Virus record (IMG/VR): IMGVR_UViG_3300028888_000049
Direction: 5' to 3' (one strand)
DNA: 64,000 nucleotides
Source of the DNA: a virus
Lineage: Duplodnaviria; Caudoviricetes
Shown: in pieces, positions 1-64,000 of the stretch
How the letters are laid out: the number at the start of each line of letters is the position of its first letter
How positions within the stretch are numbered: position 1 is the first letter of the stretch
Made by a program: the position numbers and the translations under genes
The notes under the pieces: model-generated
Seen by the model: only the letters and a program-made list of their open reading frames with translations
Told to the model about the DNA's origin: nothing
Databases searched by the model: none

Positions 1-70
1 ATTTTTATATGCTATTTTATGCTAAAAGTATATAATTTTAATGTATTTTTGTAGGTGATTGTTATTATTG

Positions 71-1219
71 TTATTTTTTAGGTTTTGGAGCAACGTTACC
101 TGTTTTATGTATAAAGTTTATAGGAGAAATAATTTTACGTTTAACAAATTCTTTCTTTTTAACAGCCTTCTCTTCGGGCTTGTTAGTAACTTTTTCTTCT
201 AATTTTTTAGTATTTTCAACTGGTATATTTTCTTTTATTTCTATATCTATTACTGGGAGTTTTTTCTTAATTTCTTGTTTAGGTTTAGATTCTTGGTTTA
301 AAAGATCCAATACACGTTTTTCTCTAAATTTTGGGGTTAAAAACACACATTTTTCTGAAATTAATGTATTTGGTTGTTTTTTGGCCTCTGGTGAGAGTTT
401 TTCTTTTTTATTATAGATTGATATATTTTTATCTTTTCGTGTGTGTACGGCTAATACAATGGCGATTTGAAGGAAATCTGTACCAACAATCACTAATAAG
501 ATCAAAATTGTTAAAGAATTTTGAAGTTTGTCGTATGAATCACATGAAGTTTGAGTAAATTTACATATGGTAGAGAGAATAGATGCTACTTCTGATTGAT
601 TCTTTGATGTTTTTTCTGTAGTATCTACTGTTTCTTGTAAATTTGTATCTGCTTTAGCTAATGCTTCTTTTAATGCTATAGATACTTTATTATCAAGGGA
701 TCTTTTTGTATTATTACATTTGTTTTCAGCCCACTTATTTTTATTAGCACGAGCTATACAGTTTTCATAATCCATTCTATTCCAATCCATTGCACTTTTA
801 TATTCTTCCTGAGCCATTTTAGCAAGATCTTCAGAACGATTATGTTTAATAACTGCATTATCTGCTTCTTTTAAGTATTTTGCCATATCAATCATAGCTT
901 GTCTAGTAGAAGGAGCTATTAAAGAGTCTAATTTAGCATAAATACCGGCACCACTATAACAAAATAGTAATGCTAATATAATACATATAAAGTATTTTAC
1001 TACTCTGAGATTAGACCATTCATTTACAGTAAAGTTAAATAAAATAAATCTTCCTAAGTCTATTATAATAAATAAAGAAAGAATAAACATACCAGCTGCT
1101 GAAAATAGGTTAGTCATACCTAATGCAGTCATAATTGAACTCATACAGCTTAATATTGCGGCAATAAAAAGCATAAATTGATATTTAAATGGCATAATAA
1201 AAAGCTCCAATATAAGCAA
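71..1219 (-). CDS. Membrane protein with N-terminal TM helices, coiled-coil domain and Lys-rich tail
   Basis: 382 aa ORF; three N-terminal hydrophobic segments, one near aa 235-258, coiled-coil between. Confidence 0.6.
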   Translation of the reverse strand: MLILELFIMPFKYQFMLFIAAILSCMSSIMTALGMTNLFSAAGMFILSLFIIIDLGRFILFNFTVNEWSNLRVVKYFICIILALLFCYSGAGIYAKLDSLIAPSTRQAMIDMAKYLKEADNAVIKHNRSEDLAKMAQEEYKSAMDWNRMDYENCIARANKNKWAENKCNNTKRSLDNKVSIALKEALAKADTNLQETVDTTEKTSKNQSEVASILSTICKFTQTSCDSYDKLQNSLTILILLVIVGTDFLQIAIVLAVHTRKDKNISIYNKKEKLSPEAKKQPNTLISEKCVFLTPKFREKRVLDLLNQESKPKQEIKKKLPVIDIEIKENIPVENTKKLEEKVTNKPEEKAVKKKEFVKRKIISPINFIHKTGNVAPKPKK

Positions 1220-1274
1220 GCACTCATATTAGAACTTTTATTTTTCTTATACGAAACAATAGTATTTAATAGCT

Positions 1275-1511
1275 TTAAGCTGTTCTCATGATATAAATAA
1301 CACGAATGAAATCTTTAGAAGATGATGGTAATTCTGCAGTATCATGTGTCCAACGCGCGCAAGTAGTATAAGATCTACCAGGAAAGTGTTTTTTTACAGT
1401 AGAAATATTATCACTAATATATCCTTGATTTTTAAAGCTATAAATTTCATCCCCTATTTCCATCTGTTCTAGTTTAGTTAATAGAGAATCAGCCGATCGT
1501 GGTTTAGGCAT
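1275..1511 (-). CDS. Hypothetical protein
   Basis: 78 aa ORF with AGGAG RBS, downstream of a TTTACA-type promoter. Confidence 0.6.
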   Translation of the reverse strand: MPKPRSADSLLTKLEQMEIGDEIYSFKNQGYISDNISTVKKHFPGRSYTTCARWTHDTAELPSSSKDFIRVIYIMRTA

Positions 1512-1691
1512 TTTTAGTAAAGTCTCCTTATTTATTTATTCAATATTATTGTAATATTATATTGAACTGTATTTTTTAGAATAAATAATCTATTTAAAAC
1601 TTATAGTATAAAAATAAATCACCATATTCTTTTATTATATAATATGATGATCTATATAAATTGTAAAGCAAATAGTTTATACTGTGCGAAA

Positions 1692-2006
1692 TTATTTTTC
1701 AATGAACTCATCTTTTAAAGTTTTAGTATATTTCATACAATGACAAGTAATACTAGTTTTACCGTCTTTAAGATCTTCTTCAGTTAAATATGCTTCTCTA
1801 AAAAATCTACACATACAATAATAACTGTTTCCGTCTTCAGCTATGGTCTTAGCATCTTTATTAGTAGGCATATTCCAACCTTTTGGCATACATGGGCATT
1901 TAAAATTATGTTTAGCTAAGCCTTCATTAATTTTACTTACATGATCTTCATTCGGATTCAATGTAATAGTATAATTTTGATTATTTTCTAAAATTTCTTT
2001 ATTCAT
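1692..2006 (-). CDS. Ferredoxin-thioredoxin reductase catalytic-subunit-like protein
   Basis: CPC ... CMC ... CHC cysteine pattern resembling the FTR beta CPC/CPC/CHC signature. Confidence 0.6.
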   Translation of the reverse strand: MNKEILENNQNYTITLNPNEDHVSKINEGLAKHNFKCPCMPKGWNMPTNKDAKTIAEDGNSYYCMCRFFREAYLTEEDLKDGKTSITCHCMKYTKTLKDEFIEK

Positions 2007-2007
2007 C

Positions 2008-2634
2008 TTACAAATCTTTCTTAAAAACGTTATTACAATGTATTATAATATCTTCTGCATTAATTGGTGTATAAGGAGCAGTATTTATTATGTTAGAACT
2101 AGTATCAACTCCTACATGTACACATGGAAAGCCCAAACTTTCATAAATTTTATCATAATTATTAGCATTATGAATATGACCATATAAACCTATAACAGAT
2201 ATATCTTTACTATCTTTATTTCTAAATATATGATTTGGTTCAAGAATAGGCCAATGCATCATTACAAAAGTATATACTTTACCATTATCAGCTTCATACT
2301 TATATTCATGATAAGTACGCATAGACTGAATCAGATTTTCATTTAATAACCTAGCTAATACTTTTGAACGGTCATGATTTCCAAGTATAACATGCACATT
2401 TCCGTTCAATCTCTTAAATATTTCTCTTAGCTTATCTGGATTATTTGCCATAGAAATATCACCTAAATGATATACAAGATCATTCGGTTTTACAACTCTA
2501 TTCCAATTTTCTATTAAAGCTTCATCATGTTCTTCTATAGTATCAAAAGGTCTTCCTTTACCCATTCCAAGTAAATTTTTATGACCGAAATGAGTATCAG
2601 AAGTAAAAAATACATTATATTCTTTCATTAGCAA
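2008..2634 (-). CDS. Calcineurin-like metallophosphoesterase
   Basis: SDTHFGH, HLGD, GNHD and GHIH motifs. Confidence 0.9.
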   Translation of the reverse strand: MLMKEYNVFFTSDTHFGHKNLLGMGKGRPFDTIEEHDEALIENWNRVVKPNDLVYHLGDISMANNPDKLREIFKRLNGNVHVILGNHDRSKVLARLLNENLIQSMRTYHEYKYEADNGKVYTFVMMHWPILEPNHIFRNKDSKDISVIGLYGHIHNANNYDKIYESLGFPCVHVGVDTSSNIINTAPYTPINAEDIIIHCNNVFKKDL

Positions 2635-4501
2635 TTTTCCAAATCTTTTATATTTAAAATAGTTGAAGTTGTATATTTATCTTCATTATTGAACAGAGAA
2701 TAAGAAATACATAATCTTCCACCATCTAAAAGATTTACTTTTTCTAATTCAATTCCTTTTGTAGGGTTATTTTTACCTATATTATTATTCAAGTATTTAC
2801 TACAAACAGTATTTAATTCTTCTTGTAATTTATAGTATTTATAAATGTCATTTCTATCCATTTTTAATCCTCACATTCTTTTAAATCTTCTTTTTCAAAA
2901 TCAATAACAAAGAAATATGTACTCGGTTTTGTATTGTCAGTTCTCCATACTTCTAATCCTGCAGAACATTCTTTATTTAATACTAACATTACTTGTTTTG
3001 ATTTATTTAAATCTATTTCTTCTACTTTTATATCATTAATTTTAGTAACTACCCATTTTAATGCTAATGTACCAAATATAATGGAACAAAAAATAATTAA
3101 TAATATCTTTAAAGTACTACTCATTTATTACTATCCTTTTCTAAATCTATTTTTAAATCCTTAATTTTTACTAATGTTTTTTGTGGATTAATATTCTGTA
3201 TTTGTTTATTAAAAGAAGCAATTATACCTATTTCTTTTAATTCTTTAAACGCAGAATCATTCAGACAATCAATTATAAATGCTTTCATAGCTTTATAATC
3301 TTTAAATTTAATACCGTCTTTATCTAAAATCATTCCATATTTATCTAATACAGAATTAATTCCATCTTTCATTACATTATTAATGAAATTTATATTAGCC
3401 TTTTCATTAGATTGCTTTATATCAGAAGCATTTAAAGAATTATCATATTCATTCTCAATATTATCTGTAATAAAATAAATAGTTTTAACTTCTGTTCTAT
3501 CTTTAAAATCATATTTTATATAACACTCATTTGATCTATATAATAATAATCCAGGATAAAACATAGAAGAACGATTTATATTAAAAATATCACAAATTTC
3601 ATAATTACGAATATAAGTATTGTTCCAATATGGCTCTATATCAGCAAGTGTATATTTTAAACGATAACATTTTGTATATTTAATAATTCGACATTTGCCA
3701 ATTTTACGAGGTTTAGACTTATATAATGTACTCTCTAATGTACCATTACTACGCTCATAACGCCATAACGGTTTATTTATAATATCTAACTTCATAAATT
3801 AATCCTTAACATTTTGTTTAAGCATTCTTAATTCAATAGGATTAATAACATCCTCTACTTTATTTTTAGCTAATAACAAAAATTCATTATCTTTTTCTGT
3901 TAGTTGACTAGAATTAGGAATAATCCTTAAATATGCTAAACATTTTTGAACATACATAGATGTTATAGGATCATTTACTCCGATTTTTTGACCATATAAT
4001 ATTAAAGGTTCATGTTGATTATAATTATTATGTTTAATAAAACTAGCAGCCATCTCAATACCAGATAAATACGGATATGCTTCTCTATTAGTACAAAATA
4101 CTCTATCCATATGTACTTTAGTATTATCATTATTCGTTAAGATAACTCCAACATAACTAGTATTACCTTTTTTAGTAGTATATTCATATAACTTCATAAT
4201 ATTTCCTTTATTAATCTACTTTTACTATACTGTTTGGATTATAATCACAAGCTTTTATAATCTGTAACATAAAGTTTTTCCAACTTTCTACAGAACCCCA
4301 ATTATTATCAGGCATATATTCTTCATATTTTTTAGGATCATTCTTTAATGCACTATAAACAATTAAACATAAATCAGCTACTTCATCAGCCTTCATACCA
4401 TTAAATTTATTAGGTTTAAAGCCTAAAATAGCTTCACAAGCTTTACTTCCATTATATGTATGATTTATACATTCGTTATTAACTAAAATATCGTAACTCA
4501 T
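2628..4501 (-). CDS. Run of five hypothetical genes (2628-2861, 2864-3124, 3121-3795, 3799-4197, 4211-4501)
   Basis: Tightly packed or overlapping co-oriented ORFs; no recognisable motifs. Confidence 0.6.
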
Positions 4502-4576
4502 GATAAAATCTCCTTTGTTATTTATGATATATTATTTATAGAACATTATAAATAAAGAGTAAAACCAAAAATAAAA

Positions 4577-4612
4577 AAAGAGATTATAGCTTTAATATAC
4601 TATAATCTCTCT
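4577..4612 (-). terminator. Intrinsic terminator
   Basis: AGAGATTATAG/CTATAATCTCT stem followed by a T-tract on the minus strand. Confidence 0.7.
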
Positions 4613-4949
4613 AAATTTTAACTAATTTGAAAGACTTCACGTTAACTATAATATGATTGACATTATTTTCTTTTGATTTTTTTTAATATGCAACTAAAAA
4701 TAATAAAAAAATCATAATAAAAAAATCGTGGCGAATAATTGTCTTAACATACTTTAATATGCATCATATTCTTTCGTTTTCAGGATAACTAGCTAACTTG
4801 TTAACCCAAAGGATCTTTTTCCACAACGAACTATGAAAATTGAATTTAATAGCTACAAATGATATGTTCAACTGTTAAGATGATATTATCAAAACAATTT
4901 ACAATTATATTTATAACATAAAAATTTAATTTGTAAAGCAAAAAATAAA

Positions 4950-5318
4950 TTATTTTATTAACTTATATACTTTTATTGGCAAAGCTCGTTGAATTGTATC
5001 AACGGTTTCATATTTATGTACTTTATCTTTAGCCATAATATACTTAAAAATACGACCGATATCTTTTCCAGCTTCTGCTTCAGGATCTTCGCAGTCACGT
5101 CTGTTATGATATTGATAAATATAATTTAATGGAGTATTTTTCCATGTACCAAATGATTTTCTACCAACTAAATCAGGTACAGTAAACGTACTATCTTCAT
5201 TATAGGCCATACAACCTTTAATAAGACCAAATACAAATGTATCTAATTCAGCTTGTTGAAATTTAGTGAGTGATTCATAAGATGAGCTCTTATTGGCTTC
5301 ATAACTATTATTGAGCAT
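4950..5318 (-). CDS. DUF1413-like small nucleic-acid-binding protein
   Basis: FTVPDLVG...W...IGRIFK pattern; family call from memory. Confidence 0.4.
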   Translation of the reverse strand: MLNNSYEANKSSSYESLTKFQQAELDTFVFGLIKGCMAYNEDSTFTVPDLVGRKSFGTWKNTPLNYIYQYHNRRDCEDPEAEAGKDIGRIFKYIMAKDKVHKYETVDTIQRALPIKVYKLIK

Positions 5319-5371
5319 AATTGCAATCCTTTTTAAAATTAAAACTGTATGTTATAAGATTATACTTTCTA

Positions 5372-5605
5372 AAAAGAAAAAACCCTAAAGACGAATAACA
5401 CAACGCCTATAAAATTAGTAGTGGTCTTAACGTACCCACCATGTAGTTTGCAATCACTAACGCTAGCCGTGACCTTCTAAGTTAGGGTGTGAACATTTTT
5501 AGCAAAATGGATATCACACTTAACCACTCTCGATAATGTACATCATATATAATAACGCCGCGAACGTTATATGACATACTTCTCATATGTTTTCACGAAA
5601 CACAT
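5372..5605 (-). ncRNA. Candidate structured ncRNA or leader RNA
   Basis: Starts just below a TTTACA promoter (5634-5640); helices TCATATA/TATATGA, GTGTGA/TCACAC, ACCCTAA/TTAGGGT then a U-tract; no ORF of 60 aa or more. Confidence 0.45.
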
Positions 5606-5651
5606 TATTATATATAATATGAAAATTTTAATTTGTAAAGCAGAAAATGAT

Positions 5652-5725
5652 TGGATCGAGAGGATGGGATCGAACCACCATTATAACTGCCAAAAAGTTA
5701 TGTCCTGCCTTTAGACGACTCTCGA
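5652..5725 (-). tRNA. tRNA-Gln(TTG)
   Basis: Acceptor TCGAGAG/CTCTCGA, anticodon arm TAACT-TTTTGGC-AGTTA, TTCGATC T-loop, encoded CCA. Confidence 0.9.
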
Positions 5726-5734
5726 ACAAATACT

Positions 5735-6241
5735 TTATTTATATGTATTATGTTTTAAAATTTCAATAATTGTATCATGTGAAACATTAAATTTTCTACC
5801 TAATCCACGCGTACCAAACTGTTTATCTCTTGGAATATAATTTTTTCGTATCCATTCAACTTGCTTATTTGTTAATTTAGAAGAAGGATGATCTTCGCCT
5901 CTATGAATAGTCACTAAATTATGTTTATATGCATGTATAGTATTTTCAGAATAAGTACACCATTCTAAATTAGTAACAATATTATTTTGTTTATTACCAT
6001 CAATGTGATTAATACATGGTAAATTTTTTTGATTTGGTATAAAAGCTTTAGCTACTAATCTTGATATTTTTATACATTTAGCTTTACCTTTTCTGCCAAA
6101 GGGTTTTAAACAAACCATATGATAACCCATACGTTTATTTAAATAACTTTTTATAATTTTACCAGATCTACCTTTTAATCTACCTAAATTACTAATAAAA
6201 TATCCTGGTATTTCAGTTTCTTTCCATTCTTCTTTTAACAT
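5735..6241 (-). mobile_element. NUMOD4-HNH homing endonuclease inserted in tRNA cluster
   Basis: EEWK..IPGY.ISNLGR (NUMOD4) and INHIDGNKQNN...NLEWCT..EN..H (HNH). Confidence 0.9.
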
Positions 6242-6362
6242 GATATATATAAATTATTCAAATTAATATTTAATTAAAATAAGTATTACTTTTTGAGTTA
6301 CATAATTATAAAGAGTGAGCAGGGACCGTATGATGTAATCTCAGTGTATTGCCCACATAAAA

Positions 6363-6449
6363 TGGTGGACGAGGTTTGATTTGCACAAACTCAGCCAAAA
6401 GGCGACGGTTTTACAGACCGTTACAGCTCTCTAACTCTGTCGCTCGTCC
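6363..6449 (-). tRNA. tRNA-Tyr(GTA) with non-canonical D/T loops
   Basis: Acceptor GGACGAG/CTCGTCC, anticodon arm ACGGT-CTGTAAA-ACCGT, long variable arm, CCA; T-loop TGCAAAT. Confidence 0.85.
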
Positions 6450-6468
6450 GCTAAAATTAAAGATTTAA

Positions 6469-6544
6469 TCGGGTGACTCGGATTCCAACCGAGATTATTC
6501 ATGTTCCCAATACACGTGCCATAAGCAGATTAGGCGATCACCCG
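6469..6544 (-). tRNA. tRNA-Pro(TGG), no encoded CCA
   Basis: Acceptor CGGGTGA/TCACCCG, anticodon loop ATTGGGA, T-loop TTGGAAT. Confidence 0.85.
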
Positions 6545-6549
6545 ATAAA

Positions 6550-6634
6550 TGGCGGAGTGTCTGAGGGTCGAACTCAGAAGACCTTGCGGTCGGTGGTTTT
6601 CAAGACCACTGCAGTACCATTGTGCCAACACTCC
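6550..6634 (-). tRNA. tRNA-Ser(TGA)
   Basis: Acceptor GGAGTGT/ACACTCC, anticodon arm GTGGT-CTTGAAA-ACCAC, long variable arm, G73, CCA. Confidence 0.93.
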
Positions 6635-6879
6635 ACCATAGTATTTCATATTTACAATGTGATTAAAAAAATATCCACAAAACTTAATCTGCGGATATTC
6701 TACTAATATGATGTTAACTACAATAAAATATCCGTATCAGACCATTGATGGTTGATATTGATAAGAGGATTGATATTTCATTACGTTTTTCATCATATTA
6801 TTTAGAACTACTTTTTTATTTTAAAAGATGTAAATAAAAACTTTTTTAATTATTTTTTTAGAATTATATATAAATCTCC

Positions 6880-7127
6880 GATATTTAGTTAACGACTCCT
6901 CGGAAGCGGGATATACGAATAATTCATAACGGTTAACTATTTTATTAGTCTTGCTAAAACTAAAACCTTAGAACAAGTTATTCTAACGTAGGAAATGCTA
7001 AAAACTTATCAAAACCATTCCTGTTGGACCGTACTATAAACATATAGAATATAGTAACAGCCCTGTTTTATAATCTGTTATCATCTTCCTACAGACCAAG
7101 GGAGTTATTATCTTTCAATAACAGAGC
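6880..7127 (-). ncRNA. Candidate structured ncRNA in tRNA island
   Basis: ORF-free; consecutive hairpins TCTGTTAT/ATAACAGA, TACTATA/TATAGTA, TTAGAA/TTCTAA, TAGTTAAC/GTTAACTA. Confidence 0.45.
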
Positions 7128-7133
7128 AAAATT

Positions 7134-7319
7134 TTATTTTTTCTTTTTATTTGAAGGAGTAGCTGAAACTTCCTTCTTAGGACCTTTAGTATTACAAGCT
7201 GGAGCTCTGCCAACATTCTTGCTTACTGTATTTACTGCAGGACACTTCTTTAAGAAATTACCCCAGCGTTTTTTAAACTGTTGTTCTTCAAAAGTCTTCT
7301 TTTTCTCTTCATCTGTCAT
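7134..7319 (-). CDS. Small basic hypothetical protein
   Basis: 61 aa ORF directly downstream of tRNA-Glu. Confidence 0.5.
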   Translation of the reverse strand: MTDEEKKKTFEEQQFKKRWGNFLKKCPAVNTVSKNVGRAPACNTKGPKKEVSATPSNKKKK

Positions 7320-7353
7320 CTTTTTATTACTTTCTTTCTACTATTAGCACAAA

Positions 7354-7430
7354 TGGTACGATCGACGGGCTACGATCCCGTGTTTTCGCCGTGAAAGGGC
7401 GATGAACTAGTCCAACTATTCGACGATCGC
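7354..7430 (-). tRNA. tRNA-Glu(TTC)
   Basis: Acceptor GCGATCG/CGATCGT, anticodon arm TCGCC-CTTTCAC-GGCGA, CCA; T-loop ATCGTAG. Confidence 0.9.
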
Positions 7431-7542
7431 ATTTTTATAATATTATATATAAAGTTTTTTATATTTGTAAAGCCGAAAAAGTTCATCACTCTTTCTCTTT
7501 ATAATGTTTTTTTTATATCAATTTATTTAAAAATATAAAAGC

Positions 7543-7617
7543 TGGTGCCTTCGGCGATGAATCGAACACGCATTGACGGAGTACAAAACCGTTTTCCTAC
7601 CATTGAAAGACGAAGGC
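7543..7617 (-). tRNA. tRNA-Thr(TGT)
   Basis: Acceptor GCCTTCG/CGAAGGC, anticodon loop TTTGTAC, TTCGATT T-loop with a bulged T-stem, CCA. Confidence 0.85.
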
Positions 7618-7621
7618 TTAT

Positions 7622-7697
7622 TGGCTGGAGTGGAGGGTTACGATCCCCCGACATCTTGATTAACAGTCAAGTGTTCTACCAACTGAACTACACTCCA
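7622..7697 (-). tRNA. tRNA-Asn(GTT)
   Basis: Acceptor TGGAGTG/CACTCCA, anticodon arm CTTGA-CTGTTAA-TCAAG, CCA; T-loop ATCGTAA. Confidence 0.93.
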
Positions 7698-7704
7698 ACA
7701 ATGA

Positions 7705-8019
7705 TTTAAGTTTTTGACTGAAGGACTCCTGACTACCTCCAAACTCTTACGCAAATAAGCATATTATTCAGTCACATCCACAAAAGTTAGCTATTCTTTT
7801 GTTTATAAGGATGAGAGGATTGAATACCTCCAAATGGATACAGATATCAGCCTGTCACAATACGGTTTGTCCATTTCTTACGTCACTATAGGTTAGCCGA
7901 CCCATGCTATTTCAACCTTATATTTCTTATTTACTATCGCCTACGCAAACCTTTTCAGATTCCACGTAGCTTCCTTATCTGCTATCAACAGATTATTAGG
8001 AACAAGTCAAAAACTTAAA
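7705..8019 (-). ncRNA. Large multi-branched ncRNA, possibly a compact ROOL/GOLLD-like RNA
   Basis: Perfect 15-bp closing helix TTTAAGTTTTTGACT/AGTCAAAAACTTAAA, about seven internal helices, own GTTCTA promoter at 8052-8057, abuts tRNA-Asn. Confidence 0.7.
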
Positions 8020-8139
8020 AACTTTTGCATATTCACTATTTAAGTAATATATAGAACTATTTTTATTTAAAATAAAATAGAAAAATATATTATTTTTTAT
8101 AACTTTTTAGCATCTATTCCAGAAACGACCGGAGTTTTA

Positions 8140-8230
8140 GAAAAAAGAGAGAGATAAGACGGAGGAACTATTTGACAAATCATTTTAAAATCTTATCTCT
8201 CAATTTTATATCACTACCGACGCGATATGA
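8140..8230 (-). ncRNA. Candidate ~90 nt sRNA with anti-SD sequence
   Basis: TTTACA-N17-TATAAA promoter (8235-8264), 11-bp GAGAGATAAGA/TCTTATCTCTC stem plus U-tract, TCCTCC in the loop. Confidence 0.45.
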
Positions 8231-8277
8231 ATATTTTATACAATATATAATTTTATTTGTAAAGCCGTTTTTTTCAC

Positions 8278-8982
8278 TTAATCAGGTAATTGAAAAGCTA
8301 ATATATCTACTACATACTGCAAATTATTAAGATAGTCTTTAAATGTTTCAGGTTTCCAATATGTAAAATTATTTTTCTCTTTGGCTTTGGTAAATATATT
8401 CTTATATTGTTTATATATCTTGCAAAATTCTAATAATTCTTTCTTTGTTCTAATTTTACCTTCAGCAATAGCCTCCTGTATTTCAGTATGTGCAATAAAT
8501 AAACTTTGTTGAGTATATGCTCTAATTTCAGATGGATGATTATAATACGCCCAAGGGTTACTATTAACACTTTTATCATCTGGTTTATCTATACCCTTTT
8601 TTCTATCATCGACATGTACTAATTCATGTAAAACAGTAGATAAGTTTTCACTAATATATTCTTGAAAACAGTCTATTGCATATATTTTATCTTTATTAGA
8701 AGAATAACCATCAACAGGTACATTATCATCTAATGCTGGAAACATTACGGTAGGTAAGTCTTCATCAATCTTTAAAACTGCAGCACTTACATCTGCTTTA
8801 AAACTTTTGTTTGTTAATAAGTAAATAATATCTTTATCTCTAAAGAATACACCTGATAGGTTTTTAAGATTATGAATGTACTCTGGATTTTCTTTTAATA
8901 AATTAAGTTCTGACATTAAATCTTTTATTTGATTTAAGATTGTAAGTCTTTGGTTTGTTAATTCTTCGTTATCTAATTTCAT
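8278..8982 (-). CDS. HExxH zinc-metallopeptidase-like protein
   Basis: VLHELVH ... YYNHPSEIRAY (HExxH plus downstream Glu ligand). Confidence 0.65.
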   Translation of the reverse strand: MKLDNEELTNQRLTILNQIKDLMSELNLLKENPEYIHNLKNLSGVFFRDKDIIYLLTNKSFKADVSAAVLKIDEDLPTVMFPALDDNVPVDGYSSNKDKIYAIDCFQEYISENLSTVLHELVHVDDRKKGIDKPDDKSVNSNPWAYYNHPSEIRAYTQQSLFIAHTEIQEAIAEGKIRTKKELLEFCKIYKQYKNIFTKAKEKNNFTYWKPETFKDYLNNLQYVVDILAFQLPD

Positions 8983-9062
8983 AGTATAATATCCTCATTT
9001 TTGTTAACTATGAATATAATATAGCGAATAATTTTATAAAAGTAAAGCCAAAAATTTCAATT

Positions 9063-9950
9063 TCATACTGCTATTGGAAAAGTTACTTTAGATCCATGTT
9101 GATAATCATCTAATGAAGCCATTTCAGGCATAAAGTTAAATACAGTAGCATTAGGATCAAGTTTTAATGTTGGTAAGTCATATTGTTCTTCATACCAGTG
9201 TGAGAGATTCTCTTTTACTGTATCAATATGATTATCGTAAATATGACAATTTACCATATGTATTGTTACAAAGCCTGGATTCATATTAACTGTTTGACAC
9301 ATAAGTTTTAAAAACAGTGCACAATACATCATATCTGCAGGTAAACCTAAAATTACGTCTGTACTTCTCATTTCTGCTGTTAAATGTAGTTTATCTCCAG
9401 CATAAGTAAATGTAAATGCCCACATACAAGGAGGTAAAGCTTGAGTTTCTAGATGAGAAGGATCCCAAGCAGATATTATCATACGTCTATCATATGGATT
9501 AGTCTTTAAAGTTTCTACAACATTCTTTAACTGATCAACACCTTGTCCTGTATAATTAGTATCATAATTAATATAATTTGCTCCGAAATGTCTATAATGA
9601 AAGCCATAGACATTTCCGAGATCTCTCTCTTTAATCATACCTTCTTTATCAGAATAGGGTACTTTTGTAGGATTACACCATTGATCCCAATAGTTACACC
9701 CTCTCTCTTGTAAAATATGCTTATCAGTAACACCTTCTAAAAAGCATGATAATTCCGCTTTACATCCTTTAAATGGTAACGGTCTAAAAGTAAGAATAGG
9801 AAAAATGTCATCGGATAGATCAAACTGAAGTTGTTTTGAAACACAAGTTAATACATTGTTACCAGTTCTACAAGGTACTTTCATTCCATTTAATAAAACG
9901 TCTTCTACAAGGTTTAAATATTGGTTATCGTAAGTATTATTCATTTTCAA
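9063..9950 (-). CDS. thyA: Thymidylate synthase
   Basis: CRTG, LGNVYGFHYR, PYDRRMIISAW, ALPPC (catalytic Cys), MRSTDVILGLP, HIYDNH. Confidence 0.95.
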   Translation of the reverse strand: MKMNNTYDNQYLNLVEDVLLNGMKVPCRTGNNVLTCVSKQLQFDLSDDIFPILTFRPLPFKGCKAELSCFLEGVTDKHILQERGCNYWDQWCNPTKVPYSDKEGMIKERDLGNVYGFHYRHFGANYINYDTNYTGQGVDQLKNVVETLKTNPYDRRMIISAWDPSHLETQALPPCMWAFTFTYAGDKLHLTAEMRSTDVILGLPADMMYCALFLKLMCQTVNMNPGFVTIHMVNCHIYDNHIDTVKENLSHWYEEQYDLPTLKLDPNATVFNFMPEMASLDDYQHGSKVTFPIAV

Positions 9951-10122
9951 AAATTCCTTTTATGTATTTATATTTTATAATATCTTGAACTGTTTTTTCT
10001 TCACGATATTTTTCTCTATTTTTAAGAATTTTTTCTCTTACTGATAGATATTCTTCAGAACCATAATCAAAAGGTATCTTTAGTGCTTCTTCTATCTCTT
10101 TTTCTGTATTATCTTTCTCCAT
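9937..10122 (-). CDS. Hypothetical protein
   Basis: 61 aa ORF coupled between neighbours. Confidence 0.5.
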   Translation of the reverse strand: MEKDNTEKEIEEALKIPFDYGSEEYLSVREKILKNREKYREEKTVQDIIKYKYIKGIFENE

Positions 10123-10667
10123 GAGTATTCGTTCTCTCTATCATGTATTAAACTTCCTAATTCATACCATAATTCATAATTCCATTTTAATTCCGGAATA
10201 TGATGTATTAAATTATTATAGCGATGTTCTATCATATGTATTGCTCTGTTTAAAATTCTAATTTTAGTTTTATCAAAGCAACGATATTCTATACTTCCAT
10301 CTATATGATGTGGTGTTAACCAATTATTTATCCAAGTATAACCGTTTTCTATACCAAAGATTTTATAATCAAGATTTTTAATTGTTTTCATACTAAAATG
10401 ACTAAGTTGACAAGTATAATTACAATCTCTTTTTAACTGTTGAATAAATTGTTTCCATTCTTCATCATTTTCACAAATATTTTTACGTTCACTAAAAGTT
10501 TCTTTAGTAGTTACATATTCAGCAAACGTATTTAGTTTATTACTAAGTATTCTCAGATCAATTTCTTCATCTAAGTAAGGAAAATAACAAAGTTCTGACT
10601 TAAAGTCATAAAATCTAATGTCACAATTTCGTATATTTTCTAAAAATCTAGTAAAATCAATTTTCAT
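10092..10667 (-). CDS. Degenerate HNH-like nuclease domain protein
   Basis: RDCNYTCQL ... LTPHHID ... LNRAIHMIEH. Confidence 0.45.
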   Translation of the reverse strand: MKIDFTRFLENIRNCDIRFYDFKSELCYFPYLDEEIDLRILSNKLNTFAEYVTTKETFSERKNICENDEEWKQFIQQLKRDCNYTCQLSHFSMKTIKNLDYKIFGIENGYTWINNWLTPHHIDGSIEYRCFDKTKIRILNRAIHMIEHRYNNLIHHIPELKWNYELWYELGSLIHDRENEYSWRKIIQKKR

Positions 10668-12870
10668 CTTTATTTAACTTCGCATAATATAATTCTTTAA
10701 TGTCAATTATTGATAAAGTTTTTAATTTTTCGATATTCATACTTTTCATGAAGTCAACGACTCTTTTAGCTTTATCATTTAATTGATTTTCTGGAATTTG
10801 TTTTTCATTAGTAATTTTGTCTTTAAGACTACGCATCCATTTCCAAAAACGATAATGTTGAGTTTTATATTTAACCATAAAACCTTTAGTATCTTCAAAT
10901 ACCCAACCTTCATATAGAATTAAACTACCCTGAGTATCAGCTTCTACATTTTTATAAAATTCTTTAAATGAATTAAAGTCTTTAATTACATATGATTTTT
11001 TCTTAACTTTTAAATCATATATATCTGCAAAATGAAGTAATTCATCATAAGGCATACGTTTACCTTCAAAAGTATTTTCTACAATATCTAATAAATATAA
11101 ACCATTTTCTTTATAACGTATAATATGTGGATCTTTATCTTGATTAATAACCTCAAAGATTAAAGTACAATTATTATGCTCTAAAAAATTACTCAATAAG
11201 AATTTTGTTTTATTTGGTAATAAATCCCATTGTTCTCTTAAATAACCTGCAAAAGGTCCTTCATTTGTAGATTTTGAAGCAATAAATAATTCATGATTAC
11301 GTTTATCATAAGAAACTAAACCCAAAAATCCATTTTCTTTTTTATAAGCAGTAACAGGAAAGCTAAGAGTATTTTCAAGATTATTTAGTTGAGTTTCAGG
11401 TCTTTCATTAATTGCAAAAAACTTATTATAAGATCTTGCTACAATCTTATCTGTTTGAGTATCGATAAATAAACCTCTAGCCGTTATAGTCAGATCATTC
11501 CATTTAGAATCTAGAAAAGCATCTCTTGTAAAGTTATAGCTAACGATTCCATTTCGTAATACTTTTTTATTAACAAGTTTAGAAGCATTAAGTTGTTGAA
11601 TAAACTCATTATCTGTTGTATAAGGTGATCGTGTTGTAGCTAATACCGGTCTTTCTTTATGAGTATTATTCTTAATGAGATGAATTATAGGTTCTTCTGT
11701 ATCTTTATTTATTTGAAGAATGCGTAAATTACCACCCCATTCAATTTCATCATTAACATTATATATATTATTTGCAACTTTAGTAGGAAGCATTTGAATA
11801 TTTCTATGACCATGTATTAAAACTACATCATCTGGATAAGATTCTTTCCAAGTATTATATATTTTTACAGTATCTTCATAATTACCAACGCCTTTAATTA
11901 ATTCAGAAGTTTTAATCAAACCGTCTGGTAATTTTGGCATACCACCATGTGAAACAAAATAAGTCTTACCATTATAAATGAAATAAGCCATTTGTGAAAG
12001 TCTATTAACTATATTTTGAATAATGCGCTTATCTAAAGTTTTTAATTGAGGTAATGTATTGTCATTAAATTCTTGTGAATCTCCTTTATCAGTCTCAAGA
12101 TATTTAATGAGATTACGATCATGATTGCCAGTTAACAATAATACATTATTATTTTCTTTAGATTTTTCGAGTAAATCATTTAAAAATGTTAATGTTTCAG
12201 CATTTTGTAGACCTCTATCAATATAATCACCTACAAAAATATAAAATGTATCATTACTAAATGTATGTTTATCAAACCATTCTTGTAAAGGTTCAACACA
12301 TCCATGAATATCACCAAATATTACAATCTCATTCCATTTATTAAAGTCATAACATACGTCATATAAAATCTCATGTACATCATTTGGTTTAATAATTTTA
12401 AAACGAGAAGAAGGAGCTTCACAATTACAATAAGATTCATACATTCTATCAATTACAGAATCTGGTACTGTTTTTAACCATTCACGCTTATGATTTCTAT
12501 CAATAAATACTTGTTTATCAATGATATTATTATCTTTATCACGCATAAAATCAACAATATATGCTCTGTATTTATACTTCTCGGCTAATTCTTTATACGG
12601 CTTAAGTGATTTATTATTACAATGAGTAGCATCAACAAAAACTGTTTCACCAGCTTTCATTTTAGTTTCTAGTAATTCAAAAAGAAACTTCCATACTTGT
12701 TTATCCATAGAAGAAGATATTGTTTTATATCCTTCTACATTATATTCTGGACATTGAAACAAAATACGCAAATCATCTGAACTTAATGTATAATGCTTAT
12801 ATCCATTTTCTTCAATCCAAGTACTTTTACCACAAGCAGGTACACCACGTAAAATAAATAAATTTCTCAT
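10657..12870 (-). CDS. Polynucleotide kinase / metallophosphatase / T4 Rnl1-like RNA ligase fusion (RNA repair)
   Basis: N-terminal P-loop GVPACGKS, central GDIHG/GDYIDRG/GNHD, C-terminal ARGLF..KFF, KENG, EGWV and KYK ligase motifs. Confidence 0.9.
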   Translation of the reverse strand: MRNLFILRGVPACGKSTWIEENGYKHYTLSSDDLRILFQCPEYNVEGYKTISSSMDKQVWKFLFELLETKMKAGETVFVDATHCNNKSLKPYKELAEKYKYRAYIVDFMRDKDNNIIDKQVFIDRNHKREWLKTVPDSVIDRMYESYCNCEAPSSRFKIIKPNDVHEILYDVCYDFNKWNEIVIFGDIHGCVEPLQEWFDKHTFSNDTFYIFVGDYIDRGLQNAETLTFLNDLLEKSKENNNVLLLTGNHDRNLIKYLETDKGDSQEFNDNTLPQLKTLDKRIIQNIVNRLSQMAYFIYNGKTYFVSHGGMPKLPDGLIKTSELIKGVGNYEDTVKIYNTWKESYPDDVVLIHGHRNIQMLPTKVANNIYNVNDEIEWGGNLRILQINKDTEEPIIHLIKNNTHKERPVLATTRSPYTTDNEFIQQLNASKLVNKKVLRNGIVSYNFTRDAFLDSKWNDLTITARGLFIDTQTDKIVARSYNKFFAINERPETQLNNLENTLSFPVTAYKKENGFLGLVSYDKRNHELFIASKSTNEGPFAGYLREQWDLLPNKTKFLLSNFLEHNNCTLIFEVINQDKDPHIIRYKENGLYLLDIVENTFEGKRMPYDELLHFADIYDLKVKKKSYVIKDFNSFKEFYKNVEADTQGSLILYEGWVFEDTKGFMVKYKTQHYRFWKWMRSLKDKITNEKQIPENQLNDKAKRVVDFMKSMNIEKLKTLSIIDIKELYYAKLNKDEN

Positions 12871-12950
12871 ATCTTCTCCTATTATAAAATATAAAAATAT
12901 TATATAATGAGTAATATTTTTGTAAAGCCATAAAGAAGAAATATTAAAAA

Positions 12951-13580
12951 TTAATCTAATTTAAAATATTCTACTACTTCTTTTTCAAGATCTTCCATAG
13001 TACCATTATTAAGAAAGATATGTTCTGGATTATTAACACCTATCCAATCACGCTCTGAAGGATGTACTGATTTTAATTCTTCTGGTAATTCTTCAATTTT
13101 ACCAAGATTATAATTAAAAGCTAAATTCCACCAATCTGGTAATTTACCTCTTTGTACTTCTACAATTCTACCATTAAGACTTCGAATCATATCAATTTCA
13201 TTAGGAAATCTACAGTCAGTTATTACATAATTAGTATCTGGATGATCAACTATCTCTTTTTTAACTGTAATATCCCAAATGTGCTCTAAAAATGTACCTC
13301 TAGTAAGGTCAGTACCAATAGAAGTTAAAGCTTTTCTAGGAGTAAAATCAAAACCAAACTCTTTACTCCAAAATATATCAGGTTGTTCTCTCCATTCTCT
13401 TGATTCAGGAAAACGACCACTTAACATATCTCTATCCCAGCCAAACATAAGAGCTGCAATATCCTTTAATTTATCAGCAAACGCAACAGGTTTAAAAGAA
13501 TTATCGTGTTTACAAATAATATTCGAAATAGTATCTTTTCCGCTGCCTTTTAAACCTGTTATAGCAATGACTTTCTGCAT
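12951..13580 (-). CDS. Deoxynucleoside monophosphate kinase
   Basis: GLKGSGKDT, FADKLK, TPRKAL..IGTD, ITDCRFPNE, HPSE (T4 gp1-like). Confidence 0.9.
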   Translation of the reverse strand: MQKVIAITGLKGSGKDTISNIICKHDNSFKPVAFADKLKDIAALMFGWDRDMLSGRFPESREWREQPDIFWSKEFGFDFTPRKALTSIGTDLTRGTFLEHIWDITVKKEIVDHPDTNYVITDCRFPNEIDMIRSLNGRIVEVQRGKLPDWWNLAFNYNLGKIEELPEELKSVHPSERDWIGVNNPEHIFLNNGTMEDLEKEVVEYFKLD

Positions 13581-13847
13581 TTATAAATCCTCGGCTTTAG
13601 TTGGTTTTGCTACATGAATACTATAACTATTAGAGAAGCTTTGAGTATCTTCTTTATATAAAGCATTTACAAAATCAATAAAAAATTCAGAAGCATCAAA
13701 TCCATATGTGTCATTATCTCTAAGGCGTAATCTTACTTCATTACCGTCTTGCTTAATAACAAGATTAACAACTTGTATTTTTACACCATTAACAATAACA
13801 GGTATAGCTTCTATATTTATAGTTGTACCTTCATTATATGTGATCAT
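13581..13847 (-). CDS. Hypothetical protein
   Basis: 88 aa ORF with GAGGAG RBS. Confidence 0.6.
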   Translation of the reverse strand: MITYNEGTTINIEAIPVIVNGVKIQVVNLVIKQDGNEVRLRLRDNDTYGFDASEFFIDFVNALYKEDTQSFSNSYSIHVAKPTKAEDL

Positions 13848-13952
13848 AACTACAACTCCTCTTTAAAATATATTATATATAAGTATTAGCGTATGTAAAG
13901 CAAAAAGAGAAATAATAACAATTAAGTACTACTTCTCTTCTTCTAATACTAC

Positions 13953-14423
13953 TTAGTTTGTACCTGTAGACCCAAATGCTCCAGATCCTCTAACTGTTTC
14001 AGGTAATGCATCATATTCTTCTGTACTTATCTCTTCTAACTCTTCATCAGAGATCTTTTCCAAAACAAATTGTACAATCTTATCACCAGGTTTAATAATC
14101 GTATACTTACCATTTTCATCTTCAAGATCTTCAGTACCTTCGGCTGCCTTCTGTAGATTAGCATGAATTTCACCTCGATAACATACATCAACTACACATG
14201 CTAAACAACTTAATCCACGCTTTCTACCAATCCCAGATTTGTTTTCAGCTTTAAGCATATAACCATCTGGAACTACAACTTTAATACCTGTGGGAATATT
14301 AACTTGTTGTCCAATATATAACTTTGTTTCTGGAAAGTCGTTTGGTACAAAAACGTCTATTCCAGCATCGAGTCCTCTCCGACCACAAGGTCTAGTTGTA
14401 TCTCTATAAATCGCATATTTCAT
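13953..14423 (-). CDS. dut: Trimeric dUTPase
   Basis: DAGID, KSG, VVD.CYRGEI, GDKIVQ, RGSGAFGSTG. Confidence 0.93.
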   Translation of the reverse strand: MKYAIYRDTTRPCGRRGLDAGIDVFVPNDFPETKLYIGQQVNIPTGIKVVVPDGYMLKAENKSGIGRKRGLSCLACVVDVCYRGEIHANLQKAAEGTEDLEDENGKYTIIKPGDKIVQFVLEKISDEELEEISTEEYDALPETVRGSGAFGSTGTN

Positions 14424-14500
14424 TTTATTTTCCTTTTTAAAAATTAATAACTGTTATATAGAATTTATATTTTTACTCTAATTTTCAAATTATTTTTCTG

Positions 14501-14566
14501 TTAGTATGCAATAATACCTAAAACAGCCATTGCAATCGCTGCAGCTCCGATAAATACAAAGCCCAT
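14501..14566 (-). CDS. 21 aa hydrophobic peptide MGFVFIGAAAIAMAVLGIIAY (below ORF-track cutoff)
   Basis: AGGAG RBS, ATG at 14566, TAA at 14501-14503. Confidence 0.55.
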   Translation of the reverse strand: MGFVFIGAAAIAMAVLGIIAY

Positions 14567-14579
14567 TTTTTATTTCTCC

Positions 14580-14906
14580 TTATTCTGTTATATAGATTAC
14601 TTGGTTAGAATCTTGTGCACATTGTGTTGTGATCATTCCTGTATTTTGATTTACAAAAGTTACACAATGCTGTGGTATATTAGCTCTTTGATTATATGTG
14701 ATATATGTATCTTTTACCAATAATGAACCAATTACAGTACCAGCTACTACTTCTCCAAAAGTATGCCAACCACTATGATGTAAATGATGTCTTACAATTG
14801 GGCGGTGAATATGATGATATGGATGATGATAAAAATGATGTGGTCTAGCTTCGACGTTAAAAGTTAATAATGACACTAAACCTATGATAAACAACAATTT
14901 TTTCAT
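14580..14906 (-). CDS. Exported His-rich protein with Gly-zipper-like segment
   Basis: Signal peptide MKKLLF...VEA, His-rich tract, GEVVAGTVIGSLL. Confidence 0.6.
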   Translation of the reverse strand: MKKLLFIIGLVSLLTFNVEARPHHFYHHPYHHIHRPIVRHHLHHSGWHTFGEVVAGTVIGSLLVKDTYITYNQRANIPQHCVTFVNQNTGMITTQCAQDSNQVIYITE

Positions 14907-14907
14907 T

Positions 14908-15364
14908 TTATAATCCTAACTTTTTTAAAATATTACCAAATACAATAGTACTTACTGTATATTCTTTCTTAGAATTTAATCTAATACTATATCTATATTC
15001 AGTTGATTTATCATCATCTGTTTTTACTAGATATTTCTCCATTCTTTCTATGGAATTAGCATTGATATATAGATCCTCACCATCTAATGTTTTAAATGCT
15101 ATAAAAAGTGGTTTTGTTAAAATAGAATTAGTCATTAGTTTTATCCTCTGCAAAATCAATAATAATGTTATTGTTAACAAATTCATTAAATATTCTTTTA
15201 TATTCATCTTCATTGATATAAAATACTCTATTATCTACAAGACATAATCTGTATTTACCTTTCAATCTTTCATCTAATTCTTCTATTATTTTTTCTATAG
15301 CTACTATCATTTCTTTATTTATAATAGCTTCAGTATTTTCATAATCTCTGATTCTAAAAAACAT
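14908..15364 (-). CDS. Two tandem small paralogues (14908 to ~15135 and 15128-15364), FlbD-like pattern
   Basis: Both have F..hh.....hhIN...I..hEK; true start of the first is probably MTNSIL at ~15135. Confidence 0.4.
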
Positions 15365-15451
15365 ATTAGTATTCCTTTTTTAAATTATATTATATAGAAG
15401 TATTATATTTTATCTAACTTTTATATTATTTTTCCATTGTTAACTAATTGT

Positions 15452-16081
15452 TTAATCTATCCAATCAATTTCTGGTAAGCCATTATAAGTATTATCCCAA
15501 ATAAACCAAGCATAGCAAGTAGCAGATGATCCATTCTTAAATGTTCCTCCATTTTTACCACAAGCTTGTCTATTAACATGTACCCATATATGCTTTAATT
15601 TGCCATTATTAAATAATTCTTTCCTCTTTTTGGTTTCTAGAAATGTCAATTTTAAAAACATAATGCAAATACCATCATTATCTAATAATTCTAATGATTT
15701 TTCAACAAATTCTCGTGAGTAGGCATACGGAGGGTTAGTCATAATACATTTACAATAAGGTTTATATTCTTTTGGTAAATTATCTGGAGTTATTGTAAGA
15801 AAGTTAACGTCACCTTCACCATATCCTCTTCCTATAAGATCAGTAGATAATACGGTATGACCTTCTGTCTCTAATATTTTAGAAATAGCACCATCTCCAG
15901 CAGCACATTCCCAAATTTTATCTGGTAAAACGAAATTACGTTCTTTACATTTCTTTAAAAACAACTGTACTGATTCTGGATGTGTACTATAAAAGTCATT
16001 TGTAGCTACTTCTGACTCTTTGCCTCTGTGATTACAAGCATAAATACTAGAATTTCCAGTCCAATCTTTATTATTAACCAT
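15452..16081 (-). CDS. DNA amino (N6-adenine/N4-cytosine) methyltransferase
   Basis: DFYSTHP, WECAAGDG SAM-binding motif, TNPPY catalytic motif. Confidence 0.88.
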   Translation of the reverse strand: MVNNKDWTGNSSIYACNHRGKESEVATNDFYSTHPESVQLFLKKCKERNFVLPDKIWECAAGDGAISKILETEGHTVLSTDLIGRGYGEGDVNFLTITPDNLPKEYKPYCKCIMTNPPYAYSREFVEKSLELLDNDGICIMFLKLTFLETKKRKELFNNGKLKHIWVHVNRQACGKNGGTFKNGSSATCYAWFIWDNTYNGLPEIDWID

Positions 16082-16090
16082 TTTTAACTC

Positions 16091-16552
16091 CTATTTATAT
16101 TTATTATGATCCCATTTTTCAAAGATAGTAGATAAATCAATATTACTATCTATTTCATTTATAGCAGATTTAGCAATTTTACCATCTAATAATGTTGTAT
16201 GTTCTTCTTTATCACAATCAGCATAAGCCTGTAATGCAATAATGGCTTTTGCTAAACTCCATTCTATATCATTTATTCGATCTACCATCCAATCTTTATA
16301 TTCATTACTCATTTAACTTTCTCCTTCATTATCGTTTTCTTCAGTTGCCATAGTTATACAATCTTTCCAACAATAACCAATAGCAAGTAACATTACTGCT
16401 TTATCCATAAAAATTCTTTTACATTCTTTAGTTTTTACAAAATTATTATCATCTTCTAATTGCTCATAACAACTAGAACAATAAAATTTACCAGAAGTTA
16501 ATTTGTTGTAATGAATACATCTTCTACAGTGTTCTTTATAATTTTCAGACAT
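16091..16552 (-). CDS. Two small hypothetical genes (16091-16312; 16313-16552, Cys-rich)
   Basis: Coupled ORFs. Confidence 0.55.
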
Positions 16553-16569
16553 TATTTTATCCCTTATAG

Positions 16570-17760
16570 CTAAAAAACATCGTTAACGTCTAATATATTA
16601 TCCTTTTGTAATCTTATTAATAATTCGTTTAATCTTAAGTCAACATCTTCATCATATCTTATTTCTATTAACTCAATACTGTGAGACTTACAATATTCTC
16701 TCTTTATTTGATCTCTCTTCTGTGCATTTTCAAAAGCTTTCTGTGCTTTATCAATATTACCTTTATTATATGATATATAAAAATCAAAACCTTCTTTATA
16801 ATGTTGTCTACCTTGAAATTCAATACAAATGTTATAATCAGGCAAATAGAAATCAAAATGTAAAACTCTTTTATTTTTACATTCTTTAAAAGTATACTCA
16901 GCTTTATATTTTATACAATTAGTATCTAAAAATTTTGCTATTTTATCTTCATTATGACTAGAAGTACAAAATGGACATCCTTGTCCTCTAACATGATTTT
17001 GCGGAATTTGTTCGAATATCTTTCCACATTTATTACATTTAATTTTTACAGGTATTCTATTATTTATATATTTTACAAGTGAATAATCATATGTATCACC
17101 ATGTACTTTTTTAGCTTGGTTTAAGAATTTAATATCATTATCTTTAAAATTACCATTGCAATATGAACAACCTTGACCTCTAATATGATTATTTGGTGTT
17201 TGTTCAAATATTCTACCGCATTTATTACATTTTATTTTAACACACTTTTTGGCATCTTTATATTCAACTAAAGAATAATCATATTTATTACCATGAACAG
17301 CTTTAGCTTTTTCTATAAATTCTTCTAATGACAATGTCTTTTGTATAGCTCTTAATTTATATGAACAATCTCTGCAACCACTCCCAAATAGTAATGCATT
17401 TGGTGTACTATAAAAATATTTGTTACAAGTTTTACACCAGATTTTAACTTTAGTCTTATAATTTATATACTTGACTTCAGAATAATCATACTTATCGCCA
17501 TGAATTTGTATTAATCTACTTACAAATTCTTCAGTCGTTAATTTTGAATGTTCATGGCTTTTTTTACAATTACATAAAGTACAACCATGTCCGCATAAAT
17601 GTTTTACAGGTTTCTGATAAAAATATTTATTACAGTTTAAGCATTTAATTTTAATGGGAATATTTATACCTTTATATTCCACTTCTGAATAATCATACTT
17701 GTTACCATGTATCTTTTTAGCTTTTTCAATGAATTCTTCTGTTGTAAGTTTCTTACTCAT
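16570..17760 (-). mobile_element. Free-standing endonuclease: HG.KYDYS/CxxC zinc-finger repeats (DUF723-like) plus C-terminal Vsr/DUF559-like nuclease
   Basis: Four EFIEKAK..HG.KYDYS...CxxC...GCxxC repeats; FDFYLP..NICIEFQG.QHY nuclease core. Confidence 0.85.
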
Positions 17761-17761
17761 T

Positions 17762-20700
17762 TTAGCTCAAATCCTTACCTTCAAATTCATCTTGTTCAAT
17801 CAATTCATCAGCATGCTTTTTAAAGTAATAATACTTTCCTTTAAGTACATATAACTGATTTCTGTCAAGTCTTGTTGGAATTAATAAAATCAACTCTTCA
17901 AATGATACTGTACTCATCAACACCGGACTTAATTTCTGACATGATACAAATCGTGAACCATCACTCCAATCTAACTTCTTAATCTGTTTAATTAAAGCTT
18001 CTCGAGTGACACTCTTTCCACTAAACTTTTTCGGTTCAGCAATCTGTTCTTTCAATCTAGGCATATCTTCTAAGATTTCGTCTAAACTGAATACATATTT
18101 TGGTTCACAGTATAATGTTTGCATTTCACCAGTTTTAGGATTAATTACATCGGGTGTTCTTGTATATCTACCCGGCGTAGATACCTGAGCATCCGCTCCA
18201 ACAAATCCTAATTTATGTTGTAAATAATACCATATATTTTTATATTTATTACTTGGTACTGGCTTATCTATTCTTACAACACAGTGATATGATCTATGAC
18301 CACTCCATACAACTCTATATAATTTATCTTTAACTGGTTCTATTAAGTCTTCTTGCTCTTCTTTACTTAAATAATCACATTCAAATAAGAAGTTTTGACA
18401 TACTACTCCTGAATTAGTAGGATATGGACTTATATGATCTTTTAATGGATTTAACGATTGTAAGAAAGCTGGTTCTTCACTCTTATTATAACCTTCATCA
18501 TAATATGGTCCAAAAATTTCTTCAGCATCTAATAAATTCTTAGCAAAATTAATATATTCTTGTGTATTAATCTCTTCCCAAGTCAAAGAATCCAAATCAT
18601 CAATTAACTTCATATGTTGAGTAAAACCATTAATCTTAGATTCAGAATGTACGATTTCTGTTACTTCATTTCCATTCTCATCTAATACTGGTTTACCTTT
18701 TTCATCTTTAACAACTACCTCTTTAGGATTACGACTTATACTTATAAACTCTTCTGTTTCTGGATCATCGGGATATCCTACGATGAATGCTAATGAACGA
18801 CCTTCTAGCTTAGTCTTAGTCTTGGCATCACAAATCTCTCCTAATCCATGTCGTTTATAAATAACATAATCTCTAGGTAATGTATTCTCTAATAATGGTC
18901 TATGAGTAACTAAATTACATAAAATAGTACTTGTAGCCTTACCATACTTTTCATTTGAAAGATAAAAACCTTTAGACTTAACCTTTCCATTCGAAAATTT
19001 ACAATAATAATTATTCACGTTATTTTGTTGTAATAAGTCTATTTCGTCATATTCTAGTACTAATCTTGTTTCTTTAACCCAGTTTTCAGAGATAGGCATA
19101 AAGTCTACATCAGGTTGTCTTTCGATCATGATACCATCTGTATTTGTTTGTATGATATTAAATCCTGCGTTAAATAGTCTTTTTACGAGAATAAACAGGA
19201 GTAGTTGTCCATGAACGCAGATCGTTGAGTTAGACCATGTATCGTATAGAGGGTTGAATTTAGAGAGCATAGCGCCAATTGCTGAGTTTAATACTAGTTT
19301 AAGACCTAAGTTAAGGAGTGTATTTCCTGTGTGTTTGGCTTCAATTCTAGTATGATAAACTTGTTCGTATGAATCAGGGTGGGCGGCAGCACCTCGTGAC
19401 ATTAGGTTGTATTGTATCAGTAATGAGGGGTAAAGTGATGCAACATCCATATTCACGAGGTTAGTACTGCCATATTTAATAAGAGCTTGGTGTAAACCTC
19501 CAAATCCAAACTGGTATAAGTGTCCTTCGTCGTCTCCACCTAGATGTGTTTCGAATTTTTCTTTAATGTAGTCTGGATTTTGTTGGTTTTTGATATAAAA
19601 GTCTAATACGTCTGTTCCAGCTAATTCTTTATATGCAAGTTCTGGAATTGCGTAGTATTGTTTTTGACCATTTACGATTTTATATGTATTTTTGAGATTT
19701 GGTTTAGCATTTTCACCACATAATACTTTGGCTGCGAATGAAGCTGATTTTGTAATAAGTTGTTTAGCTTGCATTTTATATTCTACGATTAAGTTCCATT
19801 TAATATCGTAAGAATCTCTTGCAAATTCTCTCATTTTATATTTTGGATTTTCAGCTTTTTTCTCAAGATCACCTGGCTCTGGTAAGTATAATGATAAGGT
19901 ATTGTCCACGTCCATTGTACAATATCTTTCTACTTCTTCTCTTTGTTCTTGTGTTAGTGGTGTTTGAATATCGAATGGTACAGCTGAATCGTAGTTCTTT
20001 CTATTAAGTACTGACATAGTAAGTTTCTTAAGTGAGTTTCTACGAATATCAAATGGACCATGTAAAGATATATCCCATGATAAAAAGTTAGGAGGAGTTA
20101 CATCTTCAATGATTTCACCTTTTTCATTATAGTTTATACCATCTTGTGTTCTTACAATAGTCCATTTAGCAGCTAATTCTGGAAATTTATTAGGATTTTG
20201 ATCATAGATTAATGCATCAGAAAATTCTTTGACTGTAGGTGTACCTTGAACTGTATATGGATAGATCATAGCATGTTTAATTACAGCATCATCATATCCG
20301 CTATTATTAAATCCTATTAAGATTTTATTCTTTATCCATTTTCTTAATGTATCACCATCATTCCAACATACTACTTTATTCTTTCTATCTAATGTCATAG
20401 CTACAAATAGCCAATCATATTTGAATACTTCAATATCGTAAATCCATTCATATCTAACACCAGAATTATAATTTTCTCTTTTTATTTGTTTTTCTGATAG
20501 ATTAGATCTAATATATGGAATGTATGCATTATGATACCATTTAGAATACCATTCAGAAGATTCTCCATTTGGATGTTTTTCATCTCCATAGAAAGTCCAG
20601 CTTTTACGATCTCTATCTATATGATTAGCTTCATCTTCAGTAATTGTTTTAATTGGTATAATTTTTCCTGTACTATCTCTAAATTTAAATGTATTAATAA

Positions 20701-21523
20701 TTGTATCTAGATCTTCACTATAGACAGGTACAGTAGTAAATATCTTTTTTAATATATTTTTTCTTTCTAATTTAAGTTCGTCATCATCATTTTTACAACA
20801 ATCATCATCTGAACAATAAATTAATTCTACATCAGTATAACTATCATATACTTTACAATATTCAGTTAAATGTGTTGTAGGATTTAGTTTCATATTATAT
20901 CTAAACCCTTTAATAGCATTCATATCATATAATAAGCATATGGTTTCTAATTTTCTTATAAATTGTTTTGTATCACAATATGGAGATGTCTTAATATTTA
21001 CTGCAATATTAGTATTATTTAGAATTTGTGCAATGTCTGTATAATTATCATCTACTTCAGGTAATATAACATATGGAAATTTAAGATCTACTTTACCTGT
21101 AATTCTTGTATCAAAAACACTAAGACCTTTATTATCTTTATCAAAAAATAAACTTCTAACAGCTAAATTAGTAGATTTATAATAATCAGCATCAAAAGCT
21201 TCAAAAGCAGATTGTCCAATAAATGCAACTATAAGTTTACTAAAATCAATAGTACCTTTTTGTGCATAATATTCTAATATATTAAAGAATACATATCTAG
21301 CAAAATCAGTACCTCTAGCATCATTTACATACGTTACATGCGTTTCAGCAGATTTAAACTTACTCTGAAATACCCTATTTAAGTATGACATACCTTTAAC
21401 AGAATCAAAAATTTCTTTCTTATCATGTTCTAACGGTTTGTCAGCAATAAGAATTAATTTTGGTCCTAATGAACATTCATATTCTTTAATATCTCTTGGT
21501 ATAAACTTAACTTGATCTGCCAT
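17762..21523 (-). CDS. DNA polymerase (family B-type) with 3'-5' exonuclease, N-terminal UDG-like region and C-terminal primase-like domain
   Basis: YDIEVF, GFNN..YD and YC..DV exonuclease motifs; DVASLYPS, KLVLNSAIG and NTDG polymerase motifs; FECD, SGHRSYH and RYTRTP..NPKTG primase motifs. Confidence 0.9.
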   Translation of the reverse strand: MADQVKFIPRDIKEYECSLGPKLILIADKPLEHDKKEIFDSVKGMSYLNRVFQSKFKSAETHVTYVNDARGTDFARYVFFNILEYYAQKGTIDFSKLIVAFIGQSAFEAFDADYYKSTNLAVRSLFFDKDNKGLSVFDTRITGKVDLKFPYVILPEVDDNYTDIAQILNNTNIAVNIKTSPYCDTKQFIRKLETICLLYDMNAIKGFRYNMKLNPTTHLTEYCKVYDSYTDVELIYCSDDDCCKNDDDELKLERKNILKKIFTTVPVYSEDLDTIINTFKFRDSTGKIIPIKTITEDEANHIDRDRKSWTFYGDEKHPNGESSEWYSKWYHNAYIPYIRSNLSEKQIKRENYNSGVRYEWIYDIEVFKYDWLFVAMTLDRKNKVVCWNDGDTLRKWIKNKILIGFNNSGYDDAVIKHAMIYPYTVQGTPTVKEFSDALIYDQNPNKFPELAAKWTIVRTQDGINYNEKGEIIEDVTPPNFLSWDISLHGPFDIRRNSLKKLTMSVLNRKNYDSAVPFDIQTPLTQEQREEVERYCTMDVDNTLSLYLPEPGDLEKKAENPKYKMREFARDSYDIKWNLIVEYKMQAKQLITKSASFAAKVLCGENAKPNLKNTYKIVNGQKQYYAIPELAYKELAGTDVLDFYIKNQQNPDYIKEKFETHLGGDDEGHLYQFGFGGLHQALIKYGSTNLVNMDVASLYPSLLIQYNLMSRGAAAHPDSYEQVYHTRIEAKHTGNTLLNLGLKLVLNSAIGAMLSKFNPLYDTWSNSTICVHGQLLLFILVKRLFNAGFNIIQTNTDGIMIERQPDVDFMPISENWVKETRLVLEYDEIDLLQQNNVNNYYCKFSNGKVKSKGFYLSNEKYGKATSTILCNLVTHRPLLENTLPRDYVIYKRHGLGEICDAKTKTKLEGRSLAFIVGYPDDPETEEFISISRNPKEVVVKDEKGKPVLDENGNEVTEIVHSESKINGFTQHMKLIDDLDSLTWEEINTQEYINFAKNLLDAEEIFGPYYDEGYNKSEEPAFLQSLNPLKDHISPYPTNSGVVCQNFLFECDYLSKEEQEDLIEPVKDKLYRVVWSGHRSYHCVVRIDKPVPSNKYKNIWYYLQHKLGFVGADAQVSTPGRYTRTPDVINPKTGEMQTLYCEPKYVFSLDEILEDMPRLKEQIAEPKKFSGKSVTREALIKQIKKLDWSDGSRFVSCQKLSPVLMSTVSFEELILLIPTRLDRNQLYVLKGKYYYFKKHADELIEQDEFEGKDLS

Positions 21524-21540
21524 TTTTACCCCTCATTTAT

Positions 21541-21592
21541 AAAAAAGAAAAGTAGTAGAATAGAATATTGGCAAAAACTACTCTACTACTCT
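21541..21592 (-). terminator. Probable intrinsic terminator between gapR and polymerase
   Basis: AGTAGTAGA/TCTACTACT stem plus T-tract on the minus strand. Confidence 0.55.
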
Positions 21593-21605
21593 CACCACCA
21601 GCCAA

Positions 21606-21857
21606 CTACTCTAAACCAACAGCCTTTTCATAAGTAGCAAACAATAACTCTTCTTCTTCACGTTGCTGCTTATTTTTACGGCGCTGCTTGATAACGTGAT
21701 TAATGGCTTTTGGATCAAACCCTGCCGACTTTGCTTCCAACAAAATATCTTTACGATCTTGTTTCATTTCGCCAATTTCATCATCTACACGCTCGATACG
21801 CTCAATGATTGTCTTTAAACGCTTTGAATCCATTCCACCAACTTCAGTTTCTGACAT
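21606..21857 (-). CDS. gapR: GapR (DUF2312) nucleoid-associated, overtwisted-DNA-binding protein
   Basis: LKTIIERIER...DRKDILLEAKSAGFDPKAI..VIKQR...E..L..Y..AVG. Confidence 0.88.
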   Translation of the reverse strand: MSETEVGGMDSKRLKTIIERIERVDDEIGEMKQDRKDILLEAKSAGFDPKAINHVIKQRRKNKQQREEEELLFATYEKAVGLE

Positions 21858-21959
21858 TTTATTATCCTTTTTAAAAAATTAACTATCTTACATTTATATA
21901 GAAGTATAAATATTTTACTACTTTTCAAATTATTTTAAATTAATCTTCCAAATAGTTTA

Positions 21960-23066
21960 TTATTCACCTTCTTTATATTCACCTGTTATTGGATCAAACT
22001 CTTCTTCCTCAGATTCAGTATCTTCACTAGATGTATCTTCAAAAGATTTCATAACAAAATCTTTAACTTTTGCTGTAAAATCTTCTAATAATTCGGGTTG
22101 ACTCTTTAACCATAACAAAGCTTTGTCTTTACCTTGTGCTACGTTTTCACCATTATATTTAAACCAAGCACCAGATTTTTCTACTAATCCGAATTTAACA
22201 GCATAATCTAATACTTCTTCTTCTTTAGAAATACCTTTACCAAAACGAATAATAAAATTAGCTGTCTTAAATGGCGGAGCAACTTTATTCTTAATCACTT
22301 TAACTTCAGTCTCACGCGCTATTGCCATAGCATCATCACCTTTTCCTTCTTTGATTTGAGACTTACCAGCAATACGCATACGAACAGAAGAATAAAATTG
22401 CAAAGCCATTCCACCTGTTGTCGTTTCTGGATTACCAAACATAACACCAATTTTCATACGGATTTGGTTAACAAACAAACATAAGCAATTAGCTTCATTC
22501 GCCATCGCAGCAATTTTCTTTAATCCAGAAGACATTAAACGAGCTTGAGTGCCAATGAAGTTGTCACCAACCTCTCCATTCAATTCAGCTTTAGTTCTTG
22601 CTGCTGTTACACTATCAAAAATGATTACATCAACAAGTTTATTAGTTAATAATTCAACAATCATATTGAAACCGTCTTCTATGCAAGAAGGCTGTGAAAA
22701 AATAAGATTATTAAGATCAACACCTAAAGCTTTAGCATAGTTTGCATCGAAGGCGTTTTCGAAATCCAAGTAACAGACCGATAATCCTTTTTTCTGAGCT
22801 TCACTGCAAACCTGTAAACAAACTGTTGATTTACCACTTGATTCTGGTCCATAAATTTCACAGATACGTCCAAGTGGTAAACCTCCTACACCTAATGCTA
22901 AATCTAAAGAAATACTACCAGTTGAAACAACATCGACTTTTTTAATTTCGGTATTATTAAAAGTCATAGCTGATCCATCGCCAAATTTACTATTTAAAAG
23001 CTTAAGTGCAGCTTGAATCTTATTATTTCCTGCAGTTTCTTCTACTTTTTCAGCTTTTTTAGCCAT
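21960..23066 (-). CDS. recA: RecA recombinase (bacterial type)
   Basis: STGSISLDLALGVGGLPLGRICEIYGPESSGKST, NQIRMKIGVMFGNPETTTGGMALQFYSSVR, KNKVAPPF. Confidence 0.97.
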   Translation of the reverse strand: MAKKAEKVEETAGNNKIQAALKLLNSKFGDGSAMTFNNTEIKKVDVVSTGSISLDLALGVGGLPLGRICEIYGPESSGKSTVCLQVCSEAQKKGLSVCYLDFENAFDANYAKALGVDLNNLIFSQPSCIEDGFNMIVELLTNKLVDVIIFDSVTAARTKAELNGEVGDNFIGTQARLMSSGLKKIAAMANEANCLCLFVNQIRMKIGVMFGNPETTTGGMALQFYSSVRMRIAGKSQIKEGKGDDAMAIARETEVKVIKNKVAPPFKTANFIIRFGKGISKEEEVLDYAVKFGLVEKSGAWFKYNGENVAQGKDKALLWLKSQPELLEDFTAKVKDFVMKSFEDTSSEDTESEEEEFDPITGEYKEGE

Positions 23067-23116
23067 TTTTTATCTCCTTTTTATTGTAGATATTATATAG
23101 AATTACTTTTTTGAGT

Positions 23117-24229
23117 CTAATTTTGGGAAAAAAGTTCCATTTCTAATCTTTTTTCGATATTTTCATCATATTTTATTTCAACAAGCTTAATATTATGCTC
23201 TTTACAATAATCACGCTTAATTTTATCGTGTTTTTGTTGTATTTTAAATTTTAATATAGCTTTATCATCATCTTTTAATTTACCTTTAAAATACCATGGA
23301 GAATAATGTTGAGCACCTTGAAATTCAATACAAATATTATAAGTAGGTAAATAAAAATCAAATGGTAATGACCTTTTATCTTTACAATCTTTAAATCTTT
23401 TTTCGGAAATATATTCTACATTATGATTTTTCAAATATTCTGATATAAATTCTTCCTTTTTACTTCTAGTACATTTTGGGCAACCAAATCCATTTAAATG
23501 ATTACCAACTTTTTGCCAAAAATTATTACCACATTTATTACAATGAATAAAAATATAACCTTCTTTATTATCAGGGTAAATTGATTTTGAATAATCATAT
23601 TTATTACCATGTATTTTTTTGGCTTTTTCTATAAATTCATTTATATTACTTCTTAGTTTAAGTCTTGCACTATTTCTAGCACATTTTGGACAACCTCCTC
23701 CACGAAGCAATTCACTAGGAGTAGTATAAAAGAATTCTTTACATGTATTACACCAAACTTTACCTTTTATTTTTGCTCCTTTATATTCAAATTCAGTAAA
23801 GTCATATTTATCTCCATGAATTAATTTAACTTCTTTTATGAATTGTTCTTTTGTTTTTCTATTTGGATGTATTTTTTCAGGAGTACAATTAGGACATTCT
23901 TTTTGACCCTGATAAAATAAATACGCTTTTATTTTAAATTCTGTACCACAATTATTACATTTTATATCAATTAAATCATTTAACGTATTAAATTTTATTT
24001 TACTATAATCATATTTATCACCATAACGTTTTTTACATTTTTTAATAAATCTACTTAAACTCATATATAAATGAATATCGTTATTAACTCTTGGTATATT
24101 ATACTCTGATAAGTTTTGTCTAATAACTTTTGCACTCGTTTTAAATAATTCAGCTATATTAGATATTGGCAATTTCTGTACAATATATAAATCATATAAT
24201 TGTTCTTTGTCAAGTATTCTTTTACGCAT
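23117..24229 (-). mobile_element. Free-standing endonuclease (HTH, DUF723-like repeats, Vsr/DUF559-like nuclease); paralogue of 16570-17760
   Basis: HG.KYD repeats, GCPKC, LPFDFYLP.YNICIEFQG.QHY. Confidence 0.85.
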
Positions 24230-24584
24230 GTTTTTTCTCCTTCCAACAAATAGGACAATTATTACCTTTTAAATGTCTATGCGGAGTTATAGAAAATTCA
24301 TGACCACAATCTTTTTTTATTAATATAACTGGAGTTTCTGAATTTATATATTTTACTTTTGAATAATCATAAAGATCTCCATATTTAGTTTTACTTTTAT
24401 TTATAAATGTAAACGCATTATCTTTATGGCCTCTAGTTTCTTTTTTTATATTTAATTCTTTTAATTTTCTTTGTAAAGTATATGGATGAATTTCTAATAT
24501 TTTTGCTATTTCTTTTAATTCTAAATTTTGATTAATATACAATTCTATGAGTTTATCTTTATCTAATTCAATTTTAGTATTCAT
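24222..24584 (-). CDS. HTH plus single DUF723-like repeat, no nuclease domain
   Basis: LIELYINQNL HTH; YGDLYDYSKVKY...CGHEF...CPIC. Confidence 0.7.
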   Translation of the reverse strand: MNTKIELDKDKLIELYINQNLELKEIAKILEIHPYTLQRKLKELNIKKETRGHKDNAFTFINKSKTKYGDLYDYSKVKYINSETPVILIKKDCGHEFSITPHRHLKGNNCPICWKEKKHA

Positions 24585-24681
24585 TTTTATATCCTCATCT
24601 TAAGTCTATAATTATAATTAATAGAACTATTTTATTCCGAGGATTATCGCAGCTTTTTAAATTATTTTTCTGTTTCTAACA

Positions 24682-24718
24682 AAAAAAAAGATCAACATAT
24701 TTCTACGTTGATCTCTTC
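24682..24718 (-). terminator. Intrinsic terminator after clpP operon
   Basis: AGATCAAC/GTTGATCT stem plus T-tract. Confidence 0.7.
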
Positions 24719-24758
24719 TTTTCATCTATTATTTGGAGGACAATTACGATGAAAATCT

Positions 24759-25049
24759 TTAATGTAATGTTCTTGTTCTATCGTTTTTGGCTTCTTTATA
24801 TTCCTTATAAGCTTTTTTGAAGTCTTCTATATCAATATCACAAGCTTCTGTAATTTTAGCTACAGTTTTTACATAATCTTCAAAGACTTCTTGTAATATT
24901 TGATTAGCGTCATGATATTTATCAATCAAATCTAATGGTTTTGTACGATCAAAGCTATCAAGTTTATATACTTCAGCTAATTTATCTGCTGCTTCATTCA
25001 TTTTAAAGACAGAATCTCTCACAATTTCAATGATTTTATCTTTATTCAT
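24759..25049 (-). CDS. Hypothetical helical protein coupled to clpP
   Basis: 96 aa; start overlaps the clpP stop (TAATG). Confidence 0.65.
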   Translation of the reverse strand: MNKDKIIEIVRDSVFKMNEAADKLAEVYKLDSFDRTKPLDLIDKYHDANQILQEVFEDYVKTVAKITEACDIDIEDFKKAYKEYKEAKNDRTRTLH

Positions 25050-25645
25050 TATTTAATTTCCTTACGAGATTTAGTGACGCCGTCTAAACAGCCATACTTA
25101 ATTGCTTCTTTTTCATCCATCCAGAAATCTCTGTCGCAATCTTTTTTTACTTCAGCGACAGTTTTACCACAAGCTTCTGCTATTTGTTTCATACAACGTT
25201 CATTTGTCTTTTGAACATTCTTTAATGAAATTTCCATATCTTGATATTTACCTTCACAACCAGAACTAACTGTATGTAACATAATTTCTGTATTAGGATA
25301 AGCGTATCGATGTCCTTTTTCACCAGAAATAGTAATTAAGGCAGACATAGAAGCTACACAACCCATACATGTGGTATAAACTGGACATGAGATCATTTTC
25401 ATTGTTGAAATAATAGCTTCACCTGCTGTAACTGATCCGCCTGGACCTTGTACAAACATATAAATAGGTGCATTCTTATCTACAGATTCGAGGTGAAGCA
25501 ATTGTGCAACAATCGATTCGGCTAACTCATCCGTCACTGTTCCTGTGCACATTACTATACGATCTTGAAGTAATCGAGTAGTAATATCGATCATTCTTTC
25601 GTTACCGTTTTTATCTTTATGGATAACACCAGGTATATTTAACAT
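25049..25645 (-). CDS. clpP: ClpP protease proteolytic subunit
   Basis: DITTRLLQDRIV, IVAQLLHLES, PGGSV, ASM (Ser), IMLH (His), DRDFWM (Asp). Confidence 0.95.
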   Translation of the reverse strand: MLNIPGVIHKDKNGNERMIDITTRLLQDRIVMCTGTVTDELAESIVAQLLHLESVDKNAPIYMFVQGPGGSVTAGEAIISTMKMISCPVYTTCMGCVASMSALITISGEKGHRYAYPNTEIMLHTVSSGCEGKYQDMEISLKNVQKTNERCMKQIAEACGKTVAEVKKDCDRDFWMDEKEAIKYGCLDGVTKSRKEIK

Positions 25646-25657
25646 TATATTTTTCTC

Positions 25658-25798
25658 CTATAAACTTTTGATAAACATAGCTAAAATTATACTTAACAAT
25701 CCCCAACCAAAATATGGTATATGTAAACAACAAAGAATTAATATAAATATAATAATTGCAATAAATAACATTGCTATAAAATCACCAGAGTCAACCAT
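25658..25798 (-). CDS. 46 aa membrane protein (below track cutoff)
   Basis: MVDSGDFIAMLFIAIIIFILILCCLHIPYFGWGLLSIILAMFIKSL, AAGGAAG RBS. Confidence 0.6.
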   Translation of the reverse strand: MVDSGDFIAMLFIAIIIFILILCCLHIPYFGWGLLSIILAMFIKSL

Positions 25799-25815
25799 AT
25801 TTACTTCCTTTCTTT

Positions 25816-26247
25816 CTAATTTACATTTATATTAATATCAATATCACGATCTTTAGCAAATTTTAACAAACCTTCTAATCTAGTAGTAAGTTCTTGCTTT
25901 ACAATTTCAATATTTTTCTTTTTCTCACGTTTACGCCAGCATGGAGACTTTGGTGTATTTGAAGGTACAAAATTACCGTTTTCCATTTCAGGTCTATATG
26001 TTTTAAGATAATTACCAATATCATCTAAAGACCAAATATCAGTATGTTCAAGCATTTTAGATGCAACATCAATTACAGCATCTTTAACTGTATATAAATT
26101 ATTTTTTAATATTTTACCATTAACTCGTAAAGATGTTTGAAATACATTACGCTCTCTATTTCTAGATTCAGCTTTATCATAACATACATATTTTGGTAAA
26201 TCATACATACGTTTATTTTTAGTATTAACATTTGATGCAGTAGTCAT
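25816..26247 (-). CDS. Hypothetical protein, possible AP2-like DNA-binding N-terminus
   Basis: LPKYVCYDK...FQTSLRVNGK...YTVKDAV weakly AP2-like. Confidence 0.35.
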   Translation of the reverse strand: MTTASNVNTKNKRMYDLPKYVCYDKAESRNRERNVFQTSLRVNGKILKNNLYTVKDAVIDVASKMLEHTDIWSLDDIGNYLKTYRPEMENGNFVPSNTPKSPCWRKREKKKNIEIVKQELTTRLEGLLKFAKDRDIDININVN

Positions 26248-26321
26248 AGTTTAAGTTCCTTTTCTTTTTATTAAAGATATATATTATATAATATATAAAA
26301 AGTTAAATGTAAAACCAAAAA

Positions 26322-27686
26322 TTAAGCTAAAATATCATCAGGTCCATCGTTTTTAGGTAAATCGTACTTATTTTTGTAGAATGGTCCTACTTTAGCAAGT
26401 ATATCTTTAACTTTTTTACGAATGATTGCTTCTTCAAGGTTAATAGTTCCTTCTGGTACAGTCAAATCTGGGTTTAAGAGAATTTGTGCTATAATTTGTC
26501 CTAATTCAAAACACATATCTTCATTAAAACCTCGTGCTGTAATAGCTGGAGTACCAAGACGAATACCTGTACAATCTGCTGGCTTCAAATCACCTGAAAT
26601 CATATTTTTATTACATATGATGTTATATGACTCTAATAAAGATTCTGCTTGTTTACCAGTAAGACCTATACCTTTCATATCAAGTAAAACCATATGATTT
26701 TCTGAACCACCTGATACAAAACGAATTTTAGATTGTTTATCGTAATCTTTTATACCTTTTATAATAGCTTGCATATTACGATATACTTGTTCTGCATATT
26801 CTTTAAATTCTGGTTTAAGACAGTTTATAAAGCATTGTGCTTTTGCTGCAGTCATAGCATGATTACTTCCTCCAATATTTCCTGGAAATACTGCACTATT
26901 AATCTTTTTTGTATACGCATCATCATTCCAAAGAATTACTGAGCTTCTTGGGCCCAATAAACCCTTGTGGGTAGTAGTAGTTACAACATCAGACCAAATA
27001 GTAGGATCATACTTATCTTTCCACAAGTGTGCTGCGATAAATAAGCTAAAATGAGCCATATCAGTCCAAAGAATACAAGATTTTGGATCAGCATCTGGAT
27101 TATTACTTCCACCTTGATCATAATATACAGATTGATTATAATCATCAACAAGAGAACGTACTTTTTCAAAATCAATACGTCTTGAATATGCAGAATAACC
27201 CATAATCAACAATCTAGGTTTAACTTCATATAATCTTTTTCTAATTTCATCATAATCAATTAATTCATTTATTAATTCATAATTATGGTTTTCATACATA
27301 CGACCAGAATATGTAAATTTACTCCCGTGAGTCAAGTGGGCTCCGAGATTAAGATCCATAGATAATGTTCTATCACCTGGTTTACAAAAAGCATGATATA
27401 CACATGTATTTGCGTTACTACCATTAAATGTTTGAACATTAGCATGTTTAACTCTGAATAATTCACAAGCTTTGTCAATACAGTATTGTTCTACTTTATC
27501 AATTACTTCACATCCAGCATAATGCCTATTTCCAGGTAGACCTTCTGCATAATGTACTGATAATACTGAGCCTTCTAAATCTAAAATATCTTGATTTGGT
27601 AAGCCTTCAGATGCAATAAGACAAATTGTATCATTTAATTTATCAGTTTCTTCATTTACTAATTGCTGTAATTTTGGATCAATCAT
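26322..27686 (-). CDS. glyA: Serine hydroxymethyltransferase
   Basis: LIASE, YAEG.PG.RHYAGC, GAHLTHG, DMAH, TTTTHK (PLP Lys), NKN, GIRLGTPAITARG. Confidence 0.96.
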   Translation of the reverse strand: MIDPKLQQLVNEETDKLNDTICLIASEGLPNQDILDLEGSVLSVHYAEGLPGNRHYAGCEVIDKVEQYCIDKACELFRVKHANVQTFNGSNANTCVYHAFCKPGDRTLSMDLNLGAHLTHGSKFTYSGRMYENHNYELINELIDYDEIRKRLYEVKPRLLIMGYSAYSRRIDFEKVRSLVDDYNQSVYYDQGGSNNPDADPKSCILWTDMAHFSLFIAAHLWKDKYDPTIWSDVVTTTTHKGLLGPRSSVILWNDDAYTKKINSAVFPGNIGGSNHAMTAAKAQCFINCLKPEFKEYAEQVYRNMQAIIKGIKDYDKQSKIRFVSGGSENHMVLLDMKGIGLTGKQAESLLESYNIICNKNMISGDLKPADCTGIRLGTPAITARGFNEDMCFELGQIIAQILLNPDLTVPEGTINLEEAIIRKKVKDILAKVGPFYKNKYDLPKNDGPDDILA

Positions 27687-30630
27687 TATTTTCTTCCTCT
27701 TTCTCAGATTTGATTATTTTTTCTAAAGCATCTTTATATGCATCTTTCTTTGTATAGAATATACCTCCACCAATTAATTCATATTTAGATTTGTCACAAA
27801 ATAAAATACATCTCCATCCACCTATTGGTACAGGATAATAAGAAGCCTTTAATTTTCCACCGCAATTTGGACATTTAGTCATTAATCTTCTCCTAATGTT
27901 TTGTTGATTCTTTTTATTATCGTCATTAATTTGTCTTTATATCTAAGATTATCTGCTATCATCTCTTCTGCGTATAAGATTTCCCTGCACTCTTTCGATT
28001 GTTCTTCATTCAAAACTTCAAAATCCATTATTTTCTCCTTTTTTCTACTAATTTATTTATGCGTGAATGACAGTTTGGACATCTTTTACCATGTATTTCC
28101 GGAATATAAAATTCATTACAATATGAACAATTATATATTGAAACATATATCCAATCATCATCACTAAATGCTTCATCAGAGCAATCATATATAGCTGGAA
28201 CTCCAATAAATATACGATGTAAAAAATTTTTTATACTTTTAAACATTAATTTTTCCTCTTTTTTGATAACTCACTAATAATTTCTATAGCCTCATTATAA
28301 TCTTCTACAGCTACAGTCACATCAAACATCGAAGGATTAGCTTGATCTATAGATACAACATATGGTGTTTCAATAGATTTGTATGTATTTAAATCAACAT
28401 CGTCAGTTGTTGTTACTTTTACTGCAATATTAAATGCTTCAAGCTTTTCATCATTTTCAATCAGCTCTTTAATACGTCTAGCAACAGTATATCTGCCGTG
28501 TCCTAATTCTCCGTCTACAATAACGTTTATATTATGCTTTTTAATCATTTAAAACTCCATCTTCTATTAATTTATTTATAACCAATCTCGACAAAATAGA
28601 TCATTATAAAATTTTTCAGCTATTTTCAATATTTTATTACTTAATTTAGAAGTGAATTTAAATTGAATCAACATTATATCACCCCATAAATTATCATGAA
28701 ATGGAAAAATTTTATAACTCATAACAATGTCATTTTCATTACAAAAATTTTGTATAGGTTTGATTATTGGATCATTAAAAAGTTTTTTGATGTATCTTTT
28801 AGATGGATCTAGTTTTCTTACATTTACACATTTATATGCTGCTATAAATGTTTCTTTATCTATTGAATAACCATTATAAAATAAAGGTTTTCTAACCATC
28901 TTAAATGATTTTTCATCAATTAAAAAATTATTAATATTTTTTGCCCAATTTGGAATAAGACTATTAAATTCGTTTTCTGGCATATCTATAATTTTATTCA
29001 TCACTTTACCTCAATATTTATATCTTTAATTTTATTCAATAGTTGGCGAGCATTATTCCCAACACTATCATCTCTAATACATAAATCCAATATAAAAGAT
29101 TTCATTAGCTCATCACGCTTTTGTAAATATTCAGTGCACTTAACAACTGTTAAATAATTATTTTTCATTGCTAAAAACTGTTTTAACCAGAAATCCTCAT
29201 CCATTAGTAACACTTCCTGTTTTTTAGTAAATCAGATAATTTAAAACAGATATTTTCTAAAAGCATATCTTTTTCTTCGGATGTTAATTCTGAAATAGAT
29301 TTTATTTCTTTTATTTCATATACAAAATCACTATATTCATCATAATCAAATGAAATATCAATCGTTTTATTTGTTTCTATATCTATAACTTTATAAACAT
29401 CCATTTATCTAACCTTTTGTTATAACTTCCGCACATTCATATTCACAAGCAACTATATCAGCACAATCATATTCTTCCCACCAGACAGCTTCTTTAATAT
29501 CTTCTGTCTAATGAGAGTCTATTTCATTACAATTTACTGATAATTCCTTTGGATAAACGACTTTACCACTTTTAGTTATAACTTTTACTGTATATTTAGT
29601 CATTTATTCTTCCTCAAAAGCTTTTAAACCCTCAAATTTGTAATAATCTGAATAATCATATTTATTAGCTATATCATCTTTTATCATCCATAATGGAAAA
29701 TGACACCATGTGTTATCTTCTAACATTATAGCAATACATTCATCATCGCTTCTAGGTCTACAAAATACCTGGGATGATTTACACCACCCTATTATCTCTA
29801 ATTTAATATATTTATATCGCCATCTTTCATAATTTGTGCAAAAACCAGTATTCCAGTTTTCATACAAAAATCTATCGCCTGATAACTTTTTTATAACTCT
29901 TTCTTTATCTTTTTCAATATCATTCATTATAGATATTCCTTATAATTAACTTCAAGCCACTCCTTAAGTTCTGGATTAACTTGTAAGAGTTTTTGAGCTA
30001 AAGCTTTACAATCTGCTTTGAGTTTGATATATTCCTTACAGCTCGGTACTTGTTCAAGAACTTCTATATCATTTTTCATATGAACATTATTAAAACGATA
30101 TTTTTCATTTTTCAAAACCCACCATTCATCGTCTTGCCCTTTATCATGACATTCAGCTTCAAGCATGTAAGCAATATTTTTTGATACACAATAGTATTTC
30201 TTACCCTCAATAAGTTTACCTTTTTTCCAATCTTCTGTTAAATTAGTCATTTATCTTCTCCTAATACTTGATTTATTTTGGTTAATAATTCTTCACTTTT
30301 AACTTTTCTTTCTTCGTTTCCTCGCACTGTAGAAAAAGTAACATATCTATCAACATAAATTATACACTCTTTCAGCAGTTCTTTGAGTTGTTGATATTCT
30401 TCATAGCTTGGTACTGATGCTAGAACTTGTTCAACGTTAAAATTAACAAAGCTCTTTTCGCTTGGTACTTCGTTGTCTTTATACCATTGAACATACTCAT
30501 CTATATTAGTTTCACCATGAGTTTTAATATAATAATACCCTTCAGACAGTTCACCTTTTTTCAATTTCTCTGTTAAATCAGTCATAGCTTTTCCCCTGTT
30601 ATGATTGAGTATTGTCCACATATTTCCCAA
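27679..30630 (-). CDS. Array of small early hypothetical genes (27679-27882, 27882-28028, 28028-28246, 28246-28548, 28576-29004, 29001-29213, 29204-29404, 29604-29927, 29927-30250, 30247 to ~30585)
   Basis: Translationally coupled short ORFs, some zinc-ribbon-like; 29927 and 30247 genes are paralogues (MT.LTE..KKG.L.EG.YY ... VL..VPS..EY..LK). Confidence 0.65.
29409..29603 (-). pseudogene. 65-codon ORF interrupted by an in-frame TAG at 29508-29510
   Basis: MTKYTVKVITKSGKVVYPKELSVNCNEIDSH*TEDIKEAVWWEEYDCADIVACEYECAEVITKG fills the gap between neighbouring genes. Confidence 0.6.
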
Positions 30631-30860
30631 AGTTTGTTTTTTATTTTCTTTTTACAAACATCTATACCGATAAGTTCATCGAAATTATATTCATTGATTG
30701 GGAAAGAAGACTCAACAAAAGCAATATTTTCACCATTAGGATATTTAAATACCCATTCAACGATAACACCTTTTTTTAACGATGCTTTTTCCCACACGTA
30801 ATCCACTCTTTCTTCGAAAATTCTATCAATATCTTCAGGTGTATATTTAATATCAGTCAT
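30582..30860 (-). CDS. Phage N4 gp49 / Sf6 gp66-like protein
   Basis: ESS.PI...NFDELIG...C...IKNKLWE..G.Y pattern. Confidence 0.65.
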   Translation of the reverse strand: MTDIKYTPEDIDRIFEERVDYVWEKASLKKGVIVEWVFKYPNGENIAFVESSFPINEYNFDELIGIDVCKKKIKNKLWEICGQYSIITGEKL

Positions 30861-33122
30861 CTTGTTTTAACTCCTCTACTGGTATCAATCTAATACAATA
30901 GTCATATTCTGTTTTACAATGTGGGCAACAAATACGGCAATTACCTGTAGGCATGTATATATAAACATCATCAATAACACTATATTCAAATTCTTTGCCA
31001 CATTTTTCACATTTTACCTTTTGTTTTTGCTTCATCATAAATTCAGCTATTTCTTTCATTCTTCATCTCCACAATCACAAAAATTTCTCATTATTCGAGA
31101 AATAAGATCAATAATTTTATTAAATATACTCATTCTTAAACTCCTACCAAGTTAATGCTTTTATAAAATTATATATATCTTCTGGCTCTTTAACTGCGGT
31201 TTGAACACAAACCATTTCGTCATCATCATCTAACTGCCAAAAGCTTATTCTATAATCAACAACGGATTCACTGAATGTTATGCCTTCTAAATTAGCAATA
31301 TCTTGTATTTGATATACACCTTTTTGCTTCGGGCTTTTTAATACCTTAAAACCATCTTTTTTTAATACTTTTATAAGTTCCTTAAATGTCATTCCTTAAA
31401 CTCCTTTGAGTTAACAGCTTCTTGCCAACTAGGATATTCTGCAATTAGCTTATCATCATAATTATCCATCATAGAAGAAAGCGAATATTCCATAGAATAA
31501 CCATTATTATAAAGTAAATATATATTATACATTCCCATATATGTAATGATGTATCTTGAACCATATGGTGTTTTATATACCTGTCCTACTTTTATCATTC
31601 TTCATTCTCCAATAAATTTAAGTTCAGGCTTTTCATTATTTCTAACATATTTTCAAAAGGCACATTCGTTTCTATTAAAGTAGGGTATTTATCTATATCA
31701 TTATAATCACAAAATATAGCATTACATTTTTTATAGAATGTCAAAGGTATATCTTCATTAGCTAAAAATTCATCATACTTAAAGGTAAAGTAATACCATT
31801 CTTTTCCTTCACATTTTATATCTACTTCTTCTTTAGCTGGAGTAATTAAAATCCAACCATATTTAATAGCTTTTTTAACTAATTCTTCCCAAGTCATTCT
31901 TTATCCTCCAATATTTATATAATTCGATTATAATTATTCTAAGATCTTGTTTTATTTTTTAAAACATAATTTTCGTCACCACCAAATCTTTTACCGAGTG
32001 TTCTAGCAACTTCTTGATAATTTTCACCGTATATCTGTCCATTACAATAACCCATATCTTCACCCCATAAACAATACCAATCTTCTGGAATTCTTTCATC
32101 TGTTATTGCAATAAACGGATATTTTTCATCTACTTGAAACATAGTAATTTCAACTTCATTGTCTAAAAGAAATCTACTTCTTGCTTCTCTAAAATTTTCA
32201 CAATTAAAGTTACATACCATAAATCCTAGTCCCATTCCTTCTTCAATCATAGATTCATTTAAATTTGGAATTTGGTACTCTTTTTTTACATTCATTGAAA
32301 AATAATTACCATATGGCAAAGGGTAATCTTCATTATGAATCCCAACTAAAGACATTGTAGCAATGTTTGCTGAAACTTTTGTTTTATGTGTTTTAATCAT
32401 TCTTCATTCTCCGTCTTGATTTCTAATTCGCCATAATCTTTTATGATTTTTCTTTTTAGATAACCGAAATCGTAGTATTTAACATAAAAATCACTCATAC
32501 AAAGATATGGAAAATATACACTACCACAACTTTTTATACAAAGTGTATATTGTTCAAGTCCATTTTCATTTCTTTCAATCTTAAATTGGCTACTTATTGA
32601 ATAAGTTTCTTTATTATTTTGTCTTATTTCAACCGTGTTAAACTTATACTCACCTCTTTTAAGAGTTTTAACATAATCTTTAACTTTCATTCTTCATTCT
32701 CCCTTAAATTCTTTGCTGTTTACAGCTTCTTGCAGACTTGAGTATTCGGTGATTAAAATACTGTGTTTATTAAAATATTCATGTGAAAAAACGCCTAAAC
32801 CCTCTAAAAATAAGACATCTATATAAGGTAATTTTTTATTATAATTGTATATAATGCCTATATCATTATCTATTTTATAGATTTGTCCTACTTTTATCAT
32901 TCTTTATTCTCCATTAAATTCCTTACTGTTCACAGCTTCTTGCCAAGTTGGATATTCGGCAAGTAATTTACAAAATGTAAAAGTATTTCCTTCATAACTA
33001 TCTGTCGTGTATCCATCCATGTAAACAATACTAATTTGACCTACATAATCTTCTTCTTTAGTAGATGTTACAACAACTTTATATTCATTTGACGTTTGCC
33101 ATACTTGTCCAACTTTAATCAT
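30853..33122 (-). CDS. Small-gene array including three MIKVGQ...EYP.WQEAVNSKEF paralogues (31389-31598, 32694-32900, 32904-33122)
   Basis: Conserved N- and C-termini at protein and DNA level; other ORFs at 30853, 31144, 31595, 31939, 32397. Confidence 0.7.
31596..32912 (-). repeat. Repeated 15-nt gene junction GGAGAATGAAGAATG
   Basis: Exact at 31596-31610, 32398-32412, 32688-32702; variants at 31895-31909, 32898-32912 and 31057-31070. Confidence 0.75.
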
Positions 33123-33138
33123 CGTTTATTTTCCTTTA

Positions 33139-33894
33139 TTATAATGCAAAAAATTCCCACTTCTTCTTTTTACAATATTCTAATGCACTATTATGTAAAT
33201 TGCAAGAAGAACAATTGTTACATGGTTTTTTATCAACACAACCTGGATATTGACAATATGAACAATATTTTAACAATTTATGTTCATGTAAATACCACAA
33301 AATATATTTCTTTTCTATCCATTCAAAGGGTAAATATAAAGTAGCATTAGCCTTACTCATTAAATTTATATTTTCGAAAATATTATTGAATTTATCTATA
33401 AAGTGCCATATATCATCATTTTTTATATATCCAAATGAGATTAAACGATTATTACCTCTAATAAAGTTAGCTATCGTACTTAAAAACAATTGTGGCTGAA
33501 CAATACCTCCATAATTACCATAATCATAATAATCACCATCTTCTTTAATTTCAAATATAATGTGGTTAACTGACATTTTTCGTTTTTTGAATATCTTAAG
33601 TAATTGTTTTTGAGCAATTATATCAACAGGATAGCTTCCAAATCTATCATAATGTATAGAAACAAGATTAATAGTTTTATGAAACTTTTCCCATAAATAT
33701 AATACCAAAGCTGTAGAATCACATCCACCACTCCATAAAACAAAAATATCCGAAATAGTTTCTGGGGTTTTTACATAATCACCATAATTATCATTTACCC
33801 AATTAAAAAACTCAGAACCAATTATGTCTTCTTGTGTATTCATAACTTTCCTATTCAATCTATATTTATTTTCCTTTAATGGTTTCAAATTCAA
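33139..33894 (-). CDS. QueC-like PP-loop ATPase (7-cyano-7-deazaguanine synthase family)
   Basis: LWSGGCDST PP-loop; C-terminal SYC...PCNNCSSC zinc site. Confidence 0.75.
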   Translation of the reverse strand: MNLKPLKENKYRLNRKVMNTQEDIIGSEFFNWVNDNYGDYVKTPETISDIFVLWSGGCDSTALVLYLWEKFHKTINLVSIHYDRFGSYPVDIIAQKQLLKIFKKRKMSVNHIIFEIKEDGDYYDYGNYGGIVQPQLFLSTIANFIRGNNRLISFGYIKNDDIWHFIDKFNNIFENINLMSKANATLYLPFEWIEKKYILWYLHEHKLLKYCSYCQYPGCVDKKPCNNCSSCNLHNSALEYCKKKKWEFFAL

Positions 33895-34054
33895 TTACAC
33901 GTTCATCATAACTGGTTAAACAAAATTGTTTAATTTGAACTTCTTTTCCATCAACCTTAAAAATTAAGTCTATATCAAGGTTAGGATCCTCATTATTTAA
34001 TTTCTTTTCACCTGTAATGATATTTAATTTATCTAAGAATTCTAATCTTTTCAT
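33866..34054 (-). CDS. Hypothetical protein, first gene of leftward operon
   Basis: AGGAG RBS, TTTACA promoter at 34097-34103. Confidence 0.6.
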   Translation of the reverse strand: MKRLEFLDKLNIITGEKKLNNEDPNLDIDLIFKVDGKEVQIKQFCLTSYDERVIEFETIKGK

Positions 34055-34196
34055 ATTTTTTCTCCTTTTTAAAAATTTATTATGAAAAAAAATATTTGTA
34101 AAGCAAAAAATTTTTTTAAAATACTGTTTTTAATACTGTTCTATAAAAATAGTTATTACTAATTTTTACTTCATTAACAATAAAGAGTTTCAATAA
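34055..34196. promoter_or_regulatory. Divergent control region: leftward GCTTTACA promoter and rightward GTTCTA element
   Basis: tgtaaagc at 34097-34104; gttcta at 34138-34143; major strand switch of gene orientation. Confidence 0.7.
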
Positions 34197-34598
34197 ATGA
34201 TCCGATCAAAATTAGATCCAGAAACTAAAATGGAATTATTAATTAAATTAGCTTTTGGAATTCCTTATGAACTTTTAGAAGCTGAATATGATATGACTAA
34301 AGCTAAAATTATCAATTTGCGTAAAAATAATTATGTAAAATACAATGAATTTTTTGATTATTGGAGAATTGATAAAGAAGTAGCAAATTTAGGATTAACA
34401 CCAAAAAATGAGAGAGCATTAAGTGTTATTAAAAAATTCTATAAAGATAAAGTACGTATTGTTTCAAGTGATGAGATATATTTCAACAATAAATTCTGTT
34501 CTTTTATAGATATTATCAATTTAGCAGATCAAGTTTTACAAAAAGATAATATATATTGTTTTAAACAATTATCAGTTTATATGAAAAATTATTACTAA
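34197..34598 (+). CDS. HTH-containing hypothetical protein
   Basis: LAFGIPYELLEAEYDMTKAKIINLR resembles an HTH. Confidence 0.5.
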   Translation: MIRSKLDPETKMELLIKLAFGIPYELLEAEYDMTKAKIINLRKNNYVKYNEFFDYWRIDKEVANLGLTPKNERALSVIKKFYKDKVRIVSSDEIYFNNKFCSFIDIINLADQVLQKDNIYCFKQLSVYMKNYY

Positions 34599-34611
34599 AA
34601 AGGAGATATTA

Positions 34612-35016
34612 ATGTCAGTTACAAAAAAGAATATAGATATTTCTAAAGAAGAACTTACTAAGCAGCAATGGGCTTCTAAAACAAAAGGAGTATTTATGAA
34701 TATGCTATCTGGCGTATTCTATAATCCTCAAGATGGTAAATATCATATGCCTCCTATTCAATATTCAGATTGCAGTTTAGAAGGTGAAAAGATTAAATTT
34801 GCAAATGGACAAGAATTAACTGTTATTTTTTCTTGTTTAGCTGAAGAATTTGAACATAAACAGGAAGTTAAAGATCAATGGTGGGCAAAAGCTCGTGAAG
34901 TTAAAGAAAGTTACCTAAAACAAAAACAAATCGAAGAGCATGTTGCTTCTAATGACGTAGATCTTAAAAAATTACGTAAACAAGGTGCTTTGGAAGTAGA
35001 CGATGCCTCAAAATAG
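34612..35016 (+). CDS. Hypothetical protein
   Basis: AAGGAG RBS, 134 aa. Confidence 0.65.
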   Translation: MSVTKKNIDISKEELTKQQWASKTKGVFMNMLSGVFYNPQDGKYHMPPIQYSDCSLEGEKIKFANGQELTVIFSCLAEEFEHKQEVKDQWWAKAREVKESYLKQKQIEEHVASNDVDLKKLRKQGALEVDDASK

Positions 35017-35290
35017 TACATATTCTAAAGTTAAAACTATTGCAGAAGATACCGGTCTTAATGAAATGGAAGTAGCATATGTTCTTTATGATTATTTAAC
35101 ATGGTGTCTTCAAGAAGTTTTGATTGACGGTGAATCTAAAACATTATTTGGTGTATTAAAACTTAATAAAGATGATGTTTTGGAATTACAGCATGATAAA
35201 GAAGGTCTTATTAAGCTATTAGATAAAAGTAGTAGAATTACATTATTAAAAATATGTGAAAAAGGACCTGAAGCTAGGATTTTTGATTAA
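35003..35290 (+). CDS. HU/IHF-like small protein
   Basis: IAEDTGL...EV..VL......QEVL.DGE....FG.LKL resembles the HU N-terminal half. Confidence 0.45.
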   Translation: MPQNSTYSKVKTIAEDTGLNEMEVAYVLYDYLTWCLQEVLIDGESKTLFGVLKLNKDDVLELQHDKEGLIKLLDKSSRITLLKICEKGPEARIFD

Positions 35291-35676
35291 TGCCATACTT
35301 TGTTAAAACCGAATTTCAATGTTTTGATGATCTTAATGATATTATTGAGGAATCTTTTAACGATTGTATATCTAATCGAGAAGAAATTGCATGGTTAATA
35401 TCATTAATAAGAAATTTATTAAATCTTAGAAACAGAAGATATGATTTTAATAAAGATAATATACGTATTAATTGGTGGCAAGATAATTTATATGAACCAT
35501 TAGAAAATTGGAAACGATATTATAATTTATCAACAAGCTTACCAAGACAAGAATGGATAAAACACGATGACTACCAAAGGCAAGACACTTCAATCACACG
35601 TAAGACAACATACAGACGCAAAAAGACCAAAAAACGCGATAGAAGCTTTATTAAACCAAGCGGAACTCTCTTTTGA
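35290..35676 (+). CDS. Hypothetical protein
   Basis: TAATG-coupled; 3' end overlaps the next gene by 110 nt. Confidence 0.55.
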   Translation: MPYFVKTEFQCFDDLNDIIEESFNDCISNREEIAWLISLIRNLLNLRNRRYDFNKDNIRINWWQDNLYEPLENWKRYYNLSTSLPRQEWIKHDDYQRQDTSITRKTTYRRKKTKKRDRSFIKPSGTLF

Positions 35677-36139
35677 AGACTTATCATCAAGTGAAATGGT
35701 TCTTATTATGGCTACTATGTTAGAATCTAGAGGATATCATGGTATGCTTGAACTTATGTCGGCTCTAGAAAAACCAGAAATATTGATAAAAATCATTAGA
35801 TTATTCTACGGTATGACTATTCAAATACCACCTCTTAGAGATTGGATAGATACTATGAATACTATTGAATATATATTTCTTCGCTTTCATAAAGAAAAAA
35901 TGACTGATACACTTACTAGAGATTATATGGGTATTTCAGAATTCGATGAAGAAAGATATATTGAAATCTTTGATAACTGGGTTCAATATTTAGCAAATAA
36001 TAACTGTGACTTATCAGCTATAATGCATATGAATAGTAATGCTCTAACAAAACGTTATAAAAATGTCACAAAACGTCGTTTAAGAAGAAATATTAAGCGC
36101 ACAACTAAGCCAAAAATATACAAGCCTAAGGAATCTTAG
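35567..36139 (+). CDS. Possible Mor/C-family transcription activator
   Basis: LIKIIRLFYGMTIQIPP resembles the Mor/C hh..hGG..hYIP motif; basic C-terminus. Confidence 0.4.
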   Translation: MTTKGKTLQSHVRQHTDAKRPKNAIEALLNQAELSFEDLSSSEMVLIMATMLESRGYHGMLELMSALEKPEILIKIIRLFYGMTIQIPPLRDWIDTMNTIEYIFLRFHKEKMTDTLTRDYMGISEFDEERYIEIFDNWVQYLANNNCDLSAIMHMNSNALTKRYKNVTKRRLRRNIKRTTKPKIYKPKES

Positions 36140-36189
36140 ATTTTAAACTGTTCTAATTATATAGTATTTAACATTAAAGGATAACTTTT

Positions 36190-36858
36190 ATGGAAAACGA
36201 TACACCAAAAGTATGGAATAACGCTGCAGTAATGGTCCAAGACGAATATCCACAACAAGAAATGGTAGAAGTTCAAGAAGAAAAACCTCTTCCTTCTATT
36301 GAAGAACAACAAAGAGAACTTGAAAAGAGTGGTATTACTGGTATTAACTACAATATGGTTAATACTCTTATAGAAATGAATAAAGTTGCTCAACTTCTTC
36401 AAACAGTTCGTGCTACAGAATCTGAAGATGGTCGTAGAGCCGTATTAAGATCATTCTGTGAAGGTTTTGTACATGCAAGAATGCAAAATAATATCGTTGC
36501 AGAAACTCTTAAAGCTAAACTTCTTGCTAGATTACTTCAGAATATCGATAGATTAGACCTTTCTACAGCTGCTCAAATCTATATTGACTTAACACAAACT
36601 ATGGCAGTAGATACTCAAATGGCTATGTCTGCTATTAACGGAATGAATCCTAGTGCCACAACTCCTATTTCATCTGGTGTAACTGTAAACATTAGTAATG
36701 CATCGGGTGATACTCCTACTATTACTAATAATACTCTGAATACAGATCAAGGAGCTGCTCAACTAAAAGAAGTATCTCTCCTTAATAATAACGTTAAAGC
36801 CTGGAGTAATAATACTATTCCAACGCAAGCTTCTATTAAGAAAATTGGAAATAAATAA
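36190..36858 (+). CDS. Hypothetical protein, positional candidate for small terminase
   Basis: Helical 222 aa ORF immediately upstream of TerL, with GTTCTA element at 36150. Confidence 0.4.
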   Translation: MENDTPKVWNNAAVMVQDEYPQQEMVEVQEEKPLPSIEEQQRELEKSGITGINYNMVNTLIEMNKVAQLLQTVRATESEDGRRAVLRSFCEGFVHARMQNNIVAETLKAKLLARLLQNIDRLDLSTAAQIYIDLTQTMAVDTQMAMSAINGMNPSATTPISSGVTVNISNASGDTPTITNNTLNTDQGAAQLKEVSLLNNNVKAWSNNTIPTQASIKKIGNK

Positions 36859-36885
36859 TCTAATACTAAAAAAAGAGGATACTTA

Positions 36886-39369
36886 ATGGAAACGTTACCT
36901 GAAGATATAGAACGTAAACTAGAAAACTTACCAGTTGTTTCATTTGATGCTAGTGATGAATTACCTCGAGTATTAGCTACTCAAGATTTTATTGATATAT
37001 TCAATTATTACAAAGAACACTTTTTACCAGATGTCCTTAAATCACAACCAGAAATATATCAAAAAGTAAGTCTATATCTAACATTAACCGGTCAAGATAC
37101 AGCATTTGCTAACCAAACAGATCAAGTTCTCTTTAGAAGACCTGTACCAACTATGGAAGAATTTCTAAATGATGACTTCTATCATGGCAAACTAACTGCT
37201 ACAATGTATCCATACTGGAAAGAACAGCTATGTAATATCTTCAGAGAAAATTCACCAGTACGAAAAGTAATCTTTGGAGGATCAATAGGATCGGGAAAAA
37301 GCACCATTGCTCGTAAAGCTATCGTATACTCTTTATACAGAGCATTATGTCTAAGATATCCTAGAGCTGCATTTAACGTCGATGAAGATACTACTCTTGC
37401 TAACTTCATTGTATCAGTTACTATTAAACAAGTATTTGATACTAACTTAATGCCATTCGTAAGTCTATTAAATAATATGCCTTGCTTTCAATCAGTACGT
37501 CATATCACTTCTTTCGATGGTTTTAATTTAGACGATCCTTACTGTCCAATACCATTCTGGGTTGAAAAATCTTCAGGTACTATATTCTTCCCAAATAACT
37601 TCATCTTATCAGCAGGATCACAAGTACAACATACTATTGGTTACTCTATCATTAACTCTTTCTGCTTTACTGAAAACACTAAAGTATATACAAACAAAGG
37701 TATCTTAACATTCAAAGAATTAGAAAACAGATTTAAAAACAATGAATCCTTTACAACAAAATCAATAACAAATACTAAAGAAATTATAGACTCTAACATA
37801 ACTAATGTACAAATAACAGGATATAAACAAGACTTTATAAAAATATATATCACAGACACAGATTATATTGAATGCACTCCCGAACATCCCTTTGTTATAG
37901 CTAATCCAAAAGAAAACGATCCATTCTTAATATACGAAAACGGAATACCATACAAATATACTAAAGACTTAACAGAAAAAGATGAACTAGAAGAAGGAAA
38001 TTCATCTATAAAAATTAAAAAGATCGAAAAAGTACATTATGATGAACCAAAACCAGTCTATGACTTAACAGTAGATAGTAAATACCATAATTTCCTCATC
38101 AATCGTGGTCTTAATATTTTTACCCACAATTGTGATGAAATTAATGAGCGTGGCGTTGAAACGGCTATTAATTTCCTTAACTCAATTGATAACCGCTTCA
38201 GTTCGAGATTCCAAGGCAGTCCGTTTGTCTTCCAAGCGGTTGTCTCTTCGGCTCGAACCACAAACAGTCCTATTGGTGAGTATATTAAGCATTTACCCAA
38301 GAATGATCCTAGTATTGAGATCTTGTCTCCTTGTTTGTGGGAAGTAAAGCCTGACCCGAACTTTATTGGAGATGGCACAACGTTTCCTGTTCTCGTTGGC
38401 AATGGTTCTATACCTTCTAGTATTATTACAGATGAAGCAACTTTAAAGGCTATAGATGAAGGTAAGTATGTCGAGCCAACAGGTTGTAGTTTAATTCACG
38501 TGCCAACAGTTTATAGATCAAAGTTCGAATTACAATTAGATCAGTCTATACAAGATATTGCTGGTATGACTACATCTGATAATAATATGGTATTTAGAGA
38601 TACGTCTAGATTAGAAGATACTGCATTATTACCAGAGTTATATATGGAAGCTAATATACGTGATAATATTAATTTATTAGATTTATTACCAGTAGATAGA
38701 ATATTTGAGAAAGGTCTTAATAATAGATGGTATTTTAAGAGAGCTCCTAATGCACCTAGGTTCTGTCATGTCGACTTAGGTGGATCAGGAGAACGAAATT
38801 GTGATACTGCATTATGTATTGGTCATAAAGAGTGGAAGAATAATACTGTAACTAACATGAGAGATACTATATATGTAGTAGATATGTTAATATTTGTTAC
38901 AGCACCAATTAAAGTAGATTTAAAAGCTATTGAAAACTTTCTTATAGGTCTTGTTAAAGTATATAATGCACCTATACATACTGTTTCTTTTGACCAATGG
39001 CAATCTCTTGTTATGACACAAAATCTAGAAGTATCTGGATGTTTTACTGAGGTTAAAAAAGTATCAGTAGATCTTAAACCAGAACCATATATGAATGCTG
39101 CTAGATTAATGGAATTAGGACAAGTTAAAATAGGCGCATGTCCAAAACTTAAAAAAGAATTAGAAGCTCTTATTTTTGAAAAAGGTAGAGTAACAAGAAC
39201 TACCGAACTTAAAGATGGCGCTGACGTATTAACTGGATTTATTTATGATGCTCAAATGTGTACTGAAGCCACTCCAATAGATAGATATAAAAACGCTGGA
39301 GCAGTTAAATTCGATAAAGGATATAAACTCTATATTAATAAAGATGAATACTTAACAGACTTGTTCTAA
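36886..39369 (+). CDS. terL: Terminase large subunit containing an intein
   Basis: Walker A GGSIGSGKS, Walker B SFCDE (rejoined after splicing), VSS motif III, nuclease HVDLG, SFDQWQS, KDGAD. Confidence 0.9.
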   Translation: METLPEDIERKLENLPVVSFDASDELPRVLATQDFIDIFNYYKEHFLPDVLKSQPEIYQKVSLYLTLTGQDTAFANQTDQVLFRRPVPTMEEFLNDDFYHGKLTATMYPYWKEQLCNIFRENSPVRKVIFGGSIGSGKSTIARKAIVYSLYRALCLRYPRAAFNVDEDTTLANFIVSVTIKQVFDTNLMPFVSLLNNMPCFQSVRHITSFDGFNLDDPYCPIPFWVEKSSGTIFFPNNFILSAGSQVQHTIGYSIINSFCFTENTKVYTNKGILTFKELENRFKNNESFTTKSITNTKEIIDSNITNVQITGYKQDFIKIYITDTDYIECTPEHPFVIANPKENDPFLIYENGIPYKYTKDLTEKDELEEGNSSIKIKKIEKVHYDEPKPVYDLTVDSKYHNFLINRGLNIFTHNCDEINERGVETAINFLNSIDNRFSSRFQGSPFVFQAVVSSARTTNSPIGEYIKHLPKNDPSIEILSPCLWEVKPDPNFIGDGTTFPVLVGNGSIPSSIITDEATLKAIDEGKYVEPTGCSLIHVPTVYRSKFELQLDQSIQDIAGMTTSDNNMVFRDTSRLEDTALLPELYMEANIRDNINLLDLLPVDRIFEKGLNNRWYFKRAPNAPRFCHVDLGGSGERNCDTALCIGHKEWKNNTVTNMRDTIYVVDMLIFVTAPIKVDLKAIENFLIGLVKVYNAPIHTVSFDQWQSLVMTQNLEVSGCFTEVKKVSVDLKPEPYMNAARLMELGQVKIGACPKLKKELEALIFEKGRVTRTTELKDGADVLTGFIYDAQMCTEATPIDRYKNAGAVKFDKGYKLYINKDEYLTDLF
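37663..38130 (+). mobile_element. 156 aa mini-intein in TerL Walker B
   Basis: Starts CFTENTKV, block B ECTPEHPF, block F VYDLTV, ends IFTHN followed by extein Cys; no endonuclease domain. Confidence 0.93.
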
Positions 39370-40472
39370 GAAGCTATCAAACCAAATGTAAAACTCTTCT
39401 AATGTCCAAAACTCATACCAGTTAAGATTATTCTTCTCTGCACACATTCTCTTTTCTGGATCAGTTATAGTCCACACCTCAATACAACTCTCAAAAAAGG
39501 GATCATCTTCGTGACTCTTCCACTCTTCTAATAATTGACGATGATCTTCTCTCTTTTCATCATAAGGACCAAGTATTACATCACCAGACTTTCCATGACT
39601 CATAAAGCCTTGATATTCAATAAAAATATCATATGTTAGTAAATAAAAATCACATAAGTAAGGATAACGATCATCAACATGCTCATATTCTACAGCAATT
39701 CCGCACTTAAAAAACAATTATATATCTCTACTTCAGCATTAGAACGAACTTTAGTACCATCTAAACATTCTTTAGCTTTTACATAAGAACCAAATGTCAT
39801 CGTACCATTTTCTTTTTTTGTCTTATATATTTTAGCCATTCTTTTAGAATCTCTTTCTTTATCTTTAAAAATAGCTTTAAATTCATCTGTTTCTGGATAC
39901 GAATAGACTTTATACTTTTTAAATATACCATCTTTACGAGCTTGAGTTATTTTATCTTTTTCTTCTTGTGATTTATTATTCCAAGTTTCACTACACTTTT
40001 TAGAGTTACAATAATTTTTATCTCCATATCTTTCAAGTTTAGTTTGTTGCATTTTTTCTAATAATTTTTTACTTGCTCCACCATTACCACCGTATAATTC
40101 TACTGTTTTAGCTCTACCATTTAATTTAGGATCCTTTGAAGACCAATTATGTTTTACTCCATGTCGTTGTAACATAGTATTTTCATATTTTTCTTTTGCT
40201 TTTTTCTTATCTTCATCAGACATATTATGTTTTGCTTCAGATAACATTTTAGAATATTCTTCTGTCTTTTTAAAAGCACTATAACATTTCATACAACAAA
40301 AACTATATTTCCAATTTTTCTTTACTTTTTGATAAAATGATTTTCCACAAGTATGACATACTGCATTCGGTTTACGATTATCATAATACTCTTTCTGACA
40401 TTCTTTACAGCAAAACTTTTTAGTATTTTTTATAGTTTTACCACAGTTTAAACACGTTCTTGTAACTTTCAT
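39352..40472 (-). mobile_element. Endonuclease gene split into two overlapping ORFs (39690-40472 zinc-finger/DNA-binding; 39352-39717 nuclease)
   Basis: CxxC/FCC..C fingers; CDFYL..YDIFIEYQG..H nuclease core in the -1 frame; T TTT TTA at 39708-39714. Confidence 0.8.
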
Positions 40473-40609
40473 AAGATTTCACTCCTTTTTATTCTTTCTA
40501 TATACAGTGGCTATTCTCATCCGTACACGATTATTCTTCTGTTTCTAATAACAAAAAAGAGACCATATTTCAGATCTCTTTGTAATTGACTGAGAATAGC
40601 TACCTCTTG

Positions 40610-41161
40610 TCAGTCAATTTCATCGCCCGCCAAGAAGTAGTTGTAACTGAAGCTTGCACTGATAGTTACTGGATCAGAACTAGAAGCACTGATAGTCGGG
40701 AAAGAAATCTCGTTAGGGAATACATCATACAGACGAATATCATAACGAGTCATACCTTCCGGTTTTGGCTCATATACATCAGGATTCAGAAGAGCAATAT
40801 TAACAGTCGCTGTATATTCATCTAACAGAGAAATAGTACCATTTTTGAAGTTATGGTAGGTATTGCACCAAACTTTCAGAGCTTCGGTAATCTCGGAGTC
40901 CCAAACCTCTGTAAATTCAACGGCCCAATCCCCTGCACGCGTCTGCTTGCCGGCGTAGCGCCTTTCGAAGCCACCCCATTGAACTACGGTCTTGTCGCCG
41001 GTGAATTTAGGAAAGCCGTAAGATTGGCAGCGTAGTTCGAGGTCTTTTGTTTTGATAAGTTGTGTAAGAGGAGAGCCAGGTTTAAAGCTGATGACCCAGG
41101 TAGATACGAACATCTTCAAAGGGTCTTTTAAATTTTGTACACTAGCTAAAGTATGTAACAT
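40610..41161 (-). CDS. Tail tube protein (T4 gp19-like)
   Basis: LELRCQS..FP, RRYAGKQT..GDWAVEFTE, LYDVFPNEIS, FSYNY. Confidence 0.75.
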   Translation of the reverse strand: MLHTLASVQNLKDPLKMFVSTWVISFKPGSPLTQLIKTKDLELRCQSYGFPKFTGDKTVVQWGGFERRYAGKQTRAGDWAVEFTEVWDSEITEALKVWCNTYHNFKNGTISLLDEYTATVNIALLNPDVYEPKPEGMTRYDIRLYDVFPNEISFPTISASSSDPVTISASFSYNYFLAGDEID

Positions 41162-41262
41162 GTTTTATATTCCTTATTATAGCTATAATTAATGTAAATC
41201 GATTAACATATATTAGAACAAGGAAAGTGTAAGTTTTAGCTAGTGATATGAAATTTATGGAG

Positions 41263-41343
41263 TTAGAGAGGTATGATTAGTGTAATGATGAAGAGGATGA
41301 TGATTGTGAGTATGAAGAGAGGTGTTGTTATGTTTTGTTCCAT
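41263..41343 (-). CDS. 26 aa hydrophobic peptide MEQNITTPLFILTIIILFIITLIIPL
   Basis: GGGAG RBS upstream of ATG at 41343, TAA at 41263-41265; upstream GGGGCAA/TTGCCCC stem. Confidence 0.45.
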   Translation of the reverse strand: MEQNITTPLFILTIIILFIITLIIPL

Positions 41344-41636
41344 GTTCGTATCTCCCTGGTATGTATGAAGTGGGGCAAAGATTTGTAGGTTTTGAGATTT
41401 GGAGGTATTATGGTTTGATCCTTGCCCCGTAAGTTTTATTTCTGAGATACATACTATATATACAGTCTATATTAGTTGTTTCTTTTATTATGCCAAAATA
41501 TGTTATTAAGTTTCTTATTTTTAAAAGTAAGCGTTTGGTTATATCACTATATTTTTATAGTCTTAATAATATATTATATTTTTATATAAATTTGAGATAT
41601 ATATGTATATATAAGTATGTATCTTTTTTTCAGAAA

Positions 41637-42449
41637 TTAAGTCCTTTGTTTAATAGAGATGGTAGCTTTATCTGAATGAAGATAAGCTAGTAGATCTCTA
41701 TATTCTTTATTATACCGTATAGCATATTTTGGATAATGTTTTTTACGGTATTGGTATATATTAGATAAGAATTCTTCTTTTGTTTTTGGGTTTATATTAT
41801 TCATAATATTACTTATTATTTTATAGGCGCCCCCAGAACCATGTTGGATGATAGTAGATTTTATTGCAGCTTGGATAGCATTATTTGTCGAACTCCATGA
41901 TGTTACTCTATCTAGTCTTTTGTTGTGACTTTTATCCATACGATAGTAAACTGGTTTTATCTGTGTATCGTGAATAAATTTGTCGTAAAGGTCCCTGAAA
42001 TCGGATTTTCGTGCAAGGGATTTCCAAGTATTAATAAAATGCTTATCACCTTTAAACGCAGCAGGTTGTCCACCGACCGAATTTAGTATATGATAAGTTT
42101 TGGGGGAATGTTCTTGAACGTATTTCATGAAAAAATCAAATGTGGAAGGTTTATTGTTTTTTCGCCAAGTAGATATTTGTAATTTACCATATGAATATCC
42201 ACCGTAACAATCTTTAGATATTGCACTATAACCTTTACCACCATTTTCATATTTTGCTATAATCTCATGATTAGTATTTAAAGCATCATAATTAGTTCTA
42301 GCAGTTGCGTTAATTGAATTTAAAATTAATGTTCCACTTATTACAGCAAATGTCGTCCAAGAGTTAATGTTTATATTTAACATATTCTCTGTCCTAGTTT
42401 GTTGTGCTTCTTTTAATGCTTTTGAAACTATTTCTTCGAATTTTGGCAT
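41637..42449 (-). CDS. Lysozyme-like peptidoglycan hydrolase (VgrG3 C-terminal-like)
   Basis: IAKYENGG..Y.AIS.D.YGG.SYG.LQIS, F..TWK.LA, STIIQHG.GG. Confidence 0.65.
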   Translation of the reverse strand: MPKFEEIVSKALKEAQQTRTENMLNININSWTTFAVISGTLILNSINATARTNYDALNTNHEIIAKYENGGKGYSAISKDCYGGYSYGKLQISTWRKNNKPSTFDFFMKYVQEHSPKTYHILNSVGGQPAAFKGDKHFINTWKSLARKSDFRDLYDKFIHDTQIKPVYYRMDKSHNKRLDRVTSWSSTNNAIQAAIKSTIIQHGSGGAYKIISNIMNNINPKTKEEFLSNIYQYRKKHYPKYAIRYNKEYRDLLAYLHSDKATISIKQRT

Positions 42450-42642
42450 AAGATATAGAACAGTGTAATTTTATCAAAATGGATTTCTCCTCTGTTATTA
42501 AAACACAAAAGTTAATATATGTTATTGAAATTAAAGTGTAAAGCCAAAAATTCTTAAAAATTCATATTTTATGGTTTTACATCTGTGAATTAGAGTGATA
42601 TATATTATAATAAGAGTATAAACTTTATAAAGGATATAGTAT

Positions 42643-43104
42643 ATGGGTTTTGATCTTAATGATGTTTGGAGTATAGCTACTTCTCAATTAATTAAAAACT
42701 TAGTTTTAAATGAACTTAACGAAATAAATAAAGAATATGCTAAAAAATATGAATTGCTATGTAAAATATATTCTCCTTCAACCGCTTATGAAATGATACT
42801 TGAGCTTTTAACAGATGGAGAGAAAGCTAAGCTCAAACAGCTTGATAAATATTTAGCAATATACTCAGGAGATAAATAAATGAAACACTTTTATTATGTA
42901 TACAATCGTAGTTGTGAAAAACCAGTTCATAGACATGGTACATTAGAAGAAGCTGTAGTAGAAGCTATCAGATTAGCAGAACAAGAACATAAAAGTTATT
43001 ATGTATTAGAATCTGTAGCTAAAATTGTTTATAATCATGATGACAGTTCTACTATATATGAAGGACGTCAATTAGAAATGAAAGAACAAAAACTGAATGA
43101 CTAA
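42643..43104 (+). CDS. Two hypothetical genes (42643-42879, 42880-43104)
   Basis: Downstream of a TTTACA-N17-TATATA promoter at 42576-42604. Confidence 0.6.
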
Positions 43105-43696
43105 AGTAAGTATAATCGTACCAGTATATAATACAGAAAAATATTTATGTAGATGTTTAGATTCATTAGTTAAACAAACACTAAAAGATATTGAAATTAT
43201 TTGTATTGATGATGCTAGTACAGATAATAGTAAAAATATCATTAAAGAATATGAAAAGAAATATACAAATGTAAAAGGATATTATCTTACTATAAATAAA
43301 GGCGTTGCAAATGCTCGTAATATTGGACTAAATAAAAGTCAAGGTGAGTTTATAGGCTTTTGTGATTCTGATGATTTTGTTGATGAAGGTTATTTTGAGA
43401 ATTTATATAATCAATCTAAAACATATGATTTAATTAGAGGAATACGTTTAATAGATAAAAGACATGGTAAAAACGAATATGGATGTTTAGTACCTAGTAT
43501 AATAAGAAGAACTTTTTTAATACAAAATAATCTTAGATTTCCAAATAAAAATATCGGTGAAGATAGTACATTAAAAAGATGGATATATAATCATACTGAT
43601 AAAATTTTAGAAGTAGAAGATAATGGTCAATATTATCATTATATGAAAAGAGCAGGATCACTGTCTAATTATAATATAGAGGAGAAAAATGAGTAA
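43097..43696 (+). CDS. Glycosyltransferase family 2
   Basis: VSIIVPVYN.EKYL..CLDSL, IDDASTD, ARNIGL, FCDSDD, GED. Confidence 0.93.
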   Translation: MTKVSIIVPVYNTEKYLCRCLDSLVKQTLKDIEIICIDDASTDNSKNIIKEYEKKYTNVKGYYLTINKGVANARNIGLNKSQGEFIGFCDSDDFVDEGYFENLYNQSKTYDLIRGIRLIDKRHGKNEYGCLVPSIIRRTFLIQNNLRFPNKNIGEDSTLKRWIYNHTDKILEVEDNGQYYHYMKRAGSLSNYNIEEKNE

Positions 43697-44384
43697 ACCT
43701 TTAGTATCAATTATTTTAACATTATATGAAATTAAAAAAGAATATTTATTAGAATGTCTTGAATCTATATTAAATCAATCTTATGATAACATAGAAATAA
43801 TTGCGATAGATGATTGCTCTCCTACAGTTAAATATGATGATATAACAAAATTATCTCCAAAAATACATCTTTATCATAATAAAACTAATCTTAAAATGAA
43901 TAAGACAGTAAATAAAGGTTTTTCATTAGCTAAAGGTAAATATATAATAAGATTAGGTAGTGATGATATATTTGCTAAAACAATGATTGAAGAAGAAGTT
44001 AATTTTCTTGAAAAATTTCACGAATACGGAGCTGTTTGTTGTGAATTAGAAAGATTTGGAAGAAGAACTAACGTAATACATCGACCAAAAGAATGGAATC
44101 TTAATAAAATCATAAATGAAAGACAATTAGCTGGTACTGGTTATGCTGGTGGTATGATGTTCAGAAAAGATTTATTAAAAAATTGTTCTATCGATGAAAG
44201 TCTTAAAATATGTGAAGATTTTGATTTTCAACTACAGATATTACATCATATGCCTATCGCTAGTATTCATAAAGTACTTTATTACTATAGATCACATGAA
44301 ACAAACATTTGTAGATCAGTATCAACGAATGACCGACTTACCTTAATTGATAAAATCTTAGAAAAGCATAAATTACTTTTATAA
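43689..44384 (+). CDS. Glycosyltransferase family 2
   Basis: LVSII, ECLESILNQSY, IDDCS, RLGSDD, EDFDF, YYYRSH. Confidence 0.92.
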   Translation: MSKPLVSIILTLYEIKKEYLLECLESILNQSYDNIEIIAIDDCSPTVKYDDITKLSPKIHLYHNKTNLKMNKTVNKGFSLAKGKYIIRLGSDDIFAKTMIEEEVNFLEKFHEYGAVCCELERFGRRTNVIHRPKEWNLNKIINERQLAGTGYAGGMMFRKDLLKNCSIDESLKICEDFDFQLQILHHMPIASIHKVLYYYRSHETNICRSVSTNDRLTLIDKILEKHKLLL

Positions 44385-44400
44385 TTAATAGTTCTATATA

Positions 44401-44458
44401 ATGTGGCTAGGCTCGCTACCGAAAAGAGTACAACTCATACTCCTGCCACTCTCTTTTT
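44401..44458 (+). promoter_or_regulatory. Structured leader upstream of endonuclease gene
   Basis: GTGGCTAGG/CCTGCCAC closing stem with inner GAGTA/TACTC hairpin, directly after GTTCTA element at 44391. Confidence 0.5.
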
Positions 44459-44460
44459 AA

Positions 44461-45930
44461 TTGAGTACTATATGGAGATATAGAATTATGTCTAGTAAAT
44501 ATGATTGTATTTCAGATGAAATTTTAATAGAATTATATATTAACCAAAATTTACCAATATCAGTAGTAGCCAAAAAATTAAATGGCAGTAAAACACAAAT
44601 TAGACTCTTACTTATAAAAAGAGGTATTATAAAATCAAAAGAATTACGTCATCAACAATATACTAATACTTTAAATGAATTTTATGCAAATCGTACAGAA
44701 GAGCAATATCTTCATAAAAGTAGAGCTTGTAAAGATAGATGGAATAATTCTACAGAAGAAGAAAAAATAGAATGGATGAAGCCATTAAATAAAGTAAATG
44801 CTCATAGATCTCCTGAACATGAAGCTGCATTAATAAAATCATATAAAAATTTTTTAAAAAATGAATCAAAAGAAGATAGAGCTATACGTTTAGAAAATAT
44901 AAGAATTAGTACTACTAAAGCTATTAAAAATATGTCTCCTGAAACAAAAGCAAAAGCATCTGAAAAAAGAAAAAACACTTGGAATAATAAAACTGAAGAC
45001 GAAAAACGAAAAATTAAAGAAAAAAGACAAAAAACTATGTCTGCAAAATCATTAGAAGAAAAATCAAGTTATATAGAAAAAGGAAGACTTACAAAACTAA
45101 AAAACGGAACGCTTTTTACATCTAACGATGAAAATATATTTATAAACTATTTAAATGAATTAGGCTATAAAACTAGTAAATTTTATTTAAAAGAACATAT
45201 AAATACGACTACAAAATCCGAAATAGATATCTATATAGATGAACAAAAACTCGGGATTGAAATTAATGGAATATACTTTCATAGTATAAATGGAAAAAAT
45301 CATCGTGACAAATATTATCATTATAATAAAACAGAAGATGCAAGATTAAATAATTTCAGTTTAATTCACTTATGGGAAGATTGGATACATACAAATTTAG
45401 AAACATGTAAAAATATATTATTTAATAGACTAGATTTGTCTCATACAAAAACATTAGACACTCTTAATTATATACAAATAAATCAGAATGTATTTGAAGA
45501 TTTAAGAAAAAATTTTACACTAGATTATTCAAAAACTTATGCTAATATGTATAAAGTAATGAATAATACAGAATGTTATGCCATTCTAGGCTTGAATATT
45601 AAAGACAGAATCATAGAATTTAATTTATTCGAAAATCCTTTATACAAAATATCAAACTTAATACAAAGTACTATTAAATTCATAATAAATACTTTTAATC
45701 CAAATAAAATATATACATCATTAATGAGAGATATCTATATTGCTGATAATTATCTTAATAATAGCTTCGTCCTAGTAAATTATACAGAGCCAAATAGATT
45801 TTTAATAAAAGGCAATTACCAAAGATTTTATACAGATATCTCTGTTTCTGAATTAAAAAATCAAGAAAATACAAATAATATATTTGAATGTTATGGATCT
45901 GGATATATAAAATTAGAATATAAAGAATAG
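44461..45930 (+). mobile_element. Hef-like homing endonuclease (HTH, helical repeats, Vsr-like nuclease); likely start ATG 44488
   Basis: EIDIYI...LGIEINGIYFHS, LIHLWEDW, C-terminal ECYGSG. Confidence 0.75.
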
Positions 45931-46013
45931 TTTTTATGACTTTTGACTAGTTCTATATAATCAGTTATATAATTTTATAAGTTTTATTTGCAAATCAAAC
46001 TAGGATTTTCTAA

Positions 46014-48818
46014 ATGTCAGATAAATTAAAGAAAGATCAAGCTTCAGGTAGATATTTTTTATATGAATCTACTGAATTTAATGTAAAACCAGTAATTTCT
46101 AAAGATTTAAAAGAATCTCTAAAGATTTCAAACGGAAAAGCCGGCACTCTTATCGTAAGAAACGTACCAGTCACAATTCTTAATAGAGAAAATATGAACG
46201 GGCGTATCTATACAACACAAGTTTTGGAAGAAGCTATTGCTGAATGTAAGCGTCTTAACAAATTTGCTGATAAGATGCTTTTATCGAAGCCGGATGAACA
46301 TCCGGAAGATTCGTTCATCCCTCCTTCAAAAGCATCACATGCTGTTATTAATTGTTATATTAAAAAGAATGTACCGATCGTAGTTGAAGGTAAAAAAGAA
46401 CGTCATGATGTTCTTTTCCAAGACTGGGAAATCTTTAATACAGCAAATGGTAAAGATATGCGTGCATTAGTAGAAGCTGGTGTATCATTTGGTGTTTCTA
46501 TTCGTGGTTTAGGCGATCTAGAAGGCAAATACGTAAAAAATTATAGTTTACTTGGAACTGATCTTGTAGGGAACCCAAGTTCTTCTACGTTTTCTGGTAT
46601 GCCCGTTGCTGAATCTGTTGTTGAATCTGTAAATGAAGATAAGTCTAAAAAGCCATTAAAAGAAGAGTTTGTTGTTTCTAGTTCTTCAACAACTGTTATG
46701 AAAGATATAGAACAAGCTTCTAAATTAGCTATGGAAATTGATGAACTTAATTATGGTACTGTTGTAAAGACATCTACAAAAGTTGATGATGAAACAGATC
46801 CTAAGACTGGTGTTTCTACAAGTTTAGTTACGTTTGAAGCTGAAACAGAAGATAAAGCAACTGATTTAGATACAGCTTTAATGTTAGCTAAAAGAGCTAT
46901 TTTAAATGGTAAAGTTGATATTGATTCTGTTACTATTGAAAACGTTAAAGAAGATCAACCGAAAGAATCTGCTGAAAATAATGACGCTTCTGTATTAAAA
47001 GAAGAAGAAAAAGATCCAATGTATTTAGCTTTGAAGAAAAGTAATTATTATCGTTTTAACACACCTGAAGAATATATGAAGTTTATAAATGATAATGTTA
47101 AATATCTTGATAATGGTTATTCATTACCAGAAGCTGAAGAAATTTTTGCTGAGTATACTGATGGTAAAATTAGTCCTGAATTAGCTTGTCATAAACTTGA
47201 AGGATTTGTTGGTAATATTATAAATAAAACTTTTAATAAAGATATTCCAGCATTAAATGAAGATGAGAACAATGATGATGCTGATGATACTGAGCGTTAT
47301 GGAGTATGTGGTTGGTGCGGTGAAAAATTGCCATTATCTGATTTAAAGAAAGAAAAAGATTTAGGATATGTATGCAATCATTGTGCTAAAGGTCTTGCAT
47401 CTCGTGAAGGTCCGCTTAATTTTGAAGATGAATATGTACCTGAATCTAAAATGAATAAAATGAGTACTGTAAAAGAAGCTAAAGAAGAAAAAGAAGAAGA
47501 TCCAAATACAGGTAAGAAATTTATCTTAAAAACTCCCCAAGGTTTTGTCGCTATGGATGGTAATGCATTGGTATTTAAACAAAATCCTAAAGAAGCATTA
47601 CATTTTATTGTTGGCAAAGAAGAAACGGGATTAGTACATCTTTCTAAAGTACAAGAAATTTTAGATACTATGGGTGTCTATGATGTAGAAAAGTACTATA
47701 AAAAAGATATCACAGATATTAGTGCTCCGGAAGAAGGTAACGGAATTGCTCCTAAGGGTGATTCTGAATTTGCTCCAAAAGAAGAATCTAGTGAAGAATT
47801 AACAGAAGATAATGGAAGCAATACAAGATTTTCTGCACAAGTTGCTTATGATAAAGGTAATGGTAATCTTGAGACAAATACTGTTCCTGTTTCTGGTGTT
47901 GAATTAGATAGTATTCTTGCCGAAGTAGGTAATTTATATGATATGAAATCGCAAAAAGCAGATGGTACTGTATCTATTAAAGTTACTGATACACAAACTG
48001 GACAAGTTTACCAATATAATAAACAAAATAATTCATTAGATCCTATACAAAGTGCTGATACAAATATGGCAGATGTTCAACAAGAACCACAACTCGATGC
48101 TCCTATTCAAGAAGCTAATGGTGAAATTGAACAAAAAGCTAATGAATTAAAAGTTGACTTAGATAAAGATCATTCAGTTACAAAGAAGTTTGATACTGTA
48201 GCTCAAGCTAGTATTGCAAAAGCTGGTATGGAACAAGGTAAATTGAATGGTGACGTCATGCTCAGTGAAGAAGATCAAAAATACGAAGATGCTCCTGATT
48301 ATGGTGAAGAAAATGTTGAATTTGGTTGGTATGCATTAAGTCCTAATACTGATGCTCAGGGTAGACCTGATTTAATTGGACCATTTGAAAGTGAAGAAGA
48401 AGCAAATAATGCTCTTGCTGAAGTAATTGATATGGTTGAAATCTTTGAAGTTACTCCAGATGGTATTCACCAAGGAAATGATATGGCATTAGCAGCAGAG
48501 TCTAATTTAGATGAAAAGATTTTCTCTAATCCTACGAACCCTTCTGATGAATTTGTATCTGTTCCATTAAAAGATAGTGATAATTTAAAATTTAGTTTAG
48601 ACAATATTGATTGGGATATTGATAGTGTTGTTAATAAACTTTATGATGGTGAATTTGTAGATATTGACAATTTACCAGATCATTTAGAAGTTGAATTAAC
48701 AGAAGATGAATTCAAAAATGTTGCTAATGTTGAAGAATTAATGAACGTTATCAAAAATAAAGCTTCAGAACAAATCGGTATTAAAATTAATAATGCCGTT
48801 TTAGATAGAATTGCTTAA
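46014..48818 (+). CDS. Prohead protease (T4 gp21-like) fused to a long acidic core/scaffold region
   Basis: NRENMNGRIY, DEHP, SHAV, GVSIRGLG, DLVGNPS; acidic C-terminal ~730 aa. Confidence 0.85.
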   Translation: MSDKLKKDQASGRYFLYESTEFNVKPVISKDLKESLKISNGKAGTLIVRNVPVTILNRENMNGRIYTTQVLEEAIAECKRLNKFADKMLLSKPDEHPEDSFIPPSKASHAVINCYIKKNVPIVVEGKKERHDVLFQDWEIFNTANGKDMRALVEAGVSFGVSIRGLGDLEGKYVKNYSLLGTDLVGNPSSSTFSGMPVAESVVESVNEDKSKKPLKEEFVVSSSSTTVMKDIEQASKLAMEIDELNYGTVVKTSTKVDDETDPKTGVSTSLVTFEAETEDKATDLDTALMLAKRAILNGKVDIDSVTIENVKEDQPKESAENNDASVLKEEEKDPMYLALKKSNYYRFNTPEEYMKFINDNVKYLDNGYSLPEAEEIFAEYTDGKISPELACHKLEGFVGNIINKTFNKDIPALNEDENNDDADDTERYGVCGWCGEKLPLSDLKKEKDLGYVCNHCAKGLASREGPLNFEDEYVPESKMNKMSTVKEAKEEKEEDPNTGKKFILKTPQGFVAMDGNALVFKQNPKEALHFIVGKEETGLVHLSKVQEILDTMGVYDVEKYYKKDITDISAPEEGNGIAPKGDSEFAPKEESSEELTEDNGSNTRFSAQVAYDKGNGNLETNTVPVSGVELDSILAEVGNLYDMKSQKADGTVSIKVTDTQTGQVYQYNKQNNSLDPIQSADTNMADVQQEPQLDAPIQEANGEIEQKANELKVDLDKDHSVTKKFDTVAQASIAKAGMEQGKLNGDVMLSEEDQKYEDAPDYGEENVEFGWYALSPNTDAQGRPDLIGPFESEEEANNALAEVIDMVEIFEVTPDGIHQGNDMALAAESNLDEKIFSNPTNPSDEFVSVPLKDSDNLKFSLDNIDWDIDSVVNKLYDGEFVDIDNLPDHLEVELTEDEFKNVANVEELMNVIKNKASEQIGIKINNAVLDRIA

Positions 48819-48886
48819 AATAAACAGTTCTATATATCGTAAATAGTTTATACTAATTTTTATCAATATTTACTAGATTATATAAG

Positions 48887-49630
48887 GTGATTAGAAACAT
48901 GACAAAAGATGAAATCTTAAAAAGTATTAAAGCTTTGAAAGAATCTAATGCTTTGAACGTTAAAAAAGCAGAAGATACTTTGCAAAACATTGATGCAAAA
49001 GAAGTAAGTGATGCTAAAGTTGCTCAAGGTATCACAGGTTTGACATCAGAATTGCCGACGCAAAAAGATGTTGAAAAAGAAGTTAATAAAGACGAAGGAC
49101 CGATCGTTCCTGCTGATAAAGATGGCGTTTCAAAGAACGGTGGTGAGTCTGATAAACTTGAAGATGGTAAAGTAGAAGCAGAGCGTAAGAAAGAAGATAA
49201 TGGTATGAAAGACGTTATCAATGTTTCTGATCGCAAAGTTGAAGAAAATGCTGAATCTACAGCTGAATTGTTAAATCAATTGAAAGAAGCTGCAGCTCGT
49301 GAAGAAAAATATAAGAAAGAAGTTGCAACGATGAAAAAGCTGTGTGAAGAAGCTATCGAAATGCAAGGTAAAGCTTTAACAGAATTACATGCTAAGAAAA
49401 TGCATACAGTTTTTGAAGCTATTGTTGCTAAAGGTGAAGCTCTTGAAAAAGAAATGAACGAAGCCAAGATTAAAAATGAAAAATTGTATAAATCGGCTCA
49501 AAAATTGTACGAAGGTTCTACTCGTTTGAATAAAATCTTGTTAGAAGCTGTTAAGAAAGCTCAACCAGAAAAGAAGATGACACGTTATATGTCTGCTTCT
49601 GCTCGTGCTATGGCTGCTTTCAATAAGTAA
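48887..49630 (+). CDS. Probable prohead scaffold/core protein (likely start ATG 48899)
   Basis: Glu/Lys coiled-coil protein directly after the protease. Confidence 0.6.
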   Translation: MIRNMTKDEILKSIKALKESNALNVKKAEDTLQNIDAKEVSDAKVAQGITGLTSELPTQKDVEKEVNKDEGPIVPADKDGVSKNGGESDKLEDGKVEAERKKEDNGMKDVINVSDRKVEENAESTAELLNQLKEAAAREEKYKKEVATMKKLCEEAIEMQGKALTELHAKKMHTVFEAIVAKGEALEKEMNEAKIKNEKLYKSAQKLYEGSTRLNKILLEAVKKAQPEKKMTRYMSASARAMAAFNK

Positions 49631-49652
49631 TTTGCATTTTATAGTCATTAAG

Positions 49653-49685
49653 AGAGAGTTGGTATAAAAGCTGACTCTCTTTTTC
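49653..49685 (+). terminator. Intrinsic terminator
   Basis: AGAGAGTTGG/CTGACTCTCT stem plus T-tract. Confidence 0.75.
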
Positions 49686-49703
49686 TATACAGTTCTAATA
49701 GTT

Positions 49704-50393
49704 ATGAATAGATTTATTGAAATACTATTAAATTTTATAAGTAAGCTTTTTAAATCTTCTAGCAACAGTATTGAGGAGAAACCTGTCATGAATAAATTCT
49801 TATCAGATCAAGATTTTAGAGACTTAGGTATTGAATTTGGTATAGAACCTGCTTGTATTAGAGCTATTTTTAAAGTAGAAGCAGGTGGAAAATCAGGTTT
49901 CTTACAAGCAGATCCTTCTAAACCAGTAACATTAGAAGAAGGACACATATTTTATAAGTACGGTAAACAAAAAGGACTAGATGTAGACAGTTTATGTGTT
50001 TCTTATCCTACAATATGCTATAAAAGTTGGACAAAACAATATTATAAGACTGGATTAGCTGAATATGCTAGATATGAATTAGCAGCAAGTGTCAATCAAG
50101 AAGTTGCTATGTTAGCTACAAGCTGGGGTTGTGGTCAAGTTATGGGATTTAATTATAAAGCTTGTGGATATAGTACTGTAAAAGCCTTTGTAAATGATAT
50201 GTATTTGTCTGAAAAGTTACAATTACGAGCTATGTGTATGTTTATAAAGTCTAATACTAAGATGTTTAATGCTTTAAAAACTAAAGACTGGAAAACTTTT
50301 GCCAGTTGTTATAATGGTCCTGGTTATGCGAGCAATAAATATGATAGTAAATTAGCTAAAGCTTATGAAGACTATTCAAAAATATACGTATAA
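49704..50393 (+). CDS. N-acetylmuramidase endolysin (DUF3380-type)
   Basis: AIFKVEAGG.SGF, EGHIFY, TSWG.GQVMGFNY, W..FA..YNGPGY..N.YD.KL..AY. Confidence 0.9.
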   Translation: MNRFIEILLNFISKLFKSSSNSIEEKPVMNKFLSDQDFRDLGIEFGIEPACIRAIFKVEAGGKSGFLQADPSKPVTLEEGHIFYKYGKQKGLDVDSLCVSYPTICYKSWTKQYYKTGLAEYARYELAASVNQEVAMLATSWGCGQVMGFNYKACGYSTVKAFVNDMYLSEKLQLRAMCMFIKSNTKMFNALKTKDWKTFASCYNGPGYASNKYDSKLAKAYEDYSKIYV

Positions 50394-50471
50394 CAGAAAA
50401 ATAATTTAAAAAATTCTAAAATTTTTGTAATTCTATAATATATAAGTAGTAATAAAAGTAATGGTGATAGT

Positions 50472-50930
50472 ATGGGTTATTTATTAAATGTCGACAATTT
50501 ACTTAATGGATATATTACAGATGAATTTAAAAGTAAAGTTTGTGATACTATTAGTTTTGCTATAGAACATTCTGCTAACCTTAATAAATCAAATGAAGAG
50601 ATAATTGGCGAAATACTTAATTATAATCTAGAATGTAAGTTACAAGAAGCTGCTAATGACTTATATCTAAAATTACCTGAGAAATATAGTTTAAAAAAGC
50701 ACAACTTTAACGAATGCGCTGATATTATTAGCGAATTTATAAGTCATTGTGCTATTTCTGAAACCTTTAAAAAAAGAAGTATTATATTTGAAATTGGTAA
50801 AAATAAAAGTAAATTTGATTTCATACAAACCATTCTTGAAATTATAGCAAAAGACGATGAAATGTTTAATTTCACATTAAAAACTAATAAAGAGCGCTCT
50901 GCAATTAAACTTACATTAACAGCTAAATAA
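50472..50930 (+). CDS. Hypothetical protein
   Basis: 152 aa ORF behind an AAAAATAAT...TTCTATA element. Confidence 0.6.
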   Translation: MGYLLNVDNLLNGYITDEFKSKVCDTISFAIEHSANLNKSNEEIIGEILNYNLECKLQEAANDLYLKLPEKYSLKKHNFNECADIISEFISHCAISETFKKRSIIFEIGKNKSKFDFIQTILEIIAKDDEMFNFTLKTNKERSAIKLTLTAK

Positions 50931-51383
50931 AATAAGATGCTGGTAATGGAATAAATAATTGATCTAAACCTTCAGTATTACAAATTGTTCGAATTAAACC
51001 ACCTGGAATACGTGTATAAGTAACACTAAATCCATTCATGTTATATTTTCCATCAACAGATTCAAATAGTTTAAGCTTTTTAAGAACTTCTTCTTGTATT
51101 TCTGTATAAATTATATCCTTTTTCTTAAACATATCTAAAACCTTATTGTTTGTGAAATATAATCTATAATATTTGGCATTTCTGCTATATCACTATCTGT
51201 TAAGAGTAATGTCTTATTATTATAAGTAAGAACATTTTCGTTGATAACAAACTTATTATCAACAAAGTCTTTTAGTTCTTTTAATGACAGATACATCTGT
51301 TTCTTGTTTGCTGCAATTAGTTTAATACCTGTTTCATCAAGATTAATTACTCTCATTATATTAAATATCCTTTTATTAACCAA
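50923..51383 (-). CDS. Two small hypothetical genes (50923-51132; 51135 to ~51356/51383)
   Basis: Behind a TTTACA promoter at 51419-51425. Confidence 0.55.
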
Positions 51384-51531
51384 ATATTACATTATTATAT
51401 ATAATAATAAACGTTATTTGTAAAGCAAAAAATATATTTTATTTTTAGTAGTAATGGAAAAATAGTTTAAAAGTTAGAAATTATATATAACTTCAAATAT
51501 ACATGATTAACGTACAACAAAGGATTTTTAT

Positions 51532-53751
51532 ATGCAGAAAAAGTTTACATTTGACCTATTATATGATATGAGCGTCGTCACAGAAGAACGTGAATGTACG
51601 AATTCTTGCTTTGAGTTTTCACTTCAATATAAAGAATATGAAAAATATCTTTTAATTAGATCTCTTTATAATTACATATATAAACCTTATGAAAGTGAAT
51701 ATCTTAATTCATATTTTTTTGAATGCTATATAAAATATTTAACATATTATCCTTTATCCTGTATTTTTAAGAATACTTATGTTAAGAGTATAGAAAATAA
51801 AATAAATAATTTACCAGAAATAAAAGAATTAATTAATTATAAATTAGAAAGAAATGCGCAAAGTTTAGAATTTGAGTATAAAGAGTTAAATCAAATAGAA
51901 TCTTTTCGTAAATTAATGAAGGATTTAAACAAAGATGTTAAAAATAGAATTAAAAACTTTCTAAAAAAAGAAGAGAAAAAATCTTTAGAAAAAACAGATA
52001 TAATAAATAATTATCACAAGTTTCTTAATACAATAGGTATTAAAACTAAAAAAGAATTAATTTTATCTGATGTATTTCTATTAAAACATACTTATTTATT
52101 TGAATCAGTATTTTCTAGATATAATTTTAATATTAGAGAAAACAAAATAAAAACACTTAATCATTGTTGTGGTTTCGATTGCTCAAAAGTAATCGATAGT
52201 AATTCATCATTTAAAGATTGTTTATTTTCTAAAGATAGATATGATGTTTTAGCTTTTCCATGGATTATACAAAAAACAATAATGGATTATACTGGTAATT
52301 TTGTAAAAGGTTTAACTCAAAGACTACCAACTACAGAATTAACAGAAAAAGACTTTAATCACATATCGCAATTAAGCTACCTTAAATCGCTCCTGGGTGA
52401 TGCTATTGCAAAAAAGAGTAAAGGTGTTAACATTTTATTATATGGCGCGCCAGGGACTGGAAAAACGGCCTTAGCGACTGTTTTAATAAATAGCTTAACA
52501 AATGAGGGTTATTCTGTACCAACAACAGATAAATATACGAGGAATATAAATATCTTTGAAAGTGATTCCTCTCTGGATAAAAACTTTAGACATCAATACT
52601 ATTCTATTCTTCAAAAAGTATTAGAAAAAACAAACAAAAGTGTATTATTATTTGATGAAGCAGAAGATATGTTTAGAGAAACTTTCACTAAAGAATGTTT
52701 TTCAAAATCTGTTATTAATGATATACTTGAAAATAATCCCGTTCCGACTATTTGGACAAGTAATGATCTTTACTGTATGCAATCTTCTTATTTTAGACGT
52801 TTTACTTATATCTTAAATATAGAAGAATTACCACAATCCGTATATAAAAATATTGTAAATAATCTTGCAAGCAAAAATGAAATAAAATTAGATGCTAATA
52901 TCGAAAATATGTTATCTCAATATAAACCTAGTATCGCAATTATAGAAAAAGCTATACAAACATTTAAAAGTACTGGTTTAACGGATCAAAAATACCTTGA
53001 AGAAAATATAAAAGATATATTACAGGGACAAAATTTTGGATATAAACTTCCAAAAGTAAAAAAGAATAACTTTATCTTTAATCCTGAATTAATCAATGCT
53101 TCAGTAGACTTAAACGATCTTACACAACGTATTAAAGCTTCTGGTAGATTAGACTTTAGTTTATTACTTTATGGTGTACCAGGAAGCTCTAAAACAAGTT
53201 ATGCTCGCTATCTGGCAGAAGAATTAGGTATGAAAACTCTTTGCAAAACATATCAAGATTTAGCATCCATGTGGGTTGGCGAAACAGAACATAACATTCA
53301 AGCATTATTCGATGAAGCAGAAAGGAATAAAGCCTTTATTATATTAGATGAAGCTGATGTATTATTACGTGATCGTTCTTCTGCATCAAGAAGTTGGGAA
53401 TTAAGTCAAGTCGAAGCAATGCTTACTTGTATGGAAGATCATCCTTATCCATTTGTTATGACAACTAATCTATTTGAATCTTTAGATCAAGCTGTTATGA
53501 GACGATTCTTGTATAAAGTACAACATAATTATTTATCACCAGTTCAAGTTAATAAAGCATTTAAATACTTTTTTAATATTGATATAACTGAAAATTTAGG
53601 TTTAAGTAAGATAACATCTGGCGATTTTGCAGTAATTAAAAAACAAGCAGAATTTCAATGCAAAATGAATGATAAAGATTGGTTAATTGAACAACTTAAA
53701 TTAGAACAAAATAACAAAAAAGATTTATCTACTGGTAAGATAATACTCTAA
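51532..53751 (+). CDS. Double AAA+ ATPase
   Basis: Walker A GAPGTGKT with Walker B LLFDEAE; second GVPGSSKT with IILDEAD; TTN...LDQAVMRRF second region of homology. Confidence 0.9.
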   Translation: MQKKFTFDLLYDMSVVTEERECTNSCFEFSLQYKEYEKYLLIRSLYNYIYKPYESEYLNSYFFECYIKYLTYYPLSCIFKNTYVKSIENKINNLPEIKELINYKLERNAQSLEFEYKELNQIESFRKLMKDLNKDVKNRIKNFLKKEEKKSLEKTDIINNYHKFLNTIGIKTKKELILSDVFLLKHTYLFESVFSRYNFNIRENKIKTLNHCCGFDCSKVIDSNSSFKDCLFSKDRYDVLAFPWIIQKTIMDYTGNFVKGLTQRLPTTELTEKDFNHISQLSYLKSLLGDAIAKKSKGVNILLYGAPGTGKTALATVLINSLTNEGYSVPTTDKYTRNINIFESDSSLDKNFRHQYYSILQKVLEKTNKSVLLFDEAEDMFRETFTKECFSKSVINDILENNPVPTIWTSNDLYCMQSSYFRRFTYILNIEELPQSVYKNIVNNLASKNEIKLDANIENMLSQYKPSIAIIEKAIQTFKSTGLTDQKYLEENIKDILQGQNFGYKLPKVKKNNFIFNPELINASVDLNDLTQRIKASGRLDFSLLLYGVPGSSKTSYARYLAEELGMKTLCKTYQDLASMWVGETEHNIQALFDEAERNKAFIILDEADVLLRDRSSASRSWELSQVEAMLTCMEDHPYPFVMTTNLFESLDQAVMRRFLYKVQHNYLSPVQVNKAFKYFFNIDITENLGLSKITSGDFAVIKKQAEFQCKMNDKDWLIEQLKLEQNNKKDLSTGKIIL

Positions 53752-53758
53752 AAAATGA

Positions 53759-53797
53759 AAATGGTCTTAGACTTAAATATCTAGGACCATTCTTTTA
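53759..53797. terminator. Bidirectional terminator between convergent genes
   Basis: ATGGTCTTAGA/TCTAGGACCAT stem flanked by A- and T-rich runs. Confidence 0.7.
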
Positions 53798-53813
53798 ACT
53801 TTAATAGTTATTA

Positions 53814-56800
53814 CTAGAATGAAAACTTAGTAACACATTTTACTAATTTAATATCTTCATTCAAGTTTTCTTCTAACGCAATAGCTATTACATTATCATT
53901 AAATGCATTTTTAACAGTACCAACACCTGCTATATCAGATAATTTAATTTTATCAAATTTACGAACCGCTCCTTTGACTTTTACGTTAACTTTACCAGCA
54001 AGAGCTATTGGTAAACCATGTGCTTCACTATTCAAGATAATAGCAGGTTTACTAGAAATAACAGCATTTACTTCAGCTGTAGCTTTTGTAATTTCTTTAC
54101 TACCACCGAAACAAACTAATGTACCTTCTTCATAATCTTCGTCAGCTTCATATAACTCAGCCAAGTCAGCAGTTCCAACTTCAATACCGTCAACAAACGT
54201 TTTAATACCGTTAATGGTTTCATCACCTGTAGTATGTACTAAGTTTGCACCACCACCGCCAGTGCCTCCAGTAATATCATCAAGCTGTCCTTGAATATCT
54301 GATGTTACATTAGAAAGATATCCTAATTGTGTACTTGTCACACCTGAAACAGCAACTTTACCAGAACCATTACTAATTAATGCTCTATTAGCAGTTAAGT
54401 TATTTGTAGTAATAGTAGTCGCAGCACCAGTAATATTGTTTTGTTTATTATTTGTTAATGATGTAATATTACTTTTATTTGTGTTAATTTGACTAACTAA
54501 TGTAGATGTAATACCAGAATTTAAAGCGGCTAATTGTGCAGCAGTCATAGGAGTTTCATTAACTTGATATTCAGGAATCCATCCAGCTTTACCGTCAGTT
54601 CCCCAAACACCTGTATACTTAAATCTCCATGTACCATCTAGTGTATCGCCAGTATAACCAGAAGCATCTTGTACAACCAAATAGTCATTAACTGTAGGTG
54701 TCCTACTTCCAGCATAATCTACAGGATAACTAGAAGCTGCAGTAGGAACAGAAGACCAATCTGCCCAATTTCCTCTAAAGTTAGCTGTATTTGTTTGAAT
54801 TGTAGAATTAACAAATGCTTTATCAGCTAATTGATTAGATGCGCTTGCTTGAGTAGGAATCTTACTATTAATTGTCGTAATATTACTTGTATTTGTGTCT
54901 GTATGTGCATCTACCTCATTAATAGCAGCGACTAAATTACCTTTAGCATCAGTTGTTAACGATGTAAGTGTACCAATATGATTTGTATTTGTATCAGTAT
55001 GACTATCTACTTCATTAATAGCACTCTGTAAAGATGTCTTACTATCAGTTGTTAAATTACTTAATGTACCAATTTGAGTTTGAATAGAACTTGTAACACC
55101 ATGTACATATCCTAACTCTGTAGATGTCGTATCACTAACAGCAATCTTTCCTGAATTATTACTGATAACAGCTCTATTTGTTGTTAAATTAGAAGTTTTA
55201 ATCGTTGATACTGCACCAGCAAGATTAGCTTGTACATACTTAGTAGTAGCTACCTTATAACTATTATCATTTGTAGCTAAATCACATTTATCAAATACAG
55301 CATAAGGATTATTGTTATTATAAACTAAATGTAAACCAGATCTTGTACCTGCCGGAATAGCTTGAGCAACACCTTCTTCATCTTCTGTATAAAATGATGT
55401 CGTATTATCTGCATATACATACAAAACTAATTCATTATTATTAGTAGCTATAGTACTCTCAACACTAGAAATAGGTGTATAACTAATTCTACTATTTAAA
55501 TCACTAGGATCAGATATAGTCGTTTTAGCTTTCATTAACATAGCAGAAGGTGTGATATCTGCGGTACTATATCTTACTGTTAAACCAGAACCAGTAGCTC
55601 CAGTAGTAACATTAGAAGTTCCAGCAGTAGTACCAGAAGGAGCATAGTTTGCAGAAACGATATTTGAAGTAACTACTAATGATGTAACAGCACCAGTCTC
55701 TTCATTAACACCTTGTACCATACACGTTACTTCACCACCAGTATTGGCAACTAAAACTGTATCACCAATTGCATACATACTTCCTGCATTACCAATACCA
55801 TTACCTGTTAATACTACTTTATAAGTCTTATCTGCATCAGACATAATAGGACGACTAAATGTCTTAACACCAACAACAGTCTCAGCATTCGTCTTATGTA
55901 AAAACGTATTATTAACATCATACGTCTTCTGCTTAGTATTAATATCTGTCTCTACATTATTAGCAACATCATTTAAAATCTCCCAAACTTGTCTTACTGT
56001 CGCTAATTGATACCGTTGTGTAGGTAATATATCTGTAGCAAATGGAGACGTAATAACTTCACTATTTCTAATACGCCACGGTAAATACTCACCACCATTA
56101 TATAACTCTACATAATCTGCACTACTAGGAATTACACCCTTCAAATTAATCAAATTATTATATAATCTACCATCAACTTCATCTTCTATTCGTGTCTCTA
56201 CATAATTACGTACAGCATTAGCAGTAGGATACTTACTAGCATCTATCGTTGTATCAGTTCCTGGTATAGTAGTAATCTTATTAGTAGTCTCTTCTAACCT
56301 ATATCCAGCATTAACAATTCTTCCATAAATAGCATTACCATCAACATTACTCATATTCTTCAAGGCTAACGCTGCATCACCCTTAGAAGCAGAACTTAAT
56401 TGAGCTACATCTAAATTACTCGTATCAGCATATGCTAAATTCTTTCCTGCATGTCCTGTCGAAGTCGCTAAATTTACAGTACTAACATTACTCATATCAG
56501 CATACGCTAAATTCTTACCACCATGACCTGTAGACGTAGCTAAATTAACTGTATTAACATTACTCATGTTAACTAATGCTCTACGATTAACCTCACTATC
56601 AACATAACTAGTCTTAGCTAAACCATATGTATTAAAAACCTTAACAATATTACTAGCTATCGCTGACGTACTCTCTAACTCTTCCAAATTACTAAGATCT
56701 GCATACGCCAAATTCTTATCACCAAGGAAACCACGATGCTCAGCCAAAGCCTCAGTAGAAACATTCAGAAAATCTGCACGTGCCATTGGTATGCCTCCAC

Positions 56801-56975
56801 GATTGATTGAATTGTGGAGGCGTATCGTGGCATTGCTATCGGTACCATACTGAATACCGTTATACTTATAACCTAAGTCTACAACAATTTCGCCTTGAAC
56901 ACCTAAAAAGTTAAGATTTGCTTGAGTATCGCCTTTCCTAAAGGACACAGCTCGAGTTTCTATAATGGAAGCCAT
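53814..56975 (-). CDS. Tail fibre with Mtd-like N-terminus, internal repeats and C-terminal autocleaved chaperone-like domain
   Basis: RKGDT...FLGVQGEIVVD...LHNS..GGIPMAR; KNLAYAD.SN repeats; ADLAELYE...IALAGKV. Confidence 0.8.
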   Translation of the reverse strand: MASIIETRAVSFRKGDTQANLNFLGVQGEIVVDLGYKYNGIQYGTDSNATIRLHNSINRGGIPMARADFLNVSTEALAEHRGFLGDKNLAYADLSNLEELESTSAIASNIVKVFNTYGLAKTSYVDSEVNRRALVNMSNVNTVNLATSTGHGGKNLAYADMSNVSTVNLATSTGHAGKNLAYADTSNLDVAQLSSASKGDAALALKNMSNVDGNAIYGRIVNAGYRLEETTNKITTIPGTDTTIDASKYPTANAVRNYVETRIEDEVDGRLYNNLINLKGVIPSSADYVELYNGGEYLPWRIRNSEVITSPFATDILPTQRYQLATVRQVWEILNDVANNVETDINTKQKTYDVNNTFLHKTNAETVVGVKTFSRPIMSDADKTYKVVLTGNGIGNAGSMYAIGDTVLVANTGGEVTCMVQGVNEETGAVTSLVVTSNIVSANYAPSGTTAGTSNVTTGATGSGLTVRYSTADITPSAMLMKAKTTISDPSDLNSRISYTPISSVESTIATNNNELVLYVYADNTTSFYTEDEEGVAQAIPAGTRSGLHLVYNNNNPYAVFDKCDLATNDNSYKVATTKYVQANLAGAVSTIKTSNLTTNRAVISNNSGKIAVSDTTSTELGYVHGVTSSIQTQIGTLSNLTTDSKTSLQSAINEVDSHTDTNTNHIGTLTSLTTDAKGNLVAAINEVDAHTDTNTSNITTINSKIPTQASASNQLADKAFVNSTIQTNTANFRGNWADWSSVPTAASSYPVDYAGSRTPTVNDYLVVQDASGYTGDTLDGTWRFKYTGVWGTDGKAGWIPEYQVNETPMTAAQLAALNSGITSTLVSQINTNKSNITSLTNNKQNNITGAATTITTNNLTANRALISNGSGKVAVSGVTSTQLGYLSNVTSDIQGQLDDITGGTGGGGANLVHTTGDETINGIKTFVDGIEVGTADLAELYEADEDYEEGTLVCFGGSKEITKATAEVNAVISSKPAIILNSEAHGLPIALAGKVNVKVKGAVRKFDKIKLSDIAGVGTVKNAFNDNVIAIALEENLNEDIKLVKCVTKFSF

Positions 56976-57071
56976 TTTAAAATTTATCCTTGATTAAAAA
57001 CTACATGTTATTTATTAGAACTCTTGAATTTCGTAGATAAACTCACTTTCCTTCATATTTATTGAATAAAA

Positions 57072-57118
57072 TGACTTCCGTAATAGAAAGCTTGAGCTCA
57101 ATTTCTATTAGGAAAGTC
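57072..57118. repeat. Long hairpin between GIY-YIG gene and tail-fibre promoter
   Basis: GACTTCCGTAATAGAAA ... TTTCTATTAGGAAAGTC. Confidence 0.6.
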
Positions 57119-57129
57119 TTTATTTTCGT

Positions 57130-58389
57130 TCATCGTCTCTTTTTGTGTTTGAATTCTAATCTGCCTGGTTTATAGGTGTCATCTGGTTTTTCAAATCTAA
57201 AGACAGATTTTTCGCCGTTATTCCACCATTTTTTGCCTTTATTTTGATAACTTGTGATTTGTACAAAGCCTTCTGGAATTGGATCGTCTTTTTTGAGAAT
57301 TATGTTTTCTTTACCGTTTGTATAGATCGTTTTTCCGTACATTGGATTATTTTCGCCTTTAATCTTTTCAGAGGCAAATTTCTTCATTTCTTCTGTTTGT
57401 GCGTAGTTTTTAACACCATAATGTTCTAGATTATATTGTTCAATTTTCTGTAATTTTTGTTGTTTTTTATCTTCTGACAAAGGAAGAGCACCTTTTATCC
57501 AGCCTTCTGGTATAATGTCAGATTCACTAAAATAGCATTGAGTTATACCGTTATTGTATACTTTAGTATTTTTGTTTTTTGGAGATTTATGACGATTATC
57601 ATCTGATTTTACAGGTAATTGCCCTTTTATCCAATCATCACCAGGACATTCTTTTTGAAGTTTTTGTTCAATTCCATTATTCCACCAGTATTTACCATAA
57701 GCAGGATTATTTTCGCCTTTAAGTTCTTGTATAGTCATACCTTGTTTAAAGCCTTCTGGTATTTGATCATCCTTTTTTATTATAATGTTTGTAATTCCAT
57801 CAGTATACCAGTTTGTATTATACATTGGGTTATTTTCACCTTTTAATTTATCTCTAAATTCTTCAGATACAGGTAATTTTCCTAAATGCCATCCATCTCC
57901 GGGACATTCTGAACTTATACATTGTTCTATTCCATCAGTCCACCAATTACCACGACTTTTACAAGTACATCCTCTGTAATATCCTTCTGGTATTGTATCT
58001 TCTTCTTTTAAAAATAAATTATCTATCCCATTTGTATACCAATGTCTTCCTTCAGCAGGTTTTATTCCGTTATTATATTGAGAGAAATCTTGACTACCTC
58101 CTTGTGCTATATTATATCCTTTATCTTTTTCATTAGAGTGATACACTTCTGTTATAAAATACTTTTCTTGTTTTTCTATCTCATCTTTGAATTTTGTTTG
58201 TAATATAACAATATGCTGAATATTGTTCCAACCATATTTTTGTATTGCACTCCATAAATACGGCTGTGCTTTATAATTTACACCAGTATATCCCCAACGA
58301 ACTTTTGGCTTTTGTGATGTTATTCCTACATATACCTTATTATTCGGAAAGATATGTACGTATAAGCTGTAGATCTTCTCTTTTTTCAT
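57130..58389 (-). mobile_element. GIY-YIG homing endonuclease with seven W(Y/W)(T/N)NG-type repeats and three KGENNP repeats
   Basis: LYVH...KVYVGITS..PKVRW, E.YFI, GYNI..GG. Confidence 0.88.
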
Positions 58390-58476
58390 ATAATCAATTT
58401 CCTTCTATTAATTCTTATGTTATATAGAAGTATTTAAAGTTTTCTAATTTGTAAACTTTTTTAGTTTATAGTTCTG

Positions 58477-60801
58477 TTAGAAGTCTATTCTTATTACGCA
58501 TTCCACTGGTTTGTTAGTAGCTATTTCGTGAGCTATAATTTTGCCGAGTGGTTTTCCGTTAGGTACTGTAGAGGCACGTCCTGGTTTGATTTTGGAGAGG
58601 TAGATTTTGTCACCGAATTTAGGTAAGCAGTTTCCGTCCATTAATACAGGTACACGTCCACAGAGAGCTACAGGTAGGTGTAATTGTGATTTCTTTTCAC
58701 CTAGAATATATCCTGGGTTTGTAGAAATAACACCATTACATTCTGTTACAGCTTCTGATATTTCTTTTAGACCTTTACCAAATGTAATTAATGTACCAGG
58801 AAGGTATAGTTTATCACTTTCGTATTCTTCTGCAATATCTCCGTAGTATGAGCGGTATGCTAAACCGTAAAAGCTGATATTTGAATCTGTTACGTGTGGA
58901 GATGTAGAAGATGTACCTTTACCTAAGACTATGTTATTAAATCTTACAAATGTATCGACGTTAATTGGATTTGATAGATCATGTCCAGGTTGTGCACTGT
59001 TACCGGGTCTTGTTGTTTGTAAATAGTTATTACGTAATTCTTTAGGAGTTACAGCTGTTTGTTCTTGAGCATCTGGGTTATTATAAACTTCTTTTACTTC
59101 ATCATTAGTAGCGTATCTTGTTGTACCATAAACTGTATAAGAAGCTTCATTACGTAGATCAAGTGCTAATCTAATTGAGTTAGAAGAAGTACACCATCCT
59201 AAAAATGAATCTGTTTGTGTAAGAGTTGGTCTTCCAGCATTTGTTTCAGAATCGCAGTAGAGTGGTTGATTTAACCAAGATGAAGGAAATGCCCATAATG
59301 CATTAGGTGTAGCAGTACTAGTAACTACAAATTTAGCAGATTGTCCAGAATGTGGTAATTGTGATCTGTAATCGTATTCTGCATTATATACTTTTTTACC
59401 GTTAGGAATAGTAATGTTACCTACTGTTGGTCCTTTAAGAGCAAATGTTTCAATAGCTCCTGATCCGTTAATAGAAGTTACTGTAAGTTTAAAGATAAGA
59501 CCGTGTTCAGCTGGTATTACTAATTCTTCACCTGCTGCATATCCAGTACCTGTAGGTGTATTATTTTCTAGTGTAACAGTATATTGATATGCCGTTGAAT
59601 TGTTTGTAATTTCACCAGAATATACGATACTATTACCTACTCTAATACCAATTGGCATTTTAGTATTAGGTGTTAAATCAGTACGAATATCACCATCTTC
59701 GTTTAATACACTTTTACCTTCAGCTCTTTCGTATTTACCTGTAGTAGCATTCCAATATACAAACATGTAGTTTGTAACATCAGAAGCAAAGTTATCAGCC
59801 TCTACATTTAAAAAGTTATCTGTAGGTTGAATAAATGACCATTCTGTATCTTCATACCATTCTGTATTTGTTTTTCTAGGTAATGCTAATGCTGGAATAC
59901 CTGTACCATATAGATTATCAATTACATAACAGTTATGAGGTCTTTTAGCAGCATTTTGAGGATATACGATCATAGATTCATTTGGTACTTCTGGAAGACT
60001 ATGCGCATCTTCCTCTTCGATAATTAAGTTTTCTACAAATGCTAAATTACCTAATAATGTATTGAAATATAATTTAAGAGCATTACCAATTCTTGATACT
60101 GAAGTTGCATACTTAGTTACTTCTTTTGGTAAAGATGCTACAGCAAATAATACATCAGTATAGCCATCATCTGGATTTTTAATATAAAGACCAATAGTAC
60201 CAAATGACCATTCTTCAGCACCATTATCTGCAAATGCACCAAATCCATCAGGTGGTAAGAGTAATTGATATTGTAATGCACCTGTTGCACTATTAATTTT
60301 CCAAGATAGAATATATTTTAAATATGGATCACCGTAATCTGTATATCCATAGGGATTATTAGCAGTAACATATAAGTTTGGAGAACCGACAGTACCAACA
60401 CTAAATACTACTTCACCAGCTTGTAAGAAATCTGTATCTGTCCAATTAACAAATGGAGTAGCTGGAGAAAGTACAGTATTTTTAAGCATTTTAATACCAC
60501 TGAATGTAAGACTTAATCCACCTCTTTGTACACTTGCTAATTTTTTAAGACCTTCAGTAGTAACAACAAGATTATAAGAATTATCTGGTAATTGAACAAC
60601 CCAGTTAATACCATTAAACTGTTCTAATTCCCAACCATTAGAATCATCACCGATAGCACAATATATACTAGCAATCAATTCTGAAGGATTGTCTATAAAA
60701 TACTGATCTCTACTAATAGGATCACCAGAACCAGTACGTCTAGAAAACCAATAATTATTATTAATAGAATATGATATTAATTGTTCTCTTGTTACTAACA
60801 T
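58477..60801 (-). CDS. Baseplate-attached tail fibre protein with C-terminal chaperone-like domain
   Basis: VVTTEGL, IGLY...LFAVA fibre-base motifs; GTTRYAT..EV...AVTP repeat; DIAEEYE...VALCGRVPV. Confidence 0.7.
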   Translation of the reverse strand: MLVTREQLISYSINNNYWFSRRTGSGDPISRDQYFIDNPSELIASIYCAIGDDSNGWELEQFNGINWVVQLPDNSYNLVVTTEGLKKLASVQRGGLSLTFSGIKMLKNTVLSPATPFVNWTDTDFLQAGEVVFSVGTVGSPNLYVTANNPYGYTDYGDPYLKYILSWKINSATGALQYQLLLPPDGFGAFADNGAEEWSFGTIGLYIKNPDDGYTDVLFAVASLPKEVTKYATSVSRIGNALKLYFNTLLGNLAFVENLIIEEEDAHSLPEVPNESMIVYPQNAAKRPHNCYVIDNLYGTGIPALALPRKTNTEWYEDTEWSFIQPTDNFLNVEADNFASDVTNYMFVYWNATTGKYERAEGKSVLNEDGDIRTDLTPNTKMPIGIRVGNSIVYSGEITNNSTAYQYTVTLENNTPTGTGYAAGEELVIPAEHGLIFKLTVTSINGSGAIETFALKGPTVGNITIPNGKKVYNAEYDYRSQLPHSGQSAKFVVTSTATPNALWAFPSSWLNQPLYCDSETNAGRPTLTQTDSFLGWCTSSNSIRLALDLRNEASYTVYGTTRYATNDEVKEVYNNPDAQEQTAVTPKELRNNYLQTTRPGNSAQPGHDLSNPINVDTFVRFNNIVLGKGTSSTSPHVTDSNISFYGLAYRSYYGDIAEEYESDKLYLPGTLITFGKGLKEISEAVTECNGVISTNPGYILGEKKSQLHLPVALCGRVPVLMDGNCLPKFGDKIYLSKIKPGRASTVPNGKPLGKIIAHEIATNKPVECVIRIDF

Positions 60802-60815
60802 ATTTTATAAACCTT

Positions 60816-62981
60816 TTACTCTAAAACATTACTACTTATTTGTCGTCTTGGATCATTAGTAAATGTATAATCAGACGATTCATATAAAGGAGCTCTTACA
60901 AAATCCATCTTCATACCGCCATTACTTCCGGTACTACCTGAACCACCTTGTCCATTACCACCAAAAGAATACACTTCAATGATTTCATGTATATATAGAA
61001 CTGTGCTGGCAATATTATAAAAAGTATTTTTAAACTCTTCCATAAATGTATCATAGTCTACATCTGGTGGTACTTCAACTGCTACATTACAGTGATTTGT
61101 CGGATACCAGTTAGTAGGACGATCCCATTCAAACCATTCAATCCACTGACCTTTAATTTCATCTGTAACTAATCCATAATCATAATAATCTGTTATTTGA
61201 CTTTCTGTTATAGATCCATAATCTTCTGTAGGCTTATTTGGTCCAGGTTGTGGAACTGCAATATAACCATTATATTGAATATTCAAATTGTTTTCTATAT
61301 TTATTTTTCTTCTAATACCTGCAATTGTAACATAAGGTATTGTAGGATCTGCTGACAACTCTTCATCCGTTACTATTTCTTCAGTCAATACAGAAGTTGT
61401 TCTATAGTCTTTATTATTATCATCTTTTACAAAACACGGTTGAATATAAAAGCCATCTTCATTATGATTTTGACTTGATACTTGACTATAATCATAATGT
61501 TCTTGAATTTCTAATAAACCTTCATAAACTGGTGTATTTGTTAAAATATCATCATTATTAGCTAAAGCACCTACTTGACCATAATCATCTACAGGAAATA
61601 CATATTCCTTTTTATATTCCGCACCTAAATCTTCAGCAGTTCTGAATGTAACATATCTTTGAATAATATCATTAGCATCATTAATATCTTCAATAGGTGT
61701 AAATAATTGTTCAAGTTTTACGATATGAGAATTATTAGCTAATAAATTATATTGGTTATATGAAGCTTTTGTACCTACTTTTTTATAAAAGCTTGTTAAT
61801 TCTTCTAATACTTCATGTCTTTTTTCTAAAGAATAATCATTAATTTTAAATTTAAGACCCATAAACTCTAAAGCTTTATTAATTTCAGTAGAGCTTACGT
61901 TATATAAACTTCTAATATTATTTAATCTTTGTATTTCATCATACGCTTCATCTAATACTACAGTTTGAAATCCTTGTAATAATTCAGGAAGCAATGTATT
62001 ATTCAAATCAAATTGTGATAAATATCTGAGTATAGACCTTGCACTCGGTACTTGACAATACCATTCTGAAGATGCATATAATGTTGTAGAAAATGGATAA
62101 ATGGTCATACATTTAAGATCATATGTTTCAAAATCATCATCTACAACCATTAAACAACCATCTTTATCGACTTCTCTAATAAAAAATCCTTTTCGTAAAT
62201 CATCAATAGCTAATCTAGCGATCGTTTGAAATGTACATATTGTATCATATAATATCGGTAACTTATTTCCAAAATCATCTAATGGACCATATGTAAAATA
62301 ACCTGGAGTTTCTTCAAATTCGTAATTTGTGATATTATTCGGTAATCTATAATATTGAATTACTGTTGAACTATGATCTATTGCAAGATTTATACGAACT
62401 TTATCATCTTCTTTTGTAAGATATTTACGATCTAATAACTTATTATTCATAAAGAATAAATATTTTGTATAATCATAATCAGCTAATGTAAATGTATTAT
62501 TGTAGTAATCATAATTTAAGTCAGCAGTTGTTACTAAACCTTTATATTCTAATTCTGGTGATGTTATAATTATTACATCACTAATTGATTTTTCTGAATA
62601 AATAGATTTTATCAAAATAGAATTATCATTAACAACAGTATATGAAGATGGATCAACATGATAACCATTTATAAACAATAGTATACCAGAAGTTTGCAAT
62701 CCTGATAACGTTTGGTTATGTGTATCCATTCCAGTTATAATAGTATTTGCATTTTTAAGACTTATTTTGTATTCATAGTAATTAAATACATTATTTGCAA
62801 TATATAATACTAATGATTCTTCAATGTCATTTGAAACAGTAACAGTATTTGCATTTAATACATATTGATTTCGCATCATTGCTTTGTTATTATTAAATGC
62901 AAGAGTAGTAACATTTACGTTAGTTACTGTCATTTGCTGATTTGTAAAAATTTTATTTAAGTCAGTTACTGTTTGTACCAT
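60816..62981 (-). CDS. Baseplate wedge-like protein
   Basis: Position; FYKKVGT..SY motif typical of baseplate wedge / tail protein I. Confidence 0.55.
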   Translation of the reverse strand: MVQTVTDLNKIFTNQQMTVTNVNVTTLAFNNNKAMMRNQYVLNANTVTVSNDIEESLVLYIANNVFNYYEYKISLKNANTIITGMDTHNQTLSGLQTSGILLFINGYHVDPSSYTVVNDNSILIKSIYSEKSISDVIIITSPELEYKGLVTTADLNYDYYNNTFTLADYDYTKYLFFMNNKLLDRKYLTKEDDKVRINLAIDHSSTVIQYYRLPNNITNYEFEETPGYFTYGPLDDFGNKLPILYDTICTFQTIARLAIDDLRKGFFIREVDKDGCLMVVDDDFETYDLKCMTIYPFSTTLYASSEWYCQVPSARSILRYLSQFDLNNTLLPELLQGFQTVVLDEAYDEIQRLNNIRSLYNVSSTEINKALEFMGLKFKINDYSLEKRHEVLEELTSFYKKVGTKASYNQYNLLANNSHIVKLEQLFTPIEDINDANDIIQRYVTFRTAEDLGAEYKKEYVFPVDDYGQVGALANNDDILTNTPVYEGLLEIQEHYDYSQVSSQNHNEDGFYIQPCFVKDDNNKDYRTTSVLTEEIVTDEELSADPTIPYVTIAGIRRKINIENNLNIQYNGYIAVPQPGPNKPTEDYGSITESQITDYYDYGLVTDEIKGQWIEWFEWDRPTNWYPTNHCNVAVEVPPDVDYDTFMEEFKNTFYNIASTVLYIHEIIEVYSFGGNGQGGSGSTGSNGGMKMDFVRAPLYESSDYTFTNDPRRQISSNVLE

Positions 62982-62983
62982 TT

Positions 62984-64000
62984 TTAATACTCTGCTACTG
63001 TTTCAATAACATCAATGTATGAAGAAATTAGTAATCCATTCATTGGAATGTCAACATTATCATTTGGAACAATTACCTTACACCAATTAACATTTGGAGT
63101 AGACATAACAGCTGTATAAATATCAGAAAGCTTGAGTCCTTTACCAATATAATCAGAAGTTACTTCAAATAACTTTGCAACATTGTTTTTAATATTCTGA
63201 ATAATAATACCTGATGTCATAGCAGCTGTCGTATTTAATTCAGCTTTGATTGTAATACCAACTTGAATAATCTCAGGTTGTTTATATTCTAAGAATGTTG
63301 TAAAGTGATTAAATTGTTCGATAATTGGTTGATCAGCTCTATTAATATTTTGTGTATCAATTCTGTTACCAACAAAAGATGCACTCATTTGTAAATTATA
63401 ATTTGGAGTAATAATTATACTTGCACCATTACCAAGTCTCCATTCACCATTTGATAAATAACCAGACATAGGTGTATTTTTAAGACGTAATTTAAGACCA
63501 GCGCCAAGTAATAATCCACCACCGTTTGGACTTGAAACTAATTCTGTCTCATATACTGTATTACCACCAAGTGCAAGACCTAAAGTTTTATTATAATCTG
63601 ATAAAATAACAACAGATGTGACATTACCAAGATTATCTGAAGAAACACCTGTTACTCTAAATCTAATACCAGTATATTCAGTCTCACCATTTTGTTTTAA
63701 AACTACTTCTACAATATCATTTTGTTTATATTTTGTACCTTGAACTTCACCAATAGTAGTATCAATTCGTCCAGTTGTAGAAGAACCAGTTTCATAATGA
63801 TCTATTCTATAAACGATAGTACTATCTAACGATACAGGTGCTGTAGTTCTGATCATTTCTGTACCAGTTAAAGCGGTATTATCTTCACCAATTCTTACAT
63901 TAAATATACCATTATCGACGTTTACTAAATCAACATAAAATGGAATTTTTGTATTTTCATTTTCGAATACATAAGCTAAAATATTACCATCTCTATATCC
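62984..64000 (-). CDS. Baseplate wedge (gp6/J-like) protein, C-terminal part; likely 5' truncated by window edge
   Basis: IKNNVAKLF...IGKGLKLSDIYTAVMSTPNV..C C-terminal pattern; frame appears open upstream of 63856. Confidence 0.6.
   Translation of the reverse strand, partial: GYRDGNILAYVFENENTKIPFYVDLVNVDNGIFNVRIGEDNTALTGTEMIRTTAPVSLDSTIVYRIDHYETGSSTTGRIDTTIGEVQGTKYKQNDIVEVVLKQNGETEYTGIRFRVTGVSSDNLGNVTSVVILSDYNKTLGLALGGNTVYETELVSSPNGGGLLLGAGLKLRLKNTPMSGYLSNGEWRLGNGASIIITPNYNLQMSASFVGNRIDTQNINRADQPIIEQFNHFTTFLEYKQPEIIQVGITIKAELNTTAAMTSGIIIQNIKNNVAKLFEVTSDYIGKGLKLSDIYTAVMSTPNVNWCKVIVPNDNVDIPMNGLLISSYIDVIETVAEY

What the first reader, a model, noticed from the sequence alone, without database searches (positions are those of the whole stretch)
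7705..8019. ~315 nt ornate ncRNA with a 15-bp closing helix, co-transcribed with tRNA-Asn/Thr
A perfect terminal helix encloses TTCCT/AGGAA with ATCTGT/GCAGAT, CTACGT/GCGTAG capped by a GAAA tetraloop stem, AGGTT/AACCT, AAATGGA/TCCATTT, GAGG-TATTCAAT-CCTC and CATCC/GGATG with ACAAAAG/CTTTTGT. The loop TATTCA is exactly complementary to a downstream TGAATA, a likely pseudoknot. It has its own GTTCTA promoter and ends 7 nt before tRNA-Asn. ROOL and GOLLD RNAs are known to lie beside phage tRNAs. From memory the AGGT..CAATCCT and GTGACTGAAT segments look ROOL-like, but this RNA is much shorter, so it may be a minimal variant or a new class.
Basis: partly seen in the sequence, partly recalled or inferred. 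Interest (0 to 1): 0.78.

Follow-up and report, generated by a model that had tools for sequence, protein, structure and literature searches.

The report
manA-like folded RNA in phage tRNA array
The flagged stretch is a real gene for a roughly 315-base folded RNA that sits among the tRNA genes of giant gut phages; it is a larger, uncatalogued cousin of the cage-forming "manA" phage RNA, not of ROOL or GOLLD, and probably joins with copies of itself.

Summary
Confirmed: window 8019-7705 (minus strand) encodes a ~315-nt structured RNA that ends 7 nt before tRNA-Asn.

- **Family:** homologues occur in all 13 Lak megaphage records that matched, in 40 IMG/VR contigs, in at least 119 metagenome contigs and in 7 Bacteroidota-type MAG contigs. 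There is one copy in each of five phage records checked.
- **Structure:** on 73 distinct sequences, 96% of cells pair (38-49% when the partners are slid), and 40 of 47 pairs show compensatory changes. The closing helix covaries completely.
- **New features found here:** a long-range helix and a 4-bp pseudoknot.
- **Known families:** ROOL and GOLLD give no Rfam hit even at E≤10. The only family that touches the element is manA (RF01745), always below threshold (window 11.7 bits, relatives 22-31, cut-off 55.2). It shares the closing helix and the 5' and 3' modules but not the core.
- **Self-association:** two hairpin loops keep changing yet stay self-complementary, which suggests homo-oligomers. 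manA RNAs form RNA-only cages (2026 preprint).
- **Context:** 562 of 570 neighbouring tRNAs are co-oriented with the RNA.
- **Function:** unknown.

This scan had already found the same family on other DNA (e1-1941074, e1-1941116). I found no description of it in the searchable literature.

The parts
7705..8019 (-). whole structured RNA (~315 nt), closed by helix P1
   Evidence: Covariance model R1 scores it 258 bits, the only copy in the window. Blastn finds it in Lak phages.
8005..8019 (-). P1, 5' strand (15 nt)
   Evidence: Pairs perfectly with 7719-7705, -17 kcal/mol. In relatives the helix sits at the same junction with unrelated sequences; the own partner is the best of 23 in 13 cases.
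7705..7719 (-). P1, 3' strand
7971..8002 (-). P2 domain: outer helix 8002-7998/7975-7971 around AAUAA, hairpin P2a 7993-7988/7982-7977, then UAAGG. This is the module shared with manA.
   Evidence: Both helices covary: 96.7% and 99.4% of cells paired. The manA model aligns to this module in relatives.
7983..7986 (-). pseudoknot, 5' strand (GAUA, in the P2a loop)
   Evidence: Pairs with 7846-7843 (UAUC). The 3-bp core is paired in 96.3% of cells, all three pairs compensatory, with about 10 triplet variants. The alignment was not fitted to this pairing.
7843..7846 (-). pseudoknot, 3' strand (UAUC, inside the conserved CUGAU..CUGUA segment)
7941..7969 (-). P3: long hairpin capped by a GAAA tetraloop (7956-7953)
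   Evidence: GAAA is present in 28 of 30 relatives, and the stem covaries.
7926..7934 (-). P4 long-range helix, 5' strand
   Evidence: Pairs with 7759-7751 (9 bp). An equivalent helix with a different sequence is present in 21 of 24 distinct relatives. All 7 pairs show changes on both sides.
7751..7759 (-). P4 long-range helix, 3' strand
7888..7905 (-). P5 hairpin with loop A (7899-7894, CGGCUA)
   Evidence: The stem covaries. In the family loop A is usually a palindrome (UGGCCA, UGCGCA, UGUACA). The window's copy is only weakly self-complementary, through G-U pairs.
7874..7887 (-). conserved single strand AGUGACGUAAGAAA
   Evidence: Invariant in the window and the Lak copies, and conserved with few changes in the closer subgroup.
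7832..7876 (-). P6 helix (7876-7870/7838-7832) enclosing the segment that holds the pseudoknot's 3' strand
   Evidence: 95.6% of cells paired, 5 of 6 pairs compensatory.
7814..7831 (-). P7 hairpin with loop UAUUCAAU
   Evidence: 100% of cells paired, 4 of 5 pairs compensatory. Loop positions 3-4 vary freely.
7775..7813 (-). P8 (7813-7809/7779-7775) and P9 (7802-7796/7786-7780) with loop B; palindrome UAGCUA at 7793-7788
   Evidence: 98% of cells paired in each. Loop B is a perfect 6-nt palindrome that changes between clades (UAGCUA, UAAUUA, UCAUGA, UGAUCA).
7763..7775 (-). conserved strand GUGACUGAAUAAU, a second copy of the manA-type motif
   Evidence: Invariant in the window and Lak copies. 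The manA model hits the Lak-A1 element twice, side by side.
7720..7740 (-). P10 hairpin with loop UAGUCAGGAGU. This is the second module shared with manA.
   Evidence: 100% of cells paired. It aligns to the last hairpin of the manA model.
7622..7697 (-). tRNA-Asn(gtt), 7 nt downstream of P1
   Evidence: ARAGORN and Rfam, 65 bits.
7546..7617 (-). tRNA-Thr(tgt)
   Evidence: Rfam tRNA, 43.6 bits; missed by ARAGORN.

Best explanation
This is a gene for a stable, free-standing non-coding RNA of an uncatalogued phage family.

- **Fold (shown):** a closing helix P1 encloses a manA-type 5' module (P2), a GAAA-capped hairpin, a long-range helix P4 around a ~165-nt central domain, and a manA-type 3' hairpin. 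A 4-bp pseudoknot ties the P2a loop to the central domain.
- **Production (inferred):** the RNA is made as part of the tRNA-array transcript and cut out by the tRNA-processing enzymes. RNase P cutting at the 5' end of tRNA-Asn would set its 3' end. P1 then seals both ends.
- **Self-association (inferred from sequence variation, not shown):** copies bind one another through two self-complementary hairpin loops, each making a two-fold kissing contact. That would give a closed or chain-like RNA-only multimer, as its distant relative manA and the other tRNA-island RNAs ROOL and GOLLD do.
- **Purpose (unknown):** a scaffold or container acting on phage tRNAs or on translation is the most natural guess.
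For: Real, conserved RNA:
- 13 Lak records match.
- The element scores 258 bits with model R1.
- 98 further matches all have E<1e-12.

Structure:
- 96.2% of cells pair against 38-49% when slid, and 40 of 47 pairs are compensatory.
- P1, P4 and the pseudoknot are supported by tests not fitted to them.
- Strand: an invariant U-G pair and the GAAA loop fit only the minus strand.

manA likeness:
- manA is the only Rfam family that hits the element.
- It spans the full model at 22-31 bits in 13 relatives, with E as low as 2.5e-4.

Self-association:
- 6-nt or longer palindromes occur in 45-48% of the distinct loops A and B, against 9-13% in shuffles and 0% in the other short hairpin loops.
- The palindromes change by paired substitutions.
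- manA RNAs form 8-, 10- and 60-mers (bioRxiv 10.64898/2026.07.01.735769).

tRNA context and partners:
- 67 of 96 distinct members have a tRNA within 1 kb, and 562 of 570 tRNAs are co-oriented.
- No protein family recurs next to the RNA; the commonest is in 15 of 96 loci.
Against: - There are no transcript data. Expression, processing and RNA ends are all inferred.
- The link to manA is one-way and below threshold. The window's own copy scores 11.7 bits (E 3.5), and model R1 does not find the canonical manA of phage P-SSM2.
- manA's central stems are not matched.
- manA assemblies use contacts between unlike loops, not palindromes.
- The window's loop A is only weakly self-complementary.
- About half of the distinct loops in the family have palindromes shorter than 6 nt.
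Confidence: 0.6

Rival explanations
1. It is a structured RNA that works as a monomer by binding a protein, as a sponge, decoy or scaffold. Candidates are a host tRNA-targeting nuclease, a tRNA-processing or modifying enzyme, or a ribosomal factor. The palindromic loops would then be protein or intramolecular contacts.
For: - It sits in tRNA arrays.
- A kinase-phosphatase-RNA ligase repair gene lies 2.6 kb upstream in the window.
- Ro60 genes lie near the RNA in 5 loci.
- Long invariant single strands, such as 7887-7874, look like recognition surfaces.
Against: - No protein gene is consistently linked; the commonest is in 15 of 96 loci, and it is a homing endonuclease.
- Loops that change sequence while staying palindromic are what RNA-RNA two-fold contacts predict, not protein sites.
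Confidence: 0.2
2. It is a cis-acting leader or riboswitch that controls the downstream tRNAs or genes, as was first proposed for manA.
For: manA was classed as a likely riboswitch in 5' UTRs (PMC2864571). In the window the element heads the Asn/Thr tRNA pair.
Against: - In many relatives it is wedged between two tRNAs with only a few nucleotides either side.
- No terminator or other expression platform follows it.
- The downstream gene varies: Met, Asn, Ser, Ala, Gly and Thr tRNAs.
- The closing helix seals the fold off from its flanks.
Confidence: 0.07
3. It is a minimal member of the ROOL or GOLLD families.
For: It shares their niche, phage tRNA islands (PMC12286853).
Against: No ROOL or GOLLD match at E≤10 on the element, nor at E≤1 or ≤0.1 on 27 relatives. 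It is also about half or less of their length.
Confidence: 0.02
4. It is a mobile element (a MITE with terminal inverted repeats), an intron or a self-cleaving ribozyme.
For: It has a 15-bp perfect terminal inverted repeat. Homing endonuclease genes lie nearby.
Against: - One copy per window and one in each phage record searched.
- The arms are not repeated elsewhere.
- The terminal repeat changes sequence completely between relatives while keeping its pairing, which is selection on RNA, not on transposase sites.
- No intron or ribozyme family matches.
Confidence: 0.03

Closest known systems
manA RNA motif (Rfam RF01745; Weinberg et al. 2010, PMC2864571; cryo-EM preprint 10.64898/2026.07.01.735769)
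   Same: - It is a phage RNA with a closing helix.
- Directly inside the helix lies a 5' module: a GUGACUGAAUAA-type strand, a hairpin, then UAAGG.
- It has a GAAA-capped hairpin.
- A last hairpin with a GGUA..CAG.A.UCC loop sits just before the 3' strand of the closing helix.
- manA is the only Rfam model that hits the family.
- manA RNAs self-assemble without protein.
   Different: - It is about 315 nt against about 190.
- manA's central stems are replaced by a ~165-nt domain with its own long-range helix and pseudoknot, a second GUGAC-type strand and a second GGUA-type hairpin.
- All scores are below the cut-off, and the reverse search finds nothing.
- It lies inside tRNA arrays, not in 5' UTRs of metabolic genes.
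- Its loops are palindromic, whereas manA uses contacts between unlike loops.
ROOL and GOLLD RNAs (Kretsch et al. 2025, PMC12286853)
   Same: They are encoded by phages and prophages, often next to tRNA islands. They are ornate, have no known protein partner and form homo-oligomeric RNA cages.
   Different: There is no detectable sequence or structure similarity. ROOL and GOLLD are much longer (GOLLD often over 800 nt).
Dimerisation-initiation-type kissing loops (for example the 6-nt palindromic loop of the HIV-1 DIS; from my own knowledge)
   Same: A 6-nt self-complementary sequence shown in a hairpin loop, varying between lineages while staying palindromic.
   Different: Here there are two such loops per molecule in a phage RNA. 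No dimer has been shown.

Membership tests
manA RNA (RF01745) | Score at or above Rfam's gathering cut-off (55.2 bits) | tested here: not met
   The window scores 11.7 bits, E 3.5. Relatives score 22.6-31.2 bits. The canonical P-SSM2 manA scores 181.6 bits.
manA RNA (RF01745) | Closing helix with, just inside it, a GUGACUGAAUAA-type strand, a hairpin and UAAGG | tested here: met
   Present across the family and aligned to the model. The window's copy of the strand is degenerate (UUCCUAAUAA) but keeps AAUAA, the hairpin and UAAGG.
manA RNA (RF01745) | Terminal hairpin with a GGUA..CAG.A.UCC loop next to the 3' strand of the closing helix | tested here: met
   Window 7740-7720. It is nearly invariant in the family and aligns to model positions ~150-175.
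manA RNA (RF01745) | manA's central multi-stem region (the model's P3 junction and P4 stem) | tested here: not met
   These stems are deleted or mispaired in the model alignment, which carries a 182-nt insertion. The family has its own P4-P9 and pseudoknot instead.
manA RNA (RF01745) | Position in the 5' UTR of phage metabolic genes | tested here: not met
   The P-SSM2 manA lies between regA and purL. This family lies inside tRNA arrays.
manA RNA (RF01745) | RNA-only assembly into pentamer-based 8-, 10- or 60-mers | not testable with these tools
   Only indirect evidence: two loops that stay self-complementary while varying.
ROOL (Rfam) | Match to the ROOL covariance model | tested here: not met
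   No match at E≤10 on 7300-8400. None at E≤1 or ≤0.1 on 27 relatives.
GOLLD (Rfam) | Match to the GOLLD covariance model | tested here: not met
   The same searches.
MITE or other dispersed repeat | Several dispersed copies with fixed terminal repeats | tested here: not met
   One copy in the window and one in each of five phage records. The arms are not repeated, and the terminal helix sequence differs in every lineage.

The most novel reading that the evidence does not exclude
This would be a fourth class of phage tRNA-island RNA that builds protein-free assemblies. It would use a design not yet seen in nature: two different self-complementary kissing loops per ~315-nt protomer. Two non-equivalent two-fold contacts would close into a dihedral ring or cage, or grow into a chain. 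That assembly might hold or organise the phage's own tRNAs during infection by megaphages of gut Bacteroidota.
Probability: 0.35. Interest if true: 0.85.

Novelty: new variant of a known kind. Interest (0 to 1): 0.68.

Why it matters
- **Unannotated gene in Lak megaphages.** The Lak megaphages are among the largest known phages of the human and animal gut, and their records carry no annotation here. This adds a conserved, clearly functional RNA gene to them and to many other large phages of gut, rumen, freshwater and marine samples.
- **Extends the cage-forming manA RNA to a new setting.** The family links manA to the tRNA islands where ROOL and GOLLD live, so self-assembling RNAs may be a regular part of phage tRNA islands.
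- **Ready for experiments.** The covariation gives a testable secondary structure with a pseudoknot, plus two specific loops to mutate. That makes the RNA a ready target for SEC, mass photometry and cryo-EM.

Tried and rejected
- **ROOL/GOLLD link:** rejected; no Rfam hit.
- **Reverse test of the manA link:** model R1 finds nothing significant on the canonical P-SSM2 manA, with filters on or off. The link therefore rests on one-way, sub-threshold hits and shared modules.
rejected on covariation.
- **Own-promoter claim:** neither supported nor excluded.
- **Fixed-register count of P1:** only 70% paired, because the model's ends shift by 1-2 nt. I replaced it with an own-versus-foreign partner energy test.
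- **All-against-all column covariation scan:** mostly noise from the two deep subgroups. Only the pseudoknot and P4 stood out.
- **Search for a linked protein gene:** nothing recurrent.
- **Alternative genetic code:** not needed in this window.
- **The large repair gene as a marker of kinship with Lak:** its best matches are ~38% identical Staphylococcus and Bacillus phage genes, so it gives no evidence on kinship with Lak.
- **Technical failures:** the first viral contigs pattern scan gave no answer and was repeated.

Full report
**Observation**

The feature is on the minus strand, read from 8019 down to 7705.
- The 15-bp closing helix is perfect (8019-8005 with 7719-7705).
- Seven nucleotides further on begins tRNA-Asn(gtt) (7697-7622), then tRNA-Thr(tgt) (7617-7546) and tRNA-Glu. 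All lie on the same strand.
- The strand folds to -80.9 kcal/mol, z = -2.75 against dinucleotide shuffles.
- The helix arms are not repeated elsewhere in the window beyond chance.
- No ORF of 40 aa or more lies within the element. The one nominal overlap (7545-7709, plus strand) runs over the tRNA genes and touches only its last 5 nt.

**Homologues**

- Sensitive blastn against phage records finds the element in 13 Prevotella Lak megaphage genomes at 68-69% identity, once per genome. There it lies between a tRNA-Thr or tRNA-His and a tRNA-Met.
- A scan of IMG/VR for a conserved 15-mer brought in many more, far beyond Lak.
The 7 genome contigs are all MAGs labelled Bacteroidales, Muribaculaceae, Bacteroidetes or uncultured.
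- A covariance model built from 21 sequences (R1) scores the window's copy at 258 bits and finds no second copy in the window.
- R1 finds exactly one copy in each of five phage records, including two complete ~540-kb Lak genomes.
- The window's copy is a divergent member. Its nearest relatives in hand are 72% identical.

**Structure**

- RNAalifold on 21 sequences gave 47 pairs, 39 of them with compensatory changes.
- On 98 further matches (73 distinct), 96.2% of cells form standard pairs, against 38-49% when the 3' partners are slid by 1-3 columns. Forty of 47 pairs change on both sides, and the covariation score is 0.73 against 0.08-0.15. That alignment was fitted to the model, so it leans towards the model's structure. 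The three features below were not in the model.
  1. **P1.** A helix of 9-16 bp sits at the same junction in nearly every lineage, with unrelated sequence. A 5' strand prefers its own 3' strand to those of 22 other lineages in 13 of 23 cases (mean -9.2 against -3.7 kcal/mol).
  2. **P4, a long-range helix.** Window 7934-7926 pairs with 7759-7751. It encloses the central ~165 nt and is present in 21 of 24 distinct variants. All seven pairs change on both sides.
  3. **A pseudoknot.** The loop of hairpin P2a (7986-7983) pairs with 7846-7843. The 3-bp core is paired in 96.3% of cells and all three pairs are compensatory, through about ten different triplet pairs.
- An invariant U-G pair and the GAAA tetraloop fix the strand as the minus strand, the same as the tRNAs.
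Its two central positions pair in 3% and 44% of relatives.

**What it is related to**

- Rfam 15 gives no ROOL or GOLLD match, even at E≤10.
- The one family that touches the element is manA (RF01745), always over the full model and always below the 55.2-bit cut-off. The window scores 11.7 bits (E 3.5). Four relatives score 23.5-30 bits and nine more 22.6-31.2 bits. A small search gives E 4.8e-6, and a per-genome search gives 1.7e-8.
- The model alignment shows what is shared. Shared features are the closing helix, the 5' module (a GUGACUGAAUAA-type strand, a hairpin, UAAGG), a GAAA hairpin, and the last hairpin with a GGUA..CAG.A.UCC loop.
- manA's central stems are not matched; a 182-nt insertion takes their place.
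- In Lak-A1 the manA model hits two adjacent halves of the element. This fits the second GUGAC-type strand and the second GGUA-type hairpin that I see in the central domain.
- The reverse test fails. R1 does not find the canonical manA of cyanophage P-SSM2, which scores 181.6 bits with Rfam.
- I therefore call it manA-like, not a manA member.

**Known biology of the relatives**

- manA was described as a riboswitch candidate in the 5' UTRs of cyanophage and marine genes (PMC2864571). In P-SSM2 it lies between regA and purL.
- A July 2026 preprint reports by cryo-EM that manA RNAs under 200 nt form RNA-only octamers, decamers and a 60-subunit cage. These are built from pentamers through kissing loops and a GNRA-receptor contact (10.64898/2026.07.01.735769).
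- ROOL and GOLLD, encoded near phage tRNA islands, also form cages (PMC12286853).

**Self-association**

- Loop A (the P5 hairpin) reads UGGCCA, UGCGCA, UGUACA, or shorter GGCC or GUAC cores.
- Loop B (the P9 hairpin) reads UAGCUA, UAAUUA, UCAUGA or UGAUCA.
- The differences between these variants are paired substitutions that keep the palindrome.
- Perfect palindromes of 6 nt or more occur in 45% and 48% of the distinct loops. The figures are 9-13% in composition-preserving shuffles and 0% in the other short hairpin loops.
- In the window, loop B is a perfect UAGCUA (7793-7788). Loop A (CGGCUA, 7899-7894) can self-pair only weakly, through G-U pairs.
- This pattern is what two-fold RNA-RNA kissing contacts predict. 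It is inference, not demonstration.

**Context**

- Among 96 distinct family members, 67 have a tRNA within 1 kb and 22-23 have one within 30 nt on a given side.
- Of 570 tRNAs in those loci, 562 are on the RNA's strand.
- In some contigs a phage tmRNA directly precedes the RNA.
- No protein family recurs beside it. The commonest neighbours are homing endonucleases (15 of 96 loci), an AAA ATPase (8) and Ro60 (5).
- In the window, the same strand carries thymidylate synthase, a 737-aa kinase-phosphatase-RNA ligase fusion of the tRNA-repair type, and a dNMP kinase upstream. An HNH endonuclease gene lies inside the tRNA array.
- No terminator separates the RNA from tRNA-Asn, and no convincing promoter lies directly upstream.

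**Mechanism proposed**

- Shown: the fold, its conservation, the strand, the single copy, and the tRNA-array setting.
- Inferred: the RNA is transcribed with the tRNAs and released by tRNA processing. P1 protects both ends, and the pseudoknot and P4 lock a compact core. Loops A and B then join protomers into a multimer.
- The purpose is open. A scaffold or container tied to tRNAs or translation is the leading guess, and a protein sponge is the main rival.

**Novelty**

- No Rfam family covers it, and five full-text searches found no description of it.
- The same family was already reported by two follow-up agents of this scan on other genomes (e1-1941074, e1-1941116), with the same reading.
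- The long-range helix and the pseudoknot are not mentioned in the summaries of those notes that I could see.

Noticed in passing
window 10657-12870 (-): A 737-aa fusion of a polynucleotide-kinase-like AAA domain, a metallophosphatase and a T4 Rnl1-type RNA ligase (phrog_8238, E 8e-201). This is a one-protein tRNA-repair kit, 2.6 kb upstream of the RNA on the same strand. Its best phage matches are only ~38% identical (Staphylococcus and Bacillus phages).
   Followed up: partly
window ~8268-8135 (-) and ~7477-7442 (-): The same promoter-like motif (CGGCTTTACAAATA, then a TATAAA/TATAAT box 17-18 nt on) occurs twice. The other lies before tRNA-Glu. It may be this phage's own promoter type.
   Followed up: partly
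window 7546-7617 (-): tRNA-Thr(tgt) is found by Rfam (43.6 bits) but missed by ARAGORN, so the tRNA array holds more genes than ARAGORN lists.
   Followed up: yes
window 5735-6241 (-): An HNH/NUMOD4 homing-endonuclease gene sits inside the tRNA array. Similar HNH and GIY-YIG genes are the commonest neighbours of the RNA in other phages.
   Followed up: partly
L330 1334-1764, L272 1972-2379, L300 362-757: In several metagenome contigs a phage-encoded tmRNA (68.9-80.5 bits) lies directly upstream of the manA-like RNA.
   Followed up: no
L290 1-104 and 199-522 (-): Two copies of the RNA in tandem on one contig. The second is cut off by the contig end.
   Followed up: no
L259 1745-3280 (-); L024 7966-8080: A Ro60 (TROVE) protein gene lies near the RNA in 5 loci. 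A sub-threshold Y-RNA-like (YrlA) match of 35 bits lies in the tRNA array of L024.
   Followed up: no
L134 (tRNA array): ARAGORN calls a tRNA with anticodon CUA there, a possible amber suppressor. This hints at stop-codon recoding in that phage. The window itself reads well with the standard code.
   Followed up: no
L263 904-965 (-): A freshwater-1 RNA (79.9 bits, above its cut-off) lies between a tRNA and the manA-like RNA.
   Followed up: no

Follow-up and report, generated by a model that had tools for sequence, protein, structure and literature searches.

Taking all the evidence together, we consider it likely that a 1253-aa phage protein is a proofreading family-B polymerase (PolB) with a primase fused to its C-terminus in one chain, and that its front module is a remnant of a UDG-PolA polymerase. 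The protein is encoded by a single open frame (17762..21523 (-)) in the window, which here means the whole stretch of 64,000 nucleotides of tailed-phage DNA that was analysed. The frame, for which 129 homologs were found, comprises in order a UDG fold, a dead exonuclease fold, a PolB exonuclease, a PolB polymerase, an AEP primase, and a PriCT-like domain. The original prediction of three modules was right about the UDG-like, PolB, and primase-like parts, but the count has to be raised to five folds by the dead exonuclease fold and the PriCT-like tail.

The 1253-aa protein and its PolB core

The frame begins with ATG, with GAGGGG 5 nt upstream of the start. The motifs on which the original prediction was based were all recovered in the translation, namely LILIADKP (aa 23-30), THVTYV (61-66), IVAFIGQSAFEAF (98-110), FLFECD (1045-1050), VWSGHRSYH (1072-1080), D1111, and PGRYTRTP (1117-1124). 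Most of the 129 homologs were 98-100% covered and 52-99% identical, and 119 were full-length proteins from metagenomes, belonging to phages of ~230-250 kb. Among cultured phages no protein covered more than 51% of the frame, a Pfam scan of the whole protein gave no match, and a PDB sequence search gave a weak Pol II match only. A step in codon usage at aa ~355 in the window genome might indicate that the long frame is an artefact, produced by faulty assembly or by read-through across separate genes. This step is missing from seven relatives, and the recovery of 119 full-length homologs at 52-99% identity from ENA, Logan, JGI, and NCBI refutes the artefact, to which we give practically no chance. 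We regard the protein as the replicative enzyme of an uncultured giant-phage family, tailed phages of ~230-250 kb.

The central part matched the phrog_1252 DNA polymerase profile over aa 357-999 (E 3.5e-88). It consists of a proofreading exonuclease (aa 355-550; 19874..20461 (-)) followed by the polymerase domain (aa 551-1000; 18524..19873 (-)). The exonuclease and polymerase motifs had been described as clear, and indeed every PolB and AEP catalytic residue was kept in all 119 full-length homologs, including the ExoI-III residues D363, E365, N407, D411, Y534, and D538 and the polymerase motifs A (DxxSLYP, D693), B (K742/N746), and C (QxNTD796G). In a sparsely sampled PolB tree the family formed its own clade with P0130 (95/85), which was sister to the crAss sequences with weak support (86/74).

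The fused primase and the source of primers

Structure prediction, Foldseek, and VIA comparison assigned aa 1005-1155 (18059..18511 (-)) to an AEP catalytic domain of the PrimPol-PV1 type, which carries E1048 (codon at 18380-18382), D1050, S1078, H1080, D1111, and R1122. The model (pLDDT 93.7) matched the S-2L PrimPol 6zp9 by Foldseek (E 1.7e-7) and by VIA (Z 13.7, rmsd 3.0, 142 aligned), and RepB' 3h25 by VIA (Z 11.1). The AEP fold proposed for the C-terminus is therefore present, and its motifs I-IV are invariant: these residues, S1078 included, did not vary among 113 diverse AEPs and the 119 family members, and E1048, D1050, H1080, D1111, and R1122 align with E85/D87/H118/D146/R157 of the S-2L PrimPol. 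The proposed motifs I-III were also found, but YTR belongs to motif IV (R1122) and motif III is D1111 alone. The conserved primase His is H1080 (119/119), whereas position 1076 varies (Ser in 53, Asn in 43, and His in 23). In the RepB' family motif II carries Gln (PMC5862659), which makes the RepB' part of the proposed AEP/RepB'-type label a little inaccurate; the His at motif II resembles the All3500/S-2L type.

The AEP domain is followed by an all-helical PriCT-like domain in the model (aa 1165-1240; 17804..18031 (-)), in which G1189 and R1191 of a G-x-R motif were kept in 119/119. Pfam PriCT_1 was matched by 11 of the 113 aligned AEP homologs (best E 7e-10), and the window protein itself was unmatched. 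A tblastn search of cultured phages with the AEP part gave no match. Among distant AEP homologs, fusions to SF3-like helicases occur, and three other PolB-AEP fusions (804-838 aa) were found without the front module, two of them directly downstream of an SF3-like helicase gene. The AEP tree placed all PolB-fused AEPs in one group (95/77), and the PolB tree placed P0161 and P0249 apart; on the AEP tree, all PolB-AEP fusions may have a single origin.

Genes for RecA and a GapR-like protein lie directly upstream of the polymerase frame (21606..23066 (-)), an arrangement that was the same in the relatives examined. RecA was ~50% identical to those of many proteobacteria, and the GapR-like neighbor presumably hints at Alphaproteobacteria as the host. 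A separate DnaG, the presence of which the original prediction had asked to be checked, was sought in relatives only, namely three that are 93-98% complete. Each of these three carries one DnaB, and its sole AEP of this kind is the one joined to PolB. The DNAG_N, Toprim_2, Toprim_4, and Zn_ribbon_DnaG profiles, all of which matched bacterial controls, found nothing in these three, and neither did a search for a DUF5906 helicase. A motif scan and Pfam search of ten candidate frames in the relative G001 gave a UvsW-like helicase, AAA proteins, and a weak gp32-like match, but no primase. The single match to phrog_47, 39 aa long (E 3e-4), lies in one genome in a frame of 61 aa, which is not a primase gene. 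In G004, a relative by its capsid (MCP 56%), genes for DnaB, a stand-alone AEP of the same family, and DnaE stand in a row between RecA and a dNMP kinase, and Toprim_2 had no match.

Since a proofreading polymerase and a primase are joined in one chain, we infer, as the original prediction did, that the 1253-aa protein is probably able to begin new DNA strands and to elongate them unaided. A separate phage DnaB-like helicase would open the fork, the AEP domain and the PriCT-like tail would make primers on the single-stranded template, and these would be handed to the PolB active site of the same chain or of a neighboring copy, which would then extend and proofread. Primers could instead come from a very divergent phage DnaG or from that of the host. 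On a rival reading, the AEP is active but is used for other tasks, namely priming at specific origins, the filling of gaps, or repriming where DNA is damaged. Routine priming of the lagging strand would then fall to the host DnaG or to a phage primase that escaped recognition. The helicase fits this explanation, as DnaB-like enzymes are usually paired with DnaG and SF4 helicases are paired with AEP primases in only 19% of viruses (PMC4889955). In standard assays the S-2L PrimPol, the closest solved relative of the AEP, extended primers but did not make them (PMC8065100). RepB' also matches the fold closely, and RecA adjoins the polymerase gene. Nevertheless, the AEP gene of G004 stands immediately between those for DnaB and DnaE, the usual place of DnaG, the 1253-aa protein has retained the PriCT-like domain that priming requires, and a Toprim primase was not found in four genomes. 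We therefore judge an AEP confined to such tasks to be quite unlikely. If the self-priming reading is true, the protein would be a natural one-chain primase and proofreading polymerase for a genome of ~240 kb, through which primer hand-off could be studied directly. It would also be a candidate enzyme for amplifying whole genomes without added primers.

The front module

The N-terminal part (aa 1-178; 20990..21523 (-)) was modeled (pLDDT 92.8) as a degenerate family-4-like UDG fold. Comparison of the predicted model by VIA gave Z 10.0 to the T. maritima UDG 1l9g (rmsd 3.4, 142 aligned), 9.3 to 2d3y, 9.1 to UdgX, and 9.1 to the phiLo UDG-PolA 9qhs. A family-4 UDG-like fold had been predicted here and is present; the extension, put at ~160 aa, is in fact ~350 aa and includes a second fold. 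The lack of catalytic residues was also correctly foreseen. By a weak profile alignment combined with motif spacing and context, the Asn position is Y65 (Tyr in 111/119 homologs), the motif B His position (H178 in phiLo) is L154 in 119/119, and the catalytic-Glu position is D34, kept in 119/119. Motif A reads A-[E/L/D/K]-K-P-L-x-x-D instead of the family 4 GE(A/G)PGxxE, so that only the Pro and the acid (as Asp) are kept. Family 4 uracil-DNA glycosylases carry Fe-S cluster cysteines. No conserved Cys was present among the invariant or near-invariant columns of the alignment. Because His is replaced by Leu and Asn by Tyr, uracil excision by this fold is unlikely.

The pocket still retains its acid (D34) and Phe (F39, 113/119). 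Along with these, S41, T61, H62, and L154-P155 are kept in a domain whose identity within the family is only ~46%, as might be expected of a non-cutting sensor that reads ahead and, on binding template uracil or a pyrimidine modified by the phage, stalls PolB or steers it. In phiLo, the UDG domain is turned toward the template in front of the fork (PMC13697223). A neighboring thymidylate-synthase homolog has Asp at the position of E. coli N177 and is without His147, a signature of dCMP specificity (PMC13326640, PMC8670742), and on the basis of this signature the window phage genome may carry modified cytosine. However, the position of the uracil-reading Asn holds Tyr and that of the His holds Leu, the family member L012 has a canonical thymidylate synthase and still keeps the front module, and no contact of aa 1-300 with PolB was confident in the complex model. 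A sensor of this kind, which the original prediction had raised as a possibility, is accordingly rather unlikely in our estimate. It is very doubtful that everything applies at once, i.e. that a PolB-primase was grafted into a UDG-PolA gene to give a single-chain, self-priming, proofreading replicase with a dead glycosylase reading bases ahead of the fork in a genome with modified cytosine supplied by the adjacent dCMP-type synthase.

The second fold (aa 181-~302; 20618..20983 (-)) was identified by VIA and Foldseek as a dead 3'-5' exonuclease of the DEDD/PolA type. Its VIA scores were Z 7.5 to EXD2 (rmsd 3.3, 98 aligned), a value within the range common for unrelated folds, and Z 6.5 to the Klenow exonuclease. 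At ExoI, (N/E/D)xK takes the place of DxE, with K212 in 108/119. The following docking segment (aa 303-345; 20489..20617 (-)), in which G320, S323, W325, Y326, and W329 are invariant, packs on the PolB exonuclease domain in the predicted complex. The model scored 0.77 and the best control 0.00, the mark for this score being reached by 58/80 solved pairs and 2/110 mismatched pairs; runs shared at least 85% of contacts, the partner pLDDT was 85, and all confident contacts fell within aa 303-338. Because both parts adjoin within one chain, the predicted docking shows fold continuity and not a separate binding event.

Since a dead exonuclease fold follows the UDG fold in the order of PolA enzymes, the models suggest that the front end is probably a remnant of UDG-exo-PolA. 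The PolA catalytic domain would have been replaced by an incoming PolB-AEP unit, and the front ~350 aa would have persisted without catalysis, as a module for DNA binding or processivity that aa 303-338 anchor to the PolB exonuclease. When aa 1-350 were compared with viral models by Foldseek, the best matches were phage UDG-PolA polymerases, over 300-350 columns (best E 4e-8) that cover both front domains in the same order. A different history is that UDG-like and exonuclease-like domains joined PolB separately, or that aa 181-345 are a lineage-specific N-terminal domain of PolB. Sequence profiles leave room for it: the front module showed no significant similarity to SPO1, N4, or a 40-sequence UDG-PolA alignment, and comparison with SPO1-family N-termini gave P 0.074, or 0.035 and 0.079 domain by domain (not significant). 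The packing of aa 303-338 into the PolB exonuclease in the model is in line with it as well. No PolA was found among 11 records of relatives, several of them fragmentary, nor an intact UDG-PolA at the locus; the sole relative with another polymerase carries DnaE, and PF00476 (PolA) was absent from the 1253-aa protein and the three near-complete relatives. On the other hand, the Foldseek matches and the top PDB match, 9qhs, point to PolA enzymes, and the weak profile alignment stays in register from UDG into ExoI, YCDT included. Either of these histories is hence an unlikely competitor to the UDG-PolA origin. The front module was present in every full-length homolog; its only stand-alone occurrences were fragments of the same polymerase family on short contigs, and a PHROG scan of the N-terminal alignment gave nothing consistent.

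Relation to known replication proteins

PolB-primase fusions with an N-terminal primase and UDG-PolA fusions are already known, and no description of a UDG-dead exonuclease-PolB-AEP layout was found in the literature searched, which left out most subscription papers. Of the former kind, gp55 of Lactococcus phage 1706 (HelPrimPolB; PMC7544198, PMC4889955) likewise has an AEP in one chain with a PolB, which belongs to the same broad, divergent clade. Its order is SF3 helicase, AEP, PolB, whereas in the 1253-aa protein the AEP is C-terminal and the N-terminus is formed by a UDG and dead exonuclease module, with DnaB encoded separately as the helicase. Moreover, gp55 was unmatched by the profile of the C-terminal AEP, being of a different AEP family, and its PolB lies on a long separate branch.

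The UDG-PolA enzymes (SPO1 gp31, N4 gp39, SP15-like phiLo, and YerA41; PMC10201439, PMC13697223) also begin with a family-4-like UDG fold and a 3'-5' exonuclease fold, and UDG catalytic residues are lost in the 1253-aa protein as in N4-like enzymes. They differ in that the polymerase here is of family B, the exonuclease after the UDG is dead, a second, active PolB exonuclease proofreads, and a primase is fused. Should the front end prove to be what remains of a UDG-PolA, a polymerase would have been swapped inside one gene and across families A and B, while in published polymerase swaps whole genes were replaced (PMC11348598). The family would also offer a test of the role of catalytically dead UDG domains on phage polymerases such as N4-like enzymes.

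The phrog_1252/crAss-like PolBs of small phages (Paenibacillus, Enterococcus, Listeria P40, crAss cr131_1) share the exonuclease-first core and motif C QxNTDG at 23-30% identity, but they are ~550-650 aa long and have neither extension; in some uncultured members an ERF domain forms the C-terminus instead. The cyanophage S-2L PrimPol (All3500-like) and RSF1010 RepB' of the PrimPol-PV1 supergroup (PMC8065100, PMC5862659) have in common with the present AEP the fold, motifs I-IV, and a helical PriCT-like partner domain. Here the AEP follows PolB in the same chain, whereas those enzymes stand alone or precede a helicase, and motif II has His unlike RepB'. Four positions ahead of the conserved Asn, most family members have Leu (97/119), where distant AEP homologs have an aromatic residue, Phe/Tyr. 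In the poxvirus polymerase holoenzyme, the D4/E4 UDG also works with a family-B polymerase, but as a separate, active subunit. The piPolB of pipolins is a PolB protein capable of primer-independent synthesis; it has TPR1/TPR2 insertions but no AEP domain, and primes with its own polymerase site. For the 1253-aa protein, the AEP domain would be a simpler route to priming than such use of the polymerase site.

The polymerase gene and its setting

The window belongs to the AT-rich genome (about 24-34% GC) of a tailed phage. Among its genes are terminase-, prohead- and tail-like ones, and it has long homologous gene blocks in common with a 237-kb IMG/VR genome. Positions 17762-21523 (minus strand) form one single frame of 1253 aa, in which all the sequence motifs quoted in the original prediction were located where it had placed them. 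A protein search found 129 homologs, nearly all at 98-100% coverage and 52-99% identity, on contigs of up to 250 kb; no cultured phage record covered more than 51% of the protein. We conclude that the fusion protein is real.

A GapR-like DNA-binding protein is encoded directly upstream (21606-21857, minus strand), likewise in the relatives examined, which we take to be a hint of an alphaproteobacterial host. The RecA-GapR-polymerase block is flanked by free-standing genes (16570-17760, 23117-24229 and 24222-24584, minus strand) whose products combine repeated zinc-finger-like units (DUF4379) with a nuclease-like end, a build typical of homing endonucleases; they are absent at the corresponding places in the related loci L001 and L002. 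The window also encodes a three-domain RNA repair enzyme (kinase, phosphoesterase and RNA ligase; 10657-12870, minus strand) and a terminase-like protein with an intein (36886-39369, plus strand). A relative's genome, G001, carries a run of ~20 genes (C1:73741-98305), many with radical-SAM-like CxxxCxxC starts.

PolB core and C-terminal AEP domain

Residues 357-999 match phrog_1252 (E 3.5e-88). The exonuclease and polymerase motifs are as clear as predicted: the ExoI-III residues (D363, E365, N407, D411, Y534, D538) and motifs A (D693), B (K742, N746) and C (QxNTD796G) do not vary among 119 full-length sequences. Judged by sequence, the core belongs with the divergent PolBs found in small phages of Firmicutes and in crAss-like phages (PMC7544198). 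In a PolB tree of 51 rows, the family forms one clade (100/99), whose sister is one other PolB-primase fusion on a long branch (95/85), whereas Lactococcus 1706 gp55 stands apart. Related small-phage PolBs at L061:9332-12286 and L047:5655-8297 carry a C-terminal ERF single-strand-annealing domain; a comparable tail, unannotated, is present in several others.

When aa 990-1253 were searched exhaustively, 227 proteins were recovered: some stand alone (~260 aa), others have an SF3-like (DUF5906) helicase ahead, and another three are PolB fusions of 804-838 aa that lack the front module. The C-terminal model (pLDDT 93.7) matched the AEP (primase-type) domain of S-2L PrimPol (Foldseek E 1.7e-7; Z 13.7, rmsd 3.0, 142 residues) and RepB' (Z 11.1), and its best fifteen structural matches were AEP-fold entries. 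E1048, D1050, S1078, H1080, D1111 and R1122 are invariant across 113 of the 227 homologs; the S-2L catalytic set (E85, D87, H118, D146, R157) is profile-aligned to the invariant residues, which correspond to motifs I-IV of the PrimPol-PV1 supergroup (PMC5862659). The AEP part of the predicted AEP/RepB'-type primase held, but RepB' family proper was excluded because of the His at motif II. A helical domain with an invariant GxR follows; PriCT_1 was matched by 11 of the 113 homologs, though not by the window's own protein. In 97 of the 119 family members, residue 1021 (18461-18463) is Leu, against Phe/Tyr in most distant AEP homologs; if this position is the steric gate, the primers may be RNA.

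Three relatives of 227-237 kb (CheckV 93-98%) encode one DnaB each, and the fused domain is their sole AEP of this kind; four DnaG/Toprim models found no match in them, with bacterial controls positive. The strongest contextual support for a primase role comes from G004, a 231-kb relative (major capsid protein 56%), in which DnaB, a 321-aa stand-alone AEP and DnaE lie in this order between RecA and dNMP kinase (C1:160748-166430, L262). This AEP belongs to the family of the fused one (E 5.5e-45), and Toprim_2 had no match in G004. The gene order indicates that the AEP family sits where the replicative primase belongs in this phage group, and that the replicase was exchanged at this locus, a swap between polymerases of families C and B. 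An SF3-like helicase gene precedes the PolB-AEP gene in two other phage contigs. Caution for the primase reading comes from S-2L PrimPol, which showed no priming in standard assays (PMC8065100).

A degenerate front module

The front module (N-terminal 350 residues) was modeled as two folds (pLDDT 92.8). The predicted family-4 UDG-like domain was recovered in aa 1-178 (Z 10.0 with family-4 UDG of T. maritima and 9.1 with the phiLo PolA UDG domain; eight best rows all UDG-fold entries). For aa 181-308 the matches are DEDD exonucleases (Z 7.5 for EXD2, 6.5 for Klenow); such scores are moderate by themselves. The whole module could be aligned with phage PolA polymerases, SP-15 included, across 300-350 columns (best E 4e-8), with the phiLo enzyme as top PDB match. 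A profile comparison with 40 SPO1-family N-termini was not significant (P 0.074); its alignment stays in register from UDG into ExoI, with SPO1 DxE opposite NxK. As expected from the reported lack of obvious catalytic residues, the glycosylase motifs appear broken, with residue equivalences assigned by motif context, without coordinates: motif A is AxKPLxxD, the Asn position is Tyr, and the catalytic His position (H178 in phiLo) is Leu in 119/119. D34 and F39 are retained.

The module is present in every full-length homolog and drifts faster (median identity 46% for the UDG fold and 38%, versus 66-73% for PolB). In a complex model it docks onto the PolB core with a score of 0.77, the best control scoring 0.00 (58/80 solved and 2/110 mismatched pairs reach this mark; run agreement at least 85% of contacts; pLDDT 85). 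All confident contacts run through aa 303-338, with an invariant GxxSxWYxxW helix; this segment is the chain neighbour of PolB, so the pass reflects fold continuity. In the model, the folds of the UDG and the dead exonuclease have no fixed place.

At position 20460 (aa ~355), codon usage changes sharply, GC3 stepping from 0.06 in the front module to 0.18 in PolB-AEP (P 7e-8). The step is absent in seven relatives, and the homolog P0003 shows 65% identity ahead of it and 92% beyond it, which suggests that part of the gene was recently exchanged in the window's lineage.

A thymidylate-synthase homolog 8 kb downstream of the polymerase gene (9063-9950, minus strand) carries Asp where E. coli has N177 and Met in place of H147, and keeps Leu at L143. 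Asp at N177 with loss of His147 is the published signature of dCMP-modifying enzymes (PMC13326640, PMC8670742), so that a dCMP methylase signature is apparent and raises the question of a 5mC genome. The Asp occurs in 11 family loci, the canonical Asn in L012. The UDG fold may serve in base sensing; the signature is present in most but not all relatives. Genes for a dNMP kinase (12951-13580), a dUTPase-like protein (13953-14423) and SHMT (26322-27686) lie nearby.

Proposed function and origin

Most likely, DnaB would open the strands, the AEP-PriCT domain would make primers, its predicted activity, and PolB would elongate and proofread them. The front module would most likely be a non-catalytic DNA binder, the role suggested for inactive UDG domains of the N4 type (PMC10201439, PMC13697223). 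The AEP tree unites all PolB-fused domains (95/77) and separates them from the G004 enzyme; this points to, but does not prove, a joint arrival of PolB and AEP as one unit. In the simplest history, this unit would have taken the place of the PolA catalytic domain in a UDG-exo-PolA gene; no intermediate was found among the relatives examined. In the published literature searched, we found no report of a C-terminal AEP, or of a UDG with a dead exonuclease, on PolB; primase-PolB fusions are already known as HelPrimPolB (PMC7544198, PMC4889955), as are UDG-PolA fusions (PMC10201439, PMC13697223).

Follow-up and report, generated by a model that had tools for sequence, protein, structure and literature searches.

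Mirror-image composition flips in conserved phage genes beside free-standing endonuclease genes: a candidate footprint of recurrent break and repair

The locus and its genes

The window—the whole 64,000-nucleotide stretch of DNA analysed here—is part of a 263-kb phage genome of 29% GC from gut-type metagenomes, and contig L006 carries the same sequence, one base apart. It encodes a DNA polymerase with a C-terminal primase-like domain, RecA, the terminase large subunit TerL, a tail tube protein, a head protease, and further tail proteins, with several free-standing endonuclease genes interspersed among these conserved genes. More than 200 terL relatives were found, on contigs of up to 285 kb, and the genomes used for comparison are six near-complete relatives (G001–G004, G006, and G007) plus a 79-kb piece (G005). 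The terL locus is organised as follows:

36886–39369, + strand: terL (827 aa), an open reading frame whose homologues match phage terminases and which bears the composition switch
37663–38130, + strand: mini-intein of 156 aa (TerL residues 260–415; PF14890 and its boundaries), lacking an endonuclease and lying just before Walker B
36900–38147: left flank of the switch, silent C 0.22–0.41 and silent G 0–0.04 (silent-site composition)
38148–38403: overlap core, in which silent C (0.32) and G (0.54) are both high (changepoint fits)
38404–38800: right flank, in which C is low (0.09) and G raised (0.18) (silent-site composition)

C is found at 81 of 228 C/T sites left of 38403 and at 8 of 93 to its right (likelihood ratio 27.8); G is found at 3 of 140 A/G sites left of 38148 and at 28 of 110 to its right (likelihood ratio 33.6). 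Silent G starts at around 38148 and silent C ends at around 38403, in agreement with the skew switch that the first-pass annotation had described at the intein end and Walker B. The right flank is cut short by the left flank of a second site, in the tail tube gene.

Composition flips along the genome

Synonymous sites were scored on the top strand throughout, with correction for codon family and coding strand, and an identical 263-kb contig allowed the scan to be extended from the window to 89 kb; the capsid and iteron regions lie outside these 89 kb. Five flips in the window exceeded the permutation 99% maximum of 4.1, with z values of 7.7 (19050), 6.9 (38200), 4.9 (40400), 10.5 (56800), and 4.4 (58350). 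The null is a codon shuffle, which ignores gene-to-gene differences in codon bias; an artefact of this kind is argued against by the flips falling within genes and by their one-way polarity, there being four C-to-G switches and no G-to-C switch in the window when both flanks are required. Beyond terL, the fitted sites are:

40446–41006: overlap core of the tail tube site (gene 40610–41161, − strand; changepoint fits)
19019–19025: sharp flip in the DNA polymerase gene (17762–21523, − strand; scan and changepoint fits)
56793–56874: strongest flip, in a tail fibre gene (53814–56975, − strand; scan and changepoint fits)
58351–58696: flip at the 3′ end of a 774-aa tail gene (silent-site composition and changepoint fits)
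46202–46607: weak head protease flip beside an endonuclease gene (44461–45930), below the genome-wide threshold (changepoint fits)
22095–22815: weak and poorly located recA flip beside an endonuclease gene (23117–24229), below the threshold (changepoint fits)

Two more flips came from the widened scan, each beside a GIY-YIG gene: a significant one in nrdD and a weaker one at around 75300. In every case, the top strand is rich in C and A to the left and in G and T to the right, and several of the genes affected are essential. This polarity is independent of gene direction, since terL lies on the + strand and the other flipped genes on the − strand; recurrence of one polarity whichever strand codes, previously noted for the tube, polymerase, and fibre sites (~40450–41000, ~19020, and ~56800), is thereby confirmed and extended to ~58500. 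Flanks can be extreme: that on the left of the fibre site (55800–56790) is C-rich and free of G, while those on the right are G-rich and C-free to ~59900 in the 774-aa gene, G-rich to ~20100 in the polymerase gene—where the overlap core spans no more than a few bases—and G/T-rich across intergenic DNA to ~42500 at the tube site.

Relative to expectation, four-fold sites show A 1.13, C 1.47, G 0.40, and T 0.87 in left flanks and A 0.79, C 0.65, G 2.37, and T 1.16 in right flanks. In the pooled profile, C reaches 0.30 and G 0.37 at the centre, and background (~0.1) is regained by about 2 kb; the local decay described earlier is thus upheld, over a range slightly longer than the 1 kb then proposed.

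At nine of nine fitted sites, the onset of G lies to the left of the end of C, with overlaps of 6 to ~940 bp (255 bp in terL). Several single changepoint estimates are loose and the fitting windows were chosen by the analyst; the uniform sign is nevertheless informative, because a single shared changepoint would yield either sign equally often. The overlap interval is the GC-rich core already recognised from the sequence, with four-fold C at 3.1 and G at 4.0 times expectation. A G onset to the left of the C end is what would be expected if both strands were resynthesised across a gap.

The terminase intein and the question of a foreign block

Each flip had been placed beside an intein or an endonuclease. 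For the terminase intein as the cause, this association fails: homing of the intein would place it between the two flanks, yet it lies wholly within the C-rich left flank, and the flip is not centred on the insertion point. Nor does the footprint track intein presence, as nine distinct relatives carry an intein at the same site (HN/CDEI) with no comparable flip (L001, L002, L003/L004, L021, L022/L023, L024, L025, L036, and L037), L022/L023 and L036 showing at most a faint trend.

The intein, contiguous in the window, is split in the ~95% identical relatives L005 and L100, whose halves are separated by a 338-aa GIY-YIG-like gene (L005:1371–5306) or by a 48-aa relic (L100:1024–4086). The layout in L005 is that of the fractured-gene arrangement (PMC2677866). 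The window has matches to the sequence on either side of the insert, suggesting that its intein was re-fused once the nested endonuclease gene had been lost. At 38094–38128, the window and L005 differ in the C-terminal segment of the intein within otherwise 95% identical DNA, to all appearances a recombination patch at the splice junction.

That patch, as evidence of exchange at the junction, is what speaks for the reading of the flips as recombinant blocks from a donor of higher GC. Such blocks, or selection on codons or RNA structure, are nonetheless highly improbable as the explanation: a donor block cannot produce mirror-image flanks, the polarity is blind to the coding strand, and folding is unremarkable in three of four cores (terL, tube, and polymerase; z −1.3 to +0.5). 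Furthermore, the protein closest in the core, P0034 (90.7% identity there), is also closest in the flanks, so that the asymmetry between strands, as first suspected, does not reduce to a GC-rich import.

Substitutions and lineage history

An outgroup contig, L101, retains the gene order at 74%–82% nucleotide identity and has neither the Walker B intein nor the flip. Among all terL relatives, only L005 and L100 share the flip, which was therefore gained in this lineage. The differences from L101 are transitions: in the core, A>G outnumbers G>A by 42 to 4 and T>C outnumbers C>T by 28 to 6; in the left flank, T>C outnumbers C>T by 22 to 3, with only 3 A>G; and in the right flank, A>G outnumbers the reverse by 16 to 4, all in a comparison in which the window is also somewhat GC-richer overall.

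Among the ~95% relatives, total silent divergence does not rise at the flip sites. T/C differences correspond to 1.9–2.3 times the background gain rate on the left and 0.41–0.47 times on the right, and A/G differences to 0.34–0.38 times on the left and 1.7 times on the right; these relative rates assume equilibrium, and the three unrooted haplotypes cannot polarise substitutions. The A/T transversion clock at the sites runs at about 0.6–0.9 of background. In contrast to the close strains, transversion divergence from L101 is higher in the cores (36/79) than elsewhere (31/113; p = 0.014 in one post hoc test), while core transitions among close strains reach only ~0.3 of the value predicted from GC content, mostly in the tube core and with two or three haplotypes per site. 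Fast long-term change of the cores combined with homogenisation, as homing sweeps would give, fits both observations.

These rates bear on the nature of the scar. Background rates lie close to the mean of the two flanks, with the disfavoured side below background, and at face value this fits a fork direction that is fixed near each site. Added mutation fits only if sweeps have shortened local ancestry, given that the opposite-strand gain (0.34–0.47 of background) falls below the A/T clock (0.6–0.9); in view of the outgroup comparison, such shortening can mimic low close-strain rates, which are accordingly no refutation of added mutagenesis. The rate data allow both fixed fork direction and sweep-masked added mutation.

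A third possibility, put forward in this analysis itself, is a bias of fixation at the same hot spots: heteroduplex formed by an invading 3′ end would tolerate G:T mismatches, which resolve towards the donor, and reject A:C, so that the left side would gain T>C and G>A and the right side A>G and C>T. A G:T mismatch is more stable than A:C. The proposal predicts the polarity, the 1–2 kb range, the lack of a rise in total divergence, and rates that are both raised and lowered, and it would work even with rare breaks; a tie between correlated GC and TA skew and gene-conversion tracts has been reported for GRINS (PMC8256042). It also predicts a neutral core, yet C and G are both enriched in the cores at nine of nine sites, and no supporting data on a bias by mismatch type were found in the two RecA studies consulted. 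On this evidence, we regard biased conversion as quite unlikely.

Co-location with endonuclease genes

Three endonuclease genes adjoin the significant flips of the window:

39352–40472, − strand: free-standing endonuclease gene between terL and the tube gene (phrog_3339 homing endonuclease, E 1.9e-5)
16570–17760, − strand: endonuclease gene 1.3 kb from the polymerase flip (phrog_559, phrog_9084)
57130–58389, − strand: GIY-YIG-type homing endonuclease gene between the fibre and 774-aa gene flips (phrog_314, phrog_5123)

The first encodes 373 aa in the L006 and L007 assemblies and, in the window, 260 and 121 aa owing to one deleted G at 39703—either an assembly error or a recent inactivation. 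A search of solved structures with the endonuclease domain gave no match. In nrdD, the gene is in two pieces of 584 and 144 aa with a gap of 90 bp, followed by the GIY-YIG gene (L131:12679–14957); the gap is possibly an intron remnant.

Each of the seven flips in the 89 kb has an endonuclease gene no more than 1270 bp away, the mean distance being 557 bp (circular-shift p = 0.006), a count in which two pairs of flips share one gene each and two flips (nrdD and ~75300) come from DNA added after the window analysis. It is thus the endonuclease half of the earlier association that holds. Of the homologous positions in relatives, 41 are more than 5 kb away from any endonuclease gene, and all of these stay below z 3.5; a G002 tube/protease position adjoining such a gene reaches z 6, and the polymerase, fibre, and 774-aa genes of the relatives have neither endonuclease nor flip. 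Endonucleases are therefore probably behind the flips of this genome.

An adjacent endonuclease gene is not sufficient, however, because L101 carries the same terL–tube gene and no flip; among 35 endonuclease-like genes in relatives, just 23% have a z above 3.5 nearby, against 6% at random, and many of these adjoin the capsid gene. Nor is one necessary: the iteron-like tracts of G002, G003, G006, and G007, a site at 116.9 kb in G002, and, weakly, the G004 capsid region flip with none detected nearby. Endonuclease genes also favour essential genes in any case (PMC10055350).

Possible priming points without nuclease cleavage

The exceptions invite a different account, in which flips mark much-used points of replication priming—R-loops at strong late promoters, primase hairpins, or genome ends—where fork direction is fixed for ~2 kb and leading/lagging bias accumulates, endonuclease genes lying nearby through a shared preference for essential, recombinogenic genes. 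The C-to-G polarity on the top strand is that of an origin. It is shared, over 2–5 kb, by AT-rich repeat tracts in G002, G003, G006, and G007 and by the capsid promoter region in six relatives; the flip of that region is weak in G004, where no endonuclease gene lies.

For this phage family, the tracts are candidate origins or genome ends. In G003 (52.7–54.5 kb; L041:12700–14500) and G002 (L059:600–1700), a conserved AT-rich repeat tract is followed by a short GC-rich palindrome and by extremely G/T-rich DNA, and similar repeat tracts lie at ~61 kb in G006 and ~169 kb in G007.

Within the window, the tube and fibre flips fall 200–400 bp downstream of a late-promoter-like GTTCTA motif. This motif, followed by an AT-rich stretch, lies 7–70 bp upstream of about 12 genes (for example at 34138, 36150, 41214, 45950, 48827, and 57016), and is a likely late promoter. 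The fibre flip also carries the strongest DNA hairpin in the 89 kb, at 56782–56831, exactly on the flip, with a ~22-bp stem that includes G:T pairs on the top strand; it could be a quasi-palindrome made by repair or a priming signal.

Against priming, the sites of the window fall within coding sequence, lack AT-rich or iteron tracts, and share no significant motif; the one AT tract near a window flip is ~600 bp from the tube site. An intergenic promoter motif is absent at the terL, polymerase, and 58500 sites, and most promoters of this kind are not accompanied by a flip. The sites are lineage-specific and track endonuclease presence at the polymerase, fibre, and 774-aa genes, and processive forks should skew tens of kilobases rather than 2 kb. 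No skew along the replichore was seen, composition returning to background by ~2 kb, but the iteron tracts of the family itself fade in 2–5 kb. Priming alone thus appears rather unlikely, while retaining serious weight.

A search for motifs shared across the flip sites returned nothing significant. One 10-mer, ATCAATCGTG, has only three copies in the 89 kb, each at a flip and always encoding I-N-R in frame (38098–38107, +; 56798–56807, −; and in nrdD, 2.6 kb left of the window); with a shuffle p of ~0.07 and no copy in L005 terL, it is a mere lead for a cutting or priming motif.

The first-pass annotation had also named a primase-fused polymerase as a possible source. Primase-like motifs are present at the polymerase C-terminus (18100–18430, − strand; phrog_2597, E 3e-4), and the domain is fused to the polymerase in G001–G005 and a separate ~320-aa protein in G006 and G007. 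Since G001–G005 keep the domain and have no polymerase, fibre, or terL flip, it cannot explain which lineages bear flips; it may still be the enzyme involved.

Proposed break and repair by neighbouring endonucleases

Taken together, we think it somewhat better than an even prospect that the flips are recurrent break-and-repair hot spots at the cut sites of neighbouring free-standing homing endonucleases. The strand asymmetry is of the type expected from break repair or replication initiation, which supports that element of the original proposal, while the terminase intein is discarded as its source. For terL, the candidate cutters are the endonuclease encoded at 39352–40472 and the GIY-YIG-like gene within the split intein of L005.

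Under this model, the endonuclease would cut the conserved gene repeatedly at the overlap core. The top-strand 3′ end on the left would then prime rightward synthesis and the bottom-strand 3′ end on the right would prime leftward synthesis, the new or displaced strand gaining A>G and C>T over 1–2 kb, whether through wobble misinsertion at G:T or through deamination in the single-stranded state. On the top strand, this would give G/T-rich DNA on the right and C/A-rich DNA on the left; where ends were trimmed back, both strands would be remade, leaving a GC-rich overlap. Wobble errors at G:T and deamination of extruded single-stranded DNA would both yield A>G and C>T. Damage to a resected 3′ tail predicts C>T and A>G on the top strand to the left, the opposite polarity, and is excluded, as the left shows a gain of T>C and reduced A>G.

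The free-standing endonucleases of T4 cut hundreds to thousands of base pairs away, in adjacent conserved genes (PMC2988022); T4 breaks prime synthesis, and short displacement synthesis with no helicase covers ~2.5 kb (PMC3016281). Yeast repair synthesis is reported to be 1000-fold more mutagenic than replication (10.1101/2023.08.09.552703).

The common factor of all flips is best put as repeated outward extension of 3′ ends from one place; the scar may come from mutagenesis, fixed fork direction, or biased conversion.

Relation to known systems

The arrangement recalls the intronless homing of T4 Seg and Mob endonucleases, with its co-conversion and marker exclusion, in which endonuclease genes likewise adjoin conserved genes (nrdD, recA/uvsX, and structural genes; Edgell et al. 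2010, PMC2988022). The candidate sites of the phage match it in lying 0.1–1.3 kb off, inside the neighbouring gene. On the other hand, cutting in the phage is putative, and the passages of the T4 account considered here mention no compositional footprint. A study of diversity gradients at the edges of mobile introns in yeast mitochondria proposes that endonuclease cutting and repair leaves a mutational footprint in host genes (Repar and Warnecke 2017, PMC5378118). That study considers SNP density only, and the words skew, spectrum, and transition are absent from it; in the phage, by contrast, there is no rise in polymorphism, and what stands out is a mirror image in base composition.

At human meiotic break hot spots, mutation is likewise symmetric in the centre and strand-asymmetric over flanks of ~2 kb, and the classes involved are A>G and C>N (Hinch et al. 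2023, PMC7615360). There, the exposed strand is the resected one (top, left of the break), deamination of which would, by our reasoning, give a G/T-rich left side, opposite to the phage, in which, moreover, the effect has sufficed to recode silent sites. GRINS (2021, PMC8256042) share local, correlated GC and TA skew that is strongest at third positions, a link to gene conversion, and proposed A>G and C>T changes. The phage flips show the same excess of G over C and T over A at third positions; GRINS, however, are duplicated tracts of more than 500 bp (>80% identity) within a gene cluster, whereas the phage sites are centred, mirror-symmetric, and beside endonucleases, and appear to be single-copy, with no second copy of 26.9–49.4 kb within the window. 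The skew switch at replication origins, including T4 R-loop origins and recombination-dependent replication (Kreuzer and Brister 2010, PMC3016281), has the same polarity, which is also seen at the iteron-like tract of the family, but the phage flips range over ~2 kb only, are many, lie inside genes, and are lineage-specific.

The flips resemble footprints of break asymmetry, mutagenic homing, and GRINS, and have the defining features of none of them. They are a real and non-trivial variant of break-associated strand asymmetry, the cause of which we infer. A literature search of incomplete coverage found no description of such flips in phages.

Significance

More generally, though we hold this only tentatively and at somewhat short of even confidence, a keto skew may arise on the new strand for 1–2 kb wherever a 3′ end is repeatedly extended, be it at an endonuclease break, an origin, or a genome end, with the overlap measuring end trimming. 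Sequence alone would then reveal, to within 100–300 bp and in phages and archaea alike, where uncharacterised phage homing endonucleases cut and where synthesis is primed. Should this hold, one genome would be a record of the places its selfish nucleases cut and of the reach of repair synthesis, and would yield testable target predictions for enzymes of unmapped specificity. The finding also touches on two further questions: whether homing causes mutation in its own right (PMC5378118) and how GRINS-type skew arises. A caution follows for jumbo phages, in which a local switch of GC skew is not necessarily an origin and such patches can resemble foreign DNA.
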